From Candidatus Binatia bacterium (GTDB lineage Bacteria; Desulfobacterota; Binatia; UBA9968; JAJDTQ01), in the NCBI GenBank assembly GCA_963666515.2, contig OY762897.2:3680001-3744000 (forward strand): DNA of 64,000 bases, in the 5' to 3' direction. A program made the position numbers and the translations under genes. This document shows positions 1-64,000 of this stretch, one piece after another. Numbering within the stretch: position 1 is the first letter of the stretch; every line of letters starts with the position of its first letter. The notes below the pieces were generated by a model. The model searched no databases, was not told where the DNA came from, and worked only from the letters and a program-made list of their open reading frames with translations.

Positions 1-91
1 CCATGCTCGAAGACCTGGCCCGCGCTTCTGCGAATCGGCGCTCCTGAACGACCCGAACTTGGCGTCGCGTCCCACCTGATTCTTGACAATC

Positions 92-2281
92 TCAGGGGTT
101 CTCTGCGCTCTCGAGGGCGGCGTCATCGACGCCCAGCGATTCGAGCACGGGACCGAAATACCCCGCGAAGGTGCCCGCGACGGAACCGTCGACGATCAGG
201 CGCTGGTCAGCGCCGCAATGGATAACGAGGGCGTCCGCCAGGGGGCGTGACAGACGGCTGAACCGGACCTCTTCTTTCAGGTAGGTCCTCGTCTCGCCGT
301 CGTCGAGCGAGAGTTCCTCCTTCGGAACTTCCCCTACAACGACGCGGTCATCGAACAGGAGCACCCAGCGCGCCCGCCCGTTGCCGGACGACGCGTCGAA
401 CACCGCGAAGGCCCCGTTCCGGCCGTCGGAAGCGGCGATGAGGCCTGCCGGCGCAGGGAGTTCCTGCTCGCCGATCTGCCGCAGCACAGCCGGCGCTGAC
501 CCTGGCGGGACGGTCGACAACGTCCCGTGCTTCAGGCGATCACGGAGCCGCGATTCTACCGCCTTCAGGTATCGTGACCACAGCGCAGTGACCTGCTTGC
601 GCTCCGGGAGCAGCACCGAAGCATTGAGCAGCACGATATGGTCGTGCTCCACCGGCCAGTCGGCCGCGGCCTTCGTCGCCAGAATGTCGACAAAGGATGC
701 CATCAGTGGTTCGGCAAGAGAGTCTCCGACCAGATCCCGCGGGGGCTCGATCAAGTGTTGCTCACTTTCCGCAACGCGGTCGGATTCGAGGTCGCCATCG
801 TCGAAGGCGACCGGCATGGCCTTCTCCAACAGCACGCGGTTCACGCCGGCATCGCCGATACGCTTGCGCGCCGCTACGGCGAACGCGCTGCCTTCGATCA
901 CCTGCCGCGCTTCCCCGATGTCGAGTCGACACCAGTCGCGGGCAAGCATCGCTAGCTGAATGAATCCCTCCTCGATGCGTATCTCCTCGCGGCTGCCGGC
1001 ATCGATCAGATCGATCCGCAGACCCATCGACAGCCCCTTCTCCATGTCCTCGATCGCCTTGCTGGCCTTCGGCTCATTCAATCCACGCATGTCCCGCAGG
1101 ACCGCGCCGAGACACTCGGCGATCGCCTGGCGTTGCGCGGGGCGCAAGGACGCGAAGTCGACGGGCGGCGTCAGCGTGGAGTCCGGTTCACCGTCGTCGG
1201 CAAGTGCGCGCAGCAGTGCCAACTTGGCGAACTCGTCCGGAATCTGTGCGCGCAGAATGCGGTCCAGCAGGAGCTTGCGGTTGTGGTCGACGCCCGGAAC
1301 CAGCTTGTGAATGCGAAGCGCCTCGACGAGCCCCAGCCAGTCGGCGCTTCGATACGTGCGGCCCGGATCGTATGTGCGCGCCACATGCAGATAGACCAGT
1401 GCTACGGAACCTTCCAGCAGTTCCTTCAGCCAGACCTCCGCGTACCTCTTGGCGACGTGTTTGCCCACCCGGGTAAATGCCTCCCCGGCGAGAGTCGACG
1501 CTACCAGTGTGACCGGGTTCGCACCGAGAGCAATGCGAGCAAGCAGCGTCGCGCCGCGTACATAGTGCTGATAGGGCGTATACTTCCGGTAAAGATTACG
1601 CACCTTCTGCACCTGCTCGAGCCGCGTCACGATTTCCCTCACGGTCAGACCCGTGACGTTGACCACCGGCACCTGCCGCGCCACTTGCAGGAGGTCGCCG
1701 ATGGCAGACCGAGCGGCAAGCGCGATGTCGCCGATGCGCGCGTCGAGTTCCGCCTTCTCGGCATCCTGCCCGTACAGACGGGCGACTTCCTCCACAACGC
1801 TGCGGATTTCCTCGAAAATAGCCCGGCCGTCGAGACCGCCGATCTCCCCGTGTCTTTGCCTCACATAGCGCCGGTCGCGGATACCATCCCAGACGCGGTC
1901 GCAGCGGGCTTGGATCATTCTCCCGAGCCGTGCATCCAGCTCCGACAGCGCCGTGTCCGTTTCGGAGCCGTGCGACCGCTGGAGCGCGCTCCAGGCCTGC
2001 TCCACCGGCGACACGCCCTCGGTGCGCCAGCGCTTCTCGACCTCTCTCAGATCGCGCTCACGCAGTTCGTCGATGTGCTGCTCGATCTCCATGACAAGCC
2101 TTCCGTCAACGGCAGCGGATCGCACGAGGCCCGCGGCGAAACCGAGCGCACCGGCGCCGAGCAGGATGAGCGCGATCCCCACTTCTACCGAGAGCAGGAA
2201 AAGGAGAGCGACCCCGGCGACGGTGACGCCGCATCCTGCGACCAACCAGCCGATGGACGCGCTCATTCGGATCAGCCGCAT
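92..2281 (-). CDS. Hypothetical membrane-anchored protein (~729 aa)
   Basis: 3' part of track ORF 92..2761. The plausible start is ATG at 2281 (MRLIRMSASIG) or 2266, just after the stop of the upstream oxidoreductase. Two N-terminal hydrophobic helices are followed by a long, apparently helical soluble region. Confidence 0.7.
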   Translation of the reverse strand: MRLIRMSASIGWLVAGCGVTVAGVALLFLLSVEVGIALILLGAGALGFAAGLVRSAAVDGRLVMEIEQHIDELRERDLREVEKRWRTEGVSPVEQAWSALQRSHGSETDTALSELDARLGRMIQARCDRVWDGIRDRRYVRQRHGEIGGLDGRAIFEEIRSVVEEVARLYGQDAEKAELDARIGDIALAARSAIGDLLQVARQVPVVNVTGLTVREIVTRLEQVQKVRNLYRKYTPYQHYVRGATLLARIALGANPVTLVASTLAGEAFTRVGKHVAKRYAEVWLKELLEGSVALVYLHVARTYDPGRTYRSADWLGLVEALRIHKLVPGVDHNRKLLLDRILRAQIPDEFAKLALLRALADDGEPDSTLTPPVDFASLRPAQRQAIAECLGAVLRDMRGLNEPKASKAIEDMEKGLSMGLRIDLIDAGSREEIRIEEGFIQLAMLARDWCRLDIGEARQVIEGSAFAVAARKRIGDAGVNRVLLEKAMPVAFDDGDLESDRVAESEQHLIEPPRDLVGDSLAEPLMASFVDILATKAAADWPVEHDHIVLLNASVLLPERKQVTALWSRYLKAVESRLRDRLKHGTLSTVPPGSAPAVLRQIGEQELPAPAGLIAASDGRNGAFAVFDASSGNGRARWVLLFDDRVVVGEVPKEELSLDDGETRTYLKEEVRFSRLSRPLADALVIHCGADQRLIVDGSVAGTFAGYFGPVLESLGVDDAALESAENP

Positions 2282-2307
2282 TCGACTACTCGGACGGGCC
2301 TCCAGCC

Positions 2308-3402
2308 CTACAACTCCACGGCCCGCCCCTGCTCCGACGACTCCGTGATGGCGTCGACCAGCCGGTGCAGGTCCACGGCGGTGTTGAAATCCGGCTCGCA
2401 AGCGGTGCCGTTGCGGATGGCGTCGGCGAACCTCACGTACATTTCTCCGACGTTCCTCGGCTCCTTCACCGGGGTCTCCGCCGGCGCCTTTGTGTATTCG
2501 GGCGGCACCGGAAGGTCCTGGAGACCGGAATCTCCTGCCCTGGTTCCCCGTAGACGGACCACCTCGAGCTGCGGCGTGTTGTCCGACGTGGCCACCAGAG
2601 TCCCCTCGCGGCCATATATCTCCATGCCGTATCCGTAGGCTTTCCAAGGTATGGCTGCCACATAGACCGAGGCTACCGCGCCGCTGGCCAACCGCCCGCT
2701 CACCAGGATGTTGTCCGGAGAAGTGACGTCCACGTAGCGTTGTGTGTCGGTCTCCAGCCACTGCCGTGCCTGGGTGCTCACCACCGCGGATACGGAGCTG
2801 AAATCACCCACGATGAACCGTAGCGCGTCGATGGTGTGGCCGTGGGCGATGGTCAAGGCGTTGGCGCCCAGGGACGCGTCCTTTTGCCAGCTCCGGTCCG
2901 AAGGCCAGTTGAGTATGCCGCCCCGGGCCACGCTCACGTGGCACGCCATGACCTCGCCCACGTAGCCGTCCGCCACCAGGTCCCTGGCGTAGACGATGGC
3001 GGGGTTGCCCCTGGCCTGCAGACCCACCATGTGCCCGAGGTCCTTGGCCTCGGCCAAATCACGCATCTCCACGGCCTCGGCCCTGGTCTTTCCCAGCGGC
3101 CACTCGGTGAAGACGTGCTTGCCGGCGTTGAGGGCGTCCATGGTCACCTGGTAGTGGGCCGGAACCCGCAGCACCACCGCCACGGCTTCGATGTCGGGTG
3201 AGGCCAACATCTCGCGGTAGTCATGGAACGCCATCCCGGCGCCATACTTCGCGGCCGATTCCTCGGCGCTCTCCTTGCGGGTGGTGCATACGGCCGTCAA
3301 CTCCACGTCCTGGCTCGCAACGATGGCCGGAAGGTGGCCTCTCGGACCCCATCCGCGGGTGGGGTTGGCGCCGATCACACCGAGTCTGATCTTTTCTGCC
3401 AT
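2308..3402 (-). CDS. Gfo/Idh/MocA family NAD(P)-dependent oxidoreductase
   Basis: N-terminal Rossmann IRLGVIGA, AGKHVFTEWPLG (EKP-like motif), HTIDAL motif, 364 aa. Confidence 0.92.
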   Translation of the reverse strand: MAEKIRLGVIGANPTRGWGPRGHLPAIVASQDVELTAVCTTRKESAEESAAKYGAGMAFHDYREMLASPDIEAVAVVLRVPAHYQVTMDALNAGKHVFTEWPLGKTRAEAVEMRDLAEAKDLGHMVGLQARGNPAIVYARDLVADGYVGEVMACHVSVARGGILNWPSDRSWQKDASLGANALTIAHGHTIDALRFIVGDFSSVSAVVSTQARQWLETDTQRYVDVTSPDNILVSGRLASGAVASVYVAAIPWKAYGYGMEIYGREGTLVATSDNTPQLEVVRLRGTRAGDSGLQDLPVPPEYTKAPAETPVKEPRNVGEMYVRFADAIRNGTACEPDFNTAVDLHRLVDAITESSEQGRAVEL

Positions 3403-3465
3403 GTTCTTCCTTTCCCGTTAAAACGGCATGTTACAAGCGTAATCCACAGTCCAATAACCGACCCT

Positions 3466-5508
3466 TTAATCTTCGAGCAGCGGCCTGAGCCCCTCCCAGT
3501 CCGTCACCGGCGGAGCGCAGGTGAAGTTCCGGCACACGTACACCGTGGGCTTGCCCCCGACCTGCGATTTGCCCTCCAGCAGCGGGGATATCTCCTCCAG
3601 CCTGGCGTCCGGGCTGACCCACTGAAACGTCTTGTTGGGCAGGTAGCTGTCCTGCACCTGCTGCACGACCCCGCGCGCATCGGCGTCCTCCTTCCCCGCC
3701 ACCATGACGATCTCCGCCGGCATGGACAGGTGGAAGTCCAGGGCTCCGAGCATGGTGGCGAGGCCGAAGGGCTCCTTGGCCATGGCGTCGTAGTGAAGCC
3801 GCAGGACCTTCTCCGCCCGCTCCAGCAGGTCCTGCTCTCCCGTGTAGTGGTGGAGCCGCAGGAGCACCGAGGCCGCCACCGAGTTGCCCGACGGGATGGA
3901 GTGGTCGAAGCCGGGCTTGGTGCGGCTGATGAGCTGCTCGTGGGACTTGCCGGTGTAGAAGAACCCGCCGTTCTCCTGGTCCCAGAACTCGTCCACCATG
4001 GTCCGCGCCAGGGCCTTGGACCGTTCCAGCAGCTCGGCGTCGAAGGTCGCCTCGAACAGGTCCAGCAGGCCGGCGATGAGGAAGGCGTAGTCGTCCAGGT
4101 AGCCCAGCAGCTTGGCCTGCCCGTCCTTGTAGGTGTGCAGCAGCAGCCCGTTGTCGAACATGCGCGTGAAGATGAAATCCACGGTCCTGGCGCCGGCCTC
4201 CCGGATGCGGGCGTCGCCGGTGATGGCGTAGCCGGCGGCCATCCCCGACAGTATCAGGCCGTTCCAGGAGACGATAACCTTCTCGTCGCGGAAGGGCTTG
4301 ACCCGTTTCTCGCGCTCCTCGAAAAGGCGTGCCCTGGAATCGGCCAGCACCGCTTCGATTTCGGTCTGCTCTTTTTTGAAGTACTTGGCCGCCTGCTCGA
4401 CGGTCAGAATCGGGTGCAGGATGTTCTTGCCCTCGAAGTTGCCGAGATCGGAGACGTCGTAGACCCGGCAGAAGATCTCGCCGTGCTCCTTGCCGAGGAG
4501 TTCCAGCACTTCCTCACGGGTCCACACGAAGAACTTGCCTTCCTCGCCCTCGCTGTCCGCATCCTGGGCGGAGTAGAAACCGCCTTCGGGCTGGCACATC
4601 TCCCGCAGCGCGTATTCCAGGGTCTCCACGACGATGCGCTTGAAGAATTCGTCCTTGGTGATGCGGTATGCCTCGGCGTAGACCTGCGCGAGCTGGCCGT
4701 TGTCGTAGAGCATCTTCTCGAAGTGGGGGACGAGCCACTTGTCGTCCACCGAGTAGCGGTGGAAACCGCCGCCGAGCTGGTCGTACATGCCTCCCTCGGC
4801 CATCTTGCGAAGCGTCTCGGTGATCATCTCCAGGTAGCGCCGGTTGCCCGACAGCCGGTAGGAGCGCAGGAACAGGTTGAACACCCCGGCGTTGGGGAAC
4901 TTGGGCGCCCGGCCGAAGCCGCCGTGGGTGGCGTCGTAGGCCGGCGTGAGGCCCTCCGCCCCTCGGGTGACCACCTCCACGCTCAGTTCCTGCCCGGTCT
5001 CGCTGAGCACGCTCATGCGGTCCAGCGCGGCCACGAGCTGGTCGACGTTCCTGGCTACGTCCTGGGGCTTGTTGCGGTACGCCTCCACCACCGCCTTCAG
5101 CACCCTCGGAAAACCCGGCATGCCGTGCCGGTCCTCGGGCGGGTAGTAGGTGCCGCCGAAGAAGGGCTTGCCCTCGGGGGTCAGGAACACGGTCATGGGC
5201 CAGCCGCCCCGCTTGGTGAGCATCTGCACCGCGTTCATGTAGATCTCGTCCAGGTCCGGCCGCTCCTCCCGGTCCACCTTGATGCTGACGAAGTTCTCGT
5301 TCATCAGCGCGGCGATGGCGTCGTTCTCGAAGGACTCGTGCTCCATCACGTGGCACCAGTGGCAGGCCGAGTAGCCGATGCTCAGGAGGATCGGCTTGTC
5401 CTCCGTCCGGGCCTTGGCGAAGGCTTCGTCTCCCCAGGGAAACCAGTCCACCGGGTTGCCGGCGTGTTGAAGCAGATACGGGCTCGTCTCGTTGGCCAGG
5501 CGGTTCAT
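3466..5508 (-). CDS. Thioredoxin domain-containing protein, YyaL/SPATA20 (DUF255 plus six-hairpin glycosidase-like)
   Basis: [59 protein letters not shown] signature motifs. Confidence 0.95.
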
Positions 5509-5539
5509 CGGCAGGTTCTCCTATCGCGCTTCTTCAACA

Positions 5540-5899
5540 TCAGTACTTCCGCACCACCGCGACCACCACGCCGCGGACCTCCGTTTCTTCCTCCGCGGCC
5601 ACGATGGGGGCGAGCTGCTCGTCGGCGGACCGCAGCACCACTCTCCCGTCCCTACGGTGGTACTGCCTGACCGCGGGCTCGCCACGGACCAGCGCTACCA
5701 CGGTGTCGCCGTCTCGCGCCGCGGGCGTCGACCGCGCCAGGATGAGATCGCCGTCGCGAAGCTGCTCCGCGGCCATGGAATCGCCGCGGACTCGCAGGGC
5801 GAACGTGCCGGGGCTTCGCAGCAGCTCCTTGGGCGCGCCGGGCACATCGTCCATCTCGACCGGCTCGAGCACGCGCCTTTCACTCTTGGTGACGGTCAC
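5540..5899 (-). CDS. Stand-alone LexA/UmuD-type S24 peptidase C-terminal domain, catalytically degenerate
   Basis: FALRVRGDSM...DGDLI...ARDGDTVVALV...VRGVVVAVVRKY matches the LexA C-terminal domain. No HTH, no Ala-Gly site, and AVRQY where TVKR is expected. Confidence 0.8.
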   Translation of the reverse strand: MTVTKSERRVLEPVEMDDVPGAPKELLRSPGTFALRVRGDSMAAEQLRDGDLILARSTPAARDGDTVVALVRGEPAVRQYHRRDGRVVLRSADEQLAPIVAAEEETEVRGVVVAVVRKY

Positions 5900-5926
5900 C
5901 GGATCATCCCGGCGTCCTCCAGCCTA

Positions 5927-6229
5927 TCAGCCTTCGGAATCCATGGCACCCTTGGCGACGTCGACCATGGCCTGGGCCTTGAGGGCATTGACGTCGCCGG
6001 CGCCGTAGAACTTCCCGAGGTAGGCCGCCACCTTGCGCAACACCTCGTGATGCGCGGCGGCGCACGCGGCGCGCGCATCGGACGACAGCTCGTTGAACTC
6101 CCGCTCGATGTTGCCGAGCCAGCCCGGCAGGTACTCCGTCTCGATGTCCTGGCCGGTATAGAGGTACCCCTCCAGGGAGCCCACTCTTGCCGCCAAGCCG
6201 TAGACCCGCCTGATGTCGGATGCATCCAT
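5927..6229 (-). CDS. Hypothetical protein (100 aa)
   Basis: ORF with AGGAGG RBS upstream and host-like codon usage, tightly packed between mltG and the S24 gene. Confidence 0.75.
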   Translation of the reverse strand: MDASDIRRVYGLAARVGSLEGYLYTGQDIETEYLPGWLGNIEREFNELSSDARAACAAAHHEVLRKVAAYLGKFYGAGDVNALKAQAMVDVAKGAMDSEG

Positions 6230-6250
6230 GATCGCGTCCTCCTGTTCCGT

Positions 6251-7261
6251 TCATCGGTTCTTCTGATATTTCCGCACCGCGGCGTTGTGGTCCCGCAGGC
6301 TCTTGGAGAAGTGGTGGCGGCCGTCGTTCCTGGACACGAAGTACAGGTACTCGACATCGGCCGGGTAGAGCGCCGCCTTCATGGCGACCAGGCCCGGATT
6401 GGCGATGGGGCCTGGAGGCAACCCCTTGATGGTGTAGGTGTTGTAGGGGCCGGGTGTCCGCAGGTGCTCGCGGGTCAGGTCGCCGTTGAAATCCTCCAGC
6501 CCGTAGATGACCGTCGGATCGCTCTGTAGCCGCATGCCCCGCTTCAAGCGGTTGTGGAACACCGCGGAAACCAGCGGCATCTCCGCAACCGGGCCGCCTT
6601 CCTTCTCGATGATGGAGGCCAGGGTCACCAGCTCGTGCCGGGTCAGGCCGAGTTCCTTCGCGCGCGCCGCCATCTCGGGAGTGAAGGTGTCCTTGAACTC
6701 GGCGAACATCGTCCTGACGATCTCTTCCTCCGTAGCCAGCGCGCGGAAGTGATAGGTGGTGGGGAAGAGATAGCCCTCCATACTGTCGAGCCCCAACGGG
6801 GAAAGGATGGCGGGGTCGGTCACGGCCGCGGCGAACCTCTCCGGCGTGACCAGTCCTTCCCGTTCGAGACGGCCGCCGATCTGCCGGACCGTAAAACCCT
6901 CGGGAAAGGTGACCTTGTGGACCACGGTCCGGCCGTGGACGAGACTGTCGAGCACCGACCTGGGCGACACCGCCCCCTCGAAGCGGTAGAGGCCGCGCCG
7001 CACCTTCGTATCCAGCCCGCGAAGCCGGGCCCATAGCACGAACAGGCGCGGCCGGGAGACGACCCCCTTTTCGCCAAGCTCGCGGGCCACGGCCGCAAAC
7101 GTGTCGCCGCGCCGCACCTCGATCTCCGCAACCGATGACTGGCCGTGGTACGGCGTCAGGAGAAAAGCGGCCACGTAACCGATGACCGAGAGAGAGGCGA
7201 GCAGAAGGATACCGCCGGCAACGAGGAGGGCGCGACGATTGGAAAGCGGAGAGTCGGGCAC
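6251..7261 (-). CDS. mltG: Endolytic transglycosylase MltG (YceG family)
   Basis: N-terminal TM helix, VTFPEG, EGYLFPTTY, LASIIEKE, MRLQSDPTVIYG, PYNTY..GLPPGPIANPG. GTG start at 7261 inferred (alternative ATG 7294). Confidence 0.95.
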   Translation of the reverse strand: MPDSPLSNRRALLVAGGILLLASLSVIGYVAAFLLTPYHGQSSVAEIEVRRGDTFAAVARELGEKGVVSRPRLFVLWARLRGLDTKVRRGLYRFEGAVSPRSVLDSLVHGRTVVHKVTFPEGFTVRQIGGRLEREGLVTPERFAAAVTDPAILSPLGLDSMEGYLFPTTYHFRALATEEEIVRTMFAEFKDTFTPEMAARAKELGLTRHELVTLASIIEKEGGPVAEMPLVSAVFHNRLKRGMRLQSDPTVIYGLEDFNGDLTREHLRTPGPYNTYTIKGLPPGPIANPGLVAMKAALYPADVEYLYFVSRNDGRHHFSKSLRDHNAAVRKYQKNR

Positions 7262-7263
7262 CG

Positions 7264-7833
7264 TCAGTTGTCGGTTACGTTCACCTTCATCCATCCTTCG
7301 ATCTGCTTCAGAAAGCCGGAGAATGGATCCCTTTTCGGCGAATCCGCAAAGTAGGCCTTGTGCATGTAGTCGAGCGCCCCGGAGAGGTACTCGAACTGCT
7401 CCGACAGCTCCTGGAAGAGCAGGAAACCGGTCCGGTAAAGCGACAGGTCCACTTCCGACACCTTCCAGTAGGACCGGCTGCCCTCCTGAAGATAGTAGTC
7501 CAGGTAGCCGCCGCGCTCCACGTAGGATCGGAAGAACCCGCTCATGAACAAGGTGTAGTCTCCCAGGTACTTGCGCATCCGCCGTTCCTGCATGAGCGGG
7601 TTCTCGCGCGAAACCGTTGCCTCGTCCGCCACCAGCATCTCCACCACGCTGTCGAGCCGCTGGTTTCGGCGCGAGCGCACACGATACAGCCGGTCGCTGC
7701 GGGCGAACTCCGTCAGCACGTCCGCCACGTAGCCCGTCACCTCCGCGTCCCGTATCCCCAGCTCGCCGAAGCATCGCTGGGTCATGTTCAGGAAGAACCC
7801 CTGCAACCGGTCTCTCGAAAGGATCTTTGACAT
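7264..7833 (-). CDS. Conserved hypothetical protein (189 aa)
   Basis: ATG at 7833 (MSKILSRD). The pattern YVADVLTEF...LGDYTLFMSGFF...DYYLQEGSRSY...LFQELSEQF recalls a widespread uncharacterised family. Confidence 0.8.
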   Translation of the reverse strand: MSKILSRDRLQGFFLNMTQRCFGELGIRDAEVTGYVADVLTEFARSDRLYRVRSRRNQRLDSVVEMLVADEATVSRENPLMQERRMRKYLGDYTLFMSGFFRSYVERGGYLDYYLQEGSRSYWKVSEVDLSLYRTGFLLFQELSEQFEYLSGALDYMHKAYFADSPKRDPFSGFLKQIEGWMKVNVTDN

Positions 7834-8024
7834 GGCATCACCGTGGCTGCGTATGCCATCAGGAAACGGCGGGGATGTCAAATTGTTTCGCGCGGAGACG
7901 GGTCGGCTGCCGAAGCCATGCCGCTCCTTGCCCTTCATCCCGGCCCACCGGCCCCGCCGGACACGGCTTGACACCGCCGGCCCATGCCCCGTAATCTGCC
8001 AGGATTCGTTTCGGGAGCACTTCG

Positions 8025-8807
8025 GTGAAGATCTACAAGGCGCTCACCATCGCGGGCTCGGATTCGGGGGCCGGAGCCGGCCTCCAGGCGGACCTCAAGA
8101 CCTTCGCGGCGCTGGGAGTCTACGGCACGTCGGTGGTCACCGCCATCACCGCGCAGAACACCACCGGCGTGACGCGGGTCCTGGAAACGCCGGCGCCCAT
8201 GGTCGCCGCCCAGATCGACGCCGTCATGGACGACATCGGCGCCGACGCGGTCAAGACCGGCATGCTCGCCAACGCCCGCATCATCCGAACCGTGGCCGAC
8301 AAGATCCGGGAACACGGCATCCGGCGGCTGGTGGTGGACCCGGTGATGGTGGCCAAGGGAGGCCACGTGCTTCTCCGCCCGGACGCCGTCCGGACGCTGC
8401 GTACCCGCCTGCTCCCGCTGGCTGCCGTGGTCACGCCCAACCTCCCCGAGGCGCAGGCGCTGACCGGCGTGGAAGGGAACGGTGTGCGCGCCATCCGCGA
8501 GATGGCCAGGCGCATCGTGGGTCTGGGGGCGGCAAGCGTCGTGGTGAAGGGCGGGCATCGAAGGGGAGCCGCCACCGACATCCTCTACGACGGCGCGGCC
8601 TTCCACGAATATCCGGCCCCGCGGATACGGACGAAGAATACCCATGGCACCGGCTGCACGTACTCCGCCGCCCTGGCCTGCGGCCTGGCACGGAACCGCT
8701 CCGTGGAAGCCGCGGCGGCCGAAGCCAAGGCGTTCATCACCCAAGCCATCCGGCAGGCGTACTCCATCGGGGCCGGGCACAGCCCGGTGAATCATTTCCA
8801 CGGATAG
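8025..8807 (+). CDS. thiD: Hydroxymethylpyrimidine/phosphomethylpyrimidine kinase
   Basis: ALTIAGSDSGAGAGLQADLKTF, VVDPVMVAKGG, VTPNLPEA, NTHGTGCTYSAA. Confidence 0.96.
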   Translation: MKIYKALTIAGSDSGAGAGLQADLKTFAALGVYGTSVVTAITAQNTTGVTRVLETPAPMVAAQIDAVMDDIGADAVKTGMLANARIIRTVADKIREHGIRRLVVDPVMVAKGGHVLLRPDAVRTLRTRLLPLAAVVTPNLPEAQALTGVEGNGVRAIREMARRIVGLGAASVVVKGGHRRGAATDILYDGAAFHEYPAPRIRTKNTHGTGCTYSAALACGLARNRSVEAAAAEAKAFITQAIRQAYSIGAGHSPVNHFHG

Positions 8808-8903
8808 ACTGCGCGCCCGGGAAGCGAGGCGCCGTGTAGACTCCGCGACGGCGTTGCTCGCCGGCATGCAATTGAAGTTTTTGGCTGAGACGGCGGTCTG
8901 AAG

Positions 8904-9631
8904 TCAGCCGCGGACGGCGATGATGTACCCTTCGGCGTGGTCTCCGATGACCTCGCAGCGGGACTGGCCCCAGGTGTGGAAATAGAATGCCATGTACGCG
9001 CAAAGCACCGCGTCCAGCCGGTCCTCCAGGGACTTGAGGGCGGAGCCGCGTAGCGCGCGCGGGTCTTCGTGGAGCAGGCGGGACAGCTCCGGCGACGGCA
9101 GCAGGGGAGGGTCCTGGCGGGTCAGGTAGGTCTCGATGGCAGCCTGGAACTCCGACAACCCGGCCTGCCGGACCGAAACCGGGCCTTTCTTGTACTTGAT
9201 GATGCGCGGCCGCTCGAAGAACGCCACTTGCACCAGGTGGGGAAAGATTTCGAGCTGGCGCCGGCCGCTGCGGCCGGGCAGGAACGGGTTCGACGAGAAA
9301 CCCCGGCGCCGGAGCTTGCGGCACAGCCGCACCGGCCGCTCACAGCGGACCCGGTTGGCCGGGTAGGCTCCCGCGTGGTAGCGGCTGAACCGGGCCGAGA
9401 CCATCTTGTCCGCCGGCCGTGACGTCCCGGGCGGGTTCCTGGCGATGATGGCGCGTCGATGCCCAGCCACACGTCGTCTCCGCCACGGGCCTCCACCCAC
9501 TCCACGATCTCATCATCCGTGATCAGCCGGTCCGATCGCACGAGGCGGCAGCCGGCGCCGTCCGACACCAGATGGGCCAGTCCGGTGGGATTGCGGTTGC
9601 CCCAGGCCAGGTCGATGCCGATGAAGTCCAT
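8904..9631 (-). pseudogene. DUF429 family (RNase H-like fold) protein with a 1-nt frameshift
   Basis: The N-half FIGIDLAW..NPTG...GIDAP (ORF 9122..9631) continues in another frame as IIARNPPG.SRPAD...EIFPH...KYKKG...EDRLDAVLCAY (ORF 8904..9500). One base is missing at about 9450 (GCG CC ATC ATC). Confidence 0.85.
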
Positions 9632-9672
9632 GGCCGGGATACGCGTCGGCTACAGGGCAGCCGCCGCCGCGA

Positions 9673-10260
9673 CTAACGGCGGAGCTGGAACGGAGCCTCT
9701 TCCCCCGCCATCAGGCGGCGGATGTTCTCCCGGTGGCGCACCACCACCAGGATCCCGATGACGAGGGTCATCCAAAACGTTTCCACCGGATAGGACAGCG
9801 CCCACGCCGCGAGCGGGGCCGCCACGCCCGCGGCCATGGAAGCCGGCGACACCCGGCGGCTGCCCAGGACCACCAGCACGAAAACCCCCAGCACGGCCAG
9901 GAGGCCCAGGGGCATGGCCGCCAGGTAGACGCCGCCCGCGGTGGCCACGCCCTTGCCGCCCTTGAATCTCAGGAACACCGGATAGAGATGGCCCGCGAAG
10001 GCGGCCAGACCGGCAGCCGCGGCCGCGGCCGCCCCGAGGTCCAGCAGGTGGGCCGCAAGAACCGGCAGGAACCCCTTGGCGACGTCGAAGAAGAGCGTCA
10101 GGAGACCCCTTTTCCACCCCAGCGTCCGGGCCACGTTGGTGGCGCCGATGTTGCCGCTTCCGGCGCTGCGCACGTCCACACCCGCGGACGATCCTACCAG
10201 GAAGCCGGAGGGAACGGATCCCAGGAGATAGGACAGTATCGTCAGGATGATCGGCACCAT
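9673..10260 (-). CDS. plsY: Glycerol-3-phosphate acyltransferase PlsY
   Basis: SYLLGSVPSG, DVRSAGSGNIGATNVAR, GHLYPVFLRFKGGKGVAT, RHRENIRRL. ATG at 10260. Confidence 0.95.
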   Translation of the reverse strand: MVPIILTILSYLLGSVPSGFLVGSSAGVDVRSAGSGNIGATNVARTLGWKRGLLTLFFDVAKGFLPVLAAHLLDLGAAAAAAAGLAAFAGHLYPVFLRFKGGKGVATAGGVYLAAMPLGLLAVLGVFVLVVLGSRRVSPASMAAGVAAPLAAWALSYPVETFWMTLVIGILVVVRHRENIRRLMAGEEAPFQLRR

Positions 10261-10307
10261 GATGGCATCCAACCGGCCTGTCGGCCGGCGTTGTTCCCTT
10301 GCCGGAC

Positions 10308-10340
10308 AAAAAAAGGGAGGAAGCCCAAGGCCTCCTCCCT
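10308..10340 (-). terminator. Rho-independent terminator after the cupin gene
   Basis: Minus strand AGGGAGGAGGCC-TT-GGGCTTCCTCCC followed by a run of T. Confidence 0.8.
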
Positions 10341-10359
10341 CGGTCAAAAGGCCTTGCCC

Positions 10360-11457
10360 TTACGCCGCGGGCTTCACGTACACGTTGGGGTCCATGCGCG
10401 ACTCCGCCCCGAGCCTGGTCATGTCGGACTCGAACATTTCGCGGATGTATGCCGGCTGGTCGTAGTACTCGATCTGGTTGCCGCCCGACTTCACGTCCTT
10501 GTCGACCTTGGAGATGTCTCCGTAACCCTCGCCCATGCTGTGCTTGATGCCGCCGAAACGCAACGGCAGGTAGCGCGCGCCGGTGGGGCCCAGGTTGAAG
10601 TGCTGGTGGAACATCATCTCCGGCGGCACGAACACGCTGCCGTCCTGCCAGTCGTAGCGCTTGGGCTCCTCGCCTTCCCACCAGAACAGCGAGAAACCCT
10701 GTCCCTTGATGATGATGACGTTGAAGCCGGGCCCGTGGCGGTGGGCCTTCTTGTAGGTCCCCACCGGGAACTCGGAAATGTGCGCCGCCATGGTGCCGTC
10801 GCACATCTCCAGGAAAACGTTCTTGCCGCCCGCGCCGCGCTCCTTCCACTCCTGGAGGTTGAAGGTGCGGGTGTCGGCGATGAAATTGGTCTCCCAGATG
10901 CGGCCGGGGTGCTGCGTGCCCTGGCTGGAGAAGAAGTCCGGCCGCCCGTCGAAGCGGTCCACGAAGTCGTAGGGGGTGTTGAAGATGAATTCCTCGTTGT
11001 GGAACAGGCTGAAGACGATGGGCATGTTGTTAACCGAGAACAGCCGCGCCGGCTTGTCGCCCTGGCCGTTGAAGTGCTGGTGATGCACGTTCAGCGGGAC
11101 CGAGATGAGGCTCCCTTCCTGCCACTCGAAGGTCTGCTTGGAACCGTTGTCGTTCCAGATGGTGGTGGCGCCGCGGCCCTGTACCACCAGGATCAGCTCC
11201 TCGTAGAGGTGGCGCATGGGGTTCAGGCTCTTGCCCGGCGCGATCTCCACGATGTAGGCCCCGGTGGCGTCGCCCGCTCCCTCCATGTTGAACAGGGTGC
11301 CGTCACCGCCCATGCGGTCCCACCACTTGAGCGGAACCTCCTTCAGGTCCTTGATGAAGAAGGTCTCGACAATTGGAACTCCCTCGCCTTTCTGCCATTT
11401 ATAGAAGAAAGGGATGTTGTCCATCGTGGTCTCGATCTGTTCCGCGGGCTTGGCCAT
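10360..11457 (-). CDS. Bicupin protein (gentisate dioxygenase-like cupin family)
   Basis: Two cupin motif pairs: RHLYEE...VPLNVHHQHFN and KAHRHGPG...PPEMMFHQHFN. ATG at 11457 with GGAGG RBS. Confidence 0.85.
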   Translation of the reverse strand: MAKPAEQIETTMDNIPFFYKWQKGEGVPIVETFFIKDLKEVPLKWWDRMGGDGTLFNMEGAGDATGAYIVEIAPGKSLNPMRHLYEELILVVQGRGATTIWNDNGSKQTFEWQEGSLISVPLNVHHQHFNGQGDKPARLFSVNNMPIVFSLFHNEEFIFNTPYDFVDRFDGRPDFFSSQGTQHPGRIWETNFIADTRTFNLQEWKERGAGGKNVFLEMCDGTMAAHISEFPVGTYKKAHRHGPGFNVIIIKGQGFSLFWWEGEEPKRYDWQDGSVFVPPEMMFHQHFNLGPTGARYLPLRFGGIKHSMGEGYGDISKVDKDVKSGGNQIEYYDQPAYIREMFESDMTRLGAESRMDPNVYVKPAA

Positions 11458-11553
11458 GAGTTCCTCCGAATCTTCACGAAAATTCAAGAAGGTACGTCTT
11501 ACATGAGGCATATCGAAAATACAAGAACCGGCGGGCCGTGGAGGCCCGACCCG

Positions 11554-12354
11554 ATGGCTCGCTTCCGCGCAGCCTGCCTGTGCGCCGCGCTGCTTGCCGC
11601 TGTCGTCGCCGCGATGGCGCCGGAGACCGCAGCCGCGGAGGATTTCTACTTGCGGGCGGGGTTCACCGTCGAGGGGTCGAAAACCGGGCGGTTCATGGAC
11701 AAGGACTGTTCGAGCCAGTCGCCCGCGGCGCTCTATGGCTGCGGCGCCGGTGTCGACGGCGCCCCCCGTAGCTCCCTCGGCGACTTCGAAACCGGGGGAG
11801 GGCTCGATCTCGGGCTCGGATATGCCGCCACGTCCGCCCTGCGGCTCGAAGCCCTCGCCCGGTATCACCCGCGCTTCTCGTTCAAGGGCCGCGCCAACTT
11901 CAATCAGACCGCGGGCAGGCAGGACGTTGCCGCGGACCTGTCCACCCTGACCGGCATGCTCGCGGCCTACGTGGACCTCCCGGCCCTCGGCCTCCCCAGG
12001 ATCGGCCCCTTCAGCCCGTTCGTCGGCGCCGGCGCCGGCCTGTCGCGGGTCCGCATCGGTGAAATGCGCATGCACTTCCCCAGGACCACGACCGTCGTTC
12101 CGGGCGGACGGCGGACCGGCTTCGCCTGGATGGTGACGTCAGGGTTCAGCGTCTCCCTGGGGTCGTTGTGGGAAAACGTGACGCTCGACCTGGCGTGGCG
12201 TTATACCGACTACGGCGTCGTGGAAACCGGCGAGGGCAAGGGCCGGATCGAGTGGCGCGACGGCAGCCGGGAACCGCTGGACCTCGACCTCGCGCCGACC
12301 AAGGCCGATCTGCGGCGCCACGGATTCGCGGCATCCCTGCGCTACGCGTTTTAG
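11554..12354 (+). CDS. Outer-membrane beta-barrel protein (opacity/OmpA-like membrane domain)
   Basis: Signal peptide, GLGY..LRLE, AYVDL, PFVGAGAGLSRV, LDLAWRYTDYG, C-terminal aromatic LRYAF. GGAGG RBS before ATG 11554. Confidence 0.85.
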   Translation: MARFRAACLCAALLAAVVAAMAPETAAAEDFYLRAGFTVEGSKTGRFMDKDCSSQSPAALYGCGAGVDGAPRSSLGDFETGGGLDLGLGYAATSALRLEALARYHPRFSFKGRANFNQTAGRQDVAADLSTLTGMLAAYVDLPALGLPRIGPFSPFVGAGAGLSRVRIGEMRMHFPRTTTVVPGGRRTGFAWMVTSGFSVSLGSLWENVTLDLAWRYTDYGVVETGEGKGRIEWRDGSREPLDLDLAPTKADLRRHGFAASLRYAF

Positions 12355-12396
12355 AGCCCTCACGTCATCGCTGTTTCCATCGCCGGGAGATCTTAC

Positions 12397-13584
12397 ATGT
12401 GGATCAATGAACAACGGGCGAAACGGGTGCTGGCCGGAAGGGACCTCGACGGCCTGATGGCCGCCACCAACATTCCCAACGTCTTCTACCTGAGCGGCGT
12501 GTGGCGCCGGCAGGACATCGCCGCCATCGTCACCCGGGACGCGGTGACCGCGCCCTGGCTGGTGATTCCCCGTTCGGAGGTGGACTACATGGTGGACACG
12601 GTCCCGCCGGCCGGGGTGGCCACCTACGGAACCTTCCACCGCGTCATGGAGGACAACGGGCCGCTCACGCCGCGCGAGCAGCGCATCCGCGAGCTGGGCA
12701 TCGACCTGGAGCCGGTGGAGGACTTCTTCGAGGGCATCGTCCGCACGCTGGAGAACGCAGGCCTCGACCGCAGCCGGCTCGGCTACGACGAGCGGGGACT
12801 GGACCCGGCCCTGGCGGTGCGGCTCCAGGAGCGGCTGCCGCACCTGGAACTGGTGCCGGCCATGTCGGCGTTCCGCGAGATCCGCATGGTCAAGACCGCC
12901 GCCGAGATCGAGCGCATGACCGAGGCGGTACGCATCACCGAGCAGTCCATCTACGAGGCCGCCAACGAGGCCCGTGAGGGCATGACCGAGGCGGAGATGT
13001 GCCTCGCCTTCGACCTGGGCCAGGTGCGGCGCGGCGCCGAGCCCAACATGAACCACGTGGGCTTCGGGCGGAGCGCCGCCCTGGGCATGACCAACGTCCC
13101 GGACGACACGCTCAAGGTCGGCGACATGATCCGCTTCGATGTGGGATGCCTCTACAAGGGCTACTTGACGGACATGTCGCGGACGTTTTCGTTCGGGCCG
13201 CCGGACGACAAATTCTCCAGTTATTACAACGCGGTACTCAAAGGCCAAGATCTGGCCCTCGGCCTCGTCAAGCCGGGCAAGGTCGCTTCCGAGATATTCA
13301 ACGAGACGGTGGCGGAAGTGCGCGAAACCGGCATCCCGCATTACGCCCGCCAGCACGTGGGACACGGCATCGGCCTGGGTCTCGGCGGCTACGACCGCCC
13401 CACCATCTCCCCCGGCGACGACACGCCCCTGGAGGCCGACATGGTGCTGTGCATCGAGACCCCCTACTACGAGATGGGCTGGGGCAGCGTCCAGGTGGAG
13501 GACATGATCGTGGTCACCGAGGACGGCTACCGCCGGCTCACGTCGGTGCCCCGGCACCTCCAGGTGCTGGAGCCCCGTTCGTGA
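12397..13584 (+). CDS. Xaa-Pro aminopeptidase/creatinase family (M24) peptidase
   Basis: RMVKTAAEIE, FDVGC..GYLTDMSRT, HVGHGIGL, CIETPYY, VQVEDMIVVT. Confidence 0.92.
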   Translation: MWINEQRAKRVLAGRDLDGLMAATNIPNVFYLSGVWRRQDIAAIVTRDAVTAPWLVIPRSEVDYMVDTVPPAGVATYGTFHRVMEDNGPLTPREQRIRELGIDLEPVEDFFEGIVRTLENAGLDRSRLGYDERGLDPALAVRLQERLPHLELVPAMSAFREIRMVKTAAEIERMTEAVRITEQSIYEAANEAREGMTEAEMCLAFDLGQVRRGAEPNMNHVGFGRSAALGMTNVPDDTLKVGDMIRFDVGCLYKGYLTDMSRTFSFGPPDDKFSSYYNAVLKGQDLALGLVKPGKVASEIFNETVAEVRETGIPHYARQHVGHGIGLGLGGYDRPTISPGDDTPLEADMVLCIETPYYEMGWGSVQVEDMIVVTEDGYRRLTSVPRHLQVLEPRS

Positions 13585-13678
13585 CGGCGGCGGCGACACC
13601 CAGGCCGAGCGCGAGATGCGCGCGTTCATGGAGGGCAATTGTCTCCAGGGCAGCATACACCTTCCAGGGACAACCTTC

Positions 13679-13724
13679 TTGACAATGCAGGAGGTAAAAA
13701 CTAATTTTAACTCAATTAGCTTTT
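13679..13724 (+). promoter_or_regulatory. Sigma70 promoter with overlapping inverted repeat upstream of fic
   Basis: TTGACA (13679-13684), 17 nt, TAATTT (13702-13707). Imperfect inverted repeat AAAAACTAATT-N7-AATTAGCTTTT (13696-13724). Confidence 0.65.
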
Positions 13725-13739
13725 CATTCACCACAAGCG

Positions 13740-15086
13740 ATGAAAATCCCACCATCCCCACCGGGCTACGAGGACATCCTGTTGAACCTCAAGGACCCCA
13801 CTCAAGTGAGGCGGATGGCGGAGATCCTTGTAAACGGAGGGGTTGGAGCGGCGCATGGCGGGCAATATCGGCACTGGGAAAGCTTGAGACATCTCCGGCC
13901 TCCGGAAGGACTCTCCTCCGAGGAGTGGTGGGCCGCGGTCAAACTCGCACGCCGCCAACTTCGAAGGACCATCCCACTGGAGGACAAGGACGGACGGCCG
14001 TTCGCCTACACCCTCGCGGACCCAGTACTTGAACTCCTCCACGAAATCCATCGCGACACGAGCAGCAGGATTACGACAAGTGACCAGATAGGCAATCCAC
14101 AAACCAGGGAGAGATTCATCGAGAGTTCCCTGATAGAGGAGGCCATCACTTCGAGCCAGCTTGAAGGGGCGTCCACGACGCGCGAGGCCGCGAAGCAGAT
14201 GATCCGCTCCGGCCGAAGTCCGGTGGATCGAAGCGAGAGGATGATCCTCAACAATTATCGGGCCATCCGCCTCATCAAGAACTTCAAGGACGAACCCTTG
14301 ACCCCGGACATCATCTTCCAGATTCACAGGATGCTTGTTGGTGGCACATTGGACACGGTAGCCGGATCAAACTACCTGAGAAGGCCGGGAGACGGCATTG
14401 CGGTCTATCACGACGCTGACGGGACCTTGCTCCACATCCCGCCGCCCGCGAAGGAAATCAGGCGCCGAATGGCTGCCATGTGCGATTTCGCGAACCGGAG
14501 ACAACCTGACGCCTTCCTGCACCCGATACTCAAGGCCATCATCCTGCATTTCTGGCTTGCCTATGACCATCCGTTTGTCGACGGCAACGGCAGGACCGCG
14601 AGGGCGTTGTTTTACTGGTCGGCGCTCTCAGATGATTTCTGGATGTTCGAGTTTCTCTCGATTTCGAGGATAATTCGGAAAGCCCCGGCCCGGTACGGGC
14701 GGTCGTTCCTCTACACCGAGACCGACGAGAATGACCTGACCTACTTCATTCTGGCGCAACTCCAGGTCATACGACGCGCGATGGATATCCTGTACGCTTA
14801 CCTTGACAAGAAGGCTCTGGAAATCCGCACCATTGAGCAGATCATCCGCTCTTCCGTTTCGATAAACCATCGACAACTCGCCCTCCTGGGACATGCCCTG
14901 CGACACCCTGGCGTGCGCTATACGATCGCGGGCCACAAAAAGACCCATGGCGTCACGTACCAGACCGCCAGGACCGACCTCCTCGAACTTGCCTCCCGGG
15001 AACTGCTTGACAAGACCAAGACGGGGCGTTTCTTCAGCTTCACGGCCCCCAACGACTTGGCGAAGAGGCTTCAGGCATGGTCCTAA
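13740..15086 (+). CDS. Fic family protein with C-terminal HTH
   Basis: Canonical HPFVDGNGRTAR, N-terminal inhibitory SSQLEG motif, C-terminal GVTYQTARTDLLEL wHTH-like segment. Confidence 0.93.
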   Translation: MKIPPSPPGYEDILLNLKDPTQVRRMAEILVNGGVGAAHGGQYRHWESLRHLRPPEGLSSEEWWAAVKLARRQLRRTIPLEDKDGRPFAYTLADPVLELLHEIHRDTSSRITTSDQIGNPQTRERFIESSLIEEAITSSQLEGASTTREAAKQMIRSGRSPVDRSERMILNNYRAIRLIKNFKDEPLTPDIIFQIHRMLVGGTLDTVAGSNYLRRPGDGIAVYHDADGTLLHIPPPAKEIRRRMAAMCDFANRRQPDAFLHPILKAIILHFWLAYDHPFVDGNGRTARALFYWSALSDDFWMFEFLSISRIIRKAPARYGRSFLYTETDENDLTYFILAQLQVIRRAMDILYAYLDKKALEIRTIEQIIRSSVSINHRQLALLGHALRHPGVRYTIAGHKKTHGVTYQTARTDLLELASRELLDKTKTGRFFSFTAPNDLAKRLQAWS

Positions 15087-15282
15087 CGCAGACCGGGGGC
15101 GACGGATCGCTGACGCTGGCTCGGCAGGCGCGGGCTACGCACGCGCGCCGACGGCCCTCACGGCATTCACGAATTCCCTCACCCTTCTGGATGGGGCCCG
15201 GAGATTTGAGGTCCGCATACCCAGGCTCACGGGCAGGGCCGGAAAGATCGGCCTGATGACGGTGCCGCGGTAGTCGCGGATA

Positions 15283-15600
15283 GGCACGACGGCCAAGCTG
15301 TGCGTGGTGGAGGATGGAGAACCGTCCATAACCTATCTCGCCCGGGAAAGCTCGCTGCCGGCGGAGCGCGTGGCCTGGGGCATCGTCGACGTGGTCAATG
15401 AGAACATGGCCGGCGCCGCTCGGGTCCACATAGCGGAGCACGGCCGGGACCCCTCCCACTTCGTGCTCGTCGCCACCGGCGGCGGTCCGCTGCATGGGTA
15501 CTATGTCGGCAAGAAACTGGGGGTCCGGCAGGTGCTTTGTCCGTCGGGCGCGGGCGTCGCCTCGGCCATCGGTCTGTTGCGCGCGCCGGGTCGACGAGAT
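15283..15600 (+). pseudogene. Remnant of hydantoinase A/5-oxoprolinase family gene
   Basis: GTTAKLCVVEDGEP directly joined to AWGIVDVVNENMAGAARVH...GRDP..FVLVATGGGPLH...PSGAGVASAIGLL. These are non-adjacent blocks of HyuA-like proteins, and both ends of the gene are missing. Confidence 0.75.
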
Positions 15601-15699
15601 CCTGCACGACTACCGCCTCAAGGACCTCGACCGATCGCGTGCTGGAGATTGCCCGTGGTTTCCGTGACGTCGGGGGCCCGGTCGAAACGTAATCCCAAC

Positions 15700-16968
15700 A
15701 TGAGCCACCTCACCGGTCTCTCTTGCATCCGCTGCGGCGCCTCCTTCGGCATCGAGCCCCGCTTCGACGGGTGCCCGCAATGCCGAACCCAGGCACCCGC
15801 CAACCTGACGCCGCGTTACAACCTCGACGACGCCGCCAGGACGCTCTCCACGAAGTCGTTGGGCGATCGCCCCGCCGGCATGACGCGCTACCGCGAACTG
15901 CTGCCTCCGGACGTCCAGGATGCCCCTACCCTGGGCGAAGGGGAGACCCCGCTGCTTCGCTGCCAGCGCTACGGGCGCCGCCTCGGGCTTGACCGGCTCT
16001 ACCTCAAGGACGAATCGCAGAACCCGTCGGGCTCCTTCAAGGACCGGCTGGCCTTCACCGCCCTGGCCATGGCCGGGCGGTTCGGCGCCAAGGCCGTGGG
16101 GGTCAGCTCGACCGGCAACGCCGGCGCCGCGGCCGCGGCCTACGCCGCCCGCGCCGGGCTCCCCTGCATCGTGCTCACCGTGCAGGGCGCGGCCTCCGCC
16201 ATCGTCACCCAGATGCAGGCCTACGGCGCCATGGTGGTGGCCACCCGCACCAAGGCCGACCGCTGGAAGTTGCTGCAAACCGGGGTGGCCGAGTGGGGCT
16301 GGTATCCGACCTCGCCTTATTTCGGCCCGCCGGTGGGCAGCAACCCCTACGGCGTGGACGGCTACAAGACCCTCGCCTACGAGGTCTGCGAGCAGATGGA
16401 TTGGGAGGCGCCCGACTGGTGCGTGCTGCCGGTAGCGTACGGCGATGCGCTGTTCGGCATGTGGAAGGGTTTCGACGAGCTGGCGCGGCTCGGCTTCATT
16501 CACCAGCAGCCGCGCATGGCGGCCGCGGAGATGGCTGGCTGTCTCACGGCGGCGCTGGCTTCCGGCGAGGATGCCATTCCCGAGATCACGGCGCCGTCAC
16601 CCTACGTGGCCGGCTCCATCAGCGTGAACCAGAGCACCTACCAGGCGCTGCACGCGCTACGGGCGTCGGGCGGGATTGCCTGTGTAGCGGAGAACGACGA
16701 ATTGCTCGGCCTGCAACGGGAACTGGCCGCGGACGAGGGCATCTACGCCGAGCCGTCCTCCCTCGCCGCCCTTGCCGCGTTAGGCCGCCTGTGCGAAGAA
16801 GGCCGCATCGGCGGGAACGAAACGGTCATCGTCGTCAACACCGCCAGCGGCCTCAAGGACACCGCCGCCACCGCCGCTGCCGCACCGGAGATCCCCACCG
16901 TGGACGGCGACGCCATGCAATTCCTGGAGACCCTGAAAGATGCCTACGGATATCGTCCGAAGGCATGA
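15700..16968 (+). CDS. thrC: Threonine synthase-like PLP-dependent enzyme (fold type II)
   Basis: N-terminal CxxC..CPxC, TLGEGETPL, KDESQNPSGSFKDR (PLP lysine), SSTGNAG, EPSS. ATG at 15700. May be a paralogue with another substrate. Confidence 0.8.
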   Translation: MSHLTGLSCIRCGASFGIEPRFDGCPQCRTQAPANLTPRYNLDDAARTLSTKSLGDRPAGMTRYRELLPPDVQDAPTLGEGETPLLRCQRYGRRLGLDRLYLKDESQNPSGSFKDRLAFTALAMAGRFGAKAVGVSSTGNAGAAAAAYAARAGLPCIVLTVQGAASAIVTQMQAYGAMVVATRTKADRWKLLQTGVAEWGWYPTSPYFGPPVGSNPYGVDGYKTLAYEVCEQMDWEAPDWCVLPVAYGDALFGMWKGFDELARLGFIHQQPRMAAAEMAGCLTAALASGEDAIPEITAPSPYVAGSISVNQSTYQALHALRASGGIACVAENDELLGLQRELAADEGIYAEPSSLAALAALGRLCEEGRIGGNETVIVVNTASGLKDTAATAAAAPEIPTVDGDAMQFLETLKDAYGYRPKA

Positions 16969-16972
16969 CGCC

Positions 16973-17083
16973 CACACCCGTCATTCCGGCGAAAGCCGGA
17001 ATCCAGGGATGGGGGCAGGGCGGTACCGGCAACCCCACCCCCGCCGCTCCTGGATTCCGGCTTTCGCCGGAATGACGGGTGTG
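16973..17083. repeat. Paired palindromic repeat (GTCATTCCGGCGAAAGCCGGAATCCAG family), 35-bp perfect inverted repeat
   Basis: 16973-17007 CACACCCGTCATTCCGGCGAAAGCCGGAATCCAGG and its exact reverse complement at 17049-17083. Confidence 0.92.
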
Positions 17084-17130
17084 ACATGTCGTCAGATATC
17101 CGCCTTCAAGGAAGGGGTTGACGGGAATCC

Positions 17131-18135
17131 ATGAAGTTCAGCATCCAGCTTCCCACCTGCACCGAGGGCCTCGTGAACCCGGTCCCGTTCGTGGCGCCGG
17201 ACGACTTCATCCGCATGGCGCAGGAAGCCGAGCGGCTCGGCTACGACGCCGTGTGGGGCAACGACCACGTCACCCCGGCGTCCTACGCGCGGCAGAAATG
17301 GCCGGAGCCGCCCAACTTCTACGAGGTGCTGGTGACCCTGGCCGCGGTCGGCGCCCGCACCACCCGCATCCGGCTGGGCACGGCCGTGCTCGTGCTGCCG
17401 CTGCGCGACCCGGTGCTGCTGGCCAAGCAGGTGAGCACCCTGGACCGCTTCACCAACGGCCGGGTCATCCTGGGCACCGGCATCGGCGCCTACCGGGAGG
17501 AGTTCGACGCCCAGTGGCCGCGGCGGAAGGCCGAGCGGCGCGGCGACCTGCTGGACGAGAGCCTGGCGGCGCTGCAATGCCTGTTCCGGGACACGGACGC
17601 CACCTACGAGAGCCGGCACATCGCCTTCCGGCACATCGCCATGCGCCCCAAGCCGCTGCAGGACCCGCTGCCCATCTTCGTGGGCGGACACAACGAGGCC
17701 ATGATCCGGCGCGCGGCCCGGCTCGGCCAGGGGTGGCTGCCGGGCTGGCGGCCCTTCGAGCAGATCGTCGAGCGCGTGGCATTGCTACGCAGGCTGACGG
17801 AGGAAGCCGGACGGGAACCCAGAGCGGTAGAGGCATGCTCCCAGTTCACCCTGTGCATCGGCAAGACCGTGGAGGAGGCGCGGGCCCGCTACCGCAGCAC
17901 CGGCATGGTCCAGCACCGGGTGTCCCTGGCGCACACCGGCCGAGACCCGGCCCTGGCCGAGACCCACAACCTCATCGGCAGCCCGGCCAGCATCCTGGAG
18001 CAGGTGGCGTTCCTGGACAAGGCCGGCATCGACCACATCTGCGCCTTGCAGTTCCCCTCGGACACGGGCGCGGAGATGCTGGAGCAGATCCAGTGGCTGG
18101 CCGAGGAGGTCATGAAGCCGTTCAACGGAGGTTGA
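17131..18135 (+). CDS. LLM class (luciferase-like) flavin/F420-dependent oxidoreductase
   Basis: AERLGYDAVWGNDH, TTRIRLGTAVLVLPLRDPVLLAKQVSTLD...GRVILG.GIG, PKPLQ.PLPIFVGG. Confidence 0.92.
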   Translation: MKFSIQLPTCTEGLVNPVPFVAPDDFIRMAQEAERLGYDAVWGNDHVTPASYARQKWPEPPNFYEVLVTLAAVGARTTRIRLGTAVLVLPLRDPVLLAKQVSTLDRFTNGRVILGTGIGAYREEFDAQWPRRKAERRGDLLDESLAALQCLFRDTDATYESRHIAFRHIAMRPKPLQDPLPIFVGGHNEAMIRRAARLGQGWLPGWRPFEQIVERVALLRRLTEEAGREPRAVEACSQFTLCIGKTVEEARARYRSTGMVQHRVSLAHTGRDPALAETHNLIGSPASILEQVAFLDKAGIDHICALQFPSDTGAEMLEQIQWLAEEVMKPFNGG

Positions 18136-18305
18136 AGCAGATAGGAGAGGCATGCCGCGCGGACCTTACGCGCCCGTTCAACTGGCCACACGGAGGTTTC
18201 CTGAGCGTCACCCGCGTGAGCGATGCGAGCCTCTTGCCACGCCGGAACCGCGTGTTATGCTTCCCGGATCGGTAGCTGAGCTTCTGTCAAGACTGCGGAG
18301 TTCCT

Positions 18306-19790
18306 TTGGCCACGGCCCACCACGATGTCAAGACGCTCGGTGCGTACTTCACGCCGGAGGTAGTGGCGGATGCCTTGGTGCGATGGGCCGTTCGCGACCC
18401 CGGCGACCTCCTGCTCGATCCATCGAGCGGCGATGGCCGCTTCGTTGCGCGTCATCCGAACAGCGTCGGCATCGAACGGGATCCGGCGTCGGTCGCACAA
18501 GCGTCCGTGCGGGCTCCGAATGCGACACTCGTAAACAGCGATTTCTTCACGTGGGTGTCTGACGACCACCGCCAGTTCGACTGCGCAGCCGGTAATCCTC
18601 CCTTCATTCGGTATCAGCGGTTCAGCGGCCCGACCCGGCAGGCCGCACTCGACTACTGCCGCCGCCTGGGCGTCATCTTCAGCGGCTTGTCGTCATCATG
18701 GGCGCCGTTCATCGTGGCGGCGGCCAGCAAGCTCCGCGCAGGCGGTCGGATCGCTTTCGTCGTACCGGCGGAGATCGGTCATGCGCCCTACGCCACGCCG
18801 CTCATGGACTACCTTCTGGCCAACTTCGGTTCCGTGCACGTGGTCGCCATCAGAGAAAAGATCTTTCCACGGCTCTCGGAGGACTGTTGGCTGCTGTTCG
18901 CAGACAGAGCCGGTTGTCAGGCGGACGGTATCCGTTTGTCGAAGCTCGAACGATTCGACCCCAGTGGCATACCGCCAGCGGTGTCGGAACTGATATCGGT
19001 CGAGGAGTGGCGTGTCGGATGGGGTGGCAGGCTGCGGCCGTTCCTGTTGCCGGCGCGCATCCGGAGCCTCTATCAGCGCATTACGACCGACTCCGGGACC
19101 GTCCGGCTCGGTCGAATCGCGCAGATCGGTATCGGATACGTGAGCGGCGCGAACCACTTCTTTCATCTGCGCCCTTCCGACGTGGAGCGCTTCCGGATAC
19201 CCGACAAATTCCTCGTGCCGTCGATCAGGAACAGCCGATACGTCACCGGCACCGAGATTAACGACGCTGACATCGAGCGGTGGACCGCGAAAAACGAGCC
19301 CGTGTTCCTTTTGCGAATCCCACCCCGCACACAGGTGCCCGCTACGGTCCAGGCGTATCTCGACACCGAGGAAGGGCATCGTGCCAGAGGCTCCTACAAG
19401 TGCCGCAACCGCAAACCATGGTACACCGTTCCCGACGTTCGGCGTCCTGCGTTTGTGCTCACATACATGAGCGGCAGATCCCCGACGCTCGTCGCGAATC
19501 GGAGCAGATGCACCTGCACGAATGCACTCTTGGCAGTCGATCTCCGGCCCGAACTGTTCAACGGTGGTAGCGACTTCTGCGGCCAACGACTGTCAGCAGC
19601 GTGGGGTTCACCCGTCGGGCGGCTGAGTTGCGAGATCGAAGGACATCCACTGGGGGGCGGGATGCTCAAGCTCGAGCCGGGAGAAGCGCGTAATGTGCTC
19701 CTGGCTCCGGACGCGGTGATCCAACAGCCTGATGCCGCGCTGCTCGACGAAGGTATCGAAATGATGCGCCAATGGAGGCACGTCGCGTGA
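18306..19790 (+). CDS. N6-adenine DNA methyltransferase (gamma class), type II R-M
   Basis: GAYFTP, motif I LLDPSSGDGRF, motif IV GNPPFIRY, C-terminal target-recognition region. TTG start. Confidence 0.9.
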   Translation: MATAHHDVKTLGAYFTPEVVADALVRWAVRDPGDLLLDPSSGDGRFVARHPNSVGIERDPASVAQASVRAPNATLVNSDFFTWVSDDHRQFDCAAGNPPFIRYQRFSGPTRQAALDYCRRLGVIFSGLSSSWAPFIVAAASKLRAGGRIAFVVPAEIGHAPYATPLMDYLLANFGSVHVVAIREKIFPRLSEDCWLLFADRAGCQADGIRLSKLERFDPSGIPPAVSELISVEEWRVGWGGRLRPFLLPARIRSLYQRITTDSGTVRLGRIAQIGIGYVSGANHFFHLRPSDVERFRIPDKFLVPSIRNSRYVTGTEINDADIERWTAKNEPVFLLRIPPRTQVPATVQAYLDTEEGHRARGSYKCRNRKPWYTVPDVRRPAFVLTYMSGRSPTLVANRSRCTCTNALLAVDLRPELFNGGSDFCGQRLSAAWGSPVGRLSCEIEGHPLGGGMLKLEPGEARNVLLAPDAVIQQPDAALLDEGIEMMRQWRHVA

Positions 19791-20680
19791 GTGCCTGCGA
19801 GTGGATATCGCTCAGGTCGGCCCTTGCCCACTTCGTCACGTTCCGCGGGGCGCCACAGAGCCAACGACACATCAAGCCGCTTCATTGGTACGTCGCCTGC
19901 AGGCTCGTCGTAGAAGGTGGATTCCACCCAGACGAGATCATGCCACGCCCGCCGTTCCGGGTGGACGAGAGCCGCAGACAGCCGGTGTTGATCCATGATC
20001 CGAGCCTCGGCGGTGCCGGTGAACGGACTGTCTACGGCGGTCTCAAGACCAAGGACGTAGACGTTGTCGTGACCAAGGAGGGGATCGGGCCGGTGCTCGC
20101 GGTCTCCTGCAAAGGGGCAATCGGTGCGTTCCGGAATCTCACGAATCGGATGGAAGAAGCGGTCGGCGACTGCACCAATCTTCACATCGCCTATCCGCCG
20201 CTCGTGTGCGGTTACTTGTTCATCATGCGGGCAAACCGCGCTGAGGAAATCGGGTTGGTCCGCCAACCGGAGTCATCGCAGCAGCCCGTTCGGCCGGTCG
20301 CGGAGAACGATGTGGCCCTTGACGAACGCGGCCAGCCAGTCGCGGCAGTTCGACGATTCCATGCGGCGCTTCGCGAATTGGCCGACAGACGCGGCATTCG
20401 AGACGACGTGAGCCGTTACGAAGCGATCTCACTCGCGCTCGCTTCGACCCGGCCGGAGGAGGTCGGAGAGATCGTCAACGAGTTCCCCGATCCAGGCAGT
20501 GCGCTACGGTTCGAACGGTTCTTCGAGACGGTATACCGACAATACGACGAACGATTCGTCTACGCCGCTCCCGACCTCAGGAAGGTGACGGCTCGCAAGG
20601 AGTGGGCGAAGGCGTCCGAAGCCTTCAGTACAACAACGCTGACCGACATGGACTACGAACCGAGAAGCCGCGAGTCTTGA
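19787..20680 (+). CDS. Type II restriction endonuclease, PaeR7I/XhoI-like PD-(D/E)xK fold
   Basis: GTGA overlap with the MTase stop and GGAGG RBS. KDVDVVV...LAVSCK...FRNLTNRMEEAVG recalls the XhoI/PaeR7I NNR.EEA.G motif. Confidence 0.75.
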   Translation: MSACEWISLRSALAHFVTFRGAPQSQRHIKPLHWYVACRLVVEGGFHPDEIMPRPPFRVDESRRQPVLIHDPSLGGAGERTVYGGLKTKDVDVVVTKEGIGPVLAVSCKGAIGAFRNLTNRMEEAVGDCTNLHIAYPPLVCGYLFIMRANRAEEIGLVRQPESSQQPVRPVAENDVALDERGQPVAAVRRFHAALRELADRRGIRDDVSRYEAISLALASTRPEEVGEIVNEFPDPGSALRFERFFETVYRQYDERFVYAAPDLRKVTARKEWAKASEAFSTTTLTDMDYEPRSRES

Positions 20681-20714
20681 TCACGACCCGGAACGGCACC
20701 TCCCAAGAGAACAA

Positions 20715-21758
20715 ATGCCCGACATCCAGTTCGACCTCGGCTTCAGTTCGCGAACCGTCGCCGCCTACCCGCTGGCCCGGCGGGTGGCCATCATCAAGAG
20801 CGCGGAGGCGCTCGGCTTCGACCGCCTGTGGCATTCCAACGAAAAGTTCGGCCGCGACATGGTGGCCAACATGACCCTGAGCGCCGCCCACACTGAACGC
20901 ATCGGCATCGGCGCCGCGGTCACCGACCCCTACAGCGTCCACCCCTCCCTTACTGCCGCGGCCATGGCCACGGTGGACGACATCTCCTCCGGCCGCGTCA
21001 TCGTCGGCATCGGCGCCGGCGGCTCCGGCTTTCCCGCCATGGGCATCCAGCGGGAGCATCCGGTGGCGGCCACAGGGGACGCCATCGCCATCATGCGCGG
21101 CATGTGGGCCGGCAAGCCCGCGACCGTGGACGGAAAAGTCGTGAGCGTCCGGAGCGGGGTCCTGGGGTTCAAGGCCCGCGCCGACATCCGCATCGTGATC
21201 GCCACCCGCGGACCCGCGATGTTCCGCTTGGCCGGCCGAGTCGCCGACGGCGCCATGATCGCCACCATGGCTACCCCCGAGGGCGTCGGCATAGCCTGGG
21301 ATTTCGTGCGGCAAGGCGCGCAACAGGCCGGCCGCGACCCGGAAGATATCGAGATCATCTCGCGCGTCGACACCTGCGTGGACCGGGACCGCGATAAAGC
21401 CCGCGCCGGGGTCAAGCAGATGATCGCCTTCCTGTTGTGGAGCAGCTACCCCAACCGCGACTTCGTCACGCAGTTGGGCATGGAGGTTCCGGCCGAGTTG
21501 GAAGCCATAATCGCCAAGCGCGACTACGAACTAATGTTCGAGGCCGGCCCCCTCGTCCCCGAGGAGTTCGTCGACGCCTTCGCCTGGGCCGGCACCCCCG
21601 AGGAAGTCGCCGCCAAAATCACCCGCATCGCCGAAATGGGCATCCGCCGCTTCGGCACCTGGGTGCTCGCACCGCCGGGAGGGGGGATCGAGTCGGTGAT
21701 TCAGCTCATCGCCGAGGAGGTGATGCCGCGGGTGCGGGGAGGCGGGGACGGTGGATGA
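20715..21758 (+). CDS. LLM class oxidoreductase (Mer-like)
   Basis: AEALGFDRLW, TERIGIGAAVTDPYSVHPSLTAAAMATVDDISSGRVIVGIGAG, ATRGPAMFRLAGRVADG. Confidence 0.9.
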   Translation: MPDIQFDLGFSSRTVAAYPLARRVAIIKSAEALGFDRLWHSNEKFGRDMVANMTLSAAHTERIGIGAAVTDPYSVHPSLTAAAMATVDDISSGRVIVGIGAGGSGFPAMGIQREHPVAATGDAIAIMRGMWAGKPATVDGKVVSVRSGVLGFKARADIRIVIATRGPAMFRLAGRVADGAMIATMATPEGVGIAWDFVRQGAQQAGRDPEDIEIISRVDTCVDRDRDKARAGVKQMIAFLLWSSYPNRDFVTQLGMEVPAELEAIIAKRDYELMFEAGPLVPEEFVDAFAWAGTPEEVAAKITRIAEMGIRRFGTWVLAPPGGGIESVIQLIAEEVMPRVRGGGDGG

Positions 21759-21899
21759 AACGTTTGCTCACACCGACTACCGCCAACCTGTCGATATAGT
21801 GGAACATTGTCCATGCCTCGCATGGGCCGAACCTATATTGCGGACGCAACCGTATTGTGGAAACTCGCGGCAAGCCACCTCACTTCTATAGGATCAGGA

Positions 21900-24540
21900 A
21901 TGGTTCCACTCAATTCACCAGAACTCGACCGTCTCGCAAAATTCCTGGCGAAATACAACTTCCGATCTTCCGTCACGCAACTTGCTGGCCTTCTTACGGT
22001 ACCATCACTGCAGGCCAACACAATCCGCATAGAAACCGCCGTTCATCTAGCCGTCGCACATTGCCAAGGGCGCAACAAACCGGGGAAAACGGAGATTGGC
22101 CACTGGTTGAACCGGGAACTTGGCAATACAACGATTGCTCTTCTTGAGGATCCTGCCAACGACGTCTTCGTCACCAATATCGAAACGCCCAACGGCAATC
22201 GCCGTATCTTCGAAGGGATCTGGGAAACCAATGACTACTTCCTCCAGACTGTTCTCGACCTCCTATTGGGAGTCTCCCCGCAAAATGAACTCCAGAGTCT
22301 CATCAATCCCGTATTTGCTCTGCTAAGGCTAAGCGACTGCGTCGCCGAACGGGTCGGACTACAAAGATGGCACGCTGAACACTCCGATCCGAAAACCAAG
22401 ATCGATGTACCTGCTGCAAATGGAATGGCGGAACGAGCTCGCGCAGTAACGTTCTCAGACAACGACCTTGCCTCCTTGGAAATCGACCGTAATCTCTTAG
22501 AACCGTTTATTCTAAAAAGCCACGAAAGACAGATACTCACTACCGAAACGATCGGCAACACATCCCTCGAAAGACGTCCTCTTGTCGACTGTCGTGGCAC
22601 TCTAGTTCTAGCTTTGCCACACGCAGTTAGCCCTGCGATCCGCAGATACGTACTGTCTGAGCTCTTGCGCAAAGATCACCTGCCAAGTTTCGCTCGCGCT
22701 TTGGAAGACTTCCAAGCCCGACAAATTATGATGGAAGGCTTTCAAGAATTGAATACGGACATCGGGCCCCTGGACATCCCCGCGCCGTCTGACGAGAGAC
22801 CGAGACTTACAGACTGGTTATATAAGTATGACACCGACAAATACCTTCACGTAGTCTTGCTCCATGACCGGTTGGACCTGCTGGAGAAGGAAGGCCTGAC
22901 CAGTTTCATGCGATATCCACCACGACGAAGCAGGGCGTTTGACAACCATCTTCATGGGGTTGCCAACTATTGTGCTTCGTTGCCGGATTTTGGCGAAGGT
23001 ACCACACTACTGATATTGGGTGGGCTCGGCCGCGGCTTCGGCCTAAATTTCACAAAATTGCCAAATCGGTGGCATTCTTCTGTTATTCGGATATCGGACT
23101 TCCTCAACCTGGCCAAAACTCCCGATCTTCCGGTGACACACTATCTTAAGTTTCTTCGCCAGAAAGACCACCTGAAGGACGCGGGCGTCCGCTTTATGGA
23201 CGTCGAGGGTGACTTCAACCTCTACGGCTACTGGCATCAATCGGACTATCAGCTATTGCCCGTCGATCTCCCATTGGGTCCAGAGGCTTTAGTTGCCATA
23301 TGGCCTGACTTTGTTTTGTCGTCCCGACAAAAAGCTCGAAGACTTGTTGACGAGCATGTCACTCAAGATACAGAAGGCCACCACTTGCCCGTCAGGCGCT
23401 TTTTCCGCGAGGAGTTTTTCCGATCCCTAGAGGATCGGCCCATTTATGTGAGTATGCCCCATCTACAGGCCGGTGTACTTGCCGGCGTGGTGGAAACAAA
23501 GCACGGTCCATGTTGGTTGTCCGTGGGGGGATCTAGACTTCATAAGGGCGGTAGTCCTTTTGTTTTCAAGATGTGGCGCGGCTTCCTTGAACTATATGAC
23601 AGGCTCGCGGGCCAGCTTGAATCAAGCGGTCTGCCGATGACAACAGGCCCGCTAGAGATCCAACTCAACCTCTCCAACGTGCAAATGCCGGACAGCGACA
23701 GCAGCTCACAAGCCAACGCGACCAGCGAACCCCAGATCGTTGTCGACATCAACCGACGAACGGCGGTGATTGAGTTTTCGCCGAGTATGCTCCAGTCATT
23801 TCAACAACCGGAGAACTTCGGAGAACGATTCGTCCTCAGAAGCATCGCCCAGGCCCTCGTGAGACTCCGTAACGTGGTGGATATGGGTTGTGAAGTCAAG
23901 TTTGTGGAAATGCTCATAGACAACGTACTTGAAAAACCTGATATTCGAGTTCTTCACCTGTTGCCCGTGCATGACTCTGTTGACGGTTTACAACAGAGCA
24001 ATAGTCCACAGGCCATATTTGTAGCTCCCGAGGACCACGCTTTCGCTACCCTCGGGTTGTCCGAAGGCTGCATACCAACTCCGAATTCCACCGCAATCAC
24101 CGAAAAATCTGACTGCAACCGCTTCCTTCGCTCTGTCGTTGACAAAGTCTGGAGAGAAATACGTGACCGCCTGCGACAATTGGACCGTACATCTGTCATT
24201 TGTAAGTTGCTAAACGTGCATGAAGCTATTGGGCACGACAGAGACCATTGGAAGCGTACGGCACGGGCTCTAATTGCACTCTATGCGACCGGGGACGACG
24301 TTTTCGCCGTCGCGCGCGATCGTGAAGCAAAACGGGCCGTTGTCGGACTATCGTCGCGTACACTCCTGGAGATGGCCGTCTGTGAGTGTCCCGAAGTCGA
24401 TGGCCGTAATCTTTCACGCTGGGAACTTGACGATCTCCTGGCCAATACGACGTTAATGCTCGAAGCTGCCACGGGTTCGGACGCTATTGCCTATGACCTA
24501 GTCGAACCTCAAATACACTTACATTCAAATGGTCAATACA
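21900..24540 (+). pseudogene. 5' part of a large (1229 aa restored) nuclease-domain protein, interrupted by an IS1380-family element
   Basis: Long open frame from ATG 21900 (MVPLNSPE) to ..HSNGQY at the IS boundary. The last 26 residues of the track ORF are read-through into the IS. Confidence 0.85.
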
Positions 24541-26205
24541 CCCGTCAGTTGCAAAACGCCCTCTTGAAGAGCCCGCTCAGGCCGTCCTACAAAGGCTCTC
24601 CGGTGTCATACGGCAAATAGCTCAGGCTCACCATCTGTGAAGCTAAGCCACAGCCGCCCGTGAGATAAAATCGAGGGGGGTTGTTGCGACATTTTTTCGA
24701 ACAAAACGAGGTGAGCTCAAGGATGTGGTCTCCGAAACTGATATAATCATCGTTGGTATCATCCCAATACCCGATGAAACGGAGACCACGAAATGAAACT
24801 TAGCAGAACCGCGGTTCGAGGTAAAGCCACGCTGGGCATGGAGGTTCGATTCGAGCCGCAGAAACTGACATCGTATTCGGGGCTCATCCTCTTTCAGTGC
24901 TTCTTTTCCCACCTGGGTCTCAAGGAGCGGCTGGGGCGGTGCTTCCGCCACCTGAAAGCCAATCCGATCTACGGTCACCACGTCGTGTTGCTGCTGCTGG
25001 TGGTGCATCTCATCATCGGACACCGACAGTTGCAAGACTTGGCGTACTACCGGGATGATGAACTGGTCCGGCGGTTGCTTGGGCTGAAACGCTTGCCGGA
25101 CGTGTCTACCGTGAGCCGCTCGCTGAAGAGTGCCGACGCGTGCAGCGTCGACAACGTCCGCGCCGAGTCGAGAACGGTGGTCATCGAGCGCCTGGTGGCC
25201 GAAGGTTTCGCGACTATCACCCTGGACTTCGACGGCTCGGTCTTGAGCACCGGGCGCCACGCCGAGGGCACCGCGGTGGGGTTCAACAAGAAGAAGAAAG
25301 GGGCGCGCAGCTACTACCCCCTGTTTTGCACCGTGGCCCAGACCGACCAGGTGCTCGACGTGCACCATCGGCCGGGAAACGTCCATGACTCCAAGGGCGC
25401 CGATGCCTTCATCCAGGGCTGTGTGTGCACCGTGCGCGCAAGCCTGCCCCGGGCCAGGATCGAGGTGCGCATGGACAGCGCCTTCTTCAGCAGGGATATC
25501 GTCGACCGGCTTCACTCCCTGGGTGTCACCTTCACCGTCTCGGTGCCCTTCGAGCGCTTGGCCGAACTGAAGGGGATGATCGAAGGCAGACAACGATGGC
25601 GGCCCATGGCCAATGGACTCGGCTACTTCGAGACCCGCTGGAAGCCCAAGTCCTGGAACACCCGCTATCGCTTCGTCTTCATCAGAAAACCCGTCCGATA
25701 CCAGGACAAGGAGGAAATCCAACTCGACCTCTTCAAGCCGGTCTCCCATGGGTACGAGTTCAAGGTCATCGTCACCAACAAGAGAATCCGCCCACGCAAC
25801 GTGGCGCTCTTCCACGAAGGACGGGGATCCCAAGAGGGTATCTTCGCCGAGTTGAAGTCCCACTGCCAAATGGGCTACGTGCCCGTCAAAACACGCGTCG
25901 GGAACCAGTTGTACATGTTCGCCAGCATCCTCGCTCACAACCTCACCCGCGAACTCCAGATGCGAATCCACCCCCGTGAGCGTTCCACCACAGCCAAGCG
26001 CCCCGCCCTGTGGTGCTTCCGCGAAATCGGAACCCTGCGCCGTACCCTCATTCAACGAGCCGGACGTATCATTCGCCCCGCCGGCAAGCTCATCCTGTCG
26101 ATGAATACCAATCCGAATCTCGAAGCAGAACTGCGTCACGCCCTCGCAGCCCTCACGCCCCGCGCCTGACTCTTAAATTCAGCCGTGGTTTTTGCAACAA
26201 TCGAG
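24541..26205 (+). mobile_element. IS1380-family insertion sequence (1664-1665 bp)
   Basis: Left end CCCGTCAGTTGCAAAA; right end reverse-complements to CTCGATTGTTGCAAAA. Flanking direct repeat TACA(C) at 24537 and 26206. Single transposase ORF. Confidence 0.9.
24793..26169 (+). CDS. IS1380-family DDE transposase
   Basis: LTSYSGL, ITLDFDGSV, SYYPL, HRPGNVH, VRMDSAFF, HEGRGSQEGIFAELK, TLRRTLIQRAGRI. 458 aa, intact. Confidence 0.93.
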   Translation: MKLSRTAVRGKATLGMEVRFEPQKLTSYSGLILFQCFFSHLGLKERLGRCFRHLKANPIYGHHVVLLLLVVHLIIGHRQLQDLAYYRDDELVRRLLGLKRLPDVSTVSRSLKSADACSVDNVRAESRTVVIERLVAEGFATITLDFDGSVLSTGRHAEGTAVGFNKKKKGARSYYPLFCTVAQTDQVLDVHHRPGNVHDSKGADAFIQGCVCTVRASLPRARIEVRMDSAFFSRDIVDRLHSLGVTFTVSVPFERLAELKGMIEGRQRWRPMANGLGYFETRWKPKSWNTRYRFVFIRKPVRYQDKEEIQLDLFKPVSHGYEFKVIVTNKRIRPRNVALFHEGRGSQEGIFAELKSHCQMGYVPVKTRVGNQLYMFASILAHNLTRELQMRIHPRERSTTAKRPALWCFREIGTLRRTLIQRAGRIIRPAGKLILSMNTNPNLEAELRHALAALTPRA

Positions 26206-27258
26206 TACACAATGGACAGAAATTTCTACAAGGCAGTCATGAGTCCGTTTTTGGCAGCCTATAATCGAGAAGCATTCGAGACTGCAGCCCAAGACTACAA
26301 CAAGCTGTATCGGAGCGAAGCCTTCGGCAAACGGACGCCGGTGGAAGAAGTATATTCTATGGAGTTGATTGAAGCGTTTCAGACTGAATACAGTTTGCCG
26401 GTAACCGCGGCCGTGGAGGGGTGTTCAGAACTCCTTGATTTAGCGGTTGAGCGCAACAGCATCGTCGTAGAGACAACGCTGGGTACTATCAAAGATCGGC
26501 TAACTTCGGCCCGCGGTCTATCCCATGAGGCAGTGGAGGCCTTTGTTCGTACCTTCAGCTTGACCCATCGTAGGTCTTGGGAAGAGCCGCCGCCAGGCTT
26601 CGAGCCGAAGGACATCTATCCATGGCGGTTTAGTCGGCGACTCTCGTATGTAACCCGGCCTTTACTTGTGTTCGGGAAACAAAACACGGATAAGGTGCTG
26701 TTCGCTGTCGGAGCACTGCGCGTCGGAATCGCCTACTTACTGGACAAGATTGAACAAGGCCATTTTTCGCAGGACTTCTTCAAATCAAAACACATGCGAC
26801 GATATATCGGGAAGGTCAACAACCAGAAGGGTCATGCCTTTGCGCAAGCAGTTTCGGCAGAAATGAGAAAGACCGGATGGTCTACGCGGGTTGAGGTGCA
26901 GATGACGGAACTAGGTGGTCCAGCTCAACTTGGCGATCTGGACGTCCTGGCCTGGAAGGCAAACGGAGAGATTCAGGTCATCGAATGCAAGCGCTTACAG
27001 TTTGCTCGAACGATTGGAGAAGCCGCCAGTGTCTGTAAACGCTTCCGTGGCGAGGCCAAGGATGAGTTGGCCAAGCACGTACGGCGCACCGACTGGATCA
27101 GGGGTAACCCCGCGAGCCTTCGCCATGTAGTCGGTTTCATACCAGATGCTGGCGGCATTGATCACCGCCTCGTAACCAACGTACCTGTTCCCATGACCTA
27201 CTTGACGTCACTACCTATCCAGGCGGACAAAATTGGTCCATTGAAATCCGACCTGTAG
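26206..27258 (+). pseudogene. 3' part of the IS-interrupted protein, with a PD-(D/E)xK (NERD/REase-like) nuclease domain
   Basis: Resumes as YTMDRNFYK in frame with the 5' part. Contains KGHAF...GDLDVLAW...IQVIECK...LAKHVRRTDW. Confidence 0.85.
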
Positions 27259-27410
27259 AAGTCTGGTCGCTCAGCCATGTGCGATGAAACATAATTTGGT
27301 GCTGCGGTAAACCGCCAACGCAAATGGACTTGGGCAAACCCCAAGCCGATCGTTCCGCGGCAACAGATCGGGGTCCGATTCTCCCCCTTAATTGGGGATT
27401 CAGGCCTGAA

Positions 27411-27821
27411 CTAAACCGGCAGGGTACTTACCTGGACGCGATGAGCCGCGCGGATGAGATCCTTGTCCAGCGTCGCCAAGGGCAACCGCCGGCGCACGGC
27501 GAGCTCGAGATAGGCCGCGTCGTAGGTGGTCAGGCCTTCATTTCGGGCAAGCGTCAGTATTTCCCGGAACGCCCGGCTTTCGGTTTCCGTGTCGGTAACG
27601 ATGGGAGAACGGTCCAGCAGGTCAAGGTAGTCTGCGATCTGTGCAGCGGTTATGCGGTTGAGTCGTTCCGCCCTTGCCAGTACATTGCCAAGCTCCAAAC
27701 GCCAGAGCGCGGGAACCAGCGCTCCCGAGTCTTTCAGGCGGTCCAGCAATTCGTCTGTCTGCGGCGTGAACTCGTCCTCGAAGAGCCAGGCGACGGTAAT
27801 GGAACAGTCCAGCACGAACAT
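27411..27821 (-). CDS. vapC: VapC/PIN-domain toxin
   Basis: FVLDCS, VPALWRLELGN, LTTYDAAYLELA, LATLDKDL. Confidence 0.93.
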   Translation of the reverse strand: MFVLDCSITVAWLFEDEFTPQTDELLDRLKDSGALVPALWRLELGNVLARAERLNRITAAQIADYLDLLDRSPIVTDTETESRAFREILTLARNEGLTTYDAAYLELAVRRRLPLATLDKDLIRAAHRVQVSTLPV

Positions 27822-27824
27822 CGG

Positions 27825-28064
27825 TTACCGCCGCCCTTCATCGCGCAGCTTCTTCCAGTCCAGGCCTCCGAGCTTCAGACCGGACCGGAGGCTGCGAATG
27901 CCTTCGATCACGCGTTCCGTCGCTATCCGTTGCGCTTCCCCGGCGGCTACGAGGCGAGCTACGGGCACACCGCGCCGGGTGATGAGCACTTCCTCTCCCT
28001 GGGTGACCTTGTCGAGCAGCGACGACAAACGCGTCTTCGCCTCGAACGCGCCGACTTCGATCAT
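27825..28064 (-). CDS. Phd/YefM family antitoxin
   Basis: VGAFEAKTRLSSLLDKV..GEEVLITRRGVPVARLV. ATG at 28064, directly upstream of the PIN toxin. Confidence 0.92.
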   Translation of the reverse strand: MIEVGAFEAKTRLSSLLDKVTQGEEVLITRRGVPVARLVAAGEAQRIATERVIEGIRSLRSGLKLGGLDWKKLRDEGRR

Positions 28065-28077
28065 GCGTCCTACTCCA

Positions 28078-28125
28078 ATCAACTAGTTGATCAGACCAGT
28101 ATAGTCCACGACGGCGATTACGCAA
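28078..28125 (-). promoter_or_regulatory. Promoter and palindromic operator of the phd-vapC operon
   Basis: Minus strand TTGCGT (28125-28120), 16 nt, TATACT (28103-28098), then perfect 14-bp palindrome ATCAACTAGTTGAT (28078-28091). Confidence 0.7.
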
Positions 28126-28225
28126 CCTCGTGGTTGCGTCTCAAGCCATCCGCCCCCGCGCCCGAAGGAAACACCGAAAGGACCCTTCAGGTAGTTGATC
28201 AACCACTGCTTTCCATGAACTCCGT

Positions 28226-28858
28226 TCAGCAGAAATTCTGTGTGAAATATACCTCGCCGTCCTTCGCAACGGCGACGCCGATGCCTGTCCTGTCGTAAGA
28301 TGCGTTCTGGATATTTTTGCGGTGTTCCTTGCGTTCCATCCAGACCTTCACTGCTTCCTGAGCCAGTCCTTCCGGAGTAAACCAGTCACGCGACACGATC
28401 CTGCCGTTGACCGCTCTATACCTGCCGAACAGCGGCACTGCGGCAAGGTTTTCGCCGAGGCCGTAGGTGTAGTAGGAGCCGTAATCCTTGCGGCAGTCAT
28501 ATCCTCCCTTCTGCGCTCTGTCCGTGGCGTTGCGGCCTTCGGGACTGTTGTGACCGAAGTAGTTCCGGGCCGCCATGTCTTCGCTGTGTGAGCGGGCAAT
28601 CAGCCTGATCTCGTCAATGTGTTCCAATGGTTGCAAACCACGCTTGACGCGTTCGGCATTGACCAATTCGTGTGTCCTTTTTTCCAGTCGGCGCGTGTCT
28701 ATGGAAGGTCTTGCAGTGGTGGTCAGCGGCGGGGTTGCAACTGCGAAGGGTGAACCGGATCGAGGGGATTGGGCCGTCTCCGGCGCGCTCCCACAGCCGA
28801 CGACAAGAACCGTTGCGAGCACCCGGAGAGGCCCATTCAGGTAAACCTGCCTTCTCAT
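28226..28858 (-). CDS. CAP (SCP/PR-1) domain lipoprotein
   Basis: Lipobox-like VVGC, LVNAER..RGLQPL, ARSHSEDMA..NYFGH, GENL, W....HRKNI, TGIGV, YFTQNF. Confidence 0.9.
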   Translation of the reverse strand: MRRQVYLNGPLRVLATVLVVGCGSAPETAQSPRSGSPFAVATPPLTTTARPSIDTRRLEKRTHELVNAERVKRGLQPLEHIDEIRLIARSHSEDMAARNYFGHNSPEGRNATDRAQKGGYDCRKDYGSYYTYGLGENLAAVPLFGRYRAVNGRIVSRDWFTPEGLAQEAVKVWMERKEHRKNIQNASYDRTGIGVAVAKDGEVYFTQNFC

Positions 28859-29946
28859 AGCCCCCGCAACGCCGAAAGGACCATCTCGACCAGAATCCGC
28901 GGCGGCCGGGTCAGGGGGTCGGTGACCGGGATGCCGAGTTTGTCCTGGTAGCGCGCGATGGCGGCGCTGACGTCGGCGTCAGACATGTTCTCGTGGTTGA
29001 TCGTGAGGCCGATGACCTTCGTGTCGGAGAAGGTCTGGATGAGATGGATCTCGTCTGCCGGCTCCGGCATCGCCATGTGCTCGAAGTCGGCACGATGGGG
29101 TCGTGCGGGGGCGTGCTGCAGCACGACGCCGTCGGGGCAGCAGCCGCGGAGGATCAAGGCCGAGGTCGGGTAGGCGGGGTGGCTGAGCGCGCCTTGCCCT
29201 TCGACGATGATCACGTCGGGTTTCTCGGCTTCGAACGCTTCGATGATGGCCGCTTCAAGCTCACCGGCGCAGAACTGTGAAGGAACGGCGTCGAGGGCGA
29301 CCCCGTAGCGGGCTCCCTGGATCAGGCCGGTCTGGCCCGTGCCGATCATGACCGCCTTGATGCCGCGGTCATTGAGCGCCCGGGTGAGGACGGTTGCGGT
29401 GGTCCGCTTGCCGACGGAGCAATCGGTGCCGAGGACGGCGACGCGCAGGCAGGTGACCTCCGCGATACGGCCGCTGAAGGTTCGCAGGCTCTCCTTGGCC
29501 GGGGGCTTTCGGACGTCGATGATCTTTACGTCCCGTGCGACGCTTGCGGCCAAGAACTCCGGGTCTTCGCTCAAGAACTCGTGAAGCCCGTTCACGATGT
29601 TCATTCCCAGGTCGATGGCCTCCAGCAGAATCCTCCGGTCGCGGGACGACAACATGCCGCTCGCGGGAGCCATGCCGAAAATGAAGTAGTCGGGCGTGGC
29701 GCCGGCGCGCGCCAGCGCATCCGCCAGGTCGCGGCAGACGGGAATTCCGTTCGGCGGCTCACCGAGCACCGCGCCGGCGTCGAGCCCGGCCTTCTCGCTG
29801 TCGATGACCGAAAGGATTTCGTATCGCTCGGAGTGACGGACGAGGCCGTTTGCGGTCTTCCCGTCAATGGCGCCGAAGTTCGCCTCGCAGTACACGATGG
29901 CCGTCGCGATTCCTGCCGGGGATTTTGCGATCCTATGAACGGCCAA
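28855..29946 (-). CDS. DUF1611 family protein (DgcN-like P-loop protein)
   Basis: GKTANGLVRH, IVNGLHEFL, GTDCSVGKRTT, GTGQTG, VEGQGALSHPAY. Confidence 0.9.
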   Translation of the reverse strand: MAVHRIAKSPAGIATAIVYCEANFGAIDGKTANGLVRHSERYEILSVIDSEKAGLDAGAVLGEPPNGIPVCRDLADALARAGATPDYFIFGMAPASGMLSSRDRRILLEAIDLGMNIVNGLHEFLSEDPEFLAASVARDVKIIDVRKPPAKESLRTFSGRIAEVTCLRVAVLGTDCSVGKRTTATVLTRALNDRGIKAVMIGTGQTGLIQGARYGVALDAVPSQFCAGELEAAIIEAFEAEKPDVIIVEGQGALSHPAYPTSALILRGCCPDGVVLQHAPARPHRADFEHMAMPEPADEIHLIQTFSDTKVIGLTINHENMSDADVSAAIARYQDKLGIPVTDPLTRPPRILVEMVLSALRGL

Positions 29947-29987
29947 TGGGATAATGTTCCCTTTCCGTTTGATTTCAATACTCAGCG

Positions 29988-30296
29988 CTATCCCTGTTTC
30001 GACGGGGCAGGTTCAAACTCGACCCGTACGCGGTAGCCCAGCACTCGTGCATATTCTTCCACGGTGACAAGCCGCGGGGAAACCTCACTGTTCACGCTTT
30101 CGAGCCTCGATATATTGCTCTTTTTGGTCCCTAGAAGTTCGGCCATTTGCTTTTGGGTTTTGCCTGCGGCCGTACGTATGGCGATCATGTTCCGCTTCAT
30201 GGCAAAAGCTGGGGCGGCTTCATCGTAGGCGGCCTTTACGGCAGTGTTTTTCAGTGCCTTGCGCTTAAAATCCCTGAATGTGGGTCGGTCAGCCAT
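29988..30296 (-). CDS. XRE-family HTH antitoxin (HigA-like)
   Basis: RTAAGKTQKQMAELLGTKKSNISRLE HTH. Overlaps the toxin stop. Confidence 0.9.
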   Translation of the reverse strand: MADRPTFRDFKRKALKNTAVKAAYDEAAPAFAMKRNMIAIRTAAGKTQKQMAELLGTKKSNISRLESVNSEVSPRLVTVEEYARVLGYRVRVEFEPAPSKQG

Positions 30297-30618
30297 TTTC
30301 CGTTACCTCCTCCATACGCTTGCGCGCCAAGGCCAAGTGCTTTTTCGGAATCTTCTGCGTTTTCTTGATGAATGTGTGCAGGATCACAAGTTCCTGCCCC
30401 TTGTGTGTACAAAACAGCGACCGGCTGATCCCTTCGGGGCCTTTGGCCCTGATTTCAAACAAGCCTTCACCTAACGGCGCGGTGTGAGGGCGGCCGATTG
30501 AAGGGCCGAACTCTTCCACCAGTTCGATGATGTGCAGCAGATTTGCCAATATTCCAGCGGGCAGCTCCAATGTCTGGTTCTCGACCTTCTCACTATAAAA
30601 TGTAACCCTCCACGCCAT
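30289..30618 (-). CDS. RelE/ParE (HigB/Gp49-like) toxin
   Basis: GRPHTAPLGEGLFEIRAK, LHTFIKKTQKIP...LARKR. Toxin-first gene order. Confidence 0.92.
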   Translation of the reverse strand: MAWRVTFYSEKVENQTLELPAGILANLLHIIELVEEFGPSIGRPHTAPLGEGLFEIRAKGPEGISRSLFCTHKGQELVILHTFIKKTQKIPKKHLALARKRMEEVTENG

Positions 30619-30624
30619 TCAACG

Positions 30625-30654
30625 AAGTTATCAGAAACGATAACCGCTTGGCAA
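30625..30654 (-). promoter_or_regulatory. Promoter/operator of the higBA-like operon (probably leaderless mRNA)
   Basis: Minus strand TTGCCA, 18 nt, TAACTT, then 6 nt to ATG. Inverted repeat GTTATC-N6-GATAAC (30627-30644) lies inside the promoter. Confidence 0.6.
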
Positions 30655-30691
30655 GCTTCTACCCGCTGAGCTGCTCGGTCGCAGGGACACG

Positions 30692-32593
30692 CTATGCCGC
30701 GGCCACCATCCGCCCCCGCGCCCGCATCCACTCCCACCCCGTCAGGGCCAGGCCCACCACCAGGCCGACGACGTTCCACTGGAGCCACGGGGTGACCATG
30801 CCCAAGCTGGCGGCAAGGAAGAGAAGGCGGGTGATGGGGTCGAGGTTCCTGAAGCAGTAGCCCTGCACGGCCATGCCCATGGCGATCATGCTCAACACCG
30901 CGAAGACGATGGTCACGGTGACCTCCACGGCGCCTCCGATGGTGATGAGCGCGGAGTTGGCCACGAACGCGTAGGGGAGCACGAAGGCGGGCAAGGCCAG
31001 CTTCACGGCTTCGATGGACGTGGGCACCACCGGCGACTGGGCGATGGCCGCGGCGGCGTAGCTCGTGGGCGCGGTGGGCGGGGTGATGGCCGAGATGGCG
31101 CAGAAGAAGATCACGAACAGGTGTGCCTGTGGCACGATGGCGTCGGCGTCGAGGCCCATGTTCCTGAGCATGACCACCAGGGCCGGGATGGCGATGCCCA
31201 CCTGCACGATGTAGGCGGACGACAGCGGCAGGCCCATGCCGAGGATGATGGCGGTGATCATCACGAAGACCAGGGCCAGCAGCAGGTGCCCGCCGGCCAG
31301 GTCCACGATGACGCCGGAAAACTTGATGGCGACGCCGGTGAGGTCGAAAATGCCCACCATGATGCCGGAGGTGATGATGGCCACGGCCACCACGGTGGAC
31401 TGGATGCCGCCCTGCACCAGAGCGTCCCAGATGTCCTTCAAGCCCATGCGCGTGGCCTTGCGGAACCAGCTCACGATCACGATGCCGACGATGCAGCGCA
31501 CCACCGCGTAGCCCGGGCTGAACCCGGCCACCAGGAGATAGATCAGGATAATGAGCGGCAGCGCCAGGTGGCCCCGTTGTATGATGGCATTCTTGAGGCT
31601 CGGCAGCTCCTCCCGCGGCACCGTGGGGATCTTCTCCTTGACCGCGTAGATGTGCACCATGATCCCCACGGCGAGGAAGTACAGCACCGCGGGGACCAGG
31701 ATGTACTGCATCACGTTGACGTAGGGAATGCCGGTGTACTCCGACATGAGGAACCCGGCCGACGCCATCACCGGCGGCATGATCAGACCGCCGGTGGACG
31801 CCGACGCTTCCACCGCGCCGGCCATGTAGTCCCGGAAACCGATCTTCTTCATCATCGGGATGCTGAAGGAGCCGGTGATGACCGCGTTGGCCGTGCTGCT
31901 GCCCGAGATGGAGCCCATGAGGCCGCTGGACACCACCGCGATCTTGGCCGGGCCGCCCCGGAACCGCCCGGCCAGGGCGGTGGCGAACTCGATGGTGAAC
32001 TGGCCGAAGCCCGACTTCTCCAGGAAGGCGCCGAAGACGATGAACAGGAAGATGAAGTTGGCCGAGATGTGGGTCGGCAGACCGAACAGTCCGTCGGTGA
32101 GGAAGTACTGGTTGTCGGCCACCTCCGACGCCGAGTAGCCCAGGTGGTTGAGGAATCCGGGCAGGTAAGGCCCCAGAAAAGCGAAAAGGAAAATGATCAG
32201 GGCCAGCCCCGCCAGCGGCCAGCCCACGGCGCGGCGGCAGGCCTCCAGCGTCAGCGCCACCGCGCCGAAAGCCAGGACGAACTGGAAGAAGGCGAAGTCC
32301 TCGGTGTAGCCGATGTGCTGGATGATCCACTCGTACTCGTAGAAGAGATAGCCCATGGTCACGAGCCACAGGCCGATGACCACGACGTCGTACCAGGGGA
32401 GCTTCCCGTCATCCGGCCGGCGGAACGCCGGGAAGCTCAGGAAGGTGATGAGCATCATCAGCGTGACGTGGAGCACGCGATGCAGGTACGCCTCGGGTTG
32501 CCCGAAGAAGCCGGTGTAGATGTGGTAGGCCGAGGTCGAGAAAGCCACCAGGGTCAGGATGATCCCGGCGGGGCCTGTCAGTTTGCGCTCCAT
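30692..32593 (-). CDS. TRAP transporter fused 4TM/12TM permease (TAXI type)
   Basis: GGPAKIAVVSS..MGSISGSSTAN..TGSFSIPMMK, EASASTGG.IMPPVM, ILGMGLP, SAITPP. Confidence 0.95.
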   Translation of the reverse strand: MERKLTGPAGIILTLVAFSTSAYHIYTGFFGQPEAYLHRVLHVTLMMLITFLSFPAFRRPDDGKLPWYDVVVIGLWLVTMGYLFYEYEWIIQHIGYTEDFAFFQFVLAFGAVALTLEACRRAVGWPLAGLALIIFLFAFLGPYLPGFLNHLGYSASEVADNQYFLTDGLFGLPTHISANFIFLFIVFGAFLEKSGFGQFTIEFATALAGRFRGGPAKIAVVSSGLMGSISGSSTANAVITGSFSIPMMKKIGFRDYMAGAVEASASTGGLIMPPVMASAGFLMSEYTGIPYVNVMQYILVPAVLYFLAVGIMVHIYAVKEKIPTVPREELPSLKNAIIQRGHLALPLIILIYLLVAGFSPGYAVVRCIVGIVIVSWFRKATRMGLKDIWDALVQGGIQSTVVAVAIITSGIMVGIFDLTGVAIKFSGVIVDLAGGHLLLALVFVMITAIILGMGLPLSSAYIVQVGIAIPALVVMLRNMGLDADAIVPQAHLFVIFFCAISAITPPTAPTSYAAAAIAQSPVVPTSIEAVKLALPAFVLPYAFVANSALITIGGAVEVTVTIVFAVLSMIAMGMAVQGYCFRNLDPITRLLFLAASLGMVTPWLQWNVVGLVVGLALTGWEWMRARGRMVAAA

Positions 32594-32679
32594 AGGACCG
32601 TTCTCTGCCGCATGTCCGAGGCGTCGGTGACACCCGGGCTTTCGTTCACGTCAGGTTGGTTGGAAGTGTGGAGGCGGAA

Positions 32680-32707
32680 AGAGGGCCGGCGTCCGCGCCG
32701 GCCCTCT
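32680..32707 (-). terminator. Intercistronic hairpin after the TAXI binding-protein gene
   Basis: AGAGGGCCGGCG / CGCCGGCCCTCT 12-bp stem with only a short T tract. Confidence 0.55.
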
Positions 32708-32725
32708 CGTCATGGGGGGCTCCCT

Positions 32726-33682
32726 CTACTTGAGGACGCCCTTCTCCTTCAGATACCTGTCCAGGCCGGCGTGCCGCGGCGCGCCCACGTTGAGGGTGGC
32801 GTTGGCCAGCTTGACCCGATCGAAAGCCTTCACCGCTCCCGCGAAGTCGCCCAGGTTGTCGTAGACGTTCTTCGTGAGCTTGTAGACGCGCTCTGCCGGA
32901 ACGTCTTCATTCGTGATGATGAGCAGGAAGGTCTGGACGGTGTGCACGTCGTTCTTCTGATCGTAGTGCTTCTTGTCCATCGTGAACGGAACGACGCCGG
33001 CATTGGCCGCGTTCATCTTCGCCACGTCCTCCTTGGAGAACGAGAGGATGCGGATCGGCGCGTGCGCCGCCAACTGGACGATGGGCGCGTAGTTCTCCTC
33101 GCCGGGTCCCAGGTAGGCGTCGATGTGGTTGTCCTTCATCTGCGCCACGGCGTCGTTGAAGCCGAGGTAGTTGACCTTGGAGAAGTCATCATAGCTGATG
33201 CCGAGGGCGCCCAGCATCTGCTGGTTCAACGCCTGGAACGAGAACCGCTTGGGCATGACGTTGACCCGCTTGCCCTTGAGCTGCTGGTACGAAGTGACGT
33301 CGGACTTGGCCCACACCAGCCAGAACAGGTAGTTGGGATAAAGCACCGCGGCCACGCGCACCTTCTTGGCCTGCGCCTCCTTGCCCTTGAACATCTTGGC
33401 CCCCTTGAGGGCTTCCTGGATGCTCGTGGCGCTGGAGAGGCCGAAGCTCATCTTGCCGGCCATGACGTTCAGCAGGTTGGACGTGCCGCCGCCGATCTCC
33501 ACGGTCACCTTGTCGCCATCGTTCTTTTCGGCCAGCCGCTGCACCACGGTCCCGATGGGATACCAGGAGCCGCCCGGCTTCGAGGCGCCGAACTTGTAGC
33601 TCTCCGCCAGGGCCGCGGGCGCGAGCGTCGCGACAAACACCGCGACCAACGAAACTGCCAGAAACCTCTGCAATCGACTCAT
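32726..33682 (-). CDS. TAXI family TRAP solute-binding protein
   Basis: Signal peptide, GASKPGGSWYPIG, LKGKRVN, MKDNHIDA, VYKLTK, HAG..RYLKEKG. ATG at 33682. Confidence 0.92.
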   Translation of the reverse strand: MSRLQRFLAVSLVAVFVATLAPAALAESYKFGASKPGGSWYPIGTVVQRLAEKNDGDKVTVEIGGGTSNLLNVMAGKMSFGLSSATSIQEALKGAKMFKGKEAQAKKVRVAAVLYPNYLFWLVWAKSDVTSYQQLKGKRVNVMPKRFSFQALNQQMLGALGISYDDFSKVNYLGFNDAVAQMKDNHIDAYLGPGEENYAPIVQLAAHAPIRILSFSKEDVAKMNAANAGVVPFTMDKKHYDQKNDVHTVQTFLLIITNEDVPAERVYKLTKNVYDNLGDFAGAVKAFDRVKLANATLNVGAPRHAGLDRYLKEKGVLK

Positions 33683-33855
33683 CGTGATCTCCTTTCGCTG
33701 CTCTCTCCGGCGCCCCACAGGCAGGCGCCCGGACAATCAAGGTAGCTGAAGCTACTTGCGCCGCCCGCAAAAGTCAAGAACAATGGCGCCGCGGGCGACG
33801 TGCAGGAGTTCGTGTCGGCAAAGGGGGCGAAAGAACCGTTGGAGGTGTGCGCGCG

Positions 33856-34584
33856 ATGAGACAGACCGAGCAGTACCTGATCGACGTGGCCTATCCGTAT
33901 TGGGAGGCCGAGGCGGAGATCGCCAGGCGGTTCTTCCGCGCCGGACCGACCCGCGAGCAGCACGTCTACTGGCTCAAGGCGCAGCTATGGAAGGAGCTGC
34001 ACCCGGTGGACGGCTATTTCAGCGGCCTCCACCGGGAGCTGGCCAACCTGGTGGAAATGTTCCCCGAGGTGGACCGCACCGTCGATCGGCACCACTACCA
34101 CGGGCTCATGGAGCAGATGGTCCAGGAGTTCAACCACTACGTGCTCCAGGCCGACATCCTGGAATACCTGCTCGGCCGCAGGATCGGCGCCGGCGACACC
34201 AACCAGTTGCCGGAGGAAAAGGCCCTCGGCGATCTCCGCCGCAGCCTCGTCTCGGGCTCGGCGGTGGAGAAGGCCGCGGTGCTGGTGACCGAGGGAGGCG
34301 GCGCCAGACTGTTCCGCGAGGGGCGCAAGCTCAAGGGGAGCGTCCTCGAGCGAAAGATCGCCGCGGCCATGGACGTCATCTACCAGGACGAGAAGAGCCA
34401 CTACCGGGTGGCGGCGCGCGAGGCCGCCTCGGCCGTGGGCGGCAAACGGGACCTCCGTGCCATGAAGCGGGCCATCGAGCGCGTCAGCCTGCAGCGCGTC
34501 CACATGAGGAACGAGATGTTCCAGTTCCCGCTGACGGGGGAGGCCATCGAGCGCTGCCTGGCGAGGCACCGCAGACCCGTCTGA
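33856..34584 (+). CDS. Ferritin-like/heme-oxygenase-like diiron protein, function unknown
   Basis: Two ExxH motifs (QEFNHY, DEKSHY) plus WKE and TEGGG glutamates in four-helix-bundle spacing. GGAGG RBS. Confidence 0.7.
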   Translation: MRQTEQYLIDVAYPYWEAEAEIARRFFRAGPTREQHVYWLKAQLWKELHPVDGYFSGLHRELANLVEMFPEVDRTVDRHHYHGLMEQMVQEFNHYVLQADILEYLLGRRIGAGDTNQLPEEKALGDLRRSLVSGSAVEKAAVLVTEGGGARLFREGRKLKGSVLERKIAAAMDVIYQDEKSHYRVAAREAASAVGGKRDLRAMKRAIERVSLQRVHMRNEMFQFPLTGEAIERCLARHRRPV

Positions 34585-34614
34585 GTGGCGGCGCGGTGGA
34601 ACCCGCACCCGGCC

Positions 34615-35415
34615 CTACGGCCGGCCCGGCGGATGGGTCTTGGGACCGGCGCAGACGCCGCGGCGCGATGAGCGGATGAACTCCAGCAGCTCGGCGATGT
34701 CTTCCGGCGGGTCGCCCACGCCTGCCTTGAGTTCGTCCACCGCCGCACCGAGGTTGCGCCGCTTGCGGAAGAGGGTCTGAAAGGCGTTCTTGAGGGTCCG
34801 GATCCTGGTCTGGTCGAAGCCGGCCCGGCGCAGCCCGACGACGTTCAACCCGCGCACGGTGTGCTGCCAGTCGATGATGGAAAACGGCGGCACGTCGCGA
34901 CTCGTGGCGCTCATGCCGCGCATGATGGCGATCCGTCCGATGCGGACGAACTGGTGCACCGCGCAGCTCGCCGAGAGGACCGCGTGGTCGCCGACCTCCA
35001 CGTAGCCGCCGAGCACCGCATTGTTGGTCAGGATGATGTGGTTGCCCAGCCGGCAGTTGTGGGCCACGTGGCTGTTGGCCATCAGGAGGTTGTCGTCGCC
35101 GACCACCGTGGTGGTGTCGACCCCGGTACCCCGGTGGACCTGGACGCCCTCGCGGAATACGTTGCGGTCGCCGATCCGGAGGTAGGACTTGGCGCCGCGG
35201 TAGGACAGGTCCTGCGGCGCGTCGCCCAGCACCGCGCCGCTGTGCACCTCGTTGCCCTCGCCGATCTCCGTCCGGCCCATGACCACCGCGTGCGGCAAAA
35301 GGCGCGTTCCCGCGCCGATCTTCACCGGACCGTCCACTACGGCATAGGGGCCCAACTCGGCCTCGGGATGGATTTCGGCCCGTGGGTCCACCACGGCTGT
35401 GGGATGTATCGGCAT
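34615..35415 (-). CDS. lpxA: UDP-N-acetylglucosamine acyltransferase LpxA
   Basis: IHPTAVVDP, hexapeptide repeats, GDAPQDLSY, HRGT, HVAHNC, VHQFVRIG, GLNVVGLRR. Confidence 0.95.
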   Translation of the reverse strand: MPIHPTAVVDPRAEIHPEAELGPYAVVDGPVKIGAGTRLLPHAVVMGRTEIGEGNEVHSGAVLGDAPQDLSYRGAKSYLRIGDRNVFREGVQVHRGTGVDTTTVVGDDNLLMANSHVAHNCRLGNHIILTNNAVLGGYVEVGDHAVLSASCAVHQFVRIGRIAIMRGMSATSRDVPPFSIIDWQHTVRGLNVVGLRRAGFDQTRIRTLKNAFQTLFRKRRNLGAAVDELKAGVGDPPEDIAELLEFIRSSRRGVCAGPKTHPPGRP

Positions 35416-35528
35416 GGGTGACGTCCGCCGGCGCTATTTCCTGTGTTGGATCCTGTGCTGGAGGCCGCTCGCGGGTGCGGGGTCCGGTCTCATCAAGGGT
35501 CGGTCTGGTCGGCAGGCCGCTATTCGTC

Positions 35529-35720
35529 TCATTGACGGTCTGTCTCGTCGGCAGGCTGCGACTCGTCTTCGAGGTCGTCGCCGGCGATCCGGTACTTCCC
35601 GTCCGCCCAAGCGCCGAGATCCAGGAATCGGCAGCGTTCCGAGCAGAAGGGCCGGTGCGGGTTGCCGGTCCACGGCGCTTGGTTGTGGCAAATGGGGCAA
35701 TTGACTGAGGTCGGCATCAT
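35529..35720 (-). CDS. yacG: DNA gyrase inhibitor YacG
   Basis: CPIC...RPFCSERCRFLDLGAWADGKYRI. Confidence 0.95.
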   Translation of the reverse strand: MMPTSVNCPICHNQAPWTGNPHRPFCSERCRFLDLGAWADGKYRIAGDDLEDESQPADETDRQ

Positions 35721-35809
35721 GCTCCAGGCCGCCGGAGTCCGGCGGCACCCTCTTGAGTATCAGGTCGGTGGCGATTTTTCAAAAGCAGGCCCCAGGAGTT
35801 AGCCCATTT

Positions 35810-35835
35810 CCGTTCGCCCCGAGCCCGTCGAAGGG
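35810..35835. repeat. Short palindromic repeat, CCGTTCG..GAGC..GTCGAAGGG family
   Basis: CCGTTCGCCCCGAGCCCGTCGAAGGG, related to copies at 42133 and 47272-47350. Confidence 0.65.
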
Positions 35836-35887
35836 CCTTGAGAGCGGGGAGCGACGAAGGCATACTGCGAGGAGGGAGCGAAACGGG

Positions 35888-36841
35888 ATGAGCGACCGGT
35901 TGCCGATAATCATACTGGCCGGCGGCAACGATCGACTGGAGACGATACCCCGGGGATTTGCGGCCGACGACGTGTTGCGCGGCTTCAAGGGCGCGGTGAG
36001 ACTCCCGTCCGGGCGCTGCATCGCGGGCGAGCTGGTCGAGCGGATGCGCGAGAGCGGGCGGTTCGAAGACCCCATCGTGGTGGGGCCGCGCCGCGTCTAC
36101 GGCGGCTTGGTGGATTGCGAGATCGCGGACACCACCGGCGACCTGCCGGCCACCATCGCGGAGTTCACCGCACTGCTGACCCGGCGCTACCCGGGCCGGC
36201 CCGTCGCCGTGTCCGCGTGCGATATCCTTCCCACCGCCGCGGACTTCCGGACGCTTCTGGACGAATCGTACTTCCCGCACGCCGGCAGCGGACTGTGGTG
36301 GCAGTTGATCGAGGCCCACCCCGAAGAGATGGGCGTCAGCGACTGGAAGCCCAGCTATCGTCTGCGGCCGGGGCCGGAGGAGCCTCCGTTGAACCTGTAC
36401 CCGGGGCATCTCGTGATCCTCCGGTCCGACGCGGTCCGTCTCGACATCTTCAACCGGTTCCTGATGCTGGCCTACCGCTTTCGCAACCGCGGCGTCTACG
36501 AACGGGTGATCCGCATCACGCTTCGGGCACTGGGCCTGTGGCTGGCCGACGACTTGAAAAGAATCGGCTCGTTGCGGTGGCCCGGGCGCATCGTGGCGGC
36601 CCCTTACGGCATCTTCAGGACCTATCGCAGGTACTCCCTCGAACGGCTCACGGTCCCCGGCCTCGCCGCCGAGCTGACCCGGCAGATCATGGAGCCGCGC
36701 CGCACCGGCGGCTTCGACCATCCTGTGGCCATGGTGGTGACCCGGATCCGCTCCTTTGCCAAGGACATCGACACCCGGCCGGAACTGGAGGAAATCCTGG
36801 GGGAAGCGGATGGGGGCGGGGACCGCGCGCCAGCTTCGTAG
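35888..36841 (+). CDS. Hypothetical protein with nucleotidyltransferase-like (MobA/GT-A) features
   Basis: IIILAGG near the N-terminus, a lysine in FKG, ACDILP, C-terminal KDIDT. ATG at 35888. Confidence 0.65.
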   Translation: MSDRLPIIILAGGNDRLETIPRGFAADDVLRGFKGAVRLPSGRCIAGELVERMRESGRFEDPIVVGPRRVYGGLVDCEIADTTGDLPATIAEFTALLTRRYPGRPVAVSACDILPTAADFRTLLDESYFPHAGSGLWWQLIEAHPEEMGVSDWKPSYRLRPGPEEPPLNLYPGHLVILRSDAVRLDIFNRFLMLAYRFRNRGVYERVIRITLRALGLWLADDLKRIGSLRWPGRIVAAPYGIFRTYRRYSLERLTVPGLAAELTRQIMEPRRTGGFDHPVAMVVTRIRSFAKDIDTRPELEEILGEADGGGDRAPAS

Positions 36842-36849
36842 GGCGGGTT

Positions 36850-37593
36850 TCAACCCCGGTCGTGAACGCCGAGTTCCGCCAGCCACTGATGGAGGAATGC
36901 CTCGCCCTGGCGTTCCAGCACGGGCGCGGCGCCGGCGGTGGAGGTCCGGAGTTCCTCGACCGAGATGCCCGGCGTGGTCTCGATCTCCAGGGTGTGGCCG
37001 ATGAACCAGCGTTCGAGGCCGCCGGCCGTCACCTCGACGTGAAATTGCAAGGCCAGCCCGCGGGCTCCCCAGAGGAACGCCTGGTTCTCACAAACTGCGG
37101 TGGAGGCAAGATGCACGGCGCCGCGGGGCAGGTCGAAGGTATCCCCGTGCCAGTGCAGCACGGACGTCTTGTCGGGCGCCAGGTGGCGCAACGCCGACGC
37201 GCCGCCCGCCTCGGTCAGGGACAGAGGCGCCCAGCCGATCTCCTTCGTTCCCGCGCCGTAAACGCGCGCGCCCAGCGCCCGGGCCATGAGCTGGGCGCCC
37301 AGGCAGATGCCCAGGGTGGGCCGGTCGTCGCCGAGCCGGCGCTCCAGTATCCGCGCCTCGTCCGCGAGGAAGGGATACTGCCGGTCGTCGCCGGCGCCGA
37401 TGGGACCGCCGAGGACGACGAGCAGATCGGCTCCGGCCGCTCCTGCCCGGTCGAGGTCGTCAAGGCCGGCCTCGACGTATTCGATGCCGTACCCGTGCCG
37501 GATCAGCGGCTCGGCGAACGAGCCCAAGTCTTCGAAGGCCACGTGCCGGATGACCACGGCGCGCCGGGCGGCAGGGGGTGCGGAATCGGCCAT
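36850..37593 (-). CDS. Class I glutamine amidotransferase (GMP synthase-like, stand-alone)
   Basis: RHVAFEDLG, VLGGPIG, LGICLGAQL, HWHGDTF, LQFHVE catalytic triad. Confidence 0.93.
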   Translation of the reverse strand: MADSAPPAARRAVVIRHVAFEDLGSFAEPLIRHGYGIEYVEAGLDDLDRAGAAGADLLVVLGGPIGAGDDRQYPFLADEARILERRLGDDRPTLGICLGAQLMARALGARVYGAGTKEIGWAPLSLTEAGGASALRHLAPDKTSVLHWHGDTFDLPRGAVHLASTAVCENQAFLWGARGLALQFHVEVTAGGLERWFIGHTLEIETTPGISVEELRTSTAGAAPVLERQGEAFLHQWLAELGVHDRG

Positions 37594-37665
37594 GACGGGG
37601 TAAACCTGGAGCAACCTTCCCACTAGCGCGGGAAGCACCCAAACTCAACCGGAAGGCTGGAGGGC

Positions 37666-39447
<1,782 letters not shown>

Positions 39448-39479
39448 CCCTCGTTCGCGCGCCGGAGTAGACTGACTTC

Positions 39480-42131
39480 ATGGCCGCGAAAGACAAGCGC
39501 CGCATCGTTCTTCTGGACAGCTACTCCCTCGCGTTCCGCGCCTTTTTCGCCCTGCCGGAGACCCTGGTCACCAGTTCCGGGCAGGTGACCAACGCGGTTT
39601 CGGGCTTCACCTCGATGCTCATCAAGCTGGAGAGCGAGGAGCGGCCAGACGCGGTCATCGCGTGCATGGACAAGGGCGAGCCGCAGTTCCGCCTGGACCA
39701 GTACCCGGCGTACAAGGCGGGGCGGGGCGAGACCCCCGATACCCTCCGGCAGCAGTTCCCGCTTATCCGCGCGGTGCTGGAGGCGCTGTGCGTCCCGGTG
39801 GTGGAACTGGAAGGGTACGAGGCCGACGATCTGCTGGCTACGCTGGCCCGCCGCGGCCGCGAAGCCGGGCACCACGTGATCATCGTCAGCGGCGACCGCG
39901 ACTGTCTCCAGCTCGTGAACGACGACGTCACCGTGCTGATGAACCGCCGGGGCGTCACCGACATGATCCGCTACGATCCGGCGATGGTGGAGGAGCGCTA
40001 CGGGGTCGCCCCCGAGCGCTGGACCGAGTTCGCCGCCCTCAAGGGCGAGCAGGCTGACAACCTTCCCGGCGTCCCCGGCGTGGGCGACAAGACCGCGGCC
40101 AAGCTGCTGGCGCAATACGGCAGCATCGAGGGCATCATCGAGCACGCCGCCGAGCTGACCCCGAAGATCCGCAAGGGCATCGAGGAGTGCGCCGACCAGG
40201 TGAAGCTCAACCGCAAGCTCGGGCGGCTGCTGGACGACGTGCCGCTGGAGACCGACGAGAGCCTGTTCGTGCGCCGGCCGTGGGATCCGGAGACGGTGCG
40301 CAAGCTGTTCACCTCGCTGGAGTTCCGTACGCTGTACCAGCGGCTCCTGGCGCTGGCGCCGGAGGCGGAGCCCGCGGAGGAGGCGGTGATCCGGCCGTCG
40401 TCCATCTCCCGGTGGACTTCCGGCGCGGACGTCCCCGAGGGCGATGCGGTGGCGGTGGCCTGGGACGATGTGGACGGCGGCATGGCGGCGCTGTGCGCGC
40501 GGCCCGGCGAGGTGGGGATGCTGCCGCTGGAGGTGGCCGCGGGGCCGGACGAAGTGCTGGCGGACGGGGACACCGCCAAGGTGGTGTACGAGGCCAAGCC
40601 GCTCTACGGCGCCATGCTCCGCAACGGCGCCCGGCTGGGCGGCGTGCGCTGCGATCTCAAGATCGCCGCCTACCTGCTGGACCCCGGCGCCAGCGGCGGC
40701 TACGCGCTCAAGGACATCGTGCGCCGCTACCTCGACGCGGAGTTGGAGGGCGAGGCCGCGGAGGCCCCGGACGGTCCGGCACAGGGCGACCTCCTGAACC
40801 CCGGCGACGAGGATCGGGAGGCGGCGGCGCGCCGGCGCCGGCTGGCGGCCGAGGCCGCGGCGGTGCAGGCGCTGGCGCCGGTGCTGGAGGCGCGGCTCAA
40901 GGAGGCCGGGAGCTGGGAGCTGGCGCAGACGCTGGAGTTCCCGCTGACCGAGGTGCTGGCGCGCATGGAGCACGCCGGCATCCTGGTGGACGACGGCTAT
41001 CTCGGCGGTCTCAACCGGGAGCTGGGGGAGCGCATGGACGCGCTCCAGGCGAGGGTGCAGGAGCACGCCGGCGAGCCCTTCAACGTCAACTCCCATCCGC
41101 AGTTGTCGCGCATCCTGTTCGAGAAGCTCGGGCTGCCCAAGACCAAGAAGATCAAGACCGGCTACTCCACCGACGCCGCGGAGTTGGGCAAGCTGGCCGG
41201 CGCCCATCCCATCATCGACGCGCTGCTGGAATACCGCGAGGTGGCCAAGCTCAGGACCGGGTTCACCGACTCGCTGCTGAGCCTGGTGAACGCGGACACG
41301 GGGCGCATCCACACCACCTACGAGCAGGCCGCGGCCGCCACCGGTCGGCTGTCGTCCTCGGCGCCCAACCTGCAAAACATCCCGATCCGGGCCGACCTCG
41401 GGCGGCAGATCCGGCGCGCCTTCGTGGCGCCGCAGGACAGCGTGCTGGTCTCCGCGGACTATTCGCAGATCGAGCTGCGCATCCTGGCGCACCTGTCAGA
41501 GGACGAGAGCTTCCTGGCGGCCTTCGCCCAGGGCCACGACTTCCACGCCGCCACCGCGGCCAAGGTGTTCGGCGTGGACCTGCCGGACGTCACCTCGGAG
41601 ATGCGCAGCCGCGTCAAGCAGTTCTCCTACGGCATCGCCTACGGCATGTCCGCGTTCGGGGTGTCCCAGCGGCTGGGCATCGAGGTGGGCGAGGCGCGGG
41701 AGTTCATCGACGCCTACTACGCCCAGTTCCCGGCGGTGAAGGCGTTCCTGGACGCGCAGGTGGAGAAGGCCAAGGTGGACGGCTTCACCACCACCATGTT
41801 CGGGCGCCGGCGCTACCTGCCGGAGCTTCAGTCCGCCAACTACCGGTTGCGGGCGGTGGGCGAGCGCATGGCCCTCAACGCGCCGATCCAGGGCAGCGCC
41901 GCGGACATCATGAAGCGGGCCATGATCGCGGTGGACCGGGCGCTGCTGGAGGAGCCGGCCGCGCGCATGCTGCTCACGGTCCACGACGAGCTGGTGTTCG
42001 AGGTGCCCCGCGCCTCGCTGGACCGGGCCACGGCGCTGGTCAAGGAGCGCATGGAGGGCGCCGCGGAGCTGCGCTGCGGGCTGGTGGTGGACGTCCACAC
42101 CGGGGAGAACTGGGCCGACGCGCACGCATAG
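39480..42131 (+). CDS. polA: DNA polymerase I
   Basis: 5'-3' exonuclease YEADD, GDRD, DNLPGVPGVG. Polymerase TGRLSS..PNLQNIP, ADYSQIELR, VHDELVFE. The 3'-5' exonuclease domain looks degenerate. Confidence 0.97.
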   Translation: MAAKDKRRIVLLDSYSLAFRAFFALPETLVTSSGQVTNAVSGFTSMLIKLESEERPDAVIACMDKGEPQFRLDQYPAYKAGRGETPDTLRQQFPLIRAVLEALCVPVVELEGYEADDLLATLARRGREAGHHVIIVSGDRDCLQLVNDDVTVLMNRRGVTDMIRYDPAMVEERYGVAPERWTEFAALKGEQADNLPGVPGVGDKTAAKLLAQYGSIEGIIEHAAELTPKIRKGIEECADQVKLNRKLGRLLDDVPLETDESLFVRRPWDPETVRKLFTSLEFRTLYQRLLALAPEAEPAEEAVIRPSSISRWTSGADVPEGDAVAVAWDDVDGGMAALCARPGEVGMLPLEVAAGPDEVLADGDTAKVVYEAKPLYGAMLRNGARLGGVRCDLKIAAYLLDPGASGGYALKDIVRRYLDAELEGEAAEAPDGPAQGDLLNPGDEDREAAARRRRLAAEAAAVQALAPVLEARLKEAGSWELAQTLEFPLTEVLARMEHAGILVDDGYLGGLNRELGERMDALQARVQEHAGEPFNVNSHPQLSRILFEKLGLPKTKKIKTGYSTDAAELGKLAGAHPIIDALLEYREVAKLRTGFTDSLLSLVNADTGRIHTTYEQAAAATGRLSSSAPNLQNIPIRADLGRQIRRAFVAPQDSVLVSADYSQIELRILAHLSEDESFLAAFAQGHDFHAATAAKVFGVDLPDVTSEMRSRVKQFSYGIAYGMSAFGVSQRLGIEVGEAREFIDAYYAQFPAVKAFLDAQVEKAKVDGFTTTMFGRRRYLPELQSANYRLRAVGERMALNAPIQGSAADIMKRAMIAVDRALLEEPAARMLLTVHDELVFEVPRASLDRATALVKERMEGAAELRCGLVVDVHTGENWADAHA

Positions 42132-42132
42132 G

Positions 42133-42164
42133 CCCTTCGACTTCGCTCCGCTACGCTCAGGGCG
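42133..42164. repeat. Short palindromic repeat, CCCTTCGAC..GCTCAGGGCG family
   Basis: CCCTTCGACTTCGCTCCGCTACGCTCAGGGCG, nearly the reverse complement of 47319-47350. Confidence 0.75.
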
Positions 42165-42181
42165 CAAGCTCGGAGGTGTAC

Positions 42182-43063
42182 ATGACCTGGTTGCAGGAAT
42201 TCCCGACCCTTGACGAAGCCTCGTTGCGCACCCTCAAGAAGGCGTTCGACTCCGGCTATCGGTCGTTCTCCAGGAGCTACGGCGACGCCATCGAGAGCTT
42301 CTTCGATCCCCTGCTCTACTTCCTGGTGTGGTTCGAGCGGCTCCTGCTGGCCACCCCCTGGTGGCTGGTGATCATCGTGGTGGCGTTCGTGTGCTACGTG
42401 GCCGGCCGCAGCCGGAAGCTCTCCATCGCCGTGGCCGCGGCGCTCTTCCTCATCGGCTACCTGGGCATGTGGGACGACACCATGCGCACCCTGGCCATCA
42501 TCTTCGTCTCCACCATCATCGCCATCGCCATCGGCATCCCGGTGGGCATCTGGATGTCCCGCTCCGACCGGGTGCAGGCCCTCATCACGCCGATACTCGA
42601 CATCATGCAGACCATGCCCATCTTCGTCTACCTGATCCCGGTGGTGATGCTGTTCGGCCTCGGCAAGATCCCGGGGCTGATCGCGGTGGTGATCTACGCG
42701 GTGCCGCCGGTCATCCGGCTCACCAACCTGGGCATCCGGCTGGTGGACAAGGAGGTGCTGGAGGCCGCCGACGCCTTCGGCACCGACACCTGGAGGCGGC
42801 TGTTCGACATCCAGATGCCGCTGGCGCTCCCCAACATCATGGCGGGCGTCAACCAGACCATCATGATGGCGCTCTCCATGGTGGTCATCGCTTCCATGAT
42901 CGGGGTCAAGGGCCTGGGCCAGCCGGTGCTCCAGGCGGTGACCAACCAGTACTTCGCGCTGGGCCTGTTCAACGGGGCCGCGGTGGTGGCGCTGGCCATC
43001 GTGTTCGACCGCATCACCCAGAGCTACGGCAGGCGCATACAAACCAGCAGGCAGACGTCATGA
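42182..43063 (+). CDS. proW: Glycine betaine/proline ABC transporter permease
   Basis: PILDIMQTMPIFVYLIP, PPVIRLTNLGIR, EAADAFG, QMPLALPNIMAGVNQTIMMALSMVVIASMIG. GGAGG RBS. Confidence 0.92.
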   Translation: MTWLQEFPTLDEASLRTLKKAFDSGYRSFSRSYGDAIESFFDPLLYFLVWFERLLLATPWWLVIIVVAFVCYVAGRSRKLSIAVAAALFLIGYLGMWDDTMRTLAIIFVSTIIAIAIGIPVGIWMSRSDRVQALITPILDIMQTMPIFVYLIPVVMLFGLGKIPGLIAVVIYAVPPVIRLTNLGIRLVDKEVLEAADAFGTDTWRRLFDIQMPLALPNIMAGVNQTIMMALSMVVIASMIGVKGLGQPVLQAVTNQYFALGLFNGAAVVALAIVFDRITQSYGRRIQTSRQTS

Positions 43064-44121
43064 CAACCGCAAGCGCTTCGAATATCGAGATCCATTCCCT
43101 CTACAAGGTCTTCGGCGACGATCCCCGGTCGGTGATGCCCCTGGTGCGGGACGGCGTGGACAAGCAGGAGCTGCTGGAGTCCCACGGCCACGTGCTGGGG
43201 CTTCGGGACATCAACCTGACGGTCAAGCCGGGCAGCATCCAGGTGGTGATGGGGCTCAGCGGCTGCGGCAAGTCCACCCTGGTGCGGCACGTCAACCGGC
43301 TCATCGACCCCACCGAAGGGACCGTGCTGGTGGACGGCCAGGACGTGCTCGGCCTGGACCAGGGCGCGCTGCAGCACCTGCGGCGGCACAAGGTCAGCAT
43401 GGTGTTCCAGCGCTTCGCGCTGTTTCCCCACCGGACCATCCTGGAGAACGTCCGCTACGGCCTGCAGATGCAGGGCGTGGCGCGGGCGGAATGCGACGAA
43501 CGGGCCGAGCGCTGGATCGAGCGGGTCGGGCTCTCGGGCTACGAGGCCTCCTACCCGCACCATCTCTCCGGCGGCATGCAGCAGCGCGTGGGCCTCGCCC
43601 GGGCGCTGGCCACCGAAGCCGAGATCCTGCTGATGGACGAGGCCTTCAGCGCCCTGGACCCGCTGATCCGCACCGACATGCAGACCCTGCTGCTGGAGCT
43701 GCAGCGGGAGCTGCACCGGACCATCCTGTTCGTCACCCACGACCTCGACGAGGCCATCACCCTGGGCGACCGCATCGCCATCCTGCGGGACGGCGAGGTG
43801 GTGCAGAACGGCGATTCCCAGGAGATCGTGCTGCAGCCCAGCGACGACTACATCTCCAACTTCACCCGCAACATCAACCGCGGCCGGGTCATCCGGGTGG
43901 GCTCCATCATGGAGCCCACGCAGCCCCGCGCGCAGGCGCCGGCGGCCAGGGACTGTTCGGTTCCCTCGGAGATGCTGCTGGAGGAGGCGTTGCCGGTGGT
44001 GGTGGCGTCGCCCAACGACAAGGCCGCGGTGGTGGACGTCAAGGGCAAGACCGTGGGCGCCATCTCGGTGGGCCGGATGGTTCACGCCCTGGCCGGCGAC
44101 CGGCTGACGGGCGCGGCGTAG
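43060..44121 (+). CDS. proV: Glycine betaine/proline ABC transporter ATPase
   Basis: MGLSGCGKST, LSGGMQQRVGLARAL, LLMDEAFSALDPLIR. ATGA overlap with the permease. Confidence 0.93.
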   Translation: MTTASASNIEIHSLYKVFGDDPRSVMPLVRDGVDKQELLESHGHVLGLRDINLTVKPGSIQVVMGLSGCGKSTLVRHVNRLIDPTEGTVLVDGQDVLGLDQGALQHLRRHKVSMVFQRFALFPHRTILENVRYGLQMQGVARAECDERAERWIERVGLSGYEASYPHHLSGGMQQRVGLARALATEAEILLMDEAFSALDPLIRTDMQTLLLELQRELHRTILFVTHDLDEAITLGDRIAILRDGEVVQNGDSQEIVLQPSDDYISNFTRNINRGRVIRVGSIMEPTQPRAQAPAARDCSVPSEMLLEEALPVVVASPNDKAAVVDVKGKTVGAISVGRMVHALAGDRLTGAA

Positions 44122-44158
44122 GTGGAGGTGTGGCCGAGAGTTTGCCGGGTGCGGGGAT

Positions 44159-44233
<75 letters not shown>

Positions 44234-44245
44234 TCTTGACCCACC

Positions 44246-44274
44246 CTCATAGGGGATCGGGAAAATGATGTCAA
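44246..44274 (-). promoter_or_regulatory. Putative sigma70 promoter of tRNA-Gly
   Basis: TTGACA (44274-44269), 17 nt, TATGAG (44251-44246), 12 nt before the tRNA. Confidence 0.55.
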
Positions 44275-44287
44275 TCCTGGGGTGATG

Positions 44288-44299
<12 letters not shown>
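44266..44299. repeat. 17-bp perfect tandem duplication
   Basis: TGATGTCAATCCTGGGG twice (44266-44282, 44283-44299). Confidence 0.9.
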
Positions 44300-47271
<2,972 letters not shown>

Positions 47272-47350
47272 CCCTTGACATGCTCGGGACGAACGGTGAA
47301 AAGTCCTTCACAACCGTTCGTCGTGAGCGTAGCGAAGCGAAGTCGAAGGG
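47272..47350. repeat. Inverted pair of CCCTTCGAC/CCGTTCG-family repeats
   Basis: CCCTTGACATGCTCGGGACGAACGG (47272-47296) and CCGTTCGTCGTGAGCGTAGCGAAGCGAAGTCGAAGGG (47314-47350). Confidence 0.75.
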
Positions 47351-47387
47351 CGCAAGCTTGCAGCCATGCGCGAGAGGAGCTGTAACC

Positions 47388-48821
47388 ATGGAAAATCGAG
47401 CGGCAGCGATACATGACGGGCTGAAGCACCCGGTGATCGACGGCGACGGCCACTGGATCGAGCCGATTCCGGTCTTTCTCGAATACCTGAGCGAGGCCGG
47501 CGGCGCCGGGGCGGTGGACAAGATCCGCGCGCTGTGGCGCCGGAACCAGGGGTGGTACCGGGCGACCGCGGCGGAACGCCAGCACCACCGCATGCGCCGC
47601 ACCATCTGGTGGGGCGTCACCGCGGACACGCTCGACAAGGCCACCGGGCTGCTGCCGGCCCTTCTGAACGAGCGGCTGCCCGAGCTGGGCATCGACTTCG
47701 CAATGATCTATCCGAGCTTCGGGCTGAGCGTCAACGGCATCCAGGACGACGACCTGCACCGGGCCGGCGTCCGCGCCTACAACATGATGACGTGGGACAT
47801 GTTCGCGCCGTACGCCGAAAGGTTCGCGCCGGTGGCCATCATCCCCTGCCACAGGCCGGAAGACGCCCTGGAGGAGATGGAATACGCGGTGGTGCAGCGC
47901 GGCTACCGGGCGATCATGCTGCGGGGCAACCAGGAGCGGAAGATCCCGGGCGCGGCCGAGGGCATCGATCCGGGCAAGGCCGCCTGGTACTGCGACAACA
48001 TCGCCCTGGACAGCCCCTACGACTACGAGCCGGTGTGGCAGAGGTGCGTCGAGCTGGGGGTGGCGGTGACCCAGCACTCGGGCAGCGGCCGATGGCACGA
48101 CCGCGCCTCCATCACCAACTTCACCTACAACCACGTCGGCCACTTCGCCGAGTCGAACCACGCCTTCGCCCGCGGCGTCTTCCTGGGCGGCCTCGTGAAC
48201 CGCTACCCGAGCCTCAACTTCGGGTTCATGGAAGGCGGCATAAGCTGGGCCTGCCAGATGTGCTTCGACCTGATAGAGCACTGGGAGAAGCGCCGCCGCG
48301 CCGGGCTGCAATACCCGGACGCCACCGACGTCGAAGAGTTGAAGGGGTTCATCGACCGCTACGGGGACGAGAGGCTCAAGGCCAACGCCGGAGCCCTCAT
48401 GGACAACCTGGACGCCTTCCGGCCCAACTGCAGCCTGGAGGAGCTGGCGAACCCCGATCACGTGGTGGACGACTTCGAGGCCGCGGGGATCGACTCCGAG
48501 GAGGACGTCGAGGCGGTGTTCGCCAACAACTTCTTCTTCGGCTGCGAGGCCGACGACCGCGCCACCATGTGGGCGTTCGATCCGCGCATGGGCGTGCGCC
48601 TACAGCCGATTTTCAGCTCCGACTTCACCCACTTCGACGTTCCCGACTTCAAGGAGGTGATCCCGGAAGCCTACGAAATGGTGGAGAAGGGCCACGTGAC
48701 CGAGCAGGACTTCCGCGAGTTCACCTTCACCAACGCCGCCCGCCTGCACACCCGCAACAACCCGGACTTCTTCAAGGGCACCGTGGTCGAGCAGGCCGTG
48801 GCAGAGGAGCTTGGGATGTAG
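47388..48821 (+). CDS. Amidohydrolase family protein (amidohydro_2)
   Basis: VIDGDGH, GIDFAMIYPS, RYPSLNFGFMEGG, FSSDFTHFD, NAARL. AGGAG RBS before ATG 47388. Confidence 0.9.
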   Translation: MENRAAAIHDGLKHPVIDGDGHWIEPIPVFLEYLSEAGGAGAVDKIRALWRRNQGWYRATAAERQHHRMRRTIWWGVTADTLDKATGLLPALLNERLPELGIDFAMIYPSFGLSVNGIQDDDLHRAGVRAYNMMTWDMFAPYAERFAPVAIIPCHRPEDALEEMEYAVVQRGYRAIMLRGNQERKIPGAAEGIDPGKAAWYCDNIALDSPYDYEPVWQRCVELGVAVTQHSGSGRWHDRASITNFTYNHVGHFAESNHAFARGVFLGGLVNRYPSLNFGFMEGGISWACQMCFDLIEHWEKRRRAGLQYPDATDVEELKGFIDRYGDERLKANAGALMDNLDAFRPNCSLEELANPDHVVDDFEAAGIDSEEDVEAVFANNFFFGCEADDRATMWAFDPRMGVRLQPIFSSDFTHFDVPDFKEVIPEAYEMVEKGHVTEQDFREFTFTNAARLHTRNNPDFFKGTVVEQAVAEELGM

Positions 48822-48845
48822 GCGCTCGCCTACTCGAACAGCCCC

Positions 48846-49295
48846 CTACTCGGAGCGCTTGGTGTCCGGTATCTCCCTTCGGGCGGTGTCCTCGTTCACC
48901 ACCGTCAACTCGATGAGACGCACCGCGGTGCCGCCCCCGACGTCCTTCCTGTGGGCCTTGAACCGCGCGTAGAGGACCGAGCGCGCCTTGACCTCCACGT
49001 CGATGGTGATCTTCTCGGTCGTGATCGGGAGGCTGCCCATTTCCGTCAGGATCGTGTGCTTGCCGGGCGGCAGTTCGTGAACCTGGTGGGTGCCGTTATC
49101 GAGGTCCGCCTTCCGCTCACCGTCCACGTAGACGCGCACCGGAAGAAGGCCGCCCACGAAAGACCACGGGCGGTACAGGTACACGAGGCCGACACCGGCC
49201 TCGGGCTTCGTCCATCCGTCGAAGGCGGGTCCCTGGACGGTGGCGCAGCCGCCCAGGAGCAGGGCGGCGGCAAGCCATGTCGCGGCGGCGCGCAC
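48846..49295 (-). CDS. DUF2846-like lipoprotein
   Basis: Lipobox LGGC, LVYLYRP, VYVDG, L.NG, LPPGKH. GTG start inferred. Confidence 0.8.
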   Translation of the reverse strand: MRAAATWLAAALLLGGCATVQGPAFDGWTKPEAGVGLVYLYRPWSFVGGLLPVRVYVDGERKADLDNGTHQVHELPPGKHTILTEMGSLPITTEKITIDVEVKARSVLYARFKAHRKDVGGGTAVRLIELTVVNEDTARREIPDTKRSE

Positions 49296-49302
49296 GGAGT
49301 GG

Positions 49303-50316
49303 CTACGCTTCCAGCCCCAGCGAGTAGAAGCGGTTGGAGTTGTCGAAGAAGACCTTCCGCTTCTGATCCTCGGAAATGTCGGTCCGTTCGCGGACCTCCT
49401 TGGTGGCGTTGGGCCAGATGGTGTCCCAGTGCGGGTAGTCGGCGGCGAACAGCCACATGTCATCGCCGAAGCGGTCCATGCAGTAGGGCAGCATGGCGTC
49501 GTCCGGGTCGAAGCTCACGTACACCCGGCCGCTGGCGACGTACTCGCTGGGCTTGGCCTTGAGCAGCGGCGCTTCCTCGCTACGCCGCTCGTAGTGCTCG
49601 TCGATGCGGTCGAGCCAGTAGGGGAGCCAGCCGCACCCGGCCTCGAAGAAACCCAGCTTCAGATTGGGGAAGCGCTCCATCGCTCCGCAGGTCACGAGGC
49701 CGAGGAACGCCTGCATGATCTCGAAGGAGAAGCTCACGGTGTGGGCCTGGAGAAAGCTCTCCCAGCGCTCCTGTCCCTCCGCGCCCCAGGAGTTGCCGTG
49801 GAAGCAGACCGGGACCCCCAGCCGCTCGGCCTCGGCGTAGATGGGCCAGAACTCCTCGGCGCCGAGGTTCTTCTTGTGGCCGTGGGTGTGGATCATCACG
49901 CCGGGGTGGCGCCACTTGTTGACGGCCCGGTTCAGCTCCTCCACCGCCGCCGGAATGTTCTTCAGGGATACGGTGGCGATGCCCTTCAGGCGCGGGTTCT
50001 GCTGCTGGATCTCGCCGATGTAGTCGTTCCACGCCCGCGCCAGCGCTACCGAAAGATCGCTCTGAGGGACGAGGCAGAGGCTCAGCCCCATGGTCGGGTA
50101 GATGACGGTGAGGTCGATGCCCTCGACATCCATGTCCTTCACATACCCGTCGGTGCCGATGGTCATCTTGCCCATGCGTCCGAGAAAGCGGTCCCAGGTG
50201 TCGCTGGGAAACAGCCCCTGGCGGATGCGATGGTACTGCTCGGGTATGCGCGAGCGGTAGTCGTCGATGGTTTCGCGGATGTGCGAGTCGGAATCCACAA
50301 CGGGATAGGCAGCCAT
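49303..50316 (-). CDS. Amidohydrolase family protein (amidohydro_2)
   Basis: VVDSDSH, DMDVEGID..VIYPT, RFPNLKLGFFEAGCGW, FAADYPHWD. GGAGG RBS. Confidence 0.92.
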   Translation of the reverse strand: MAAYPVVDSDSHIRETIDDYRSRIPEQYHRIRQGLFPSDTWDRFLGRMGKMTIGTDGYVKDMDVEGIDLTVIYPTMGLSLCLVPQSDLSVALARAWNDYIGEIQQQNPRLKGIATVSLKNIPAAVEELNRAVNKWRHPGVMIHTHGHKKNLGAEEFWPIYAEAERLGVPVCFHGNSWGAEGQERWESFLQAHTVSFSFEIMQAFLGLVTCGAMERFPNLKLGFFEAGCGWLPYWLDRIDEHYERRSEEAPLLKAKPSEYVASGRVYVSFDPDDAMLPYCMDRFGDDMWLFAADYPHWDTIWPNATKEVRERTDISEDQKRKVFFDNSNRFYSLGLEA

Positions 50317-50423
50317 ATGCGTGTACCTCCAAGGTTGGGGTTGTAGCGGCCCCGCAGTCGCCGGCGATCCTGTGTCACAAGCCGCTGGAATTGTGAATAC
50401 GGCAAGACGTTGCCGCGTGTCAA

Positions 50424-50774
50424 TCAACGCGGGGGGGCGCCGTAGACCCGGTCGGTCTTGGCGGCCATGATGAAGTCGTTGCGGTGGAGATTGCGAATCT
50501 TGTGGGTCCACCAGGTGACGCGGACGCGGCCCCATTCGGTGACGATCCTCGGGTGGTGGCCCTCCGCCTCCGCGATGTCCCCCACCGCCGCGGTGAAGGC
50601 CAGCGCCTGGGCGAAGTTCCCGAACTTGAAGAGCCGGTCCAGCTTGGGGATGCCGTCCTCCTCGATCATTGCCCATTCCGGCGTCTGCGGCTTCAGCACG
50701 CCGACCTCCTCTTCGGTCACCACCGGGGCATCCGCCCGGCACGCCACGCACTTCTCTTCGGTCAACTGGGTCAT
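50424..50774 (-). CDS. phhB: Pterin-4-alpha-carbinolamine dehydratase
   Basis: [29 protein letters not shown]. Confidence 0.95.
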
Positions 50775-50877
50775 GGAATTCCTCCGGTATCAGGTAACGG
50801 GTCGGGGGTTAGCTTATCGGGTATATTGAGGGTAGGAAAACGGAACCGGGGCCGCGTGTTCCGGGACAGGAGGTGCC

Positions 50878-51897
50878 ATGTCAGACGATCGCTTTCGCGT
50901 GGTGGTGCTGGACGACTACGAGAGATTCTGCACCGGGGTTCCGGCCTACCGGGAAGCTGCGGGGTTGGCCGACGTCAAGGTGGTGGAGCACAAGCTCACC
51001 ACCGATGACGAATGGTCCGAGGCCGTGGGCGACGCCCACGCGGTGGTGCTCATGCGCGAGCGCTCGCCGTTCCGGCAACGGGAGTTCGGGCTGGCGCCTT
51101 CGCTCCGGTTCATCTCGCAGATCGGCCGCGGCATACCGCACCTGGATTTGGCCGAGGCCACCCGCCGCGGCATCGTGGTGTCGTGCACGCCCAACGACTC
51201 CGGCGCCTCCACCGTGGAGCTGACGATTGCGTTGCTGACGGCGCTGGCAAGGCAGATCCCGTCGGTGAGCCAGGGCATGCGCGAGGGCGCTTGGCCGCCG
51301 GCGGTGGGCATGCTGCTGGAGGGGAGGACCCTGGGGGTCATCGGCCTCGGCCGGATCGGCGCCAGGGTGGCCCGCATCGCACGGGCCATGGACATGAACC
51401 TGTTGGCCGCGGGCAAGACCCTGACGGACGAACGGGCCGCGGAGGCGGGAGCGCGGCGGGTCTCCCTCGATACGCTGCTGGAGGAATCGGACATCGTCTC
51501 GGTGCACTGCCGGCTGAACGCCGAGACCCGTGGACTCATCGGCCGCCGGGAATTCCAGCGCATGAAGCCCGGCGCGCTGCTCATCAACACGGCCCGCGGC
51601 CCGATCATCTCGGAGGAAGCGTTGGTCGAGTCGCTCCGGCAGGGGCATCCTGCGGGCGTCGGCCTCGACGTCTACGACGAGGAGCCGCTGCCACCGGACC
51701 ATCCGCTACGCGGCTTCGACAACGTCATCCTGGCCTCGCATCGCGGTTACGCCGTGGACCGCATCCTGCACCAGCGCTACCAAGCGGCGTTCACCAACGT
51801 CATCCGCTTCATCGAGGGCGCCCCGGTGGACGTCATCAATCCGGAGGCCGCCCCGCCACCGCCCCTGGATTCCGGGTCAAGTTTACCCCGGGCTTGA
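50878..51897 (+). CDS. D-2-hydroxyacid dehydrogenase family protein
   Basis: VVVLDDY, MRER, LGVIGLGRIG, MKPGALLINTARG, LDVYDEEPL, SHRGY. Confidence 0.93.
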   Translation: MSDDRFRVVVLDDYERFCTGVPAYREAAGLADVKVVEHKLTTDDEWSEAVGDAHAVVLMRERSPFRQREFGLAPSLRFISQIGRGIPHLDLAEATRRGIVVSCTPNDSGASTVELTIALLTALARQIPSVSQGMREGAWPPAVGMLLEGRTLGVIGLGRIGARVARIARAMDMNLLAAGKTLTDERAAEAGARRVSLDTLLEESDIVSVHCRLNAETRGLIGRREFQRMKPGALLINTARGPIISEEALVESLRQGHPAGVGLDVYDEEPLPPDHPLRGFDNVILASHRGYAVDRILHQRYQAAFTNVIRFIEGAPVDVINPEAAPPPPLDSGSSLPRA

Positions 51898-51917
51898 CCC
51901 GGGGCCCGGAATGACGG
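51864..51917. repeat. GTCATTCCGG-family repeat with a nested second hairpin
   Basis: CCTGGATTCCGGGTCAAG-TTTACCCCGGG-CTTGACCCGG-GGCCCGGAATGACGG shares both ends with the 17049-17078 copy. Confidence 0.8.
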
Positions 51918-51919
51918 TT

Positions 51920-51946
51920 GTAGGGGCGACCCGCGGTCGCCCCTAC
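51920..51946. repeat. GTAG-type REP palindrome
   Basis: GTAGGGGCGACC-CGC-GGTCGCCCCTAC, a perfect 12-bp stem between convergent genes. Confidence 0.85.
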
Positions 51947-51975
51947 CGGTGGCGGTCCTCGCCGCCAGTGATCCG

Positions 51976-52542
51976 TTACGACTCCGCCAGCACCTTGCGG
52001 AAGCGGTCCCGGTACTCGGTGTTGTAGAGGCGGGGAAAATTCTCCGGGTAGTCTTCTCCGGGCTCCACCTTGAGGTCCACCAGGATGGGGCCGTCCTCCT
52101 TGAGGAGGGTGTCGAGATTCTTGTCCCAGTCCTCCAGGTTGTCGAAGGTGTAGGTGTTGGCGTAGCCGGCTTCCTTGGCCATGCCGGTGAAGGTGAAGCC
52201 GCCGTGGATCGGGATCGGTACGGCGCCGTTGGTCTCGTAGGTGCCGTTCTCGCACACGCAGTGCACGAAGTTCTTCGGCGCGGCGTTGGCGATGGTGACC
52301 AGGGTGCCGAGGTTCATCAGCAGGCTGCCGTCGCCGTCCAGCACCACCACCCGCTTGTCCGGCCGCCCCAGGGCCAGGCCCAGGGCGTGGGACGAGCCCT
52401 GTCCCATGGCGCCGGTGAAGGTGTAGTTGAGGTCGGACGGCGCGATGTGGATCCAGTCCTGGGCCGCCTTGTACACCGCCACCACGATCTCGTCGGTCCG
52501 GTGGCGCGCCAGCACCTTGAGCATTTCGTCGCGTTTCATCAT
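51976..52542 (-). CDS. ThDP-dependent decarboxylase beta subunit (sulfopyruvate/phosphonopyruvate decarboxylase-like)
   Basis: GAMGQGSSHALGLAL, LDGDGSLLMNLG...ENGTYET ThDP-binding motif. Confidence 0.88.
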   Translation of the reverse strand: MMKRDEMLKVLARHRTDEIVVAVYKAAQDWIHIAPSDLNYTFTGAMGQGSSHALGLALGRPDKRVVVLDGDGSLLMNLGTLVTIANAAPKNFVHCVCENGTYETNGAVPIPIHGGFTFTGMAKEAGYANTYTFDNLEDWDKNLDTLLKEDGPILVDLKVEPGEDYPENFPRLYNTEYRDRFRKVLAES

Positions 52543-52544
52543 GA

Positions 52545-53066
52545 TCAGATCGGCTCCCGTCCGATGAGCATGGCCACCGGCCGCTGCTCCGCATAGGCCG
52601 CTTCCACCATGGGCACGACCTGGTCTTCCGTGCCGGGCGCTTCGATGTTGGCGTGCTCGATCTGCATGGCGTCCAGGATCGGCTCGACGATGCGCAGGCC
52701 GTAGCGCTTGGACTGGGTGGGCGGGACGCCGGGCTCCTTCTGGAGCATCCCCACCATCATGCACACCGGGTTCTTCCCCTGCACGGCCACGCCGCGCACC
52801 GCGTTGATGGAGTCCAGCAGCCCCGTGTACTGCATCAGCAGCAGCGAGCGGTGCCCGGCGGCGTAGAGCCCGCTGCAGATGGACACGCCTTCGTCCTCCT
52901 TGCACACCTGCACCACCTGGAAGTCGGGGTCCTTGATCATCGCCTTCAGCACATGCTCGCTGGTGGTGCGGTCCGGCAGCGCCACGATGAACCGGATGCC
53001 CGCCCGCTTGATCTCCCGGATGAGGTCCTGTGCCTTGAGCCTGCCGGCGTCGTTGTCTCCCGCCAC
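52545..53066 (-). CDS. ThDP-dependent decarboxylase alpha subunit (ComD-like)
   Basis: GIRFIVALPD, CKEDEGVSICSGLYAAG, LLMQYTGL..SINA. Confidence 0.88.
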   Translation of the reverse strand: MAGDNDAGRLKAQDLIREIKRAGIRFIVALPDRTTSEHVLKAMIKDPDFQVVQVCKEDEGVSICSGLYAAGHRSLLLMQYTGLLDSINAVRGVAVQGKNPVCMMVGMLQKEPGVPPTQSKRYGLRIVEPILDAMQIEHANIEAPGTEDQVVPMVEAAYAEQRPVAMLIGREPI

Positions 53067-53104
53067 GCTTCACTCCTTCCGTTTCTTCCACCGATTGCCG
53101 ACCT

Positions 53105-53707
53105 CTATACTATGGGGCTTCCTTCGAGGAAAGACTTGAACCTGTCCACGTCCTGGGCCGAATCCGCCCGCAGCTCGCACCAGCGCAGGGCGCCCTCGTA
53201 GAGGCGGACGGTTGGGCCGAGCCCATGGACGGCGGGCAACAGATCCCTCAGGCAGTCGTACCAGGCCCGGCGCTCGTCCCGGTCGGGAGGGTCCGGGTCG
53301 TCCGCGTCCAGGACCTCGCACAGGCGGCGCCATTCCAAGGTGGAGAAGCCCATCCGGAGATCCGCCGGATAGAGGCGCAGGGCGACGGCGCGGGGCCGGG
53401 TGAAGTGCTGGCGCTCGTCGAATTCCAGAATGAATCCGGGGCTTGCTATATAGTCCATGTAGTAGTCGCACGGCGGCATTCGCGGCGTTCGTATGAAGTC
53501 CCCGTAGCCCCGGTGGTCCCGCAGTCCGTCGAAGATGCGTTGCAGCACCTCTCCGATGGCGGTCCCGCGGTACGCATACGGGCTGCTGGGCCAGGGAAAC
53601 GAGTGGTCCTTGCGGCACGCATCCGGATAGAGCGTGGTCAGCAGCTCGTGCAGCCGGGTCTTGCAGTCGCGGCAGTGCTCGGAGTGCCGGGCGGAATTGG
53701 GAATCAC
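53105..53707 (-). CDS. Hypothetical protein with Vsr/DUF559-like endonuclease features; start uncertain
   Basis: [34 protein letters not shown]. The frame stays open upstream through repeats; GTG 53707 chosen provisionally. Confidence 0.6.
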
Positions 53708-53786
53708 CCGCGTATTATTGGTACTATCCGGACGAGAGGCAATCCCGGTTTCGGATCGGGAACCCTGTTCCGAACCGGGAACCTCG

Positions 53787-53837
53787 GTTTCGGCCCGGGA
53801 ATCCCCGGTTCGGGCCCGGGAAGTTCGGGCCCGGGAA
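53787..53837. repeat. Short direct repeats GTTCGGGCCCGGGAA
   Basis: Perfect tandem 15-mers at 53808-53822 and 53823-53837, degenerate copy at 53787-53801. Confidence 0.75.
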
Positions 53838-53873
53838 CCGTCATTGGCGCGGAAATGCTGCTCAGGCCCCCAT

Positions 53874-53903
53874 CCGTCATTCCGGCGAAAGCCGGAATCC
53901 AGG
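53874..53903. repeat. Single GTCATTCCGGCGAAAGCCGGAATCCAG-family repeat
   Basis: CCGTCATTCCGGCGAAAGCCGGAATCCAGG, identical to 16978-17007. Confidence 0.9.
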
Positions 53904-53924
53904 AGGGGAGGGCGGGGGAAACAA

Positions 53925-54248
53925 ATGGGCTGGACGTACCTGTGCATCGCCGGCGTGTTCGAAGTCGTGTGGGTCATCGGCCTCAAGTACACCGCGGGTT
54001 TCTCCCGGCCGTGGCCGAGCCTCCTGACGGTCGCGGCCATGGCGGTGAGCTTCTACTTCCTGTCGCAGGCGGTGAAGACCCTGCCGGTGGGAACGGCCTA
54101 CGCGGTGTGGACCGGCATCGGCGCGGTGGGCGCGGTGATCCTGGGGATGATCCTGTTCGGCGAGTCCCGGGAGGCGTTGCGGCTGCTGTGCATCGGCCTC
54201 ATCGTGGCCGGCATCGTGGGGCTCAGGCTGGTCTCCAACGAAGGATGA
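53925..54248 (+). CDS. sugE: SMR family efflux transporter, SugE/Gdx type
   Basis: [32 protein letters not shown], 107 aa, 4 TM. Confidence 0.92.
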
Positions 54249-54264
54249 ACGCGCGGGAGCTTGA

Positions 54265-54813
54265 ATGAAACGTATCTGTGTCTTTTCGGGGTCCAGCAGC
54301 GGCGCGCTGGACGAGTACGCCCGGACCGCGGAGTCGCTGGGCCGCGAGCTGGCGCGGCGCGGCATCGGGGTGGTCTACGGCGCCGCCTCCATCGGGCTGA
54401 TGGGCTGCGTGGCCGACGCGGCGCTGGAGGAGGGCGGCGAGGTCATCGGCATCATCCCCGAGGCCCTGGTGATGGACGAGGTCGTGCACACCGGTCTCAC
54501 CGAGCTGAAGGTGGTGGGCACCATGCACGAGCGCAAGGCCCTGATGGCGCGGCTGTCGGACGGTTTCATCGCGCTTCCGGGAGGCTACGGCACGCTGGAG
54601 GAGCTGGCGGAGATGATCACGTGGCTGCAGCTCAAGATACACGCCAAGCCGTGCGGCGTCCTGAACGTCCGGGACTACTACGGTCACCTCATCCGCTTCC
54701 TCGACCACGCGGTGGACCAGGGTTTCCTGAAGCAGAAGCACCGCGACAAGCTGCTCATCGCCGACAACGTGGACGACATGCTTGAAGCCCTCGCCGGCTT
54801 CCGCCTCCCTTGA
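54265..54813 (+). CDS. LOG family nucleotide monophosphate nucleosidase (TIGR00730)
   Basis: ICVFSGSS, GLMG, MHERK..M, PGGYGTLEE. Confidence 0.93.
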   Translation: MKRICVFSGSSSGALDEYARTAESLGRELARRGIGVVYGAASIGLMGCVADAALEEGGEVIGIIPEALVMDEVVHTGLTELKVVGTMHERKALMARLSDGFIALPGGYGTLEELAEMITWLQLKIHAKPCGVLNVRDYYGHLIRFLDHAVDQGFLKQKHRDKLLIADNVDDMLEALAGFRLP

Positions 54814-54826
54814 CCCCGGGTGTCGG

Positions 54827-56419
54827 TCACGGGCGGGTCTGAAACCTGCCCCTGAAGGCCAACCCTCTGACCGCGACGGCAACGAGGGTGGCCAGCGTCA
54901 TCAGCCAGGCGAACCAGTCGCCGTAGCGCACGTACACGGTCTCCATCTCCATCAACGGCACCGACGCTTTCAGCACCCCCTCGGAGAACAGCGGCAGCGG
55001 CTCGGACATCCGGCCGGCGGGATCGATGACCGTGGTGACCCCGGTGTTGGTGGCGCGCACCAGGGCGCGGCGGGTTTCGAGGGCGCGCCACCGCGCCAGC
55101 CGCGCGTGCTGCCACGGCGCCGCGGTGCGGCCGTACCAGGCGTCGTTGGTGAGGTTCACCAGCAGGTTGGCGCGGTGGTCCCGGACGAAGCGGCGCGACA
55201 GCGCCGGCATCAGGTCCTCGTAGCAGATGAGCGGGGCCACGCGTGCGCTTGGCGGCAGGCTTCGGAGCCCGTGCTCAAGGACCAGATGATCCGGGGCCAC
55301 TTGCGTGCCTCCCGGCAGGGCGATGGCGCTCTCGATCCCGCCCGGGGTGAAGCCGTCCCCGATGGACGCCACGCCCGGAATCCCGCCGATGAGCCAGGCC
55401 AACGGGACGTATTCGCCGAAGGCCAGCAGCACCCGCTTGTGGTACCGGCCCAGCACCGCCCCCGTGGAATCCACCGCAAACACGCTGTTGTACCGGCGGA
55501 CGCGGTTGCCGGGTCCGCGCCGGTAGCTGAGGGCGCCGAAGATCATGTGCGGGTGGCGCCGCGGCAGCAACGTCGGCGGCACCCTCCCCGCGTTCTCCGG
55601 CAGCCACTGCTCCATGGCGGACTCGGGCCAGAGCACCAGGTCCGCACCGGCGTGTGCCGCGGAGAGGCTCTTGTAGGTCTCTTGGTTGGTCTTGAGGAAC
55701 GCGGCCTTGCCCTTGCGCTCGATGTCGATGTTCCCCTGCACCACCGCCACGTCTAGCTTTCGGGCCGTTCCCGCCGCGGCGGCGACCTGCTCCAGCCGCA
55801 CCTGCCCGTACGCCAGGGCCGCCAGGAGGACCGCGCCTGCGCCCGCGGCGGCAAGGGCCGCCGACCGCGCGGTCCCTTCACCTCGCCGCGCGCGAAGGAG
55901 CTTGTAGAGGGCGGTGCCGGCCCACAGCAGCACGAAGGTGGTGCCGTAGTGGCCCGTCAGGTCCGCCGACTGGTTGAGGGAGGGGAACGCGGTCTGGCTG
56001 GTGGCGAGATACCAGGGAAAGAGGTTGGGGAACCAGAACTCGACGGCGACCCAGAACGCCGGGGGAAAGAGCCCCAGGGGCCCGGTCCCGCACAGGCGCA
56101 CCAGCCCCGCGAACGCCACGAACGGGATGGCCGAATAGACCACGAACAGGAGGAAAATCGCCAGGGCCAGCGCGTAGTTGACGCCGCCGAACACGTGGAT
56201 GGTGTAGACCAGCCAGTGAAAGCCCAGGGCGATGGTGAAGAACCCGGTGAGCGCCCCGGCCAGGAGCGCGTGGCGCCAGTGGCGGGCCCTTTCCAGCGCC
56301 GTGAGCAGCGGGACCGGGACGAACCAAGTCAGAGGGAAGAGGGGCGGCCAGAGGAAGGGGGCGGCAATGAGCCCGGCACTGAGCAGCGACAACCCGAATA
56401 GCGACCTGAACCCAGCCAT
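54827..56419 (-). CDS. lnt: Apolipoprotein N-acyltransferase
   Basis: Multiple TM helices, VQGNI, WPESA, YHKRVLLAFGEYVP, ICYED, TNDAWYG, RATNTGVT. Confidence 0.95.
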   Translation of the reverse strand: MAGFRSLFGLSLLSAGLIAAPFLWPPLFPLTWFVPVPLLTALERARHWRHALLAGALTGFFTIALGFHWLVYTIHVFGGVNYALALAIFLLFVVYSAIPFVAFAGLVRLCGTGPLGLFPPAFWVAVEFWFPNLFPWYLATSQTAFPSLNQSADLTGHYGTTFVLLWAGTALYKLLRARRGEGTARSAALAAAGAGAVLLAALAYGQVRLEQVAAAAGTARKLDVAVVQGNIDIERKGKAAFLKTNQETYKSLSAAHAGADLVLWPESAMEQWLPENAGRVPPTLLPRRHPHMIFGALSYRRGPGNRVRRYNSVFAVDSTGAVLGRYHKRVLLAFGEYVPLAWLIGGIPGVASIGDGFTPGGIESAIALPGGTQVAPDHLVLEHGLRSLPPSARVAPLICYEDLMPALSRRFVRDHRANLLVNLTNDAWYGRTAAPWQHARLARWRALETRRALVRATNTGVTTVIDPAGRMSEPLPLFSEGVLKASVPLMEMETVYVRYGDWFAWLMTLATLVAVAVRGLAFRGRFQTRP

Positions 56420-56606
56420 GAAGCCCGAAGTCTACGGGTCCGGGAAGCGGGCGTCAACGCGCCTTTCCCGCGCTTGAATTCCATTGACAGGAGAATTGCC
56501 GAACGACTAATGTAGTACCCTGCAACGTCCGTCGCATGCGACGGCGCCGTCAGTCCAACCGTGACAACAAGGGGCGCATTCCGGGAAAGGAAAGGGGGAG
56601 AAGAAA

Positions 56607-57638
56607 ATGGGCCAAGCCTTTGTAGATGCCGACGGGCATATCATGGAGCGCGAGAACGAGATCAACGAGCACATCGACCAGAAGTACCTGGGGCGGGGCA
56701 GCCTGAGCTTCCGCCAGATGCTGCCGAGTCTGGACAAGTTCCACACTCCCAGGAGCCGCCACATCGAGCCGGAGGGGATATTCGACGCCTCGGTGGGGCC
56801 GGAGCGCTGGCTGGAGTTCCTCGCCAAGACCGGGATCGAGTCCTCGGTCCTCTATCCCACCGCCGGCCTTTCCTACGGCCAGGTGCACTTCCCCGAGTGG
56901 GCGGCGGCCTACGCTCGGGCCTACAACGACTGGTTTGCCGACAAGTACATCAAGGTGAGCGACCGCTTCAAGGGGGTCGCGCTGATCCCGGTGCAGGACG
57001 TGAAGGCGGCGGTGAAGGAGCTGCGCCGCGCGGTCAAGGACCTAGGCATGGTGTGCGCCATGCTTCCCTCCAACGGCCTCGACCGGCACTACGGCTCCGA
57101 CGAGTTCAACCCGCTCTACGAGGAGGCGGAAAAGCTCGACTGCGCCCTGGCCGTGCACGGAGGCTGCTACGGCGACCTGGGCTTCAACTCGTTCAAGGTG
57201 TTTCCGGCCACACGCGCGCTGGGCATGCCGTTCCCGCTGGCCATCCACATGACCGGGATGATGTCGGAGGGCGTCTTCGACCGCTTCCCCAACCTGCGGG
57301 TGGGGTTTCTCGAAGGCGGCACGGCGTGGATCCCGCTGGTGCTCGACCGGCTGAACCGCGAGGTGGAGTACGGCGGCCTGCAGCTCAAGAAAGACCCCAT
57401 CGAGTACTTCCGCAGCGGAAAGGTCTTCGTCGGCTGCGAGGGCAACGAGGACGTGCTGGTCTACTGCGTCAACCGCATCGGCCACGAGGTCTTCATGTTC
57501 TGCTCCGACTTCCCGCACGAAATCACCATGGACAACTGCATGGAAGAAATCGACGAGATACGCGACCGGGAAGAGCTGACCGACGAGCAGAAGCAGGCGA
57601 TCCTGGGCGACAACGCGCGGAACTTCTACAAGATCTGA
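56607..57638 (+). CDS. Amidohydrolase family protein (amidohydro_2)
   Basis: VDADGH, VLYPT, RAYNDW, DRFPNLRVGFLEGG, FCSDFPHE, ILGDNA..FY. Confidence 0.92.
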   Translation: MGQAFVDADGHIMERENEINEHIDQKYLGRGSLSFRQMLPSLDKFHTPRSRHIEPEGIFDASVGPERWLEFLAKTGIESSVLYPTAGLSYGQVHFPEWAAAYARAYNDWFADKYIKVSDRFKGVALIPVQDVKAAVKELRRAVKDLGMVCAMLPSNGLDRHYGSDEFNPLYEEAEKLDCALAVHGGCYGDLGFNSFKVFPATRALGMPFPLAIHMTGMMSEGVFDRFPNLRVGFLEGGTAWIPLVLDRLNREVEYGGLQLKKDPIEYFRSGKVFVGCEGNEDVLVYCVNRIGHEVFMFCSDFPHEITMDNCMEEIDEIRDREELTDEQKQAILGDNARNFYKI

Positions 57639-57644
57639 GCCCGG

Positions 57645-57676
57645 AGCGGCGGAAGGGGGATACCCCTTCCGCCGCT
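57645..57676. terminator. Strong hairpin after the amidohydrolase gene
   Basis: AGCGGCGGAAGGGG-GATA-CCCCTTCCGCCGCT 14-bp stem, no long T tract. Confidence 0.6.
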
Positions 57677-57704
57677 TGACGCCCCCGCACCGAAGGGCTA
57701 CGAT
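57676..57704 (+). promoter_or_regulatory. Sigma70 promoter of the RRM gene
   Basis: TTGACG, 17 nt, TACGAT. Confidence 0.65.
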
Positions 57705-57866
57705 AGTGGTGTCCCATGGGGACAGACCATCGTAAGTCTCACCTTGCGAAGCCTACGCGAAGGACACCGACCGAGATCGTGGTTCAGAAAAGAATCGTGC
57801 CGTGTTCGACTCCTTTTGCCGTTCGCGCCCAGGGTGTATGGCCATAACGTTTCAGGAGGAGAGCAC

Positions 57867-58142
57867 ATGGAAGGCAGGAGACTCTACATCGGCGGGTTGC
57901 CGTACTCGACCACGGACATGCAGCTTGAGGAAATCTTTTCGGCGCACGGCACCGTCGAGTCCGCTCAGGTGATCATCGACAAGTTCACCGGCCGCTCCCG
58001 CGGCTTCGGCTTCGTGGAGATGGGCACTTCGGACGAGGCCGAGGCCGCGGTCAACGCCCTCAACGAGACCGACCTCGGAGGACGCACCATCACCGTCAAC
58101 GAGGCCCGGCCCCAGCGCCGCGACTTCGGCGGACGCCGCTAG
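57867..58142 (+). CDS. RRM-domain RNA-binding protein
   Basis: RNP2 LYIGGL, RNP1 RGFGFVEM, TITVNEARP. AGGAGG RBS. Confidence 0.96.
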   Translation: MEGRRLYIGGLPYSTTDMQLEEIFSAHGTVESAQVIIDKFTGRSRGFGFVEMGTSDEAEAAVNALNETDLGGRTITVNEARPQRRDFGGRR

Positions 58143-58217
58143 CGCCATCGGGACGCCCGTCGCCGGCGGTTCGGTTCATACCGTCATAACGGGCGCTCGG
58201 GCGCCCTCCGTAACCAC

Positions 58218-58249
58218 CAAGCCGTGGGGCGTACGCGCCTCACGGCTTG
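58218..58249. terminator. Hairpin downstream of the RRM gene
   Basis: CAAGCCGTGGGGCG / CGCCTCACGGCTTG stem. Confidence 0.5.
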
Positions 58250-58342
58250 ATCCCATCCTTTCTTGGCGTAACGCACCATCCGACACCGTCACTCCGGGCC
58301 CTTTCAGTTGACGTGTGGCCGGGTGCGTTCTATCCAGTGCGG

Positions 58343-59146
58343 GTGCCCTACTGTACGGTCAACGGCGTCCGCATCCACTACGACGTGTCGGGGGAGGGCT
58401 TCCCGCTGGTGCTGGTCCACGCCAATCCCTTCGACCGGCGGCTGTGGATGTACCAGGCGGCGCACTTTTCCACCCGCTTCAAGGTCATCAACGTGGACAT
58501 CCGCGGCTACGGCCACTCCGACAAGCCCGAGACCCCGACCTCCATGGCGGAGATGGCGGAGGAAGTGGTGGCGGTGTGCAGGCAGGAAGGGGCCGACGAA
58601 GCCATTGCTGCGGGCATCAGCGTGGGCGGCGTCATGGTATTGCAGATGGGGCTGGACCACCCCGAGATGTTCAAGGCGCTCATCATGGTGGGATGCAGCA
58701 GCCGGCCGTCAGGCGTGTACCAGCACCGCATCGAAGGCTACTCACGGGGGGTCCCCGGTTTCCACGAGGAGCATCTGGAGGCCCTGGTGGCGCCGGAGTT
58801 CGCCGCAAGCCGCCTTGGCCGCTATCTGCTCGACCGTTTCACCGACTGGGACCCCCGGCTCAGCGGCCCGGCCATCGTCGAAATCTTCAAGGCGCTGCAG
58901 AACCGCAACCAGACCGACCGGCTGGCGGAGTTACGCATGCCGGTGCTGGTGATCAACGGCGAGTTCGACAACTCCCGGCGCGGCAGCGAGTTCATGGCCG
59001 GCAGGATCGCAGGCGCGGTCCACCGGGTGGTGCCGGGCACCGGTCACGCTTGCTGCCTCGAAGACCCGGCTACCTTCGACGGCTACGTGAGCGGGTTTCT
59101 CCAACAACACGGGTTCACAGGGTCAACATACGGTCGCGTGCGGTGA
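58343..59146 (+). CDS. Alpha/beta fold hydrolase
   Basis: IHYDVSGEG.PLVLVH, DIRGYGHS, GISVGG nucleophile elbow, GEFD, GH. GTG start inferred. Confidence 0.9.
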   Translation: MPYCTVNGVRIHYDVSGEGFPLVLVHANPFDRRLWMYQAAHFSTRFKVINVDIRGYGHSDKPETPTSMAEMAEEVVAVCRQEGADEAIAAGISVGGVMVLQMGLDHPEMFKALIMVGCSSRPSGVYQHRIEGYSRGVPGFHEEHLEALVAPEFAASRLGRYLLDRFTDWDPRLSGPAIVEIFKALQNRNQTDRLAELRMPVLVINGEFDNSRRGSEFMAGRIAGAVHRVVPGTGHACCLEDPATFDGYVSGFLQQHGFTGSTYGRVR

Positions 59147-60230
59147 CCTCCCACCGTCCCCGGACCCGGCCTTCGCTCACCACCGAGGCGTACGGGTACA
59201 GGGCGGAGGTCGGGCAGATGTGGGTGGGGATCGCCAGCTCGACGTCGCCGGGCCGGTAGCGGGACGCCTGCGCGGTTTCGATCACGAGGTGCTCTTCGTT
59301 GTGTATCACCGCCCTGGCGTCCGCAATGGCTGGGAAACGCAGCCGGCTGCCGGCCGGGGGATCGGAGGCGCAGGCCTTGGAGCCGAGATCGAAGGTTACC
59401 AGGTCGGGCGCGGGCCGGCTGACGACACGGGTCAGGATGAGGGCCGCGGGAACGAACCCCATTTCCGGGAACTTCCGCGCGTAGCCGTCGTCATGCAGAA
59501 CGCACGTGCCCGGACTCAACTCCAGGGAGGGATCGTCCTTGCGGGCATAGAGAGGGAACGTGCCGGTGCCCCCCGCGACGATCGCGGGAACGGCCAGGGA
59601 AGACGACTCCAGCTTGTCGCGAAGCGCCTGCACCGCGTTCCAGCATTCCTCCACCGCGCGCAACCGCTCGTCCACGCCGGTCTGATGGTTCTGCCCGTCG
59701 TAGACGTGCAGCCCGGCCGGCTTCAGATGGCTCGCCCGGTCGATCTGCGCATACAGCTTTTGGGCCTCGGGGCCCGGCGCCAGACCGGTCCGCCCCAGGC
59801 CCGTGTCGATGTCGACGAACACGTGTATATCGGTTCCCGCGCGCGCCATGGCGTCGTTGAGCGCCTCCACCGGTCCGGGGTGGTCCGCGGCCACGGAGAA
59901 CCGCACCTCGGGGAAACGTTGCCGGTAGCGCACCGCGCGGTCGATGTTCGGTCCCACCAGGTTGTAGGCGAGAAACACGTCGCGGGCTCCGCCGGCCGCG
60001 AGCATTTCCGCCTCGGCGAACGTCGCGCACTTGTGCTTGACGATGCCCATGCCCACCTTCAACCGGACCACGTCGATCATCTTGTGGGTCTTGCAGTGCG
60101 GCCGAAGCCGCCCGTCCGCTCCGGCGATGGCCTTCATGAGCGCGACGTTCTCGCGCACGATTTCCTCGAAGACGACCAGCCCCGGCGACAGGATCTCGTC
60201 CGTACGGTCGATGGCGTAGCGCGGTTCCAC
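59115..60230 (-). CDS. D-threonine aldolase/DSD1-family PLP-dependent enzyme (fold type III)
   Basis: LRPHCKTHK, DIDTGLGRTG, GLHVYDGQ, AGGTGT, NEEH, PTHICPT. Confidence 0.92.
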   Translation of the reverse strand: MEPRYAIDRTDEILSPGLVVFEEIVRENVALMKAIAGADGRLRPHCKTHKMIDVVRLKVGMGIVKHKCATFAEAEMLAAGGARDVFLAYNLVGPNIDRAVRYRQRFPEVRFSVAADHPGPVEALNDAMARAGTDIHVFVDIDTGLGRTGLAPGPEAQKLYAQIDRASHLKPAGLHVYDGQNHQTGVDERLRAVEECWNAVQALRDKLESSSLAVPAIVAGGTGTFPLYARKDDPSLELSPGTCVLHDDGYARKFPEMGFVPAALILTRVVSRPAPDLVTFDLGSKACASDPPAGSRLRFPAIADARAVIHNEEHLVIETAQASRYRPGDVELAIPTHICPTSALYPYASVVSEGRVRGRWEVTARDRMLTL

Positions 60231-60253
60231 GGTTTTCTCCCGGGGCGGCGATC

Positions 60254-61729
60254 TCAGAACTCGTGGGCGGGAGAGGCGACGATGGGCCAGATGCCGCGTT
60301 CGAGTTTCTCGTAAGGCGTGGTGCGCGGGTCGTGCGGATACGGCGCGCCGCTGTCGACGTACAGCACGCGATCAGTCAGCGCCGAGAAGGCCGCTCGAAA
60401 GTGGTTGGTGGACTTGACCACCAGCAGGGACTTGCTGGACGGATCGATTCCGACGCAGGAGAAGATGTCCGGGGTGTAGGCCTGCACCCGGTTCTCGCAG
60501 AGGACGACCTCGATGTCCTCGTCGAGCCGGATCGCCGCGCACCTTCCGAGCCTCGCGATGGATCCGCCGAAGCGCATGAAGCCGTTCTCGCACAGGCCGG
60601 AGACCGTCACGTTCGCGTCCACCGGTTCCCCGAGGCCCGGACCGGACTTGGCGCCGAAGCGAAGCGGGATGCGCGCGCCCGCACCGGCGGCGAAACAGAA
60701 CTGCACGGCGATGGGGTCCCAGATGCCCGCGACCGCGGCGCCGCCGATGCACCGGTCGACGATCTCGCGCAGGATCACGGTCGAGTCTCCCGCCATGCCC
60801 CCGCCGGGATTGTCCCATACGTCCGCGATCACCAGCGGGCCGTTGCCGGACTGGGTGTCGAGCCGGTCGAGGGCTTCGGACGGCGCCAGCATCTTCATCC
60901 TCGTCTTGCCCCGCATCGCATACAGCTCCAGTCCGAGCTTGCGCGCCAGGATGCGGCCTTCCTGCGGGGCGTTGTCGGTGACGACGATGACTTTCGTCCC
61001 CATCTCCGGGACGTCCCCCGCGAGGAATCCGTGCACCATGGAGATGGACAGGACGTGGGGGAGGTCGCGCTCCAGCGCCGAGAGCCGGTCGACGAATGCC
61101 CGGGTCGATGCCTCCGTGGTCGGAAACACGTCGATCATCCGGCAGTCGAACAGGGAGATCCGCGGCCTCACTTCCCCCCGCACCGCGCGGGCGACGATTT
61201 CGACCAGTTCCCGGGCGCGCTCCATGACGTCGGTGTGCGGGAACTCCTTGAAGGTGATGGCCACGTCCAGAGCCTCCGCGCAGCGGCGCGTAAAGTGGCT
61301 GTGGGGGTCGAAGGTGGCGCCGACCACCGTCTCGCCGCCGACGATCCCGCGCACCTCCGACAGCAGATCGCCTTCGCAGTCCTCGATGCCCTGGGCCACC
61401 ATGGCGCCGTGCAGGCCGAGCAGGACCCCGTCCAGGGGCATGGCGTCGCGGATCTGGTTCAGGATCTCGTCACGCAACTGCACGTAGGCCGCGCAACTGA
61501 CGATGCCGCCCGGTTCCGCCCATGCCGCGCTCCCCTCGATGGCCTCGATGGCGTCGCCCATGCGGTCGCGGTACTCGCGCAGGGCGATGAAGGGCGCGCT
61601 GCACAGGGAGGGAACGTCCGGATGCTGGCCCGGGGGGAAATAGAAATTGTCCCGGAAGTCCTGCAGATCGGTGAACACCGGCGAGAAGGTGTTCGTTTCG
61701 GTCGCCAGCGATGCCACGAACAGTCTCAT
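60254..61729 (-). CDS. M81 family metallopeptidase (MlrC-like)
   Basis: ATETNTFSP, LHGAMV, DCEGDLL, DPHSH, EFPHTD, DNPGGG, VVKSTNHFRA. Confidence 0.93.
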   Translation of the reverse strand: MRLFVASLATETNTFSPVFTDLQDFRDNFYFPPGQHPDVPSLCSAPFIALREYRDRMGDAIEAIEGSAAWAEPGGIVSCAAYVQLRDEILNQIRDAMPLDGVLLGLHGAMVAQGIEDCEGDLLSEVRGIVGGETVVGATFDPHSHFTRRCAEALDVAITFKEFPHTDVMERARELVEIVARAVRGEVRPRISLFDCRMIDVFPTTEASTRAFVDRLSALERDLPHVLSISMVHGFLAGDVPEMGTKVIVVTDNAPQEGRILARKLGLELYAMRGKTRMKMLAPSEALDRLDTQSGNGPLVIADVWDNPGGGMAGDSTVILREIVDRCIGGAAVAGIWDPIAVQFCFAAGAGARIPLRFGAKSGPGLGEPVDANVTVSGLCENGFMRFGGSIARLGRCAAIRLDEDIEVVLCENRVQAYTPDIFSCVGIDPSSKSLLVVKSTNHFRAAFSALTDRVLYVDSGAPYPHDPRTTPYEKLERGIWPIVASPAHEF

Positions 61730-61811
61730 GACGGGTTCTCTTGCGGATCGGCCGATGGGTGGGCGTGATGATACCGGCAGCCCGCGGGGGGCGCAACAGG
61801 CATGGATGCGC

Positions 61812-62669
61812 TCACGACCGGGTCCTGCTGGCGAAGGCGGCCCGCAGCCGCGGATCGAGCCGGTCGCGCACGGCGTCGCCCACCAGGTTCAACGAGAACG
61901 CCGACAGCGCGATCATCAGCCCGGGGAACAGCAGCAGCCAGGGCGCCCGCGTGATGTATATCCGCGACTCGCTCAGCATGTTGCCCCAGGTCGGCGTTTC
62001 GGGCGGAACGCCGAGCCCCAGGAAGTCGAGGGAAGCCGCCTGCAACTGGGCAAAGGCGAACACGAAGCTCGCCTGCACGAACAGCGGCGACATGAGGTTC
62101 GGCAGGATGTGCCGGAATATGATGCGTCCGGTCCCGGCGCCCATGGCCTGCGCCGCATCCACCCAGGTCGCCGCTTTCAACCGGAGCGATACGCCGTACA
62201 CGATGCGCGAGGTGGTGGTCATGTAGACCACGCCGATGGCCAGGATCGAGTTCTCCACGCCGCGACCCAGCACCACGATCAGGGCCAGCGCCAGCAGCAG
62301 GGCCGGAAACGCCATCAGCACGTCGACGACGCGCATGAGGAACATGCCGAGGCGGGGGAAGAGCGCCGACACGACGCCGAAGGCGACGCCGCCGCCCAGG
62401 GCGATGGCGACCACGCCGATGCCGATGAGCACCGCCATCCGGGAGCCGTGGATCACCCGGGACAGGGTGTCCCGGCCGAAGTGGTCGGTGCCGAACCAGT
62501 GCCCGGCGCCCGGCGGCGACAGGCGCGCAAGCGGATCGATGGCGATCGGGTCCGCCGGCGCCAGCCACGGCGCAAAGAGCGCGCACACGGTGAGCGCCGC
62601 GACGATGACGAGTCCCGCCAAGGCGAGTTTCCGCCCGCCCAGGCCGAGGCGTGCCGCAACCCGGATCAT
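61812..62669 (-). CDS. Peptide/nickel ABC transporter permease (DppC-like)
   Basis: HWFGTDHFGRD.LSR, DAAQAMGA, RHILPN, FLGLG, NLVGDAVRDRLDP. ATG 62669 overlaps the upstream stop. Confidence 0.93.
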   Translation of the reverse strand: MIRVAARLGLGGRKLALAGLVIVAALTVCALFAPWLAPADPIAIDPLARLSPPGAGHWFGTDHFGRDTLSRVIHGSRMAVLIGIGVVAIALGGGVAFGVVSALFPRLGMFLMRVVDVLMAFPALLLALALIVVLGRGVENSILAIGVVYMTTTSRIVYGVSLRLKAATWVDAAQAMGAGTGRIIFRHILPNLMSPLFVQASFVFAFAQLQAASLDFLGLGVPPETPTWGNMLSESRIYITRAPWLLLFPGLMIALSAFSLNLVGDAVRDRLDPRLRAAFASRTRS

Positions 62670-63613
62670 CGGAACTTCACCCTCGGGTCCAGCCAGGCGT
62701 AGAGGACGTCCACGACCAGATTGATCACCAGGTAGAGGAGGACGATCATGAGAATCGTCCCCTGGATGACCGGATAGTCGCGTCTCAGGATCGATTGCAC
62801 GACCATGCGGCCGACCCCGGGGAGGGCGAACACGGTCTCGGTCACCACCGCCTCGGAGATCAGTGCGGCGATGGTGAACCCGATGGCCGAGACCACCGTC
62901 AGCATGGCGTTCCGGAATACGTGCCGGACCACCACCCGGACCGGGTGAATGCCCTTGGCCCGCGCGGTGCGCACGTAGTCCTCGTGGTACACCTCCAGCA
63001 TGCTGGCCCGGGTCAGTCGGATGATGAGCGCCGCGTTCGGCGCGGCCAAGGCGATGGACGGCAACAGCAGGTGGCGCAGGTTCGCCACCCCGCCTTCGCC
63101 GAAGACCGAAGGATAGCCGGAACTCGGCAGCCACTTCAGCATGGCCGCGAAGATCAGGATCAGGTACAGGCCCACCCAGAAGGTGGGAACCGACGCCAGG
63201 AACATCGAGATTCCCGACAGGCCCTGATCGAGCCAGCTTCCCCGGCGGGCCGCGGCGAGCATCCCGATGGGAAGCCCGAGGACGATGATCCAGACCATGG
63301 TGAAGAGCGCCAGCAGAAAGCTGGTCTCCAGGCCGTCGATGATCAGTTCCAGCACCGGGACCTGGAAGAAGATGGAGTCGCCCAGGTCGCCCCGGACGAC
63401 GGCGGACAGCCAGCGGACGTACTGACTGGCGAGAGATTCTTCGAGCCCCATCGCGGCCCGGAGCGCCGCGACCTCTTCCGGAGTGGCCTGGTCCCCGAGC
63501 ATGATCGCCGCGGGGTCGCCCGGGATCAGCCGGATGAAGACGAATATGAGGAAGGACGCCGCCAACAGGGTCGGCAGGAAGATCCCGATCCGGCGAATCA
63601 GGTAGCGGAGCAC
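62666..63613 (-). CDS. Peptide/nickel ABC transporter permease (DppB-like)
   Basis: PGDPA, GDLGDS, DYVRTARAKG, ETVFALPGVG, RDYPVIQG, LDPRV. Confidence 0.95.
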   Translation of the reverse strand: MLRYLIRRIGIFLPTLLAASFLIFVFIRLIPGDPAAIMLGDQATPEEVAALRAAMGLEESLASQYVRWLSAVVRGDLGDSIFFQVPVLELIIDGLETSFLLALFTMVWIIVLGLPIGMLAAARRGSWLDQGLSGISMFLASVPTFWVGLYLILIFAAMLKWLPSSGYPSVFGEGGVANLRHLLLPSIALAAPNAALIIRLTRASMLEVYHEDYVRTARAKGIHPVRVVVRHVFRNAMLTVVSAIGFTIAALISEAVVTETVFALPGVGRMVVQSILRRDYPVIQGTILMIVLLYLVINLVVDVLYAWLDPRVKFR

Positions 63614-63694
63614 GTTCGACTTCCAGTCGCTTCGGATGATCGATGCCGCTCAGCATAACCGGCAATCAACGGCCTGATTCGCACAGAGCCGGTG

Positions 63695-63739
63695 GGAAAG
63701 CAACGGCGCACTGCCGGCCGCCGGGCGCCGTTGCTTTCC
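63695..63739. terminator. Intercistronic hairpin after the ABC binding-protein gene
   Basis: GGAAAGCAACGGCGC / GCGCCGTTGCTTTCC 15-bp stem. Confidence 0.6.
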
Positions 63740-63745
63740 GGCGGG

Positions 63746-64000
63746 TCACTTCGACACGCCCCAGAAGTGCGGCCAGATCAGGGTCGTGGCCTTGATTCCC
63801 GAAAGCCTGGGCGACGCGATGTTGTACGTGTAGACGTCGCCCGTCTTCATCGTCGGCACCTGGGTGTAGATCAGCGACTGGAGCTTCGCCCAGGTGGCCT
63901 TGCGGTCGGCCGGGTCGTTGGTGGCGGTGAAGGCGGACTTGAGCGCCTGCTTCTCGCCGGTCGCCCACCAGCCCGGGTAGTTGTCGTTCATCACCGAGAT
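63746..64000 (-). CDS. Peptide ABC transporter substrate-binding protein, C-terminal part (runs off the window)
   Basis: YPGWW...DPADRKATWAKLQSLIYTQVP...PHFWGV, typical family 5 binding-protein C-terminus upstream of dppB/C. Confidence 0.85.
   Translation of the reverse strand: MSVMNDNYPGWWATGEKQALKSAFTATNDPADRKATWAKLQSLIYTQVPTMKTGDVYTYNIASPRLSGIKATTLIWPHFWGVSK

Follow-up and report, generated by a model that had tools for sequence, protein, structure and literature searches.

What kind of gene was broken here? In a window of 64,000 nucleotides of bacterial DNA, the stretch analysed throughout, an insertion sequence (IS) separates two open reading frames. The preliminary description joined them into one large gene and proposed an undescribed defence system. 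The locus can be read as one gene or two, as an old family or a new one, and as a real lesion or a fault of assembly; each choice leaves traces that can be compared.

One gene in two pieces

As the sequence stands, ORFs run from 21807 to 24620 and from 26185 to 27258, the second with a possible GTG start in the end of the IS. Read together, they contain one gene of 1,229 codons in two pieces, with the IS between:

21900..24540, plus strand: Upx-family gene, 5' part; codons 1-880 and the first base of codon 881
26210..27258, plus strand: Upx-family gene, 3' part; from the second base of codon 881 through codons 882-1229 to the stop; holds the PD-(D/E)xK nuclease core

At present the 5' frame continues into the IS and meets a stop at 24620. 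The preliminary description held that removal of the IS with one TACA copy leaves a single frame without other lesions, and so it does: deletion of 24541-26209 makes codon 881 A|CA (Thr), the count comes to 880 + 1 + 348 = 1,229 codons, no other stop or frameshift is present, and the intact database protein P0003 is collinear with the product. The start at 21900 is supported by the methionine there, which is invariant in an alignment of 45 sequences (A1).

Both halves match Upx models (PADLOC-DB v2, 2023, and NCBIfam were used) and are collinear with the PADLOC, NCBIfam and 9wuf Upx references. The PADLOC Upx profile (PDLC02221, 1271 positions) is covered from 41 to 903 by the 5' part (6.4e-116) and from 910 to 1252 by the 3' part (2.1e-54); NCBIfam NF042954 (‘anti-phage protein Upx’, 1240 positions) is covered from 22 to 887 (434.6 bits) and from 894 to 1223 (202.1 bits); and the chain of the cryo-EM structure of Salmonella Upx, 9wuf_A, is matched in sequence at residues 47-900 (4.4e-67) and 914-1216 (1.2e-39). 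The 5' part makes up the sensor region and corresponds to the NTD, the MD and the start of the CTD in Salmonella Upx. In a local Pfam-A copy no family matched either half, which is consistent with the earlier remark that the N-terminal region held no recognizable motif; the precomputed Pfam family PF28173.1 is present on 120/120 listed relatives. Structure prediction with Foldseek, suggested at the outset, led for the C-terminal half to a known structure and not to a new fold. The AlphaFold2 model of the 3' part (mean pLDDT 78.3, pTM 0.69) has as its best PDB match the already solved Upx, 9wuf (E 9e-17, TM 0.62, 28% identity over 314 columns), the only match at E<=0.001; weaker ones (E 4e-3 to 0.3) are to restriction-endonuclease-like folds, namely the R2 endonuclease domain, AF1548, XisH, NucS and Hjc.

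The two NCBIfam scores do not reach the equivalog cut-off of 1900 bits, nor do those of intact relatives (P0003 651.1, P0004 629.2, P0025 637.6 bits). With such scores the protein is distantly homologous to the Salmonella protein that was tested, and its function is inferred. P0025 stands in the published Upx table despite its score; the cut-off therefore bounds the close relatives of Salmonella Upx, not the family.

On these sequence comparisons the locus is very probably an IS-disrupted Upx homologue. With nearly equal confidence, we regard it as a Upx pseudogene, a copy of that known single-protein anti-phage system into which an IS1380-family element inserted at TACA, in codons 880-881. 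The family was already described, with a solved structure, and what we have at this locus is a known defence system in an ordinary broken copy.

Sensor, nuclease and proposed working mechanism

Two 2026 papers characterize Upx, those of Evans et al. (PMC13601566), who credit the system to Gao et al. 2020, and of Zhou et al. (PMC13099982). The system consists of one protein, in which a large sensor at the N-terminus, reported to recognize phage terminase, is joined to a C-terminal PD-(D/E)xK nuclease. The Salmonella protein is described as a monomer with the CTD triad D1161/E1176/K1178 and as a Mg-dependent 3'-5' ssDNA exonuclease; without the NTD or without the CTD protection is abolished, and a D127A/R129A mutant loses defence (PMC13099982). 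The E1176A change is reported to remove both defence and toxicity, and three Upx homologues, with identity down to 16%, to be activated by diverse terminase ATPase domains (PMC13601566). The trigger is disputed: Zhou et al. report gp16 and direct immunity (PMC13099982), whereas Evans et al. report terminase and a toxicity resembling cell death (PMC13601566). A limited literature search, taking in parts of the published texts, found no phage assay for the clade of this gene.

The closest comparison is with Upx of Salmonella enterica NCTC6026 (SeUpx, PDB 9wuf). Both are single polypeptides of ~1,230-1,270 aa, collinear over nearly the full length, encoded by stand-alone genes, with the same C-terminal D...ExK triad and no NTPase domain found. 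They differ in that the C half here is only 28% identical over those 314 columns and the score falls below the NCBIfam equivalog cut-off; in that this copy is broken by an IS; and in their hosts, the present one being high-GC and not an enterobacterium. HpUpx (Hydrobacter penzbergensis) and PbUpx (Pyrinomonadaceae) are reported to keep terminase-triggered toxicity at 16% identity (PMC13601566); the present clade, set beside them by published description, is in the same homologue table. Avs2, an antiviral STAND NTPase, is similar in outline, as its big sensor binds the phage large terminase and turns on a fused effector, but Upx is described as lacking a STAND NTPase and as not homologous to Avs in either sequence or structure (PMC13601566). 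No match to Avs models appeared among the 51 window ORFs scanned with PADLOC.

Two segments carry the residues at issue:

26935..26991, plus strand: nuclease active-site motif GDxD...ExK; D at 26941-43, E at 26983-85, K at 26989-91
22146..22205, plus strand: conserved N-terminal segment EDPxxDVF...GNRR, which by alignment to 9wuf_A holds the equivalents of SeUpx D122, D127 and R129

The C-terminal nuclease named in the preliminary description is present: the motif reads GDLDVLAW-x9-ECK, its D, E and K align to D1161, E1176 and K1178 of 9wuf_A, and all three are invariant in 52/52 genomic homologues and 121/121 representatives. By motif and by restriction-endonuclease-like fold matches, the C-terminal domain belongs to the PD-(D/E)xK nuclease superfamily. 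The wider idea, of a large sensor-like region and a nuclease in a single-gene anti-phage system, agrees with the Upx homology, function being assigned by that homology.

Most relatives, like the protein here, have asparagine in place of the aspartate D127, which is reported as catalytic for Salmonella Upx. At the N-terminal SeUpx positions so reported, D122, D127, R129, E147 and D173, the alignment to 9wuf_A places E, N, R, D and D, so that R129 and D173 are retained. The D127 position is N in 47 of the 52 genomic homologues and 94 of the 121 representatives, and D in 2 and 13, respectively; the D122 position is D in a single member of each set (1/52 and 1/121), and the leading E of the EDPxxDVF segment is invariant (121/121 representatives). 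The N-terminal DxR ‘second nuclease’ motif of Zhou et al. and the acidic set D122/D127/E147/D173 are accordingly absent here in their published form, and by this alignment the residue set seems to characterize the Salmonella branch, not the family. With D127 replaced by Asn and D122 by Glu, one of the published mechanisms must in part be different here.

How, then, would the unbroken protein work? By comparison with the characterized homologues, the N-terminal and middle region would act as sensor or regulator, restraining the enzyme as long as no phage protein is bound; among triggers, the ATPase domain of the large terminase has the best support. The C-terminal domain would be the effector, a Mg-dependent nuclease that degrades nucleic acid and so stops infection. 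Terminase sensing coupled to the C-terminal nuclease is, by analogy, the mechanism we modestly favour for this clade. A Upx homologue by descent could also belong to a clade that works differently, with another trigger or a role outside defence, and with an N-terminal region lacking the second nuclease activity. Low identity in the C half (~28% to Salmonella Upx) and the replacements at D127 and D122, where N is common and D rare in the family, would suit such a clade, and Evans et al. leave non-terminase activators open (PMC13601566); the terminase response reported for all three homologues, down to 16% identity (PMC13601566), the invariant triad, and the conserved architecture and length weigh against it, and we think it unlikely.

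Whatever the mechanism of the intact protein, the sensor part and the nuclease core now lie on separate, truncated frames, and by analogy with Salmonella Upx the system would be off. Truncated Salmonella Upx gives no protection; the copy here is thus most likely dead.

The insertion sequence

The interruption and its edges comprise:

24541..26205, plus strand: IS1380-family insertion sequence, 1,665 bp, 59.2% G+C; terminal inverted repeats at 24541-24556 and 26190-26205
24793..26169, plus strand: IS transposase gene, 458 aa, oriented as the interrupted gene
24537..24540: target-site duplication TACA, left copy (4 bp)
26206..26209: target-site duplication TACA, right copy (4 bp)

The transposase scores 239.6 bits (4.5e-71) with NCBIfam NF033539 (IS1380 family transposase), above the cut-off of 180, and matches Pfam DDE_Tnp_1_4 (1.7e-41). 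The ends are imperfect inverted repeats, with matches at 12 of the first 16 positions; their core, GTTGCAAAA, occurs only twice in the window, inverted, each occurrence starting 8 bases inside an IS end, where 0.22 matches of GTTGCAAAA would be expected in the window by chance. A target duplication of 4-5 bp is typical for the IS1380 family. Transposase score, inverted repeats and 4-bp duplication all fit, and the element is of the IS1380 family, a single-ORF member, 1.67 kb long, whose terminal inverted repeats are short and imperfect. Neither the rest of the window nor the plasmid collection yielded a near-identical copy. A perfect duplication and the lack of a second lesion suggest a recent insertion; the knock-out looks clean, and is probably recent.

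IS copies are classic sites of misassembly, and the databases contain an intact protein of 98% identity; the IS might then be an assembly artefact or a minority variant, in an organism whose Upx is in fact intact and working. Against this, the element has matched inverted-repeat ends and is flanked by a perfect direct duplication of 4 bp, a pattern that marks real transposition and not a chimeric join; we give that alternative very little weight.

Relatives and setting of the gene

The uninterrupted (empty) site is known at the protein level from P0003. This protein is intact, with HSNGQYTMDRNFYK read straight through the insertion site; it is identical to the 5' part at 893/909 positions and to the 3' part at 348/348, and its match to the NCBIfam Upx model runs unbroken from position 22 to 1223 of 1240 (2.4e-195). 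With TACA duplicated around 24541-26205, it bears out the claim that one gene was split by an IS.

Intact homologues of ~1200-1300 aa, for which a search had been proposed, are the rule, and the family is not one of two genes: the gene is a single uninterrupted ORF of ~1,210-1,430 aa in 52 of 68 genomic loci. In 4 of the 68 it is broken into neighbouring ORFs that abut or overlap, which argues for frame breaks and against an operon. Listed relatives (n=120) cluster at ~1,220-1,260 aa, and the family numbers 1,563 representatives with a threshold of E<=1e-3, falling to 584 at E<=1e-30. No conserved partner gene emerged when 13 window neighbours were tested beside homologues (4 scattered matches only). 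As in the Upx family generally, this is a stand-alone gene for one protein of ~1,200-1,300 aa.

The claim that the system was undescribed did not survive. It is understandable: the local Pfam-A copy gave no match, the intact orthologue scores 651 bits against the cut-off of 1900, and ordinary annotation does leave such genes hypothetical, as the preliminary description foresaw, with ‘hypothetical protein’ (5) and ‘Holliday junction resolvase’ (2, JGI records) among the source annotations of the 120 listed relatives. What speaks against the claim is collinear homology to Upx over the full length, in all three of PADLOC, NCBIfam and the PDB, together with PF28173.1 on all the listed relatives and the presence of the clade in the published record: QUL99295.1 (P0025) and MDD2685855.1 (P0108), which align with 100% of the 5' part at 51% and 47% identity, respectively, are both in the Upx homologue table of Evans et al. 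(supplementary file 6, PMC13601566), the accessions having been equated with our entries by identical first 120 residues. With Upx matches spanning positions 22-1223 of 1240, a previously undescribed single-gene system was rejected as scarcely credible. Rejected too, and more firmly than any other reading, is that two naturally separate genes, for a hypothetical protein and a small nuclease, merely flank the IS: the two present ORFs would allow it, but intact P0003 reads across the insertion site, the homologues are mostly single ORFs, and the duplicated TACA restores the frame exactly.

Around the gene lie the following:

18306-19790: type II methyltransferase (PADLOC MTase_II, 3.9e-86)
19772-20680: 302-aa ORF overlapping the methyltransferase, with a weak restriction-enzyme match (E 4.8e-4)
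20715-21758: F420-type LLM oxidoreductase gene, high-GC, between the preceding pair and the Upx gene
27411-27821 (PIN) and 27825-28082 (Phd/YefM), minus strand: toxin-antitoxin (TA) module 1, downstream
29988-30296 (HTH) and 30289-30618 (Gp49/HigB-like), minus strand: TA module 2, downstream

An R-M pair and two TA modules had been named as flanks. The methyltransferase and both TA modules stand; the restriction partner comes down to a weak match, and the oxidoreductase gene intervenes. The neighbourhood is a loose patchwork, with housekeeping-like high-GC genes interspersed, and not a dense defence island. The foreign look ascribed to the gene, AT-richer than its surroundings, holds in the figures: its parts have 52.1% and 52.9% G+C, against 66.7% for the window outside 21800-31000, and its third-position G+C is 0.56-0.58, against 0.64-0.95 (most >0.8) in other ORFs picked across the window. 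The low G+C points to a horizontal origin.

An Upx gene divided by an insertion sequence

The locus at 21900-27258 is an IS1380-disrupted pseudogene of Upx, a known and structurally solved defence protein. The parts of the gene and of the element that divides it are:

21900-24540, plus strand: 5' part of the gene
24537-24540 and 26206-26209: the two copies of a perfect 4-bp duplication, TACA
24541-26205, plus strand: insertion sequence (IS) of the IS1380 family, 1,665 bp
24793-26169, plus strand: transposase, the sole ORF within the IS, 458 aa (NCBIfam NF033539, 239.6 bits against a cut-off of 180; Pfam DDE_Tnp_1_4, 1.7e-41)
26210-27258, plus strand: 3' part of the gene

Within 24400-26400, the left junction reads GGTCAATACA and then the element start, CCCGTCAGTTGCAAAA; at the right junction the element ends with TTTTGCAACAATCGAG, and the gene resumes as TACACAATGGAC. 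Compared directly, the IS ends are inverted repeats that match at 12 of their first 16 positions. Each end carries a 9-base core, the two copies being inverted and equally far from their respective ends (0.22 matches expected by chance), and a pattern search found it nowhere else in the 64-kb window. Too short and imperfect for automated repeat finding, the terminal repeats came to light through direct comparison and the pattern search. A distant-mode search of a plasmid collection with the IS DNA gave no match.

The frame that begins at 21900 is open to 24540, runs on through 26 codons supplied by the IS and stops at 24620. The 3' frame is open from within the IS end to 27258; a possible GTG start inside the right IS end would give a fragment of 357 aa (26185-27258). 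Consensus sites for promoters and terminators in 21500-27500 were no commoner than in shuffled sequence (2 versus 3.2; 7 versus 7.0). When the IS and one TACA are removed, 880 codons, an ACA codon (Thr) and 348 further codons form one frame of 1,229, and the uninterrupted site, with a single TACA, would read CAATACACAATGG. The preliminary description had proposed just this anatomy, a single gene split by an IS, and the junctions, the TACA copies and the rejoined frame all confirm it. The insertion appears to be recent: the TACA copies form a perfect duplication, no further stop or frameshift occurs in the 5' or the 3' part, and the 3' part equals that of an intact orthologue. The locus is a clean, well-documented case of a defence gene silenced by an insertion sequence.

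Identity as Upx and the form of the gene in other genomes

Three references identify the gene, each matched by both halves:

Matches of the two halves to Upx references
PADLOC-DB v2 Upx (PDLC02221): 5' part, 6.4e-116, profile 41-903 of 1271; 3' part, 2.1e-54, profile 910-1252
NCBIfam NF042954, "anti-phage protein Upx": 5' part, 434.6 bits, 22-887 of 1240; 3' part, 202.1 bits, 894-1223
PDB 9wuf_A (1,272 aa), the Salmonella enterica protein SeUpx: 5' part, 4.4e-67, chain 47-900; 3' part, 1.2e-39, chain 914-1216

The halves abut on every reference, which is independent proof of one gene. Searched against PDB sequences, each half matched 9wuf_A alone at E<=0.01. Structure prediction leads to the same place: an AlphaFold2 model of the 3' part from 45 aligned sequences (mean pLDDT 78.3, pTM 0.69) has a sole Foldseek match in the PDB at E<=0.001, 9wuf (E 9e-17, TM 0.62, 314 columns, 28% identity), and the next matches, which are weak, are to restriction-endonuclease-like domains. 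The local copy of Pfam-A gave no family for either half, and for this reason PF28173.1, a precomputed Pfam family found on all 120 listed relatives, seems to be newer than that library or missing from it.

The gene had been put forward as an undescribed single-gene defence system; that claim does not survive these matches, nor the published record. Upx is already named, is represented in PADLOC and NCBIfam, and has a cryo-EM structure and a proposed trigger. Supplementary file 6 of Evans et al. (PMC13601566) includes QUL99295.1 (Candidatus Fermentithermobacillus carboniphilus, 1,227 aa) and MDD2685855.1 (Gallionella sp.). Over their first 120 residues these are the same as two relatives recovered here, P0025 and P0108, whose identity to the 5' part, over its full length, is 51% and 47%; the clade therefore already has its place in the published Upx catalogue. 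The case does expose a practical weakness: the curated cut-off suits only proteins close to the Salmonella one, with the result that general pipelines would call both pieces, and the intact orthologue as well, hypothetical.

Relatives are numerous. A word-based search of a protein collection with the 880-aa 5' part scored 8,000 candidates, of which 288 reached E<=1e-10; the 120 of them that were listed are nearly all 1,220-1,260 aa long. Among 1.84 billion cluster representatives, all searched with HMMER, the relatives number 1,563 at E<=1e-3, 1,108 at E<=1e-10 and 584 at E<=1e-30.

The best relative, P0003, is an intact database protein of 1,258 aa whose gene lies on a 104.7-kb contig. It has the same residue as the 5' part at 893 of 909 positions and as the 3' part at 348 of 348. 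Across the insertion point it reads IHLHSNGQYTMDRNFYK, exactly the join that had been predicted. Its annotated N-terminus is 29 codons longer than a gene starting at 21900; the Met at that position is invariant in a 45-sequence alignment, and 21900 is therefore the likely start. The 16 amino-acid differences from P0003 are confined to the first 888 residues, and the last 370 are free of them (window 21813-27258). Were differences evenly spread, the chance of finding none in the 348-aa 3' part would be about 0.006; recombination could account for the bias, as could a higher rate of change in the sensor region.

Scanning genomes with P0003 as a single query gave 30 pattern matches and no relatives. 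With the 45-sequence alignment, a scan of species-representative genomes gave 68 loci in many phyla (best identity 55%); neither the genome of the window nor the contig encoding P0003 was among them. In 52 of these the gene is one uninterrupted ORF whose match to the query begins at residue 65 or before and reaches at least residue 1200. Eight are cut by contig ends (L002, L012, L013, L014, L018, L019, L020 and L040). In four others (L028, L029, L047 and L058) the frame is broken and the gene falls into ORFs that adjoin or overlap; in MAGs, such breaks may be sequencing errors. The remaining four are internal N-terminal remnants:

L034, 2-2152: urease genes downstream
L052, 9902-11230: followed by TetR and efflux genes
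L053, 9884-11434: followed by a LytTR two-component pair
L060, 4273-5683: residues 55-171 only, directly next to an rve-type transposase; HipA toxin gene upstream

Leaving out the loci cut by contig ends, Upx is broken in 8 of 60 loci in other genomes. A stable two-gene form was not seen among the 68, and a tblastn search of these loci with 13 window neighbours, looking for a conserved partner gene, gave only four scattered matches.

Composition and neighbourhood

The gene has a G+C content of 52-53%, as against 66.7% for the window outside 21800-31000. At third positions its G+C is 0.56-0.58; other ORFs picked across the window range from 0.64 to 0.95 and mostly exceed 0.8. The IS is nearer to the host than the gene is (59.2% overall, 0.80 at third positions). 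Because the gene is low in G+C and the IS closer to the host, the pattern fits horizontal acquisition of Upx followed by insertion of a resident IS. The neighbouring genes include:

8904-9500, minus strand: DUF429 protein (PADLOC candidate system PDC-S44, 3.6e-48)
13740-15086, plus strand: SoFic-like Fic protein (PADLOC SoFic, 2.8e-39; NCBIfam SoFic, 52.7 bits against a cut-off of 550; third-position G+C 0.73)
17131-18135 and 20715-21758, plus strand: two paralogous genes for F420-type LLM (luciferase-like) oxidoreductases, high in G+C and host-like
18306-19790, plus strand: type II N6-adenine methyltransferase with Eco57I-like domains (PADLOC, 3.9e-86)
ending at 20680, plus strand: 302-aa ORF overlapping the methyltransferase gene by 19 bases (marginal PADLOC restriction-enzyme match, E 4.8e-4)
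27411-27821, minus strand: PIN toxin (2.7e-12)
27825-28082, minus strand: Phd/YefM antitoxin (7.8e-12)
29988-30296, minus strand: HTH antitoxin
30289-30618, minus strand: Gp49/HigB-like toxin

Third-position G+C is about 0.73 in both the methyltransferase gene and the 302-aa ORF. The two may form an R-M pair in which the endonuclease is of an unclassified kind; the ORF has no match in Pfam or NCBIfam. The LLM genes bracket the methyltransferase region, the second of them lying directly 5' of Upx; the accessory genes therefore sit between housekeeping-like genes and do not form one inserted block. On the other side the Phd/YefM and PIN pair converges on the 3' end of Upx, and beyond the pair come a CAP-domain gene and a DUF1611/DgcN-like gene, also on the minus strand. 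When 51 window ORFs (12 + 39) were searched with PADLOC, the only further matches were PDC-S44 in the DUF429 protein and incidental domain matches; the Avs models gave none. No integrase, island boundary or flanking tRNA was found, and the one tRNA in the window, tRNA-Gly at 44159-44233, is away from the low-GC stretch. Accessory and housekeeping genes are loosely intermixed in the region, which is not a compact island. At one other genomic locus, L007, a Fic-like gene is again present, immediately 5' of the Upx homologue.

Three further ORFs on the plus strand were rejected. One of 324 aa (27324-28298) has no match in Pfam, PADLOC or NCBIfam and is probably spurious, since the PIN and Phd/YefM genes lie across from it on the opposite strand. 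The other two (29339-29584 and 29581-30036) resemble a TA pair, have no matches and overlie the well-supported DUF1611 gene on the opposite strand.

Sensor, nuclease and the number of active sites

By analogy with tested homologues, the intact protein would be a stand-alone sensor-effector: the N-terminal and middle regions would bind a phage protein, most likely the terminase ATPase; binding would release or activate the C-terminal PD-(D/E)xK nuclease; the activated nuclease would then degrade nucleic acid and stop the infection. The IS separates residues 1-880 from 882-1229, and the nuclease core is therefore detached from the sensor. Partial constructs of Salmonella Upx are reported to give no measurable protection (Zhou et al., PMC13099982), from which we infer that the window copy is inactive.

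Two accounts of Upx published in 2026 differ over the trigger, and over whether immunity is abortive or direct. Evans et al. (PMC13601566), who credit Upx to Gao et al. 2020, argue for a sensor of terminase that has a single nuclease effector. In their account homologues from Salmonella, Hydrobacter and a Pyrinomonadaceae bacterium, with as little as 16% identity, are all activated by diverse phage large terminases, of which the ATPase domain is enough; in AlphaFold 3 models the terminase ATPase sits, unfolded, in the N-terminal sensor; and mutation of the ExK motif (E1176A) removes toxicity as well as defence. Zhou et al. (PMC13099982) argue for a dual nuclease that gp16 triggers. Their cryo-EM structure is monomeric (as is Upx in a preprint, 10.1101/2025.07.10.664194), with an NTD (1-515), an MD (516-714) and a CTD (715-1272); the CTD has a canonical PD-(D/E)xK core (D1161, E1176 and K1178), and Mg-dependent 3'-5' ssDNA exonuclease activity is reported. 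For the NTD they put forward an additional, minimal nuclease site (D122, D127, R129, E147 and D173), unlocked by phage gp16, and report that the D127A/R129A double mutant loses defence.

The C-terminal site is plain in the gene studied here. In the alignment to 9wuf_A its GDLD...ECK aligns to D1161, E1176 and K1178, with codons on the plus strand at:

26941-43: D
26983-85: E
26989-91: K

This triad is invariant in 52 of 52 full-length genomic homologues and in 121 of 121 full-length representatives (of 150 listed, 29 shorter than 1,150 aa being left out). At the positions of D122, D127, R129, E147 and D173 the gene has E, N, R, D and D. Across the family:

Residues in the N-terminal region
D127 position: N in 47 and D in 2 of the 52 genomic homologues; N in 94 and D in 13 of the 121 representatives
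D122 position: D in 1 of 52 genomic homologues; D in 1 of 121 representatives
E of the EDPxxDVF segment, just upstream: invariant in 121 of 121 representatives

The residues reported as catalytic in the NTD of SeUpx are poorly conserved across the family. Family alignments show the EDPxxDVF segment itself (window 22146-22205) to be near-invariant. Either Asn can substitute at the D127 position, it would seem, or the site is non-catalytic in most of the family. Since most members have Asn there and the N-terminal site is poorly conserved, conservation favours a sensor with one nuclease for this clade. A tentative reading, to which we give slightly less than an even chance, is that the clade, like most of the family, is a single-nuclease sensor-effector and not a dual nuclease, that the conserved N-terminal segment serves to capture the phage trigger and not catalysis, and that the IS knock-out is one instance of the frequent loss of a costly sensor. 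The family-wide residue counts bear modestly on the disagreement between the two 2026 papers.
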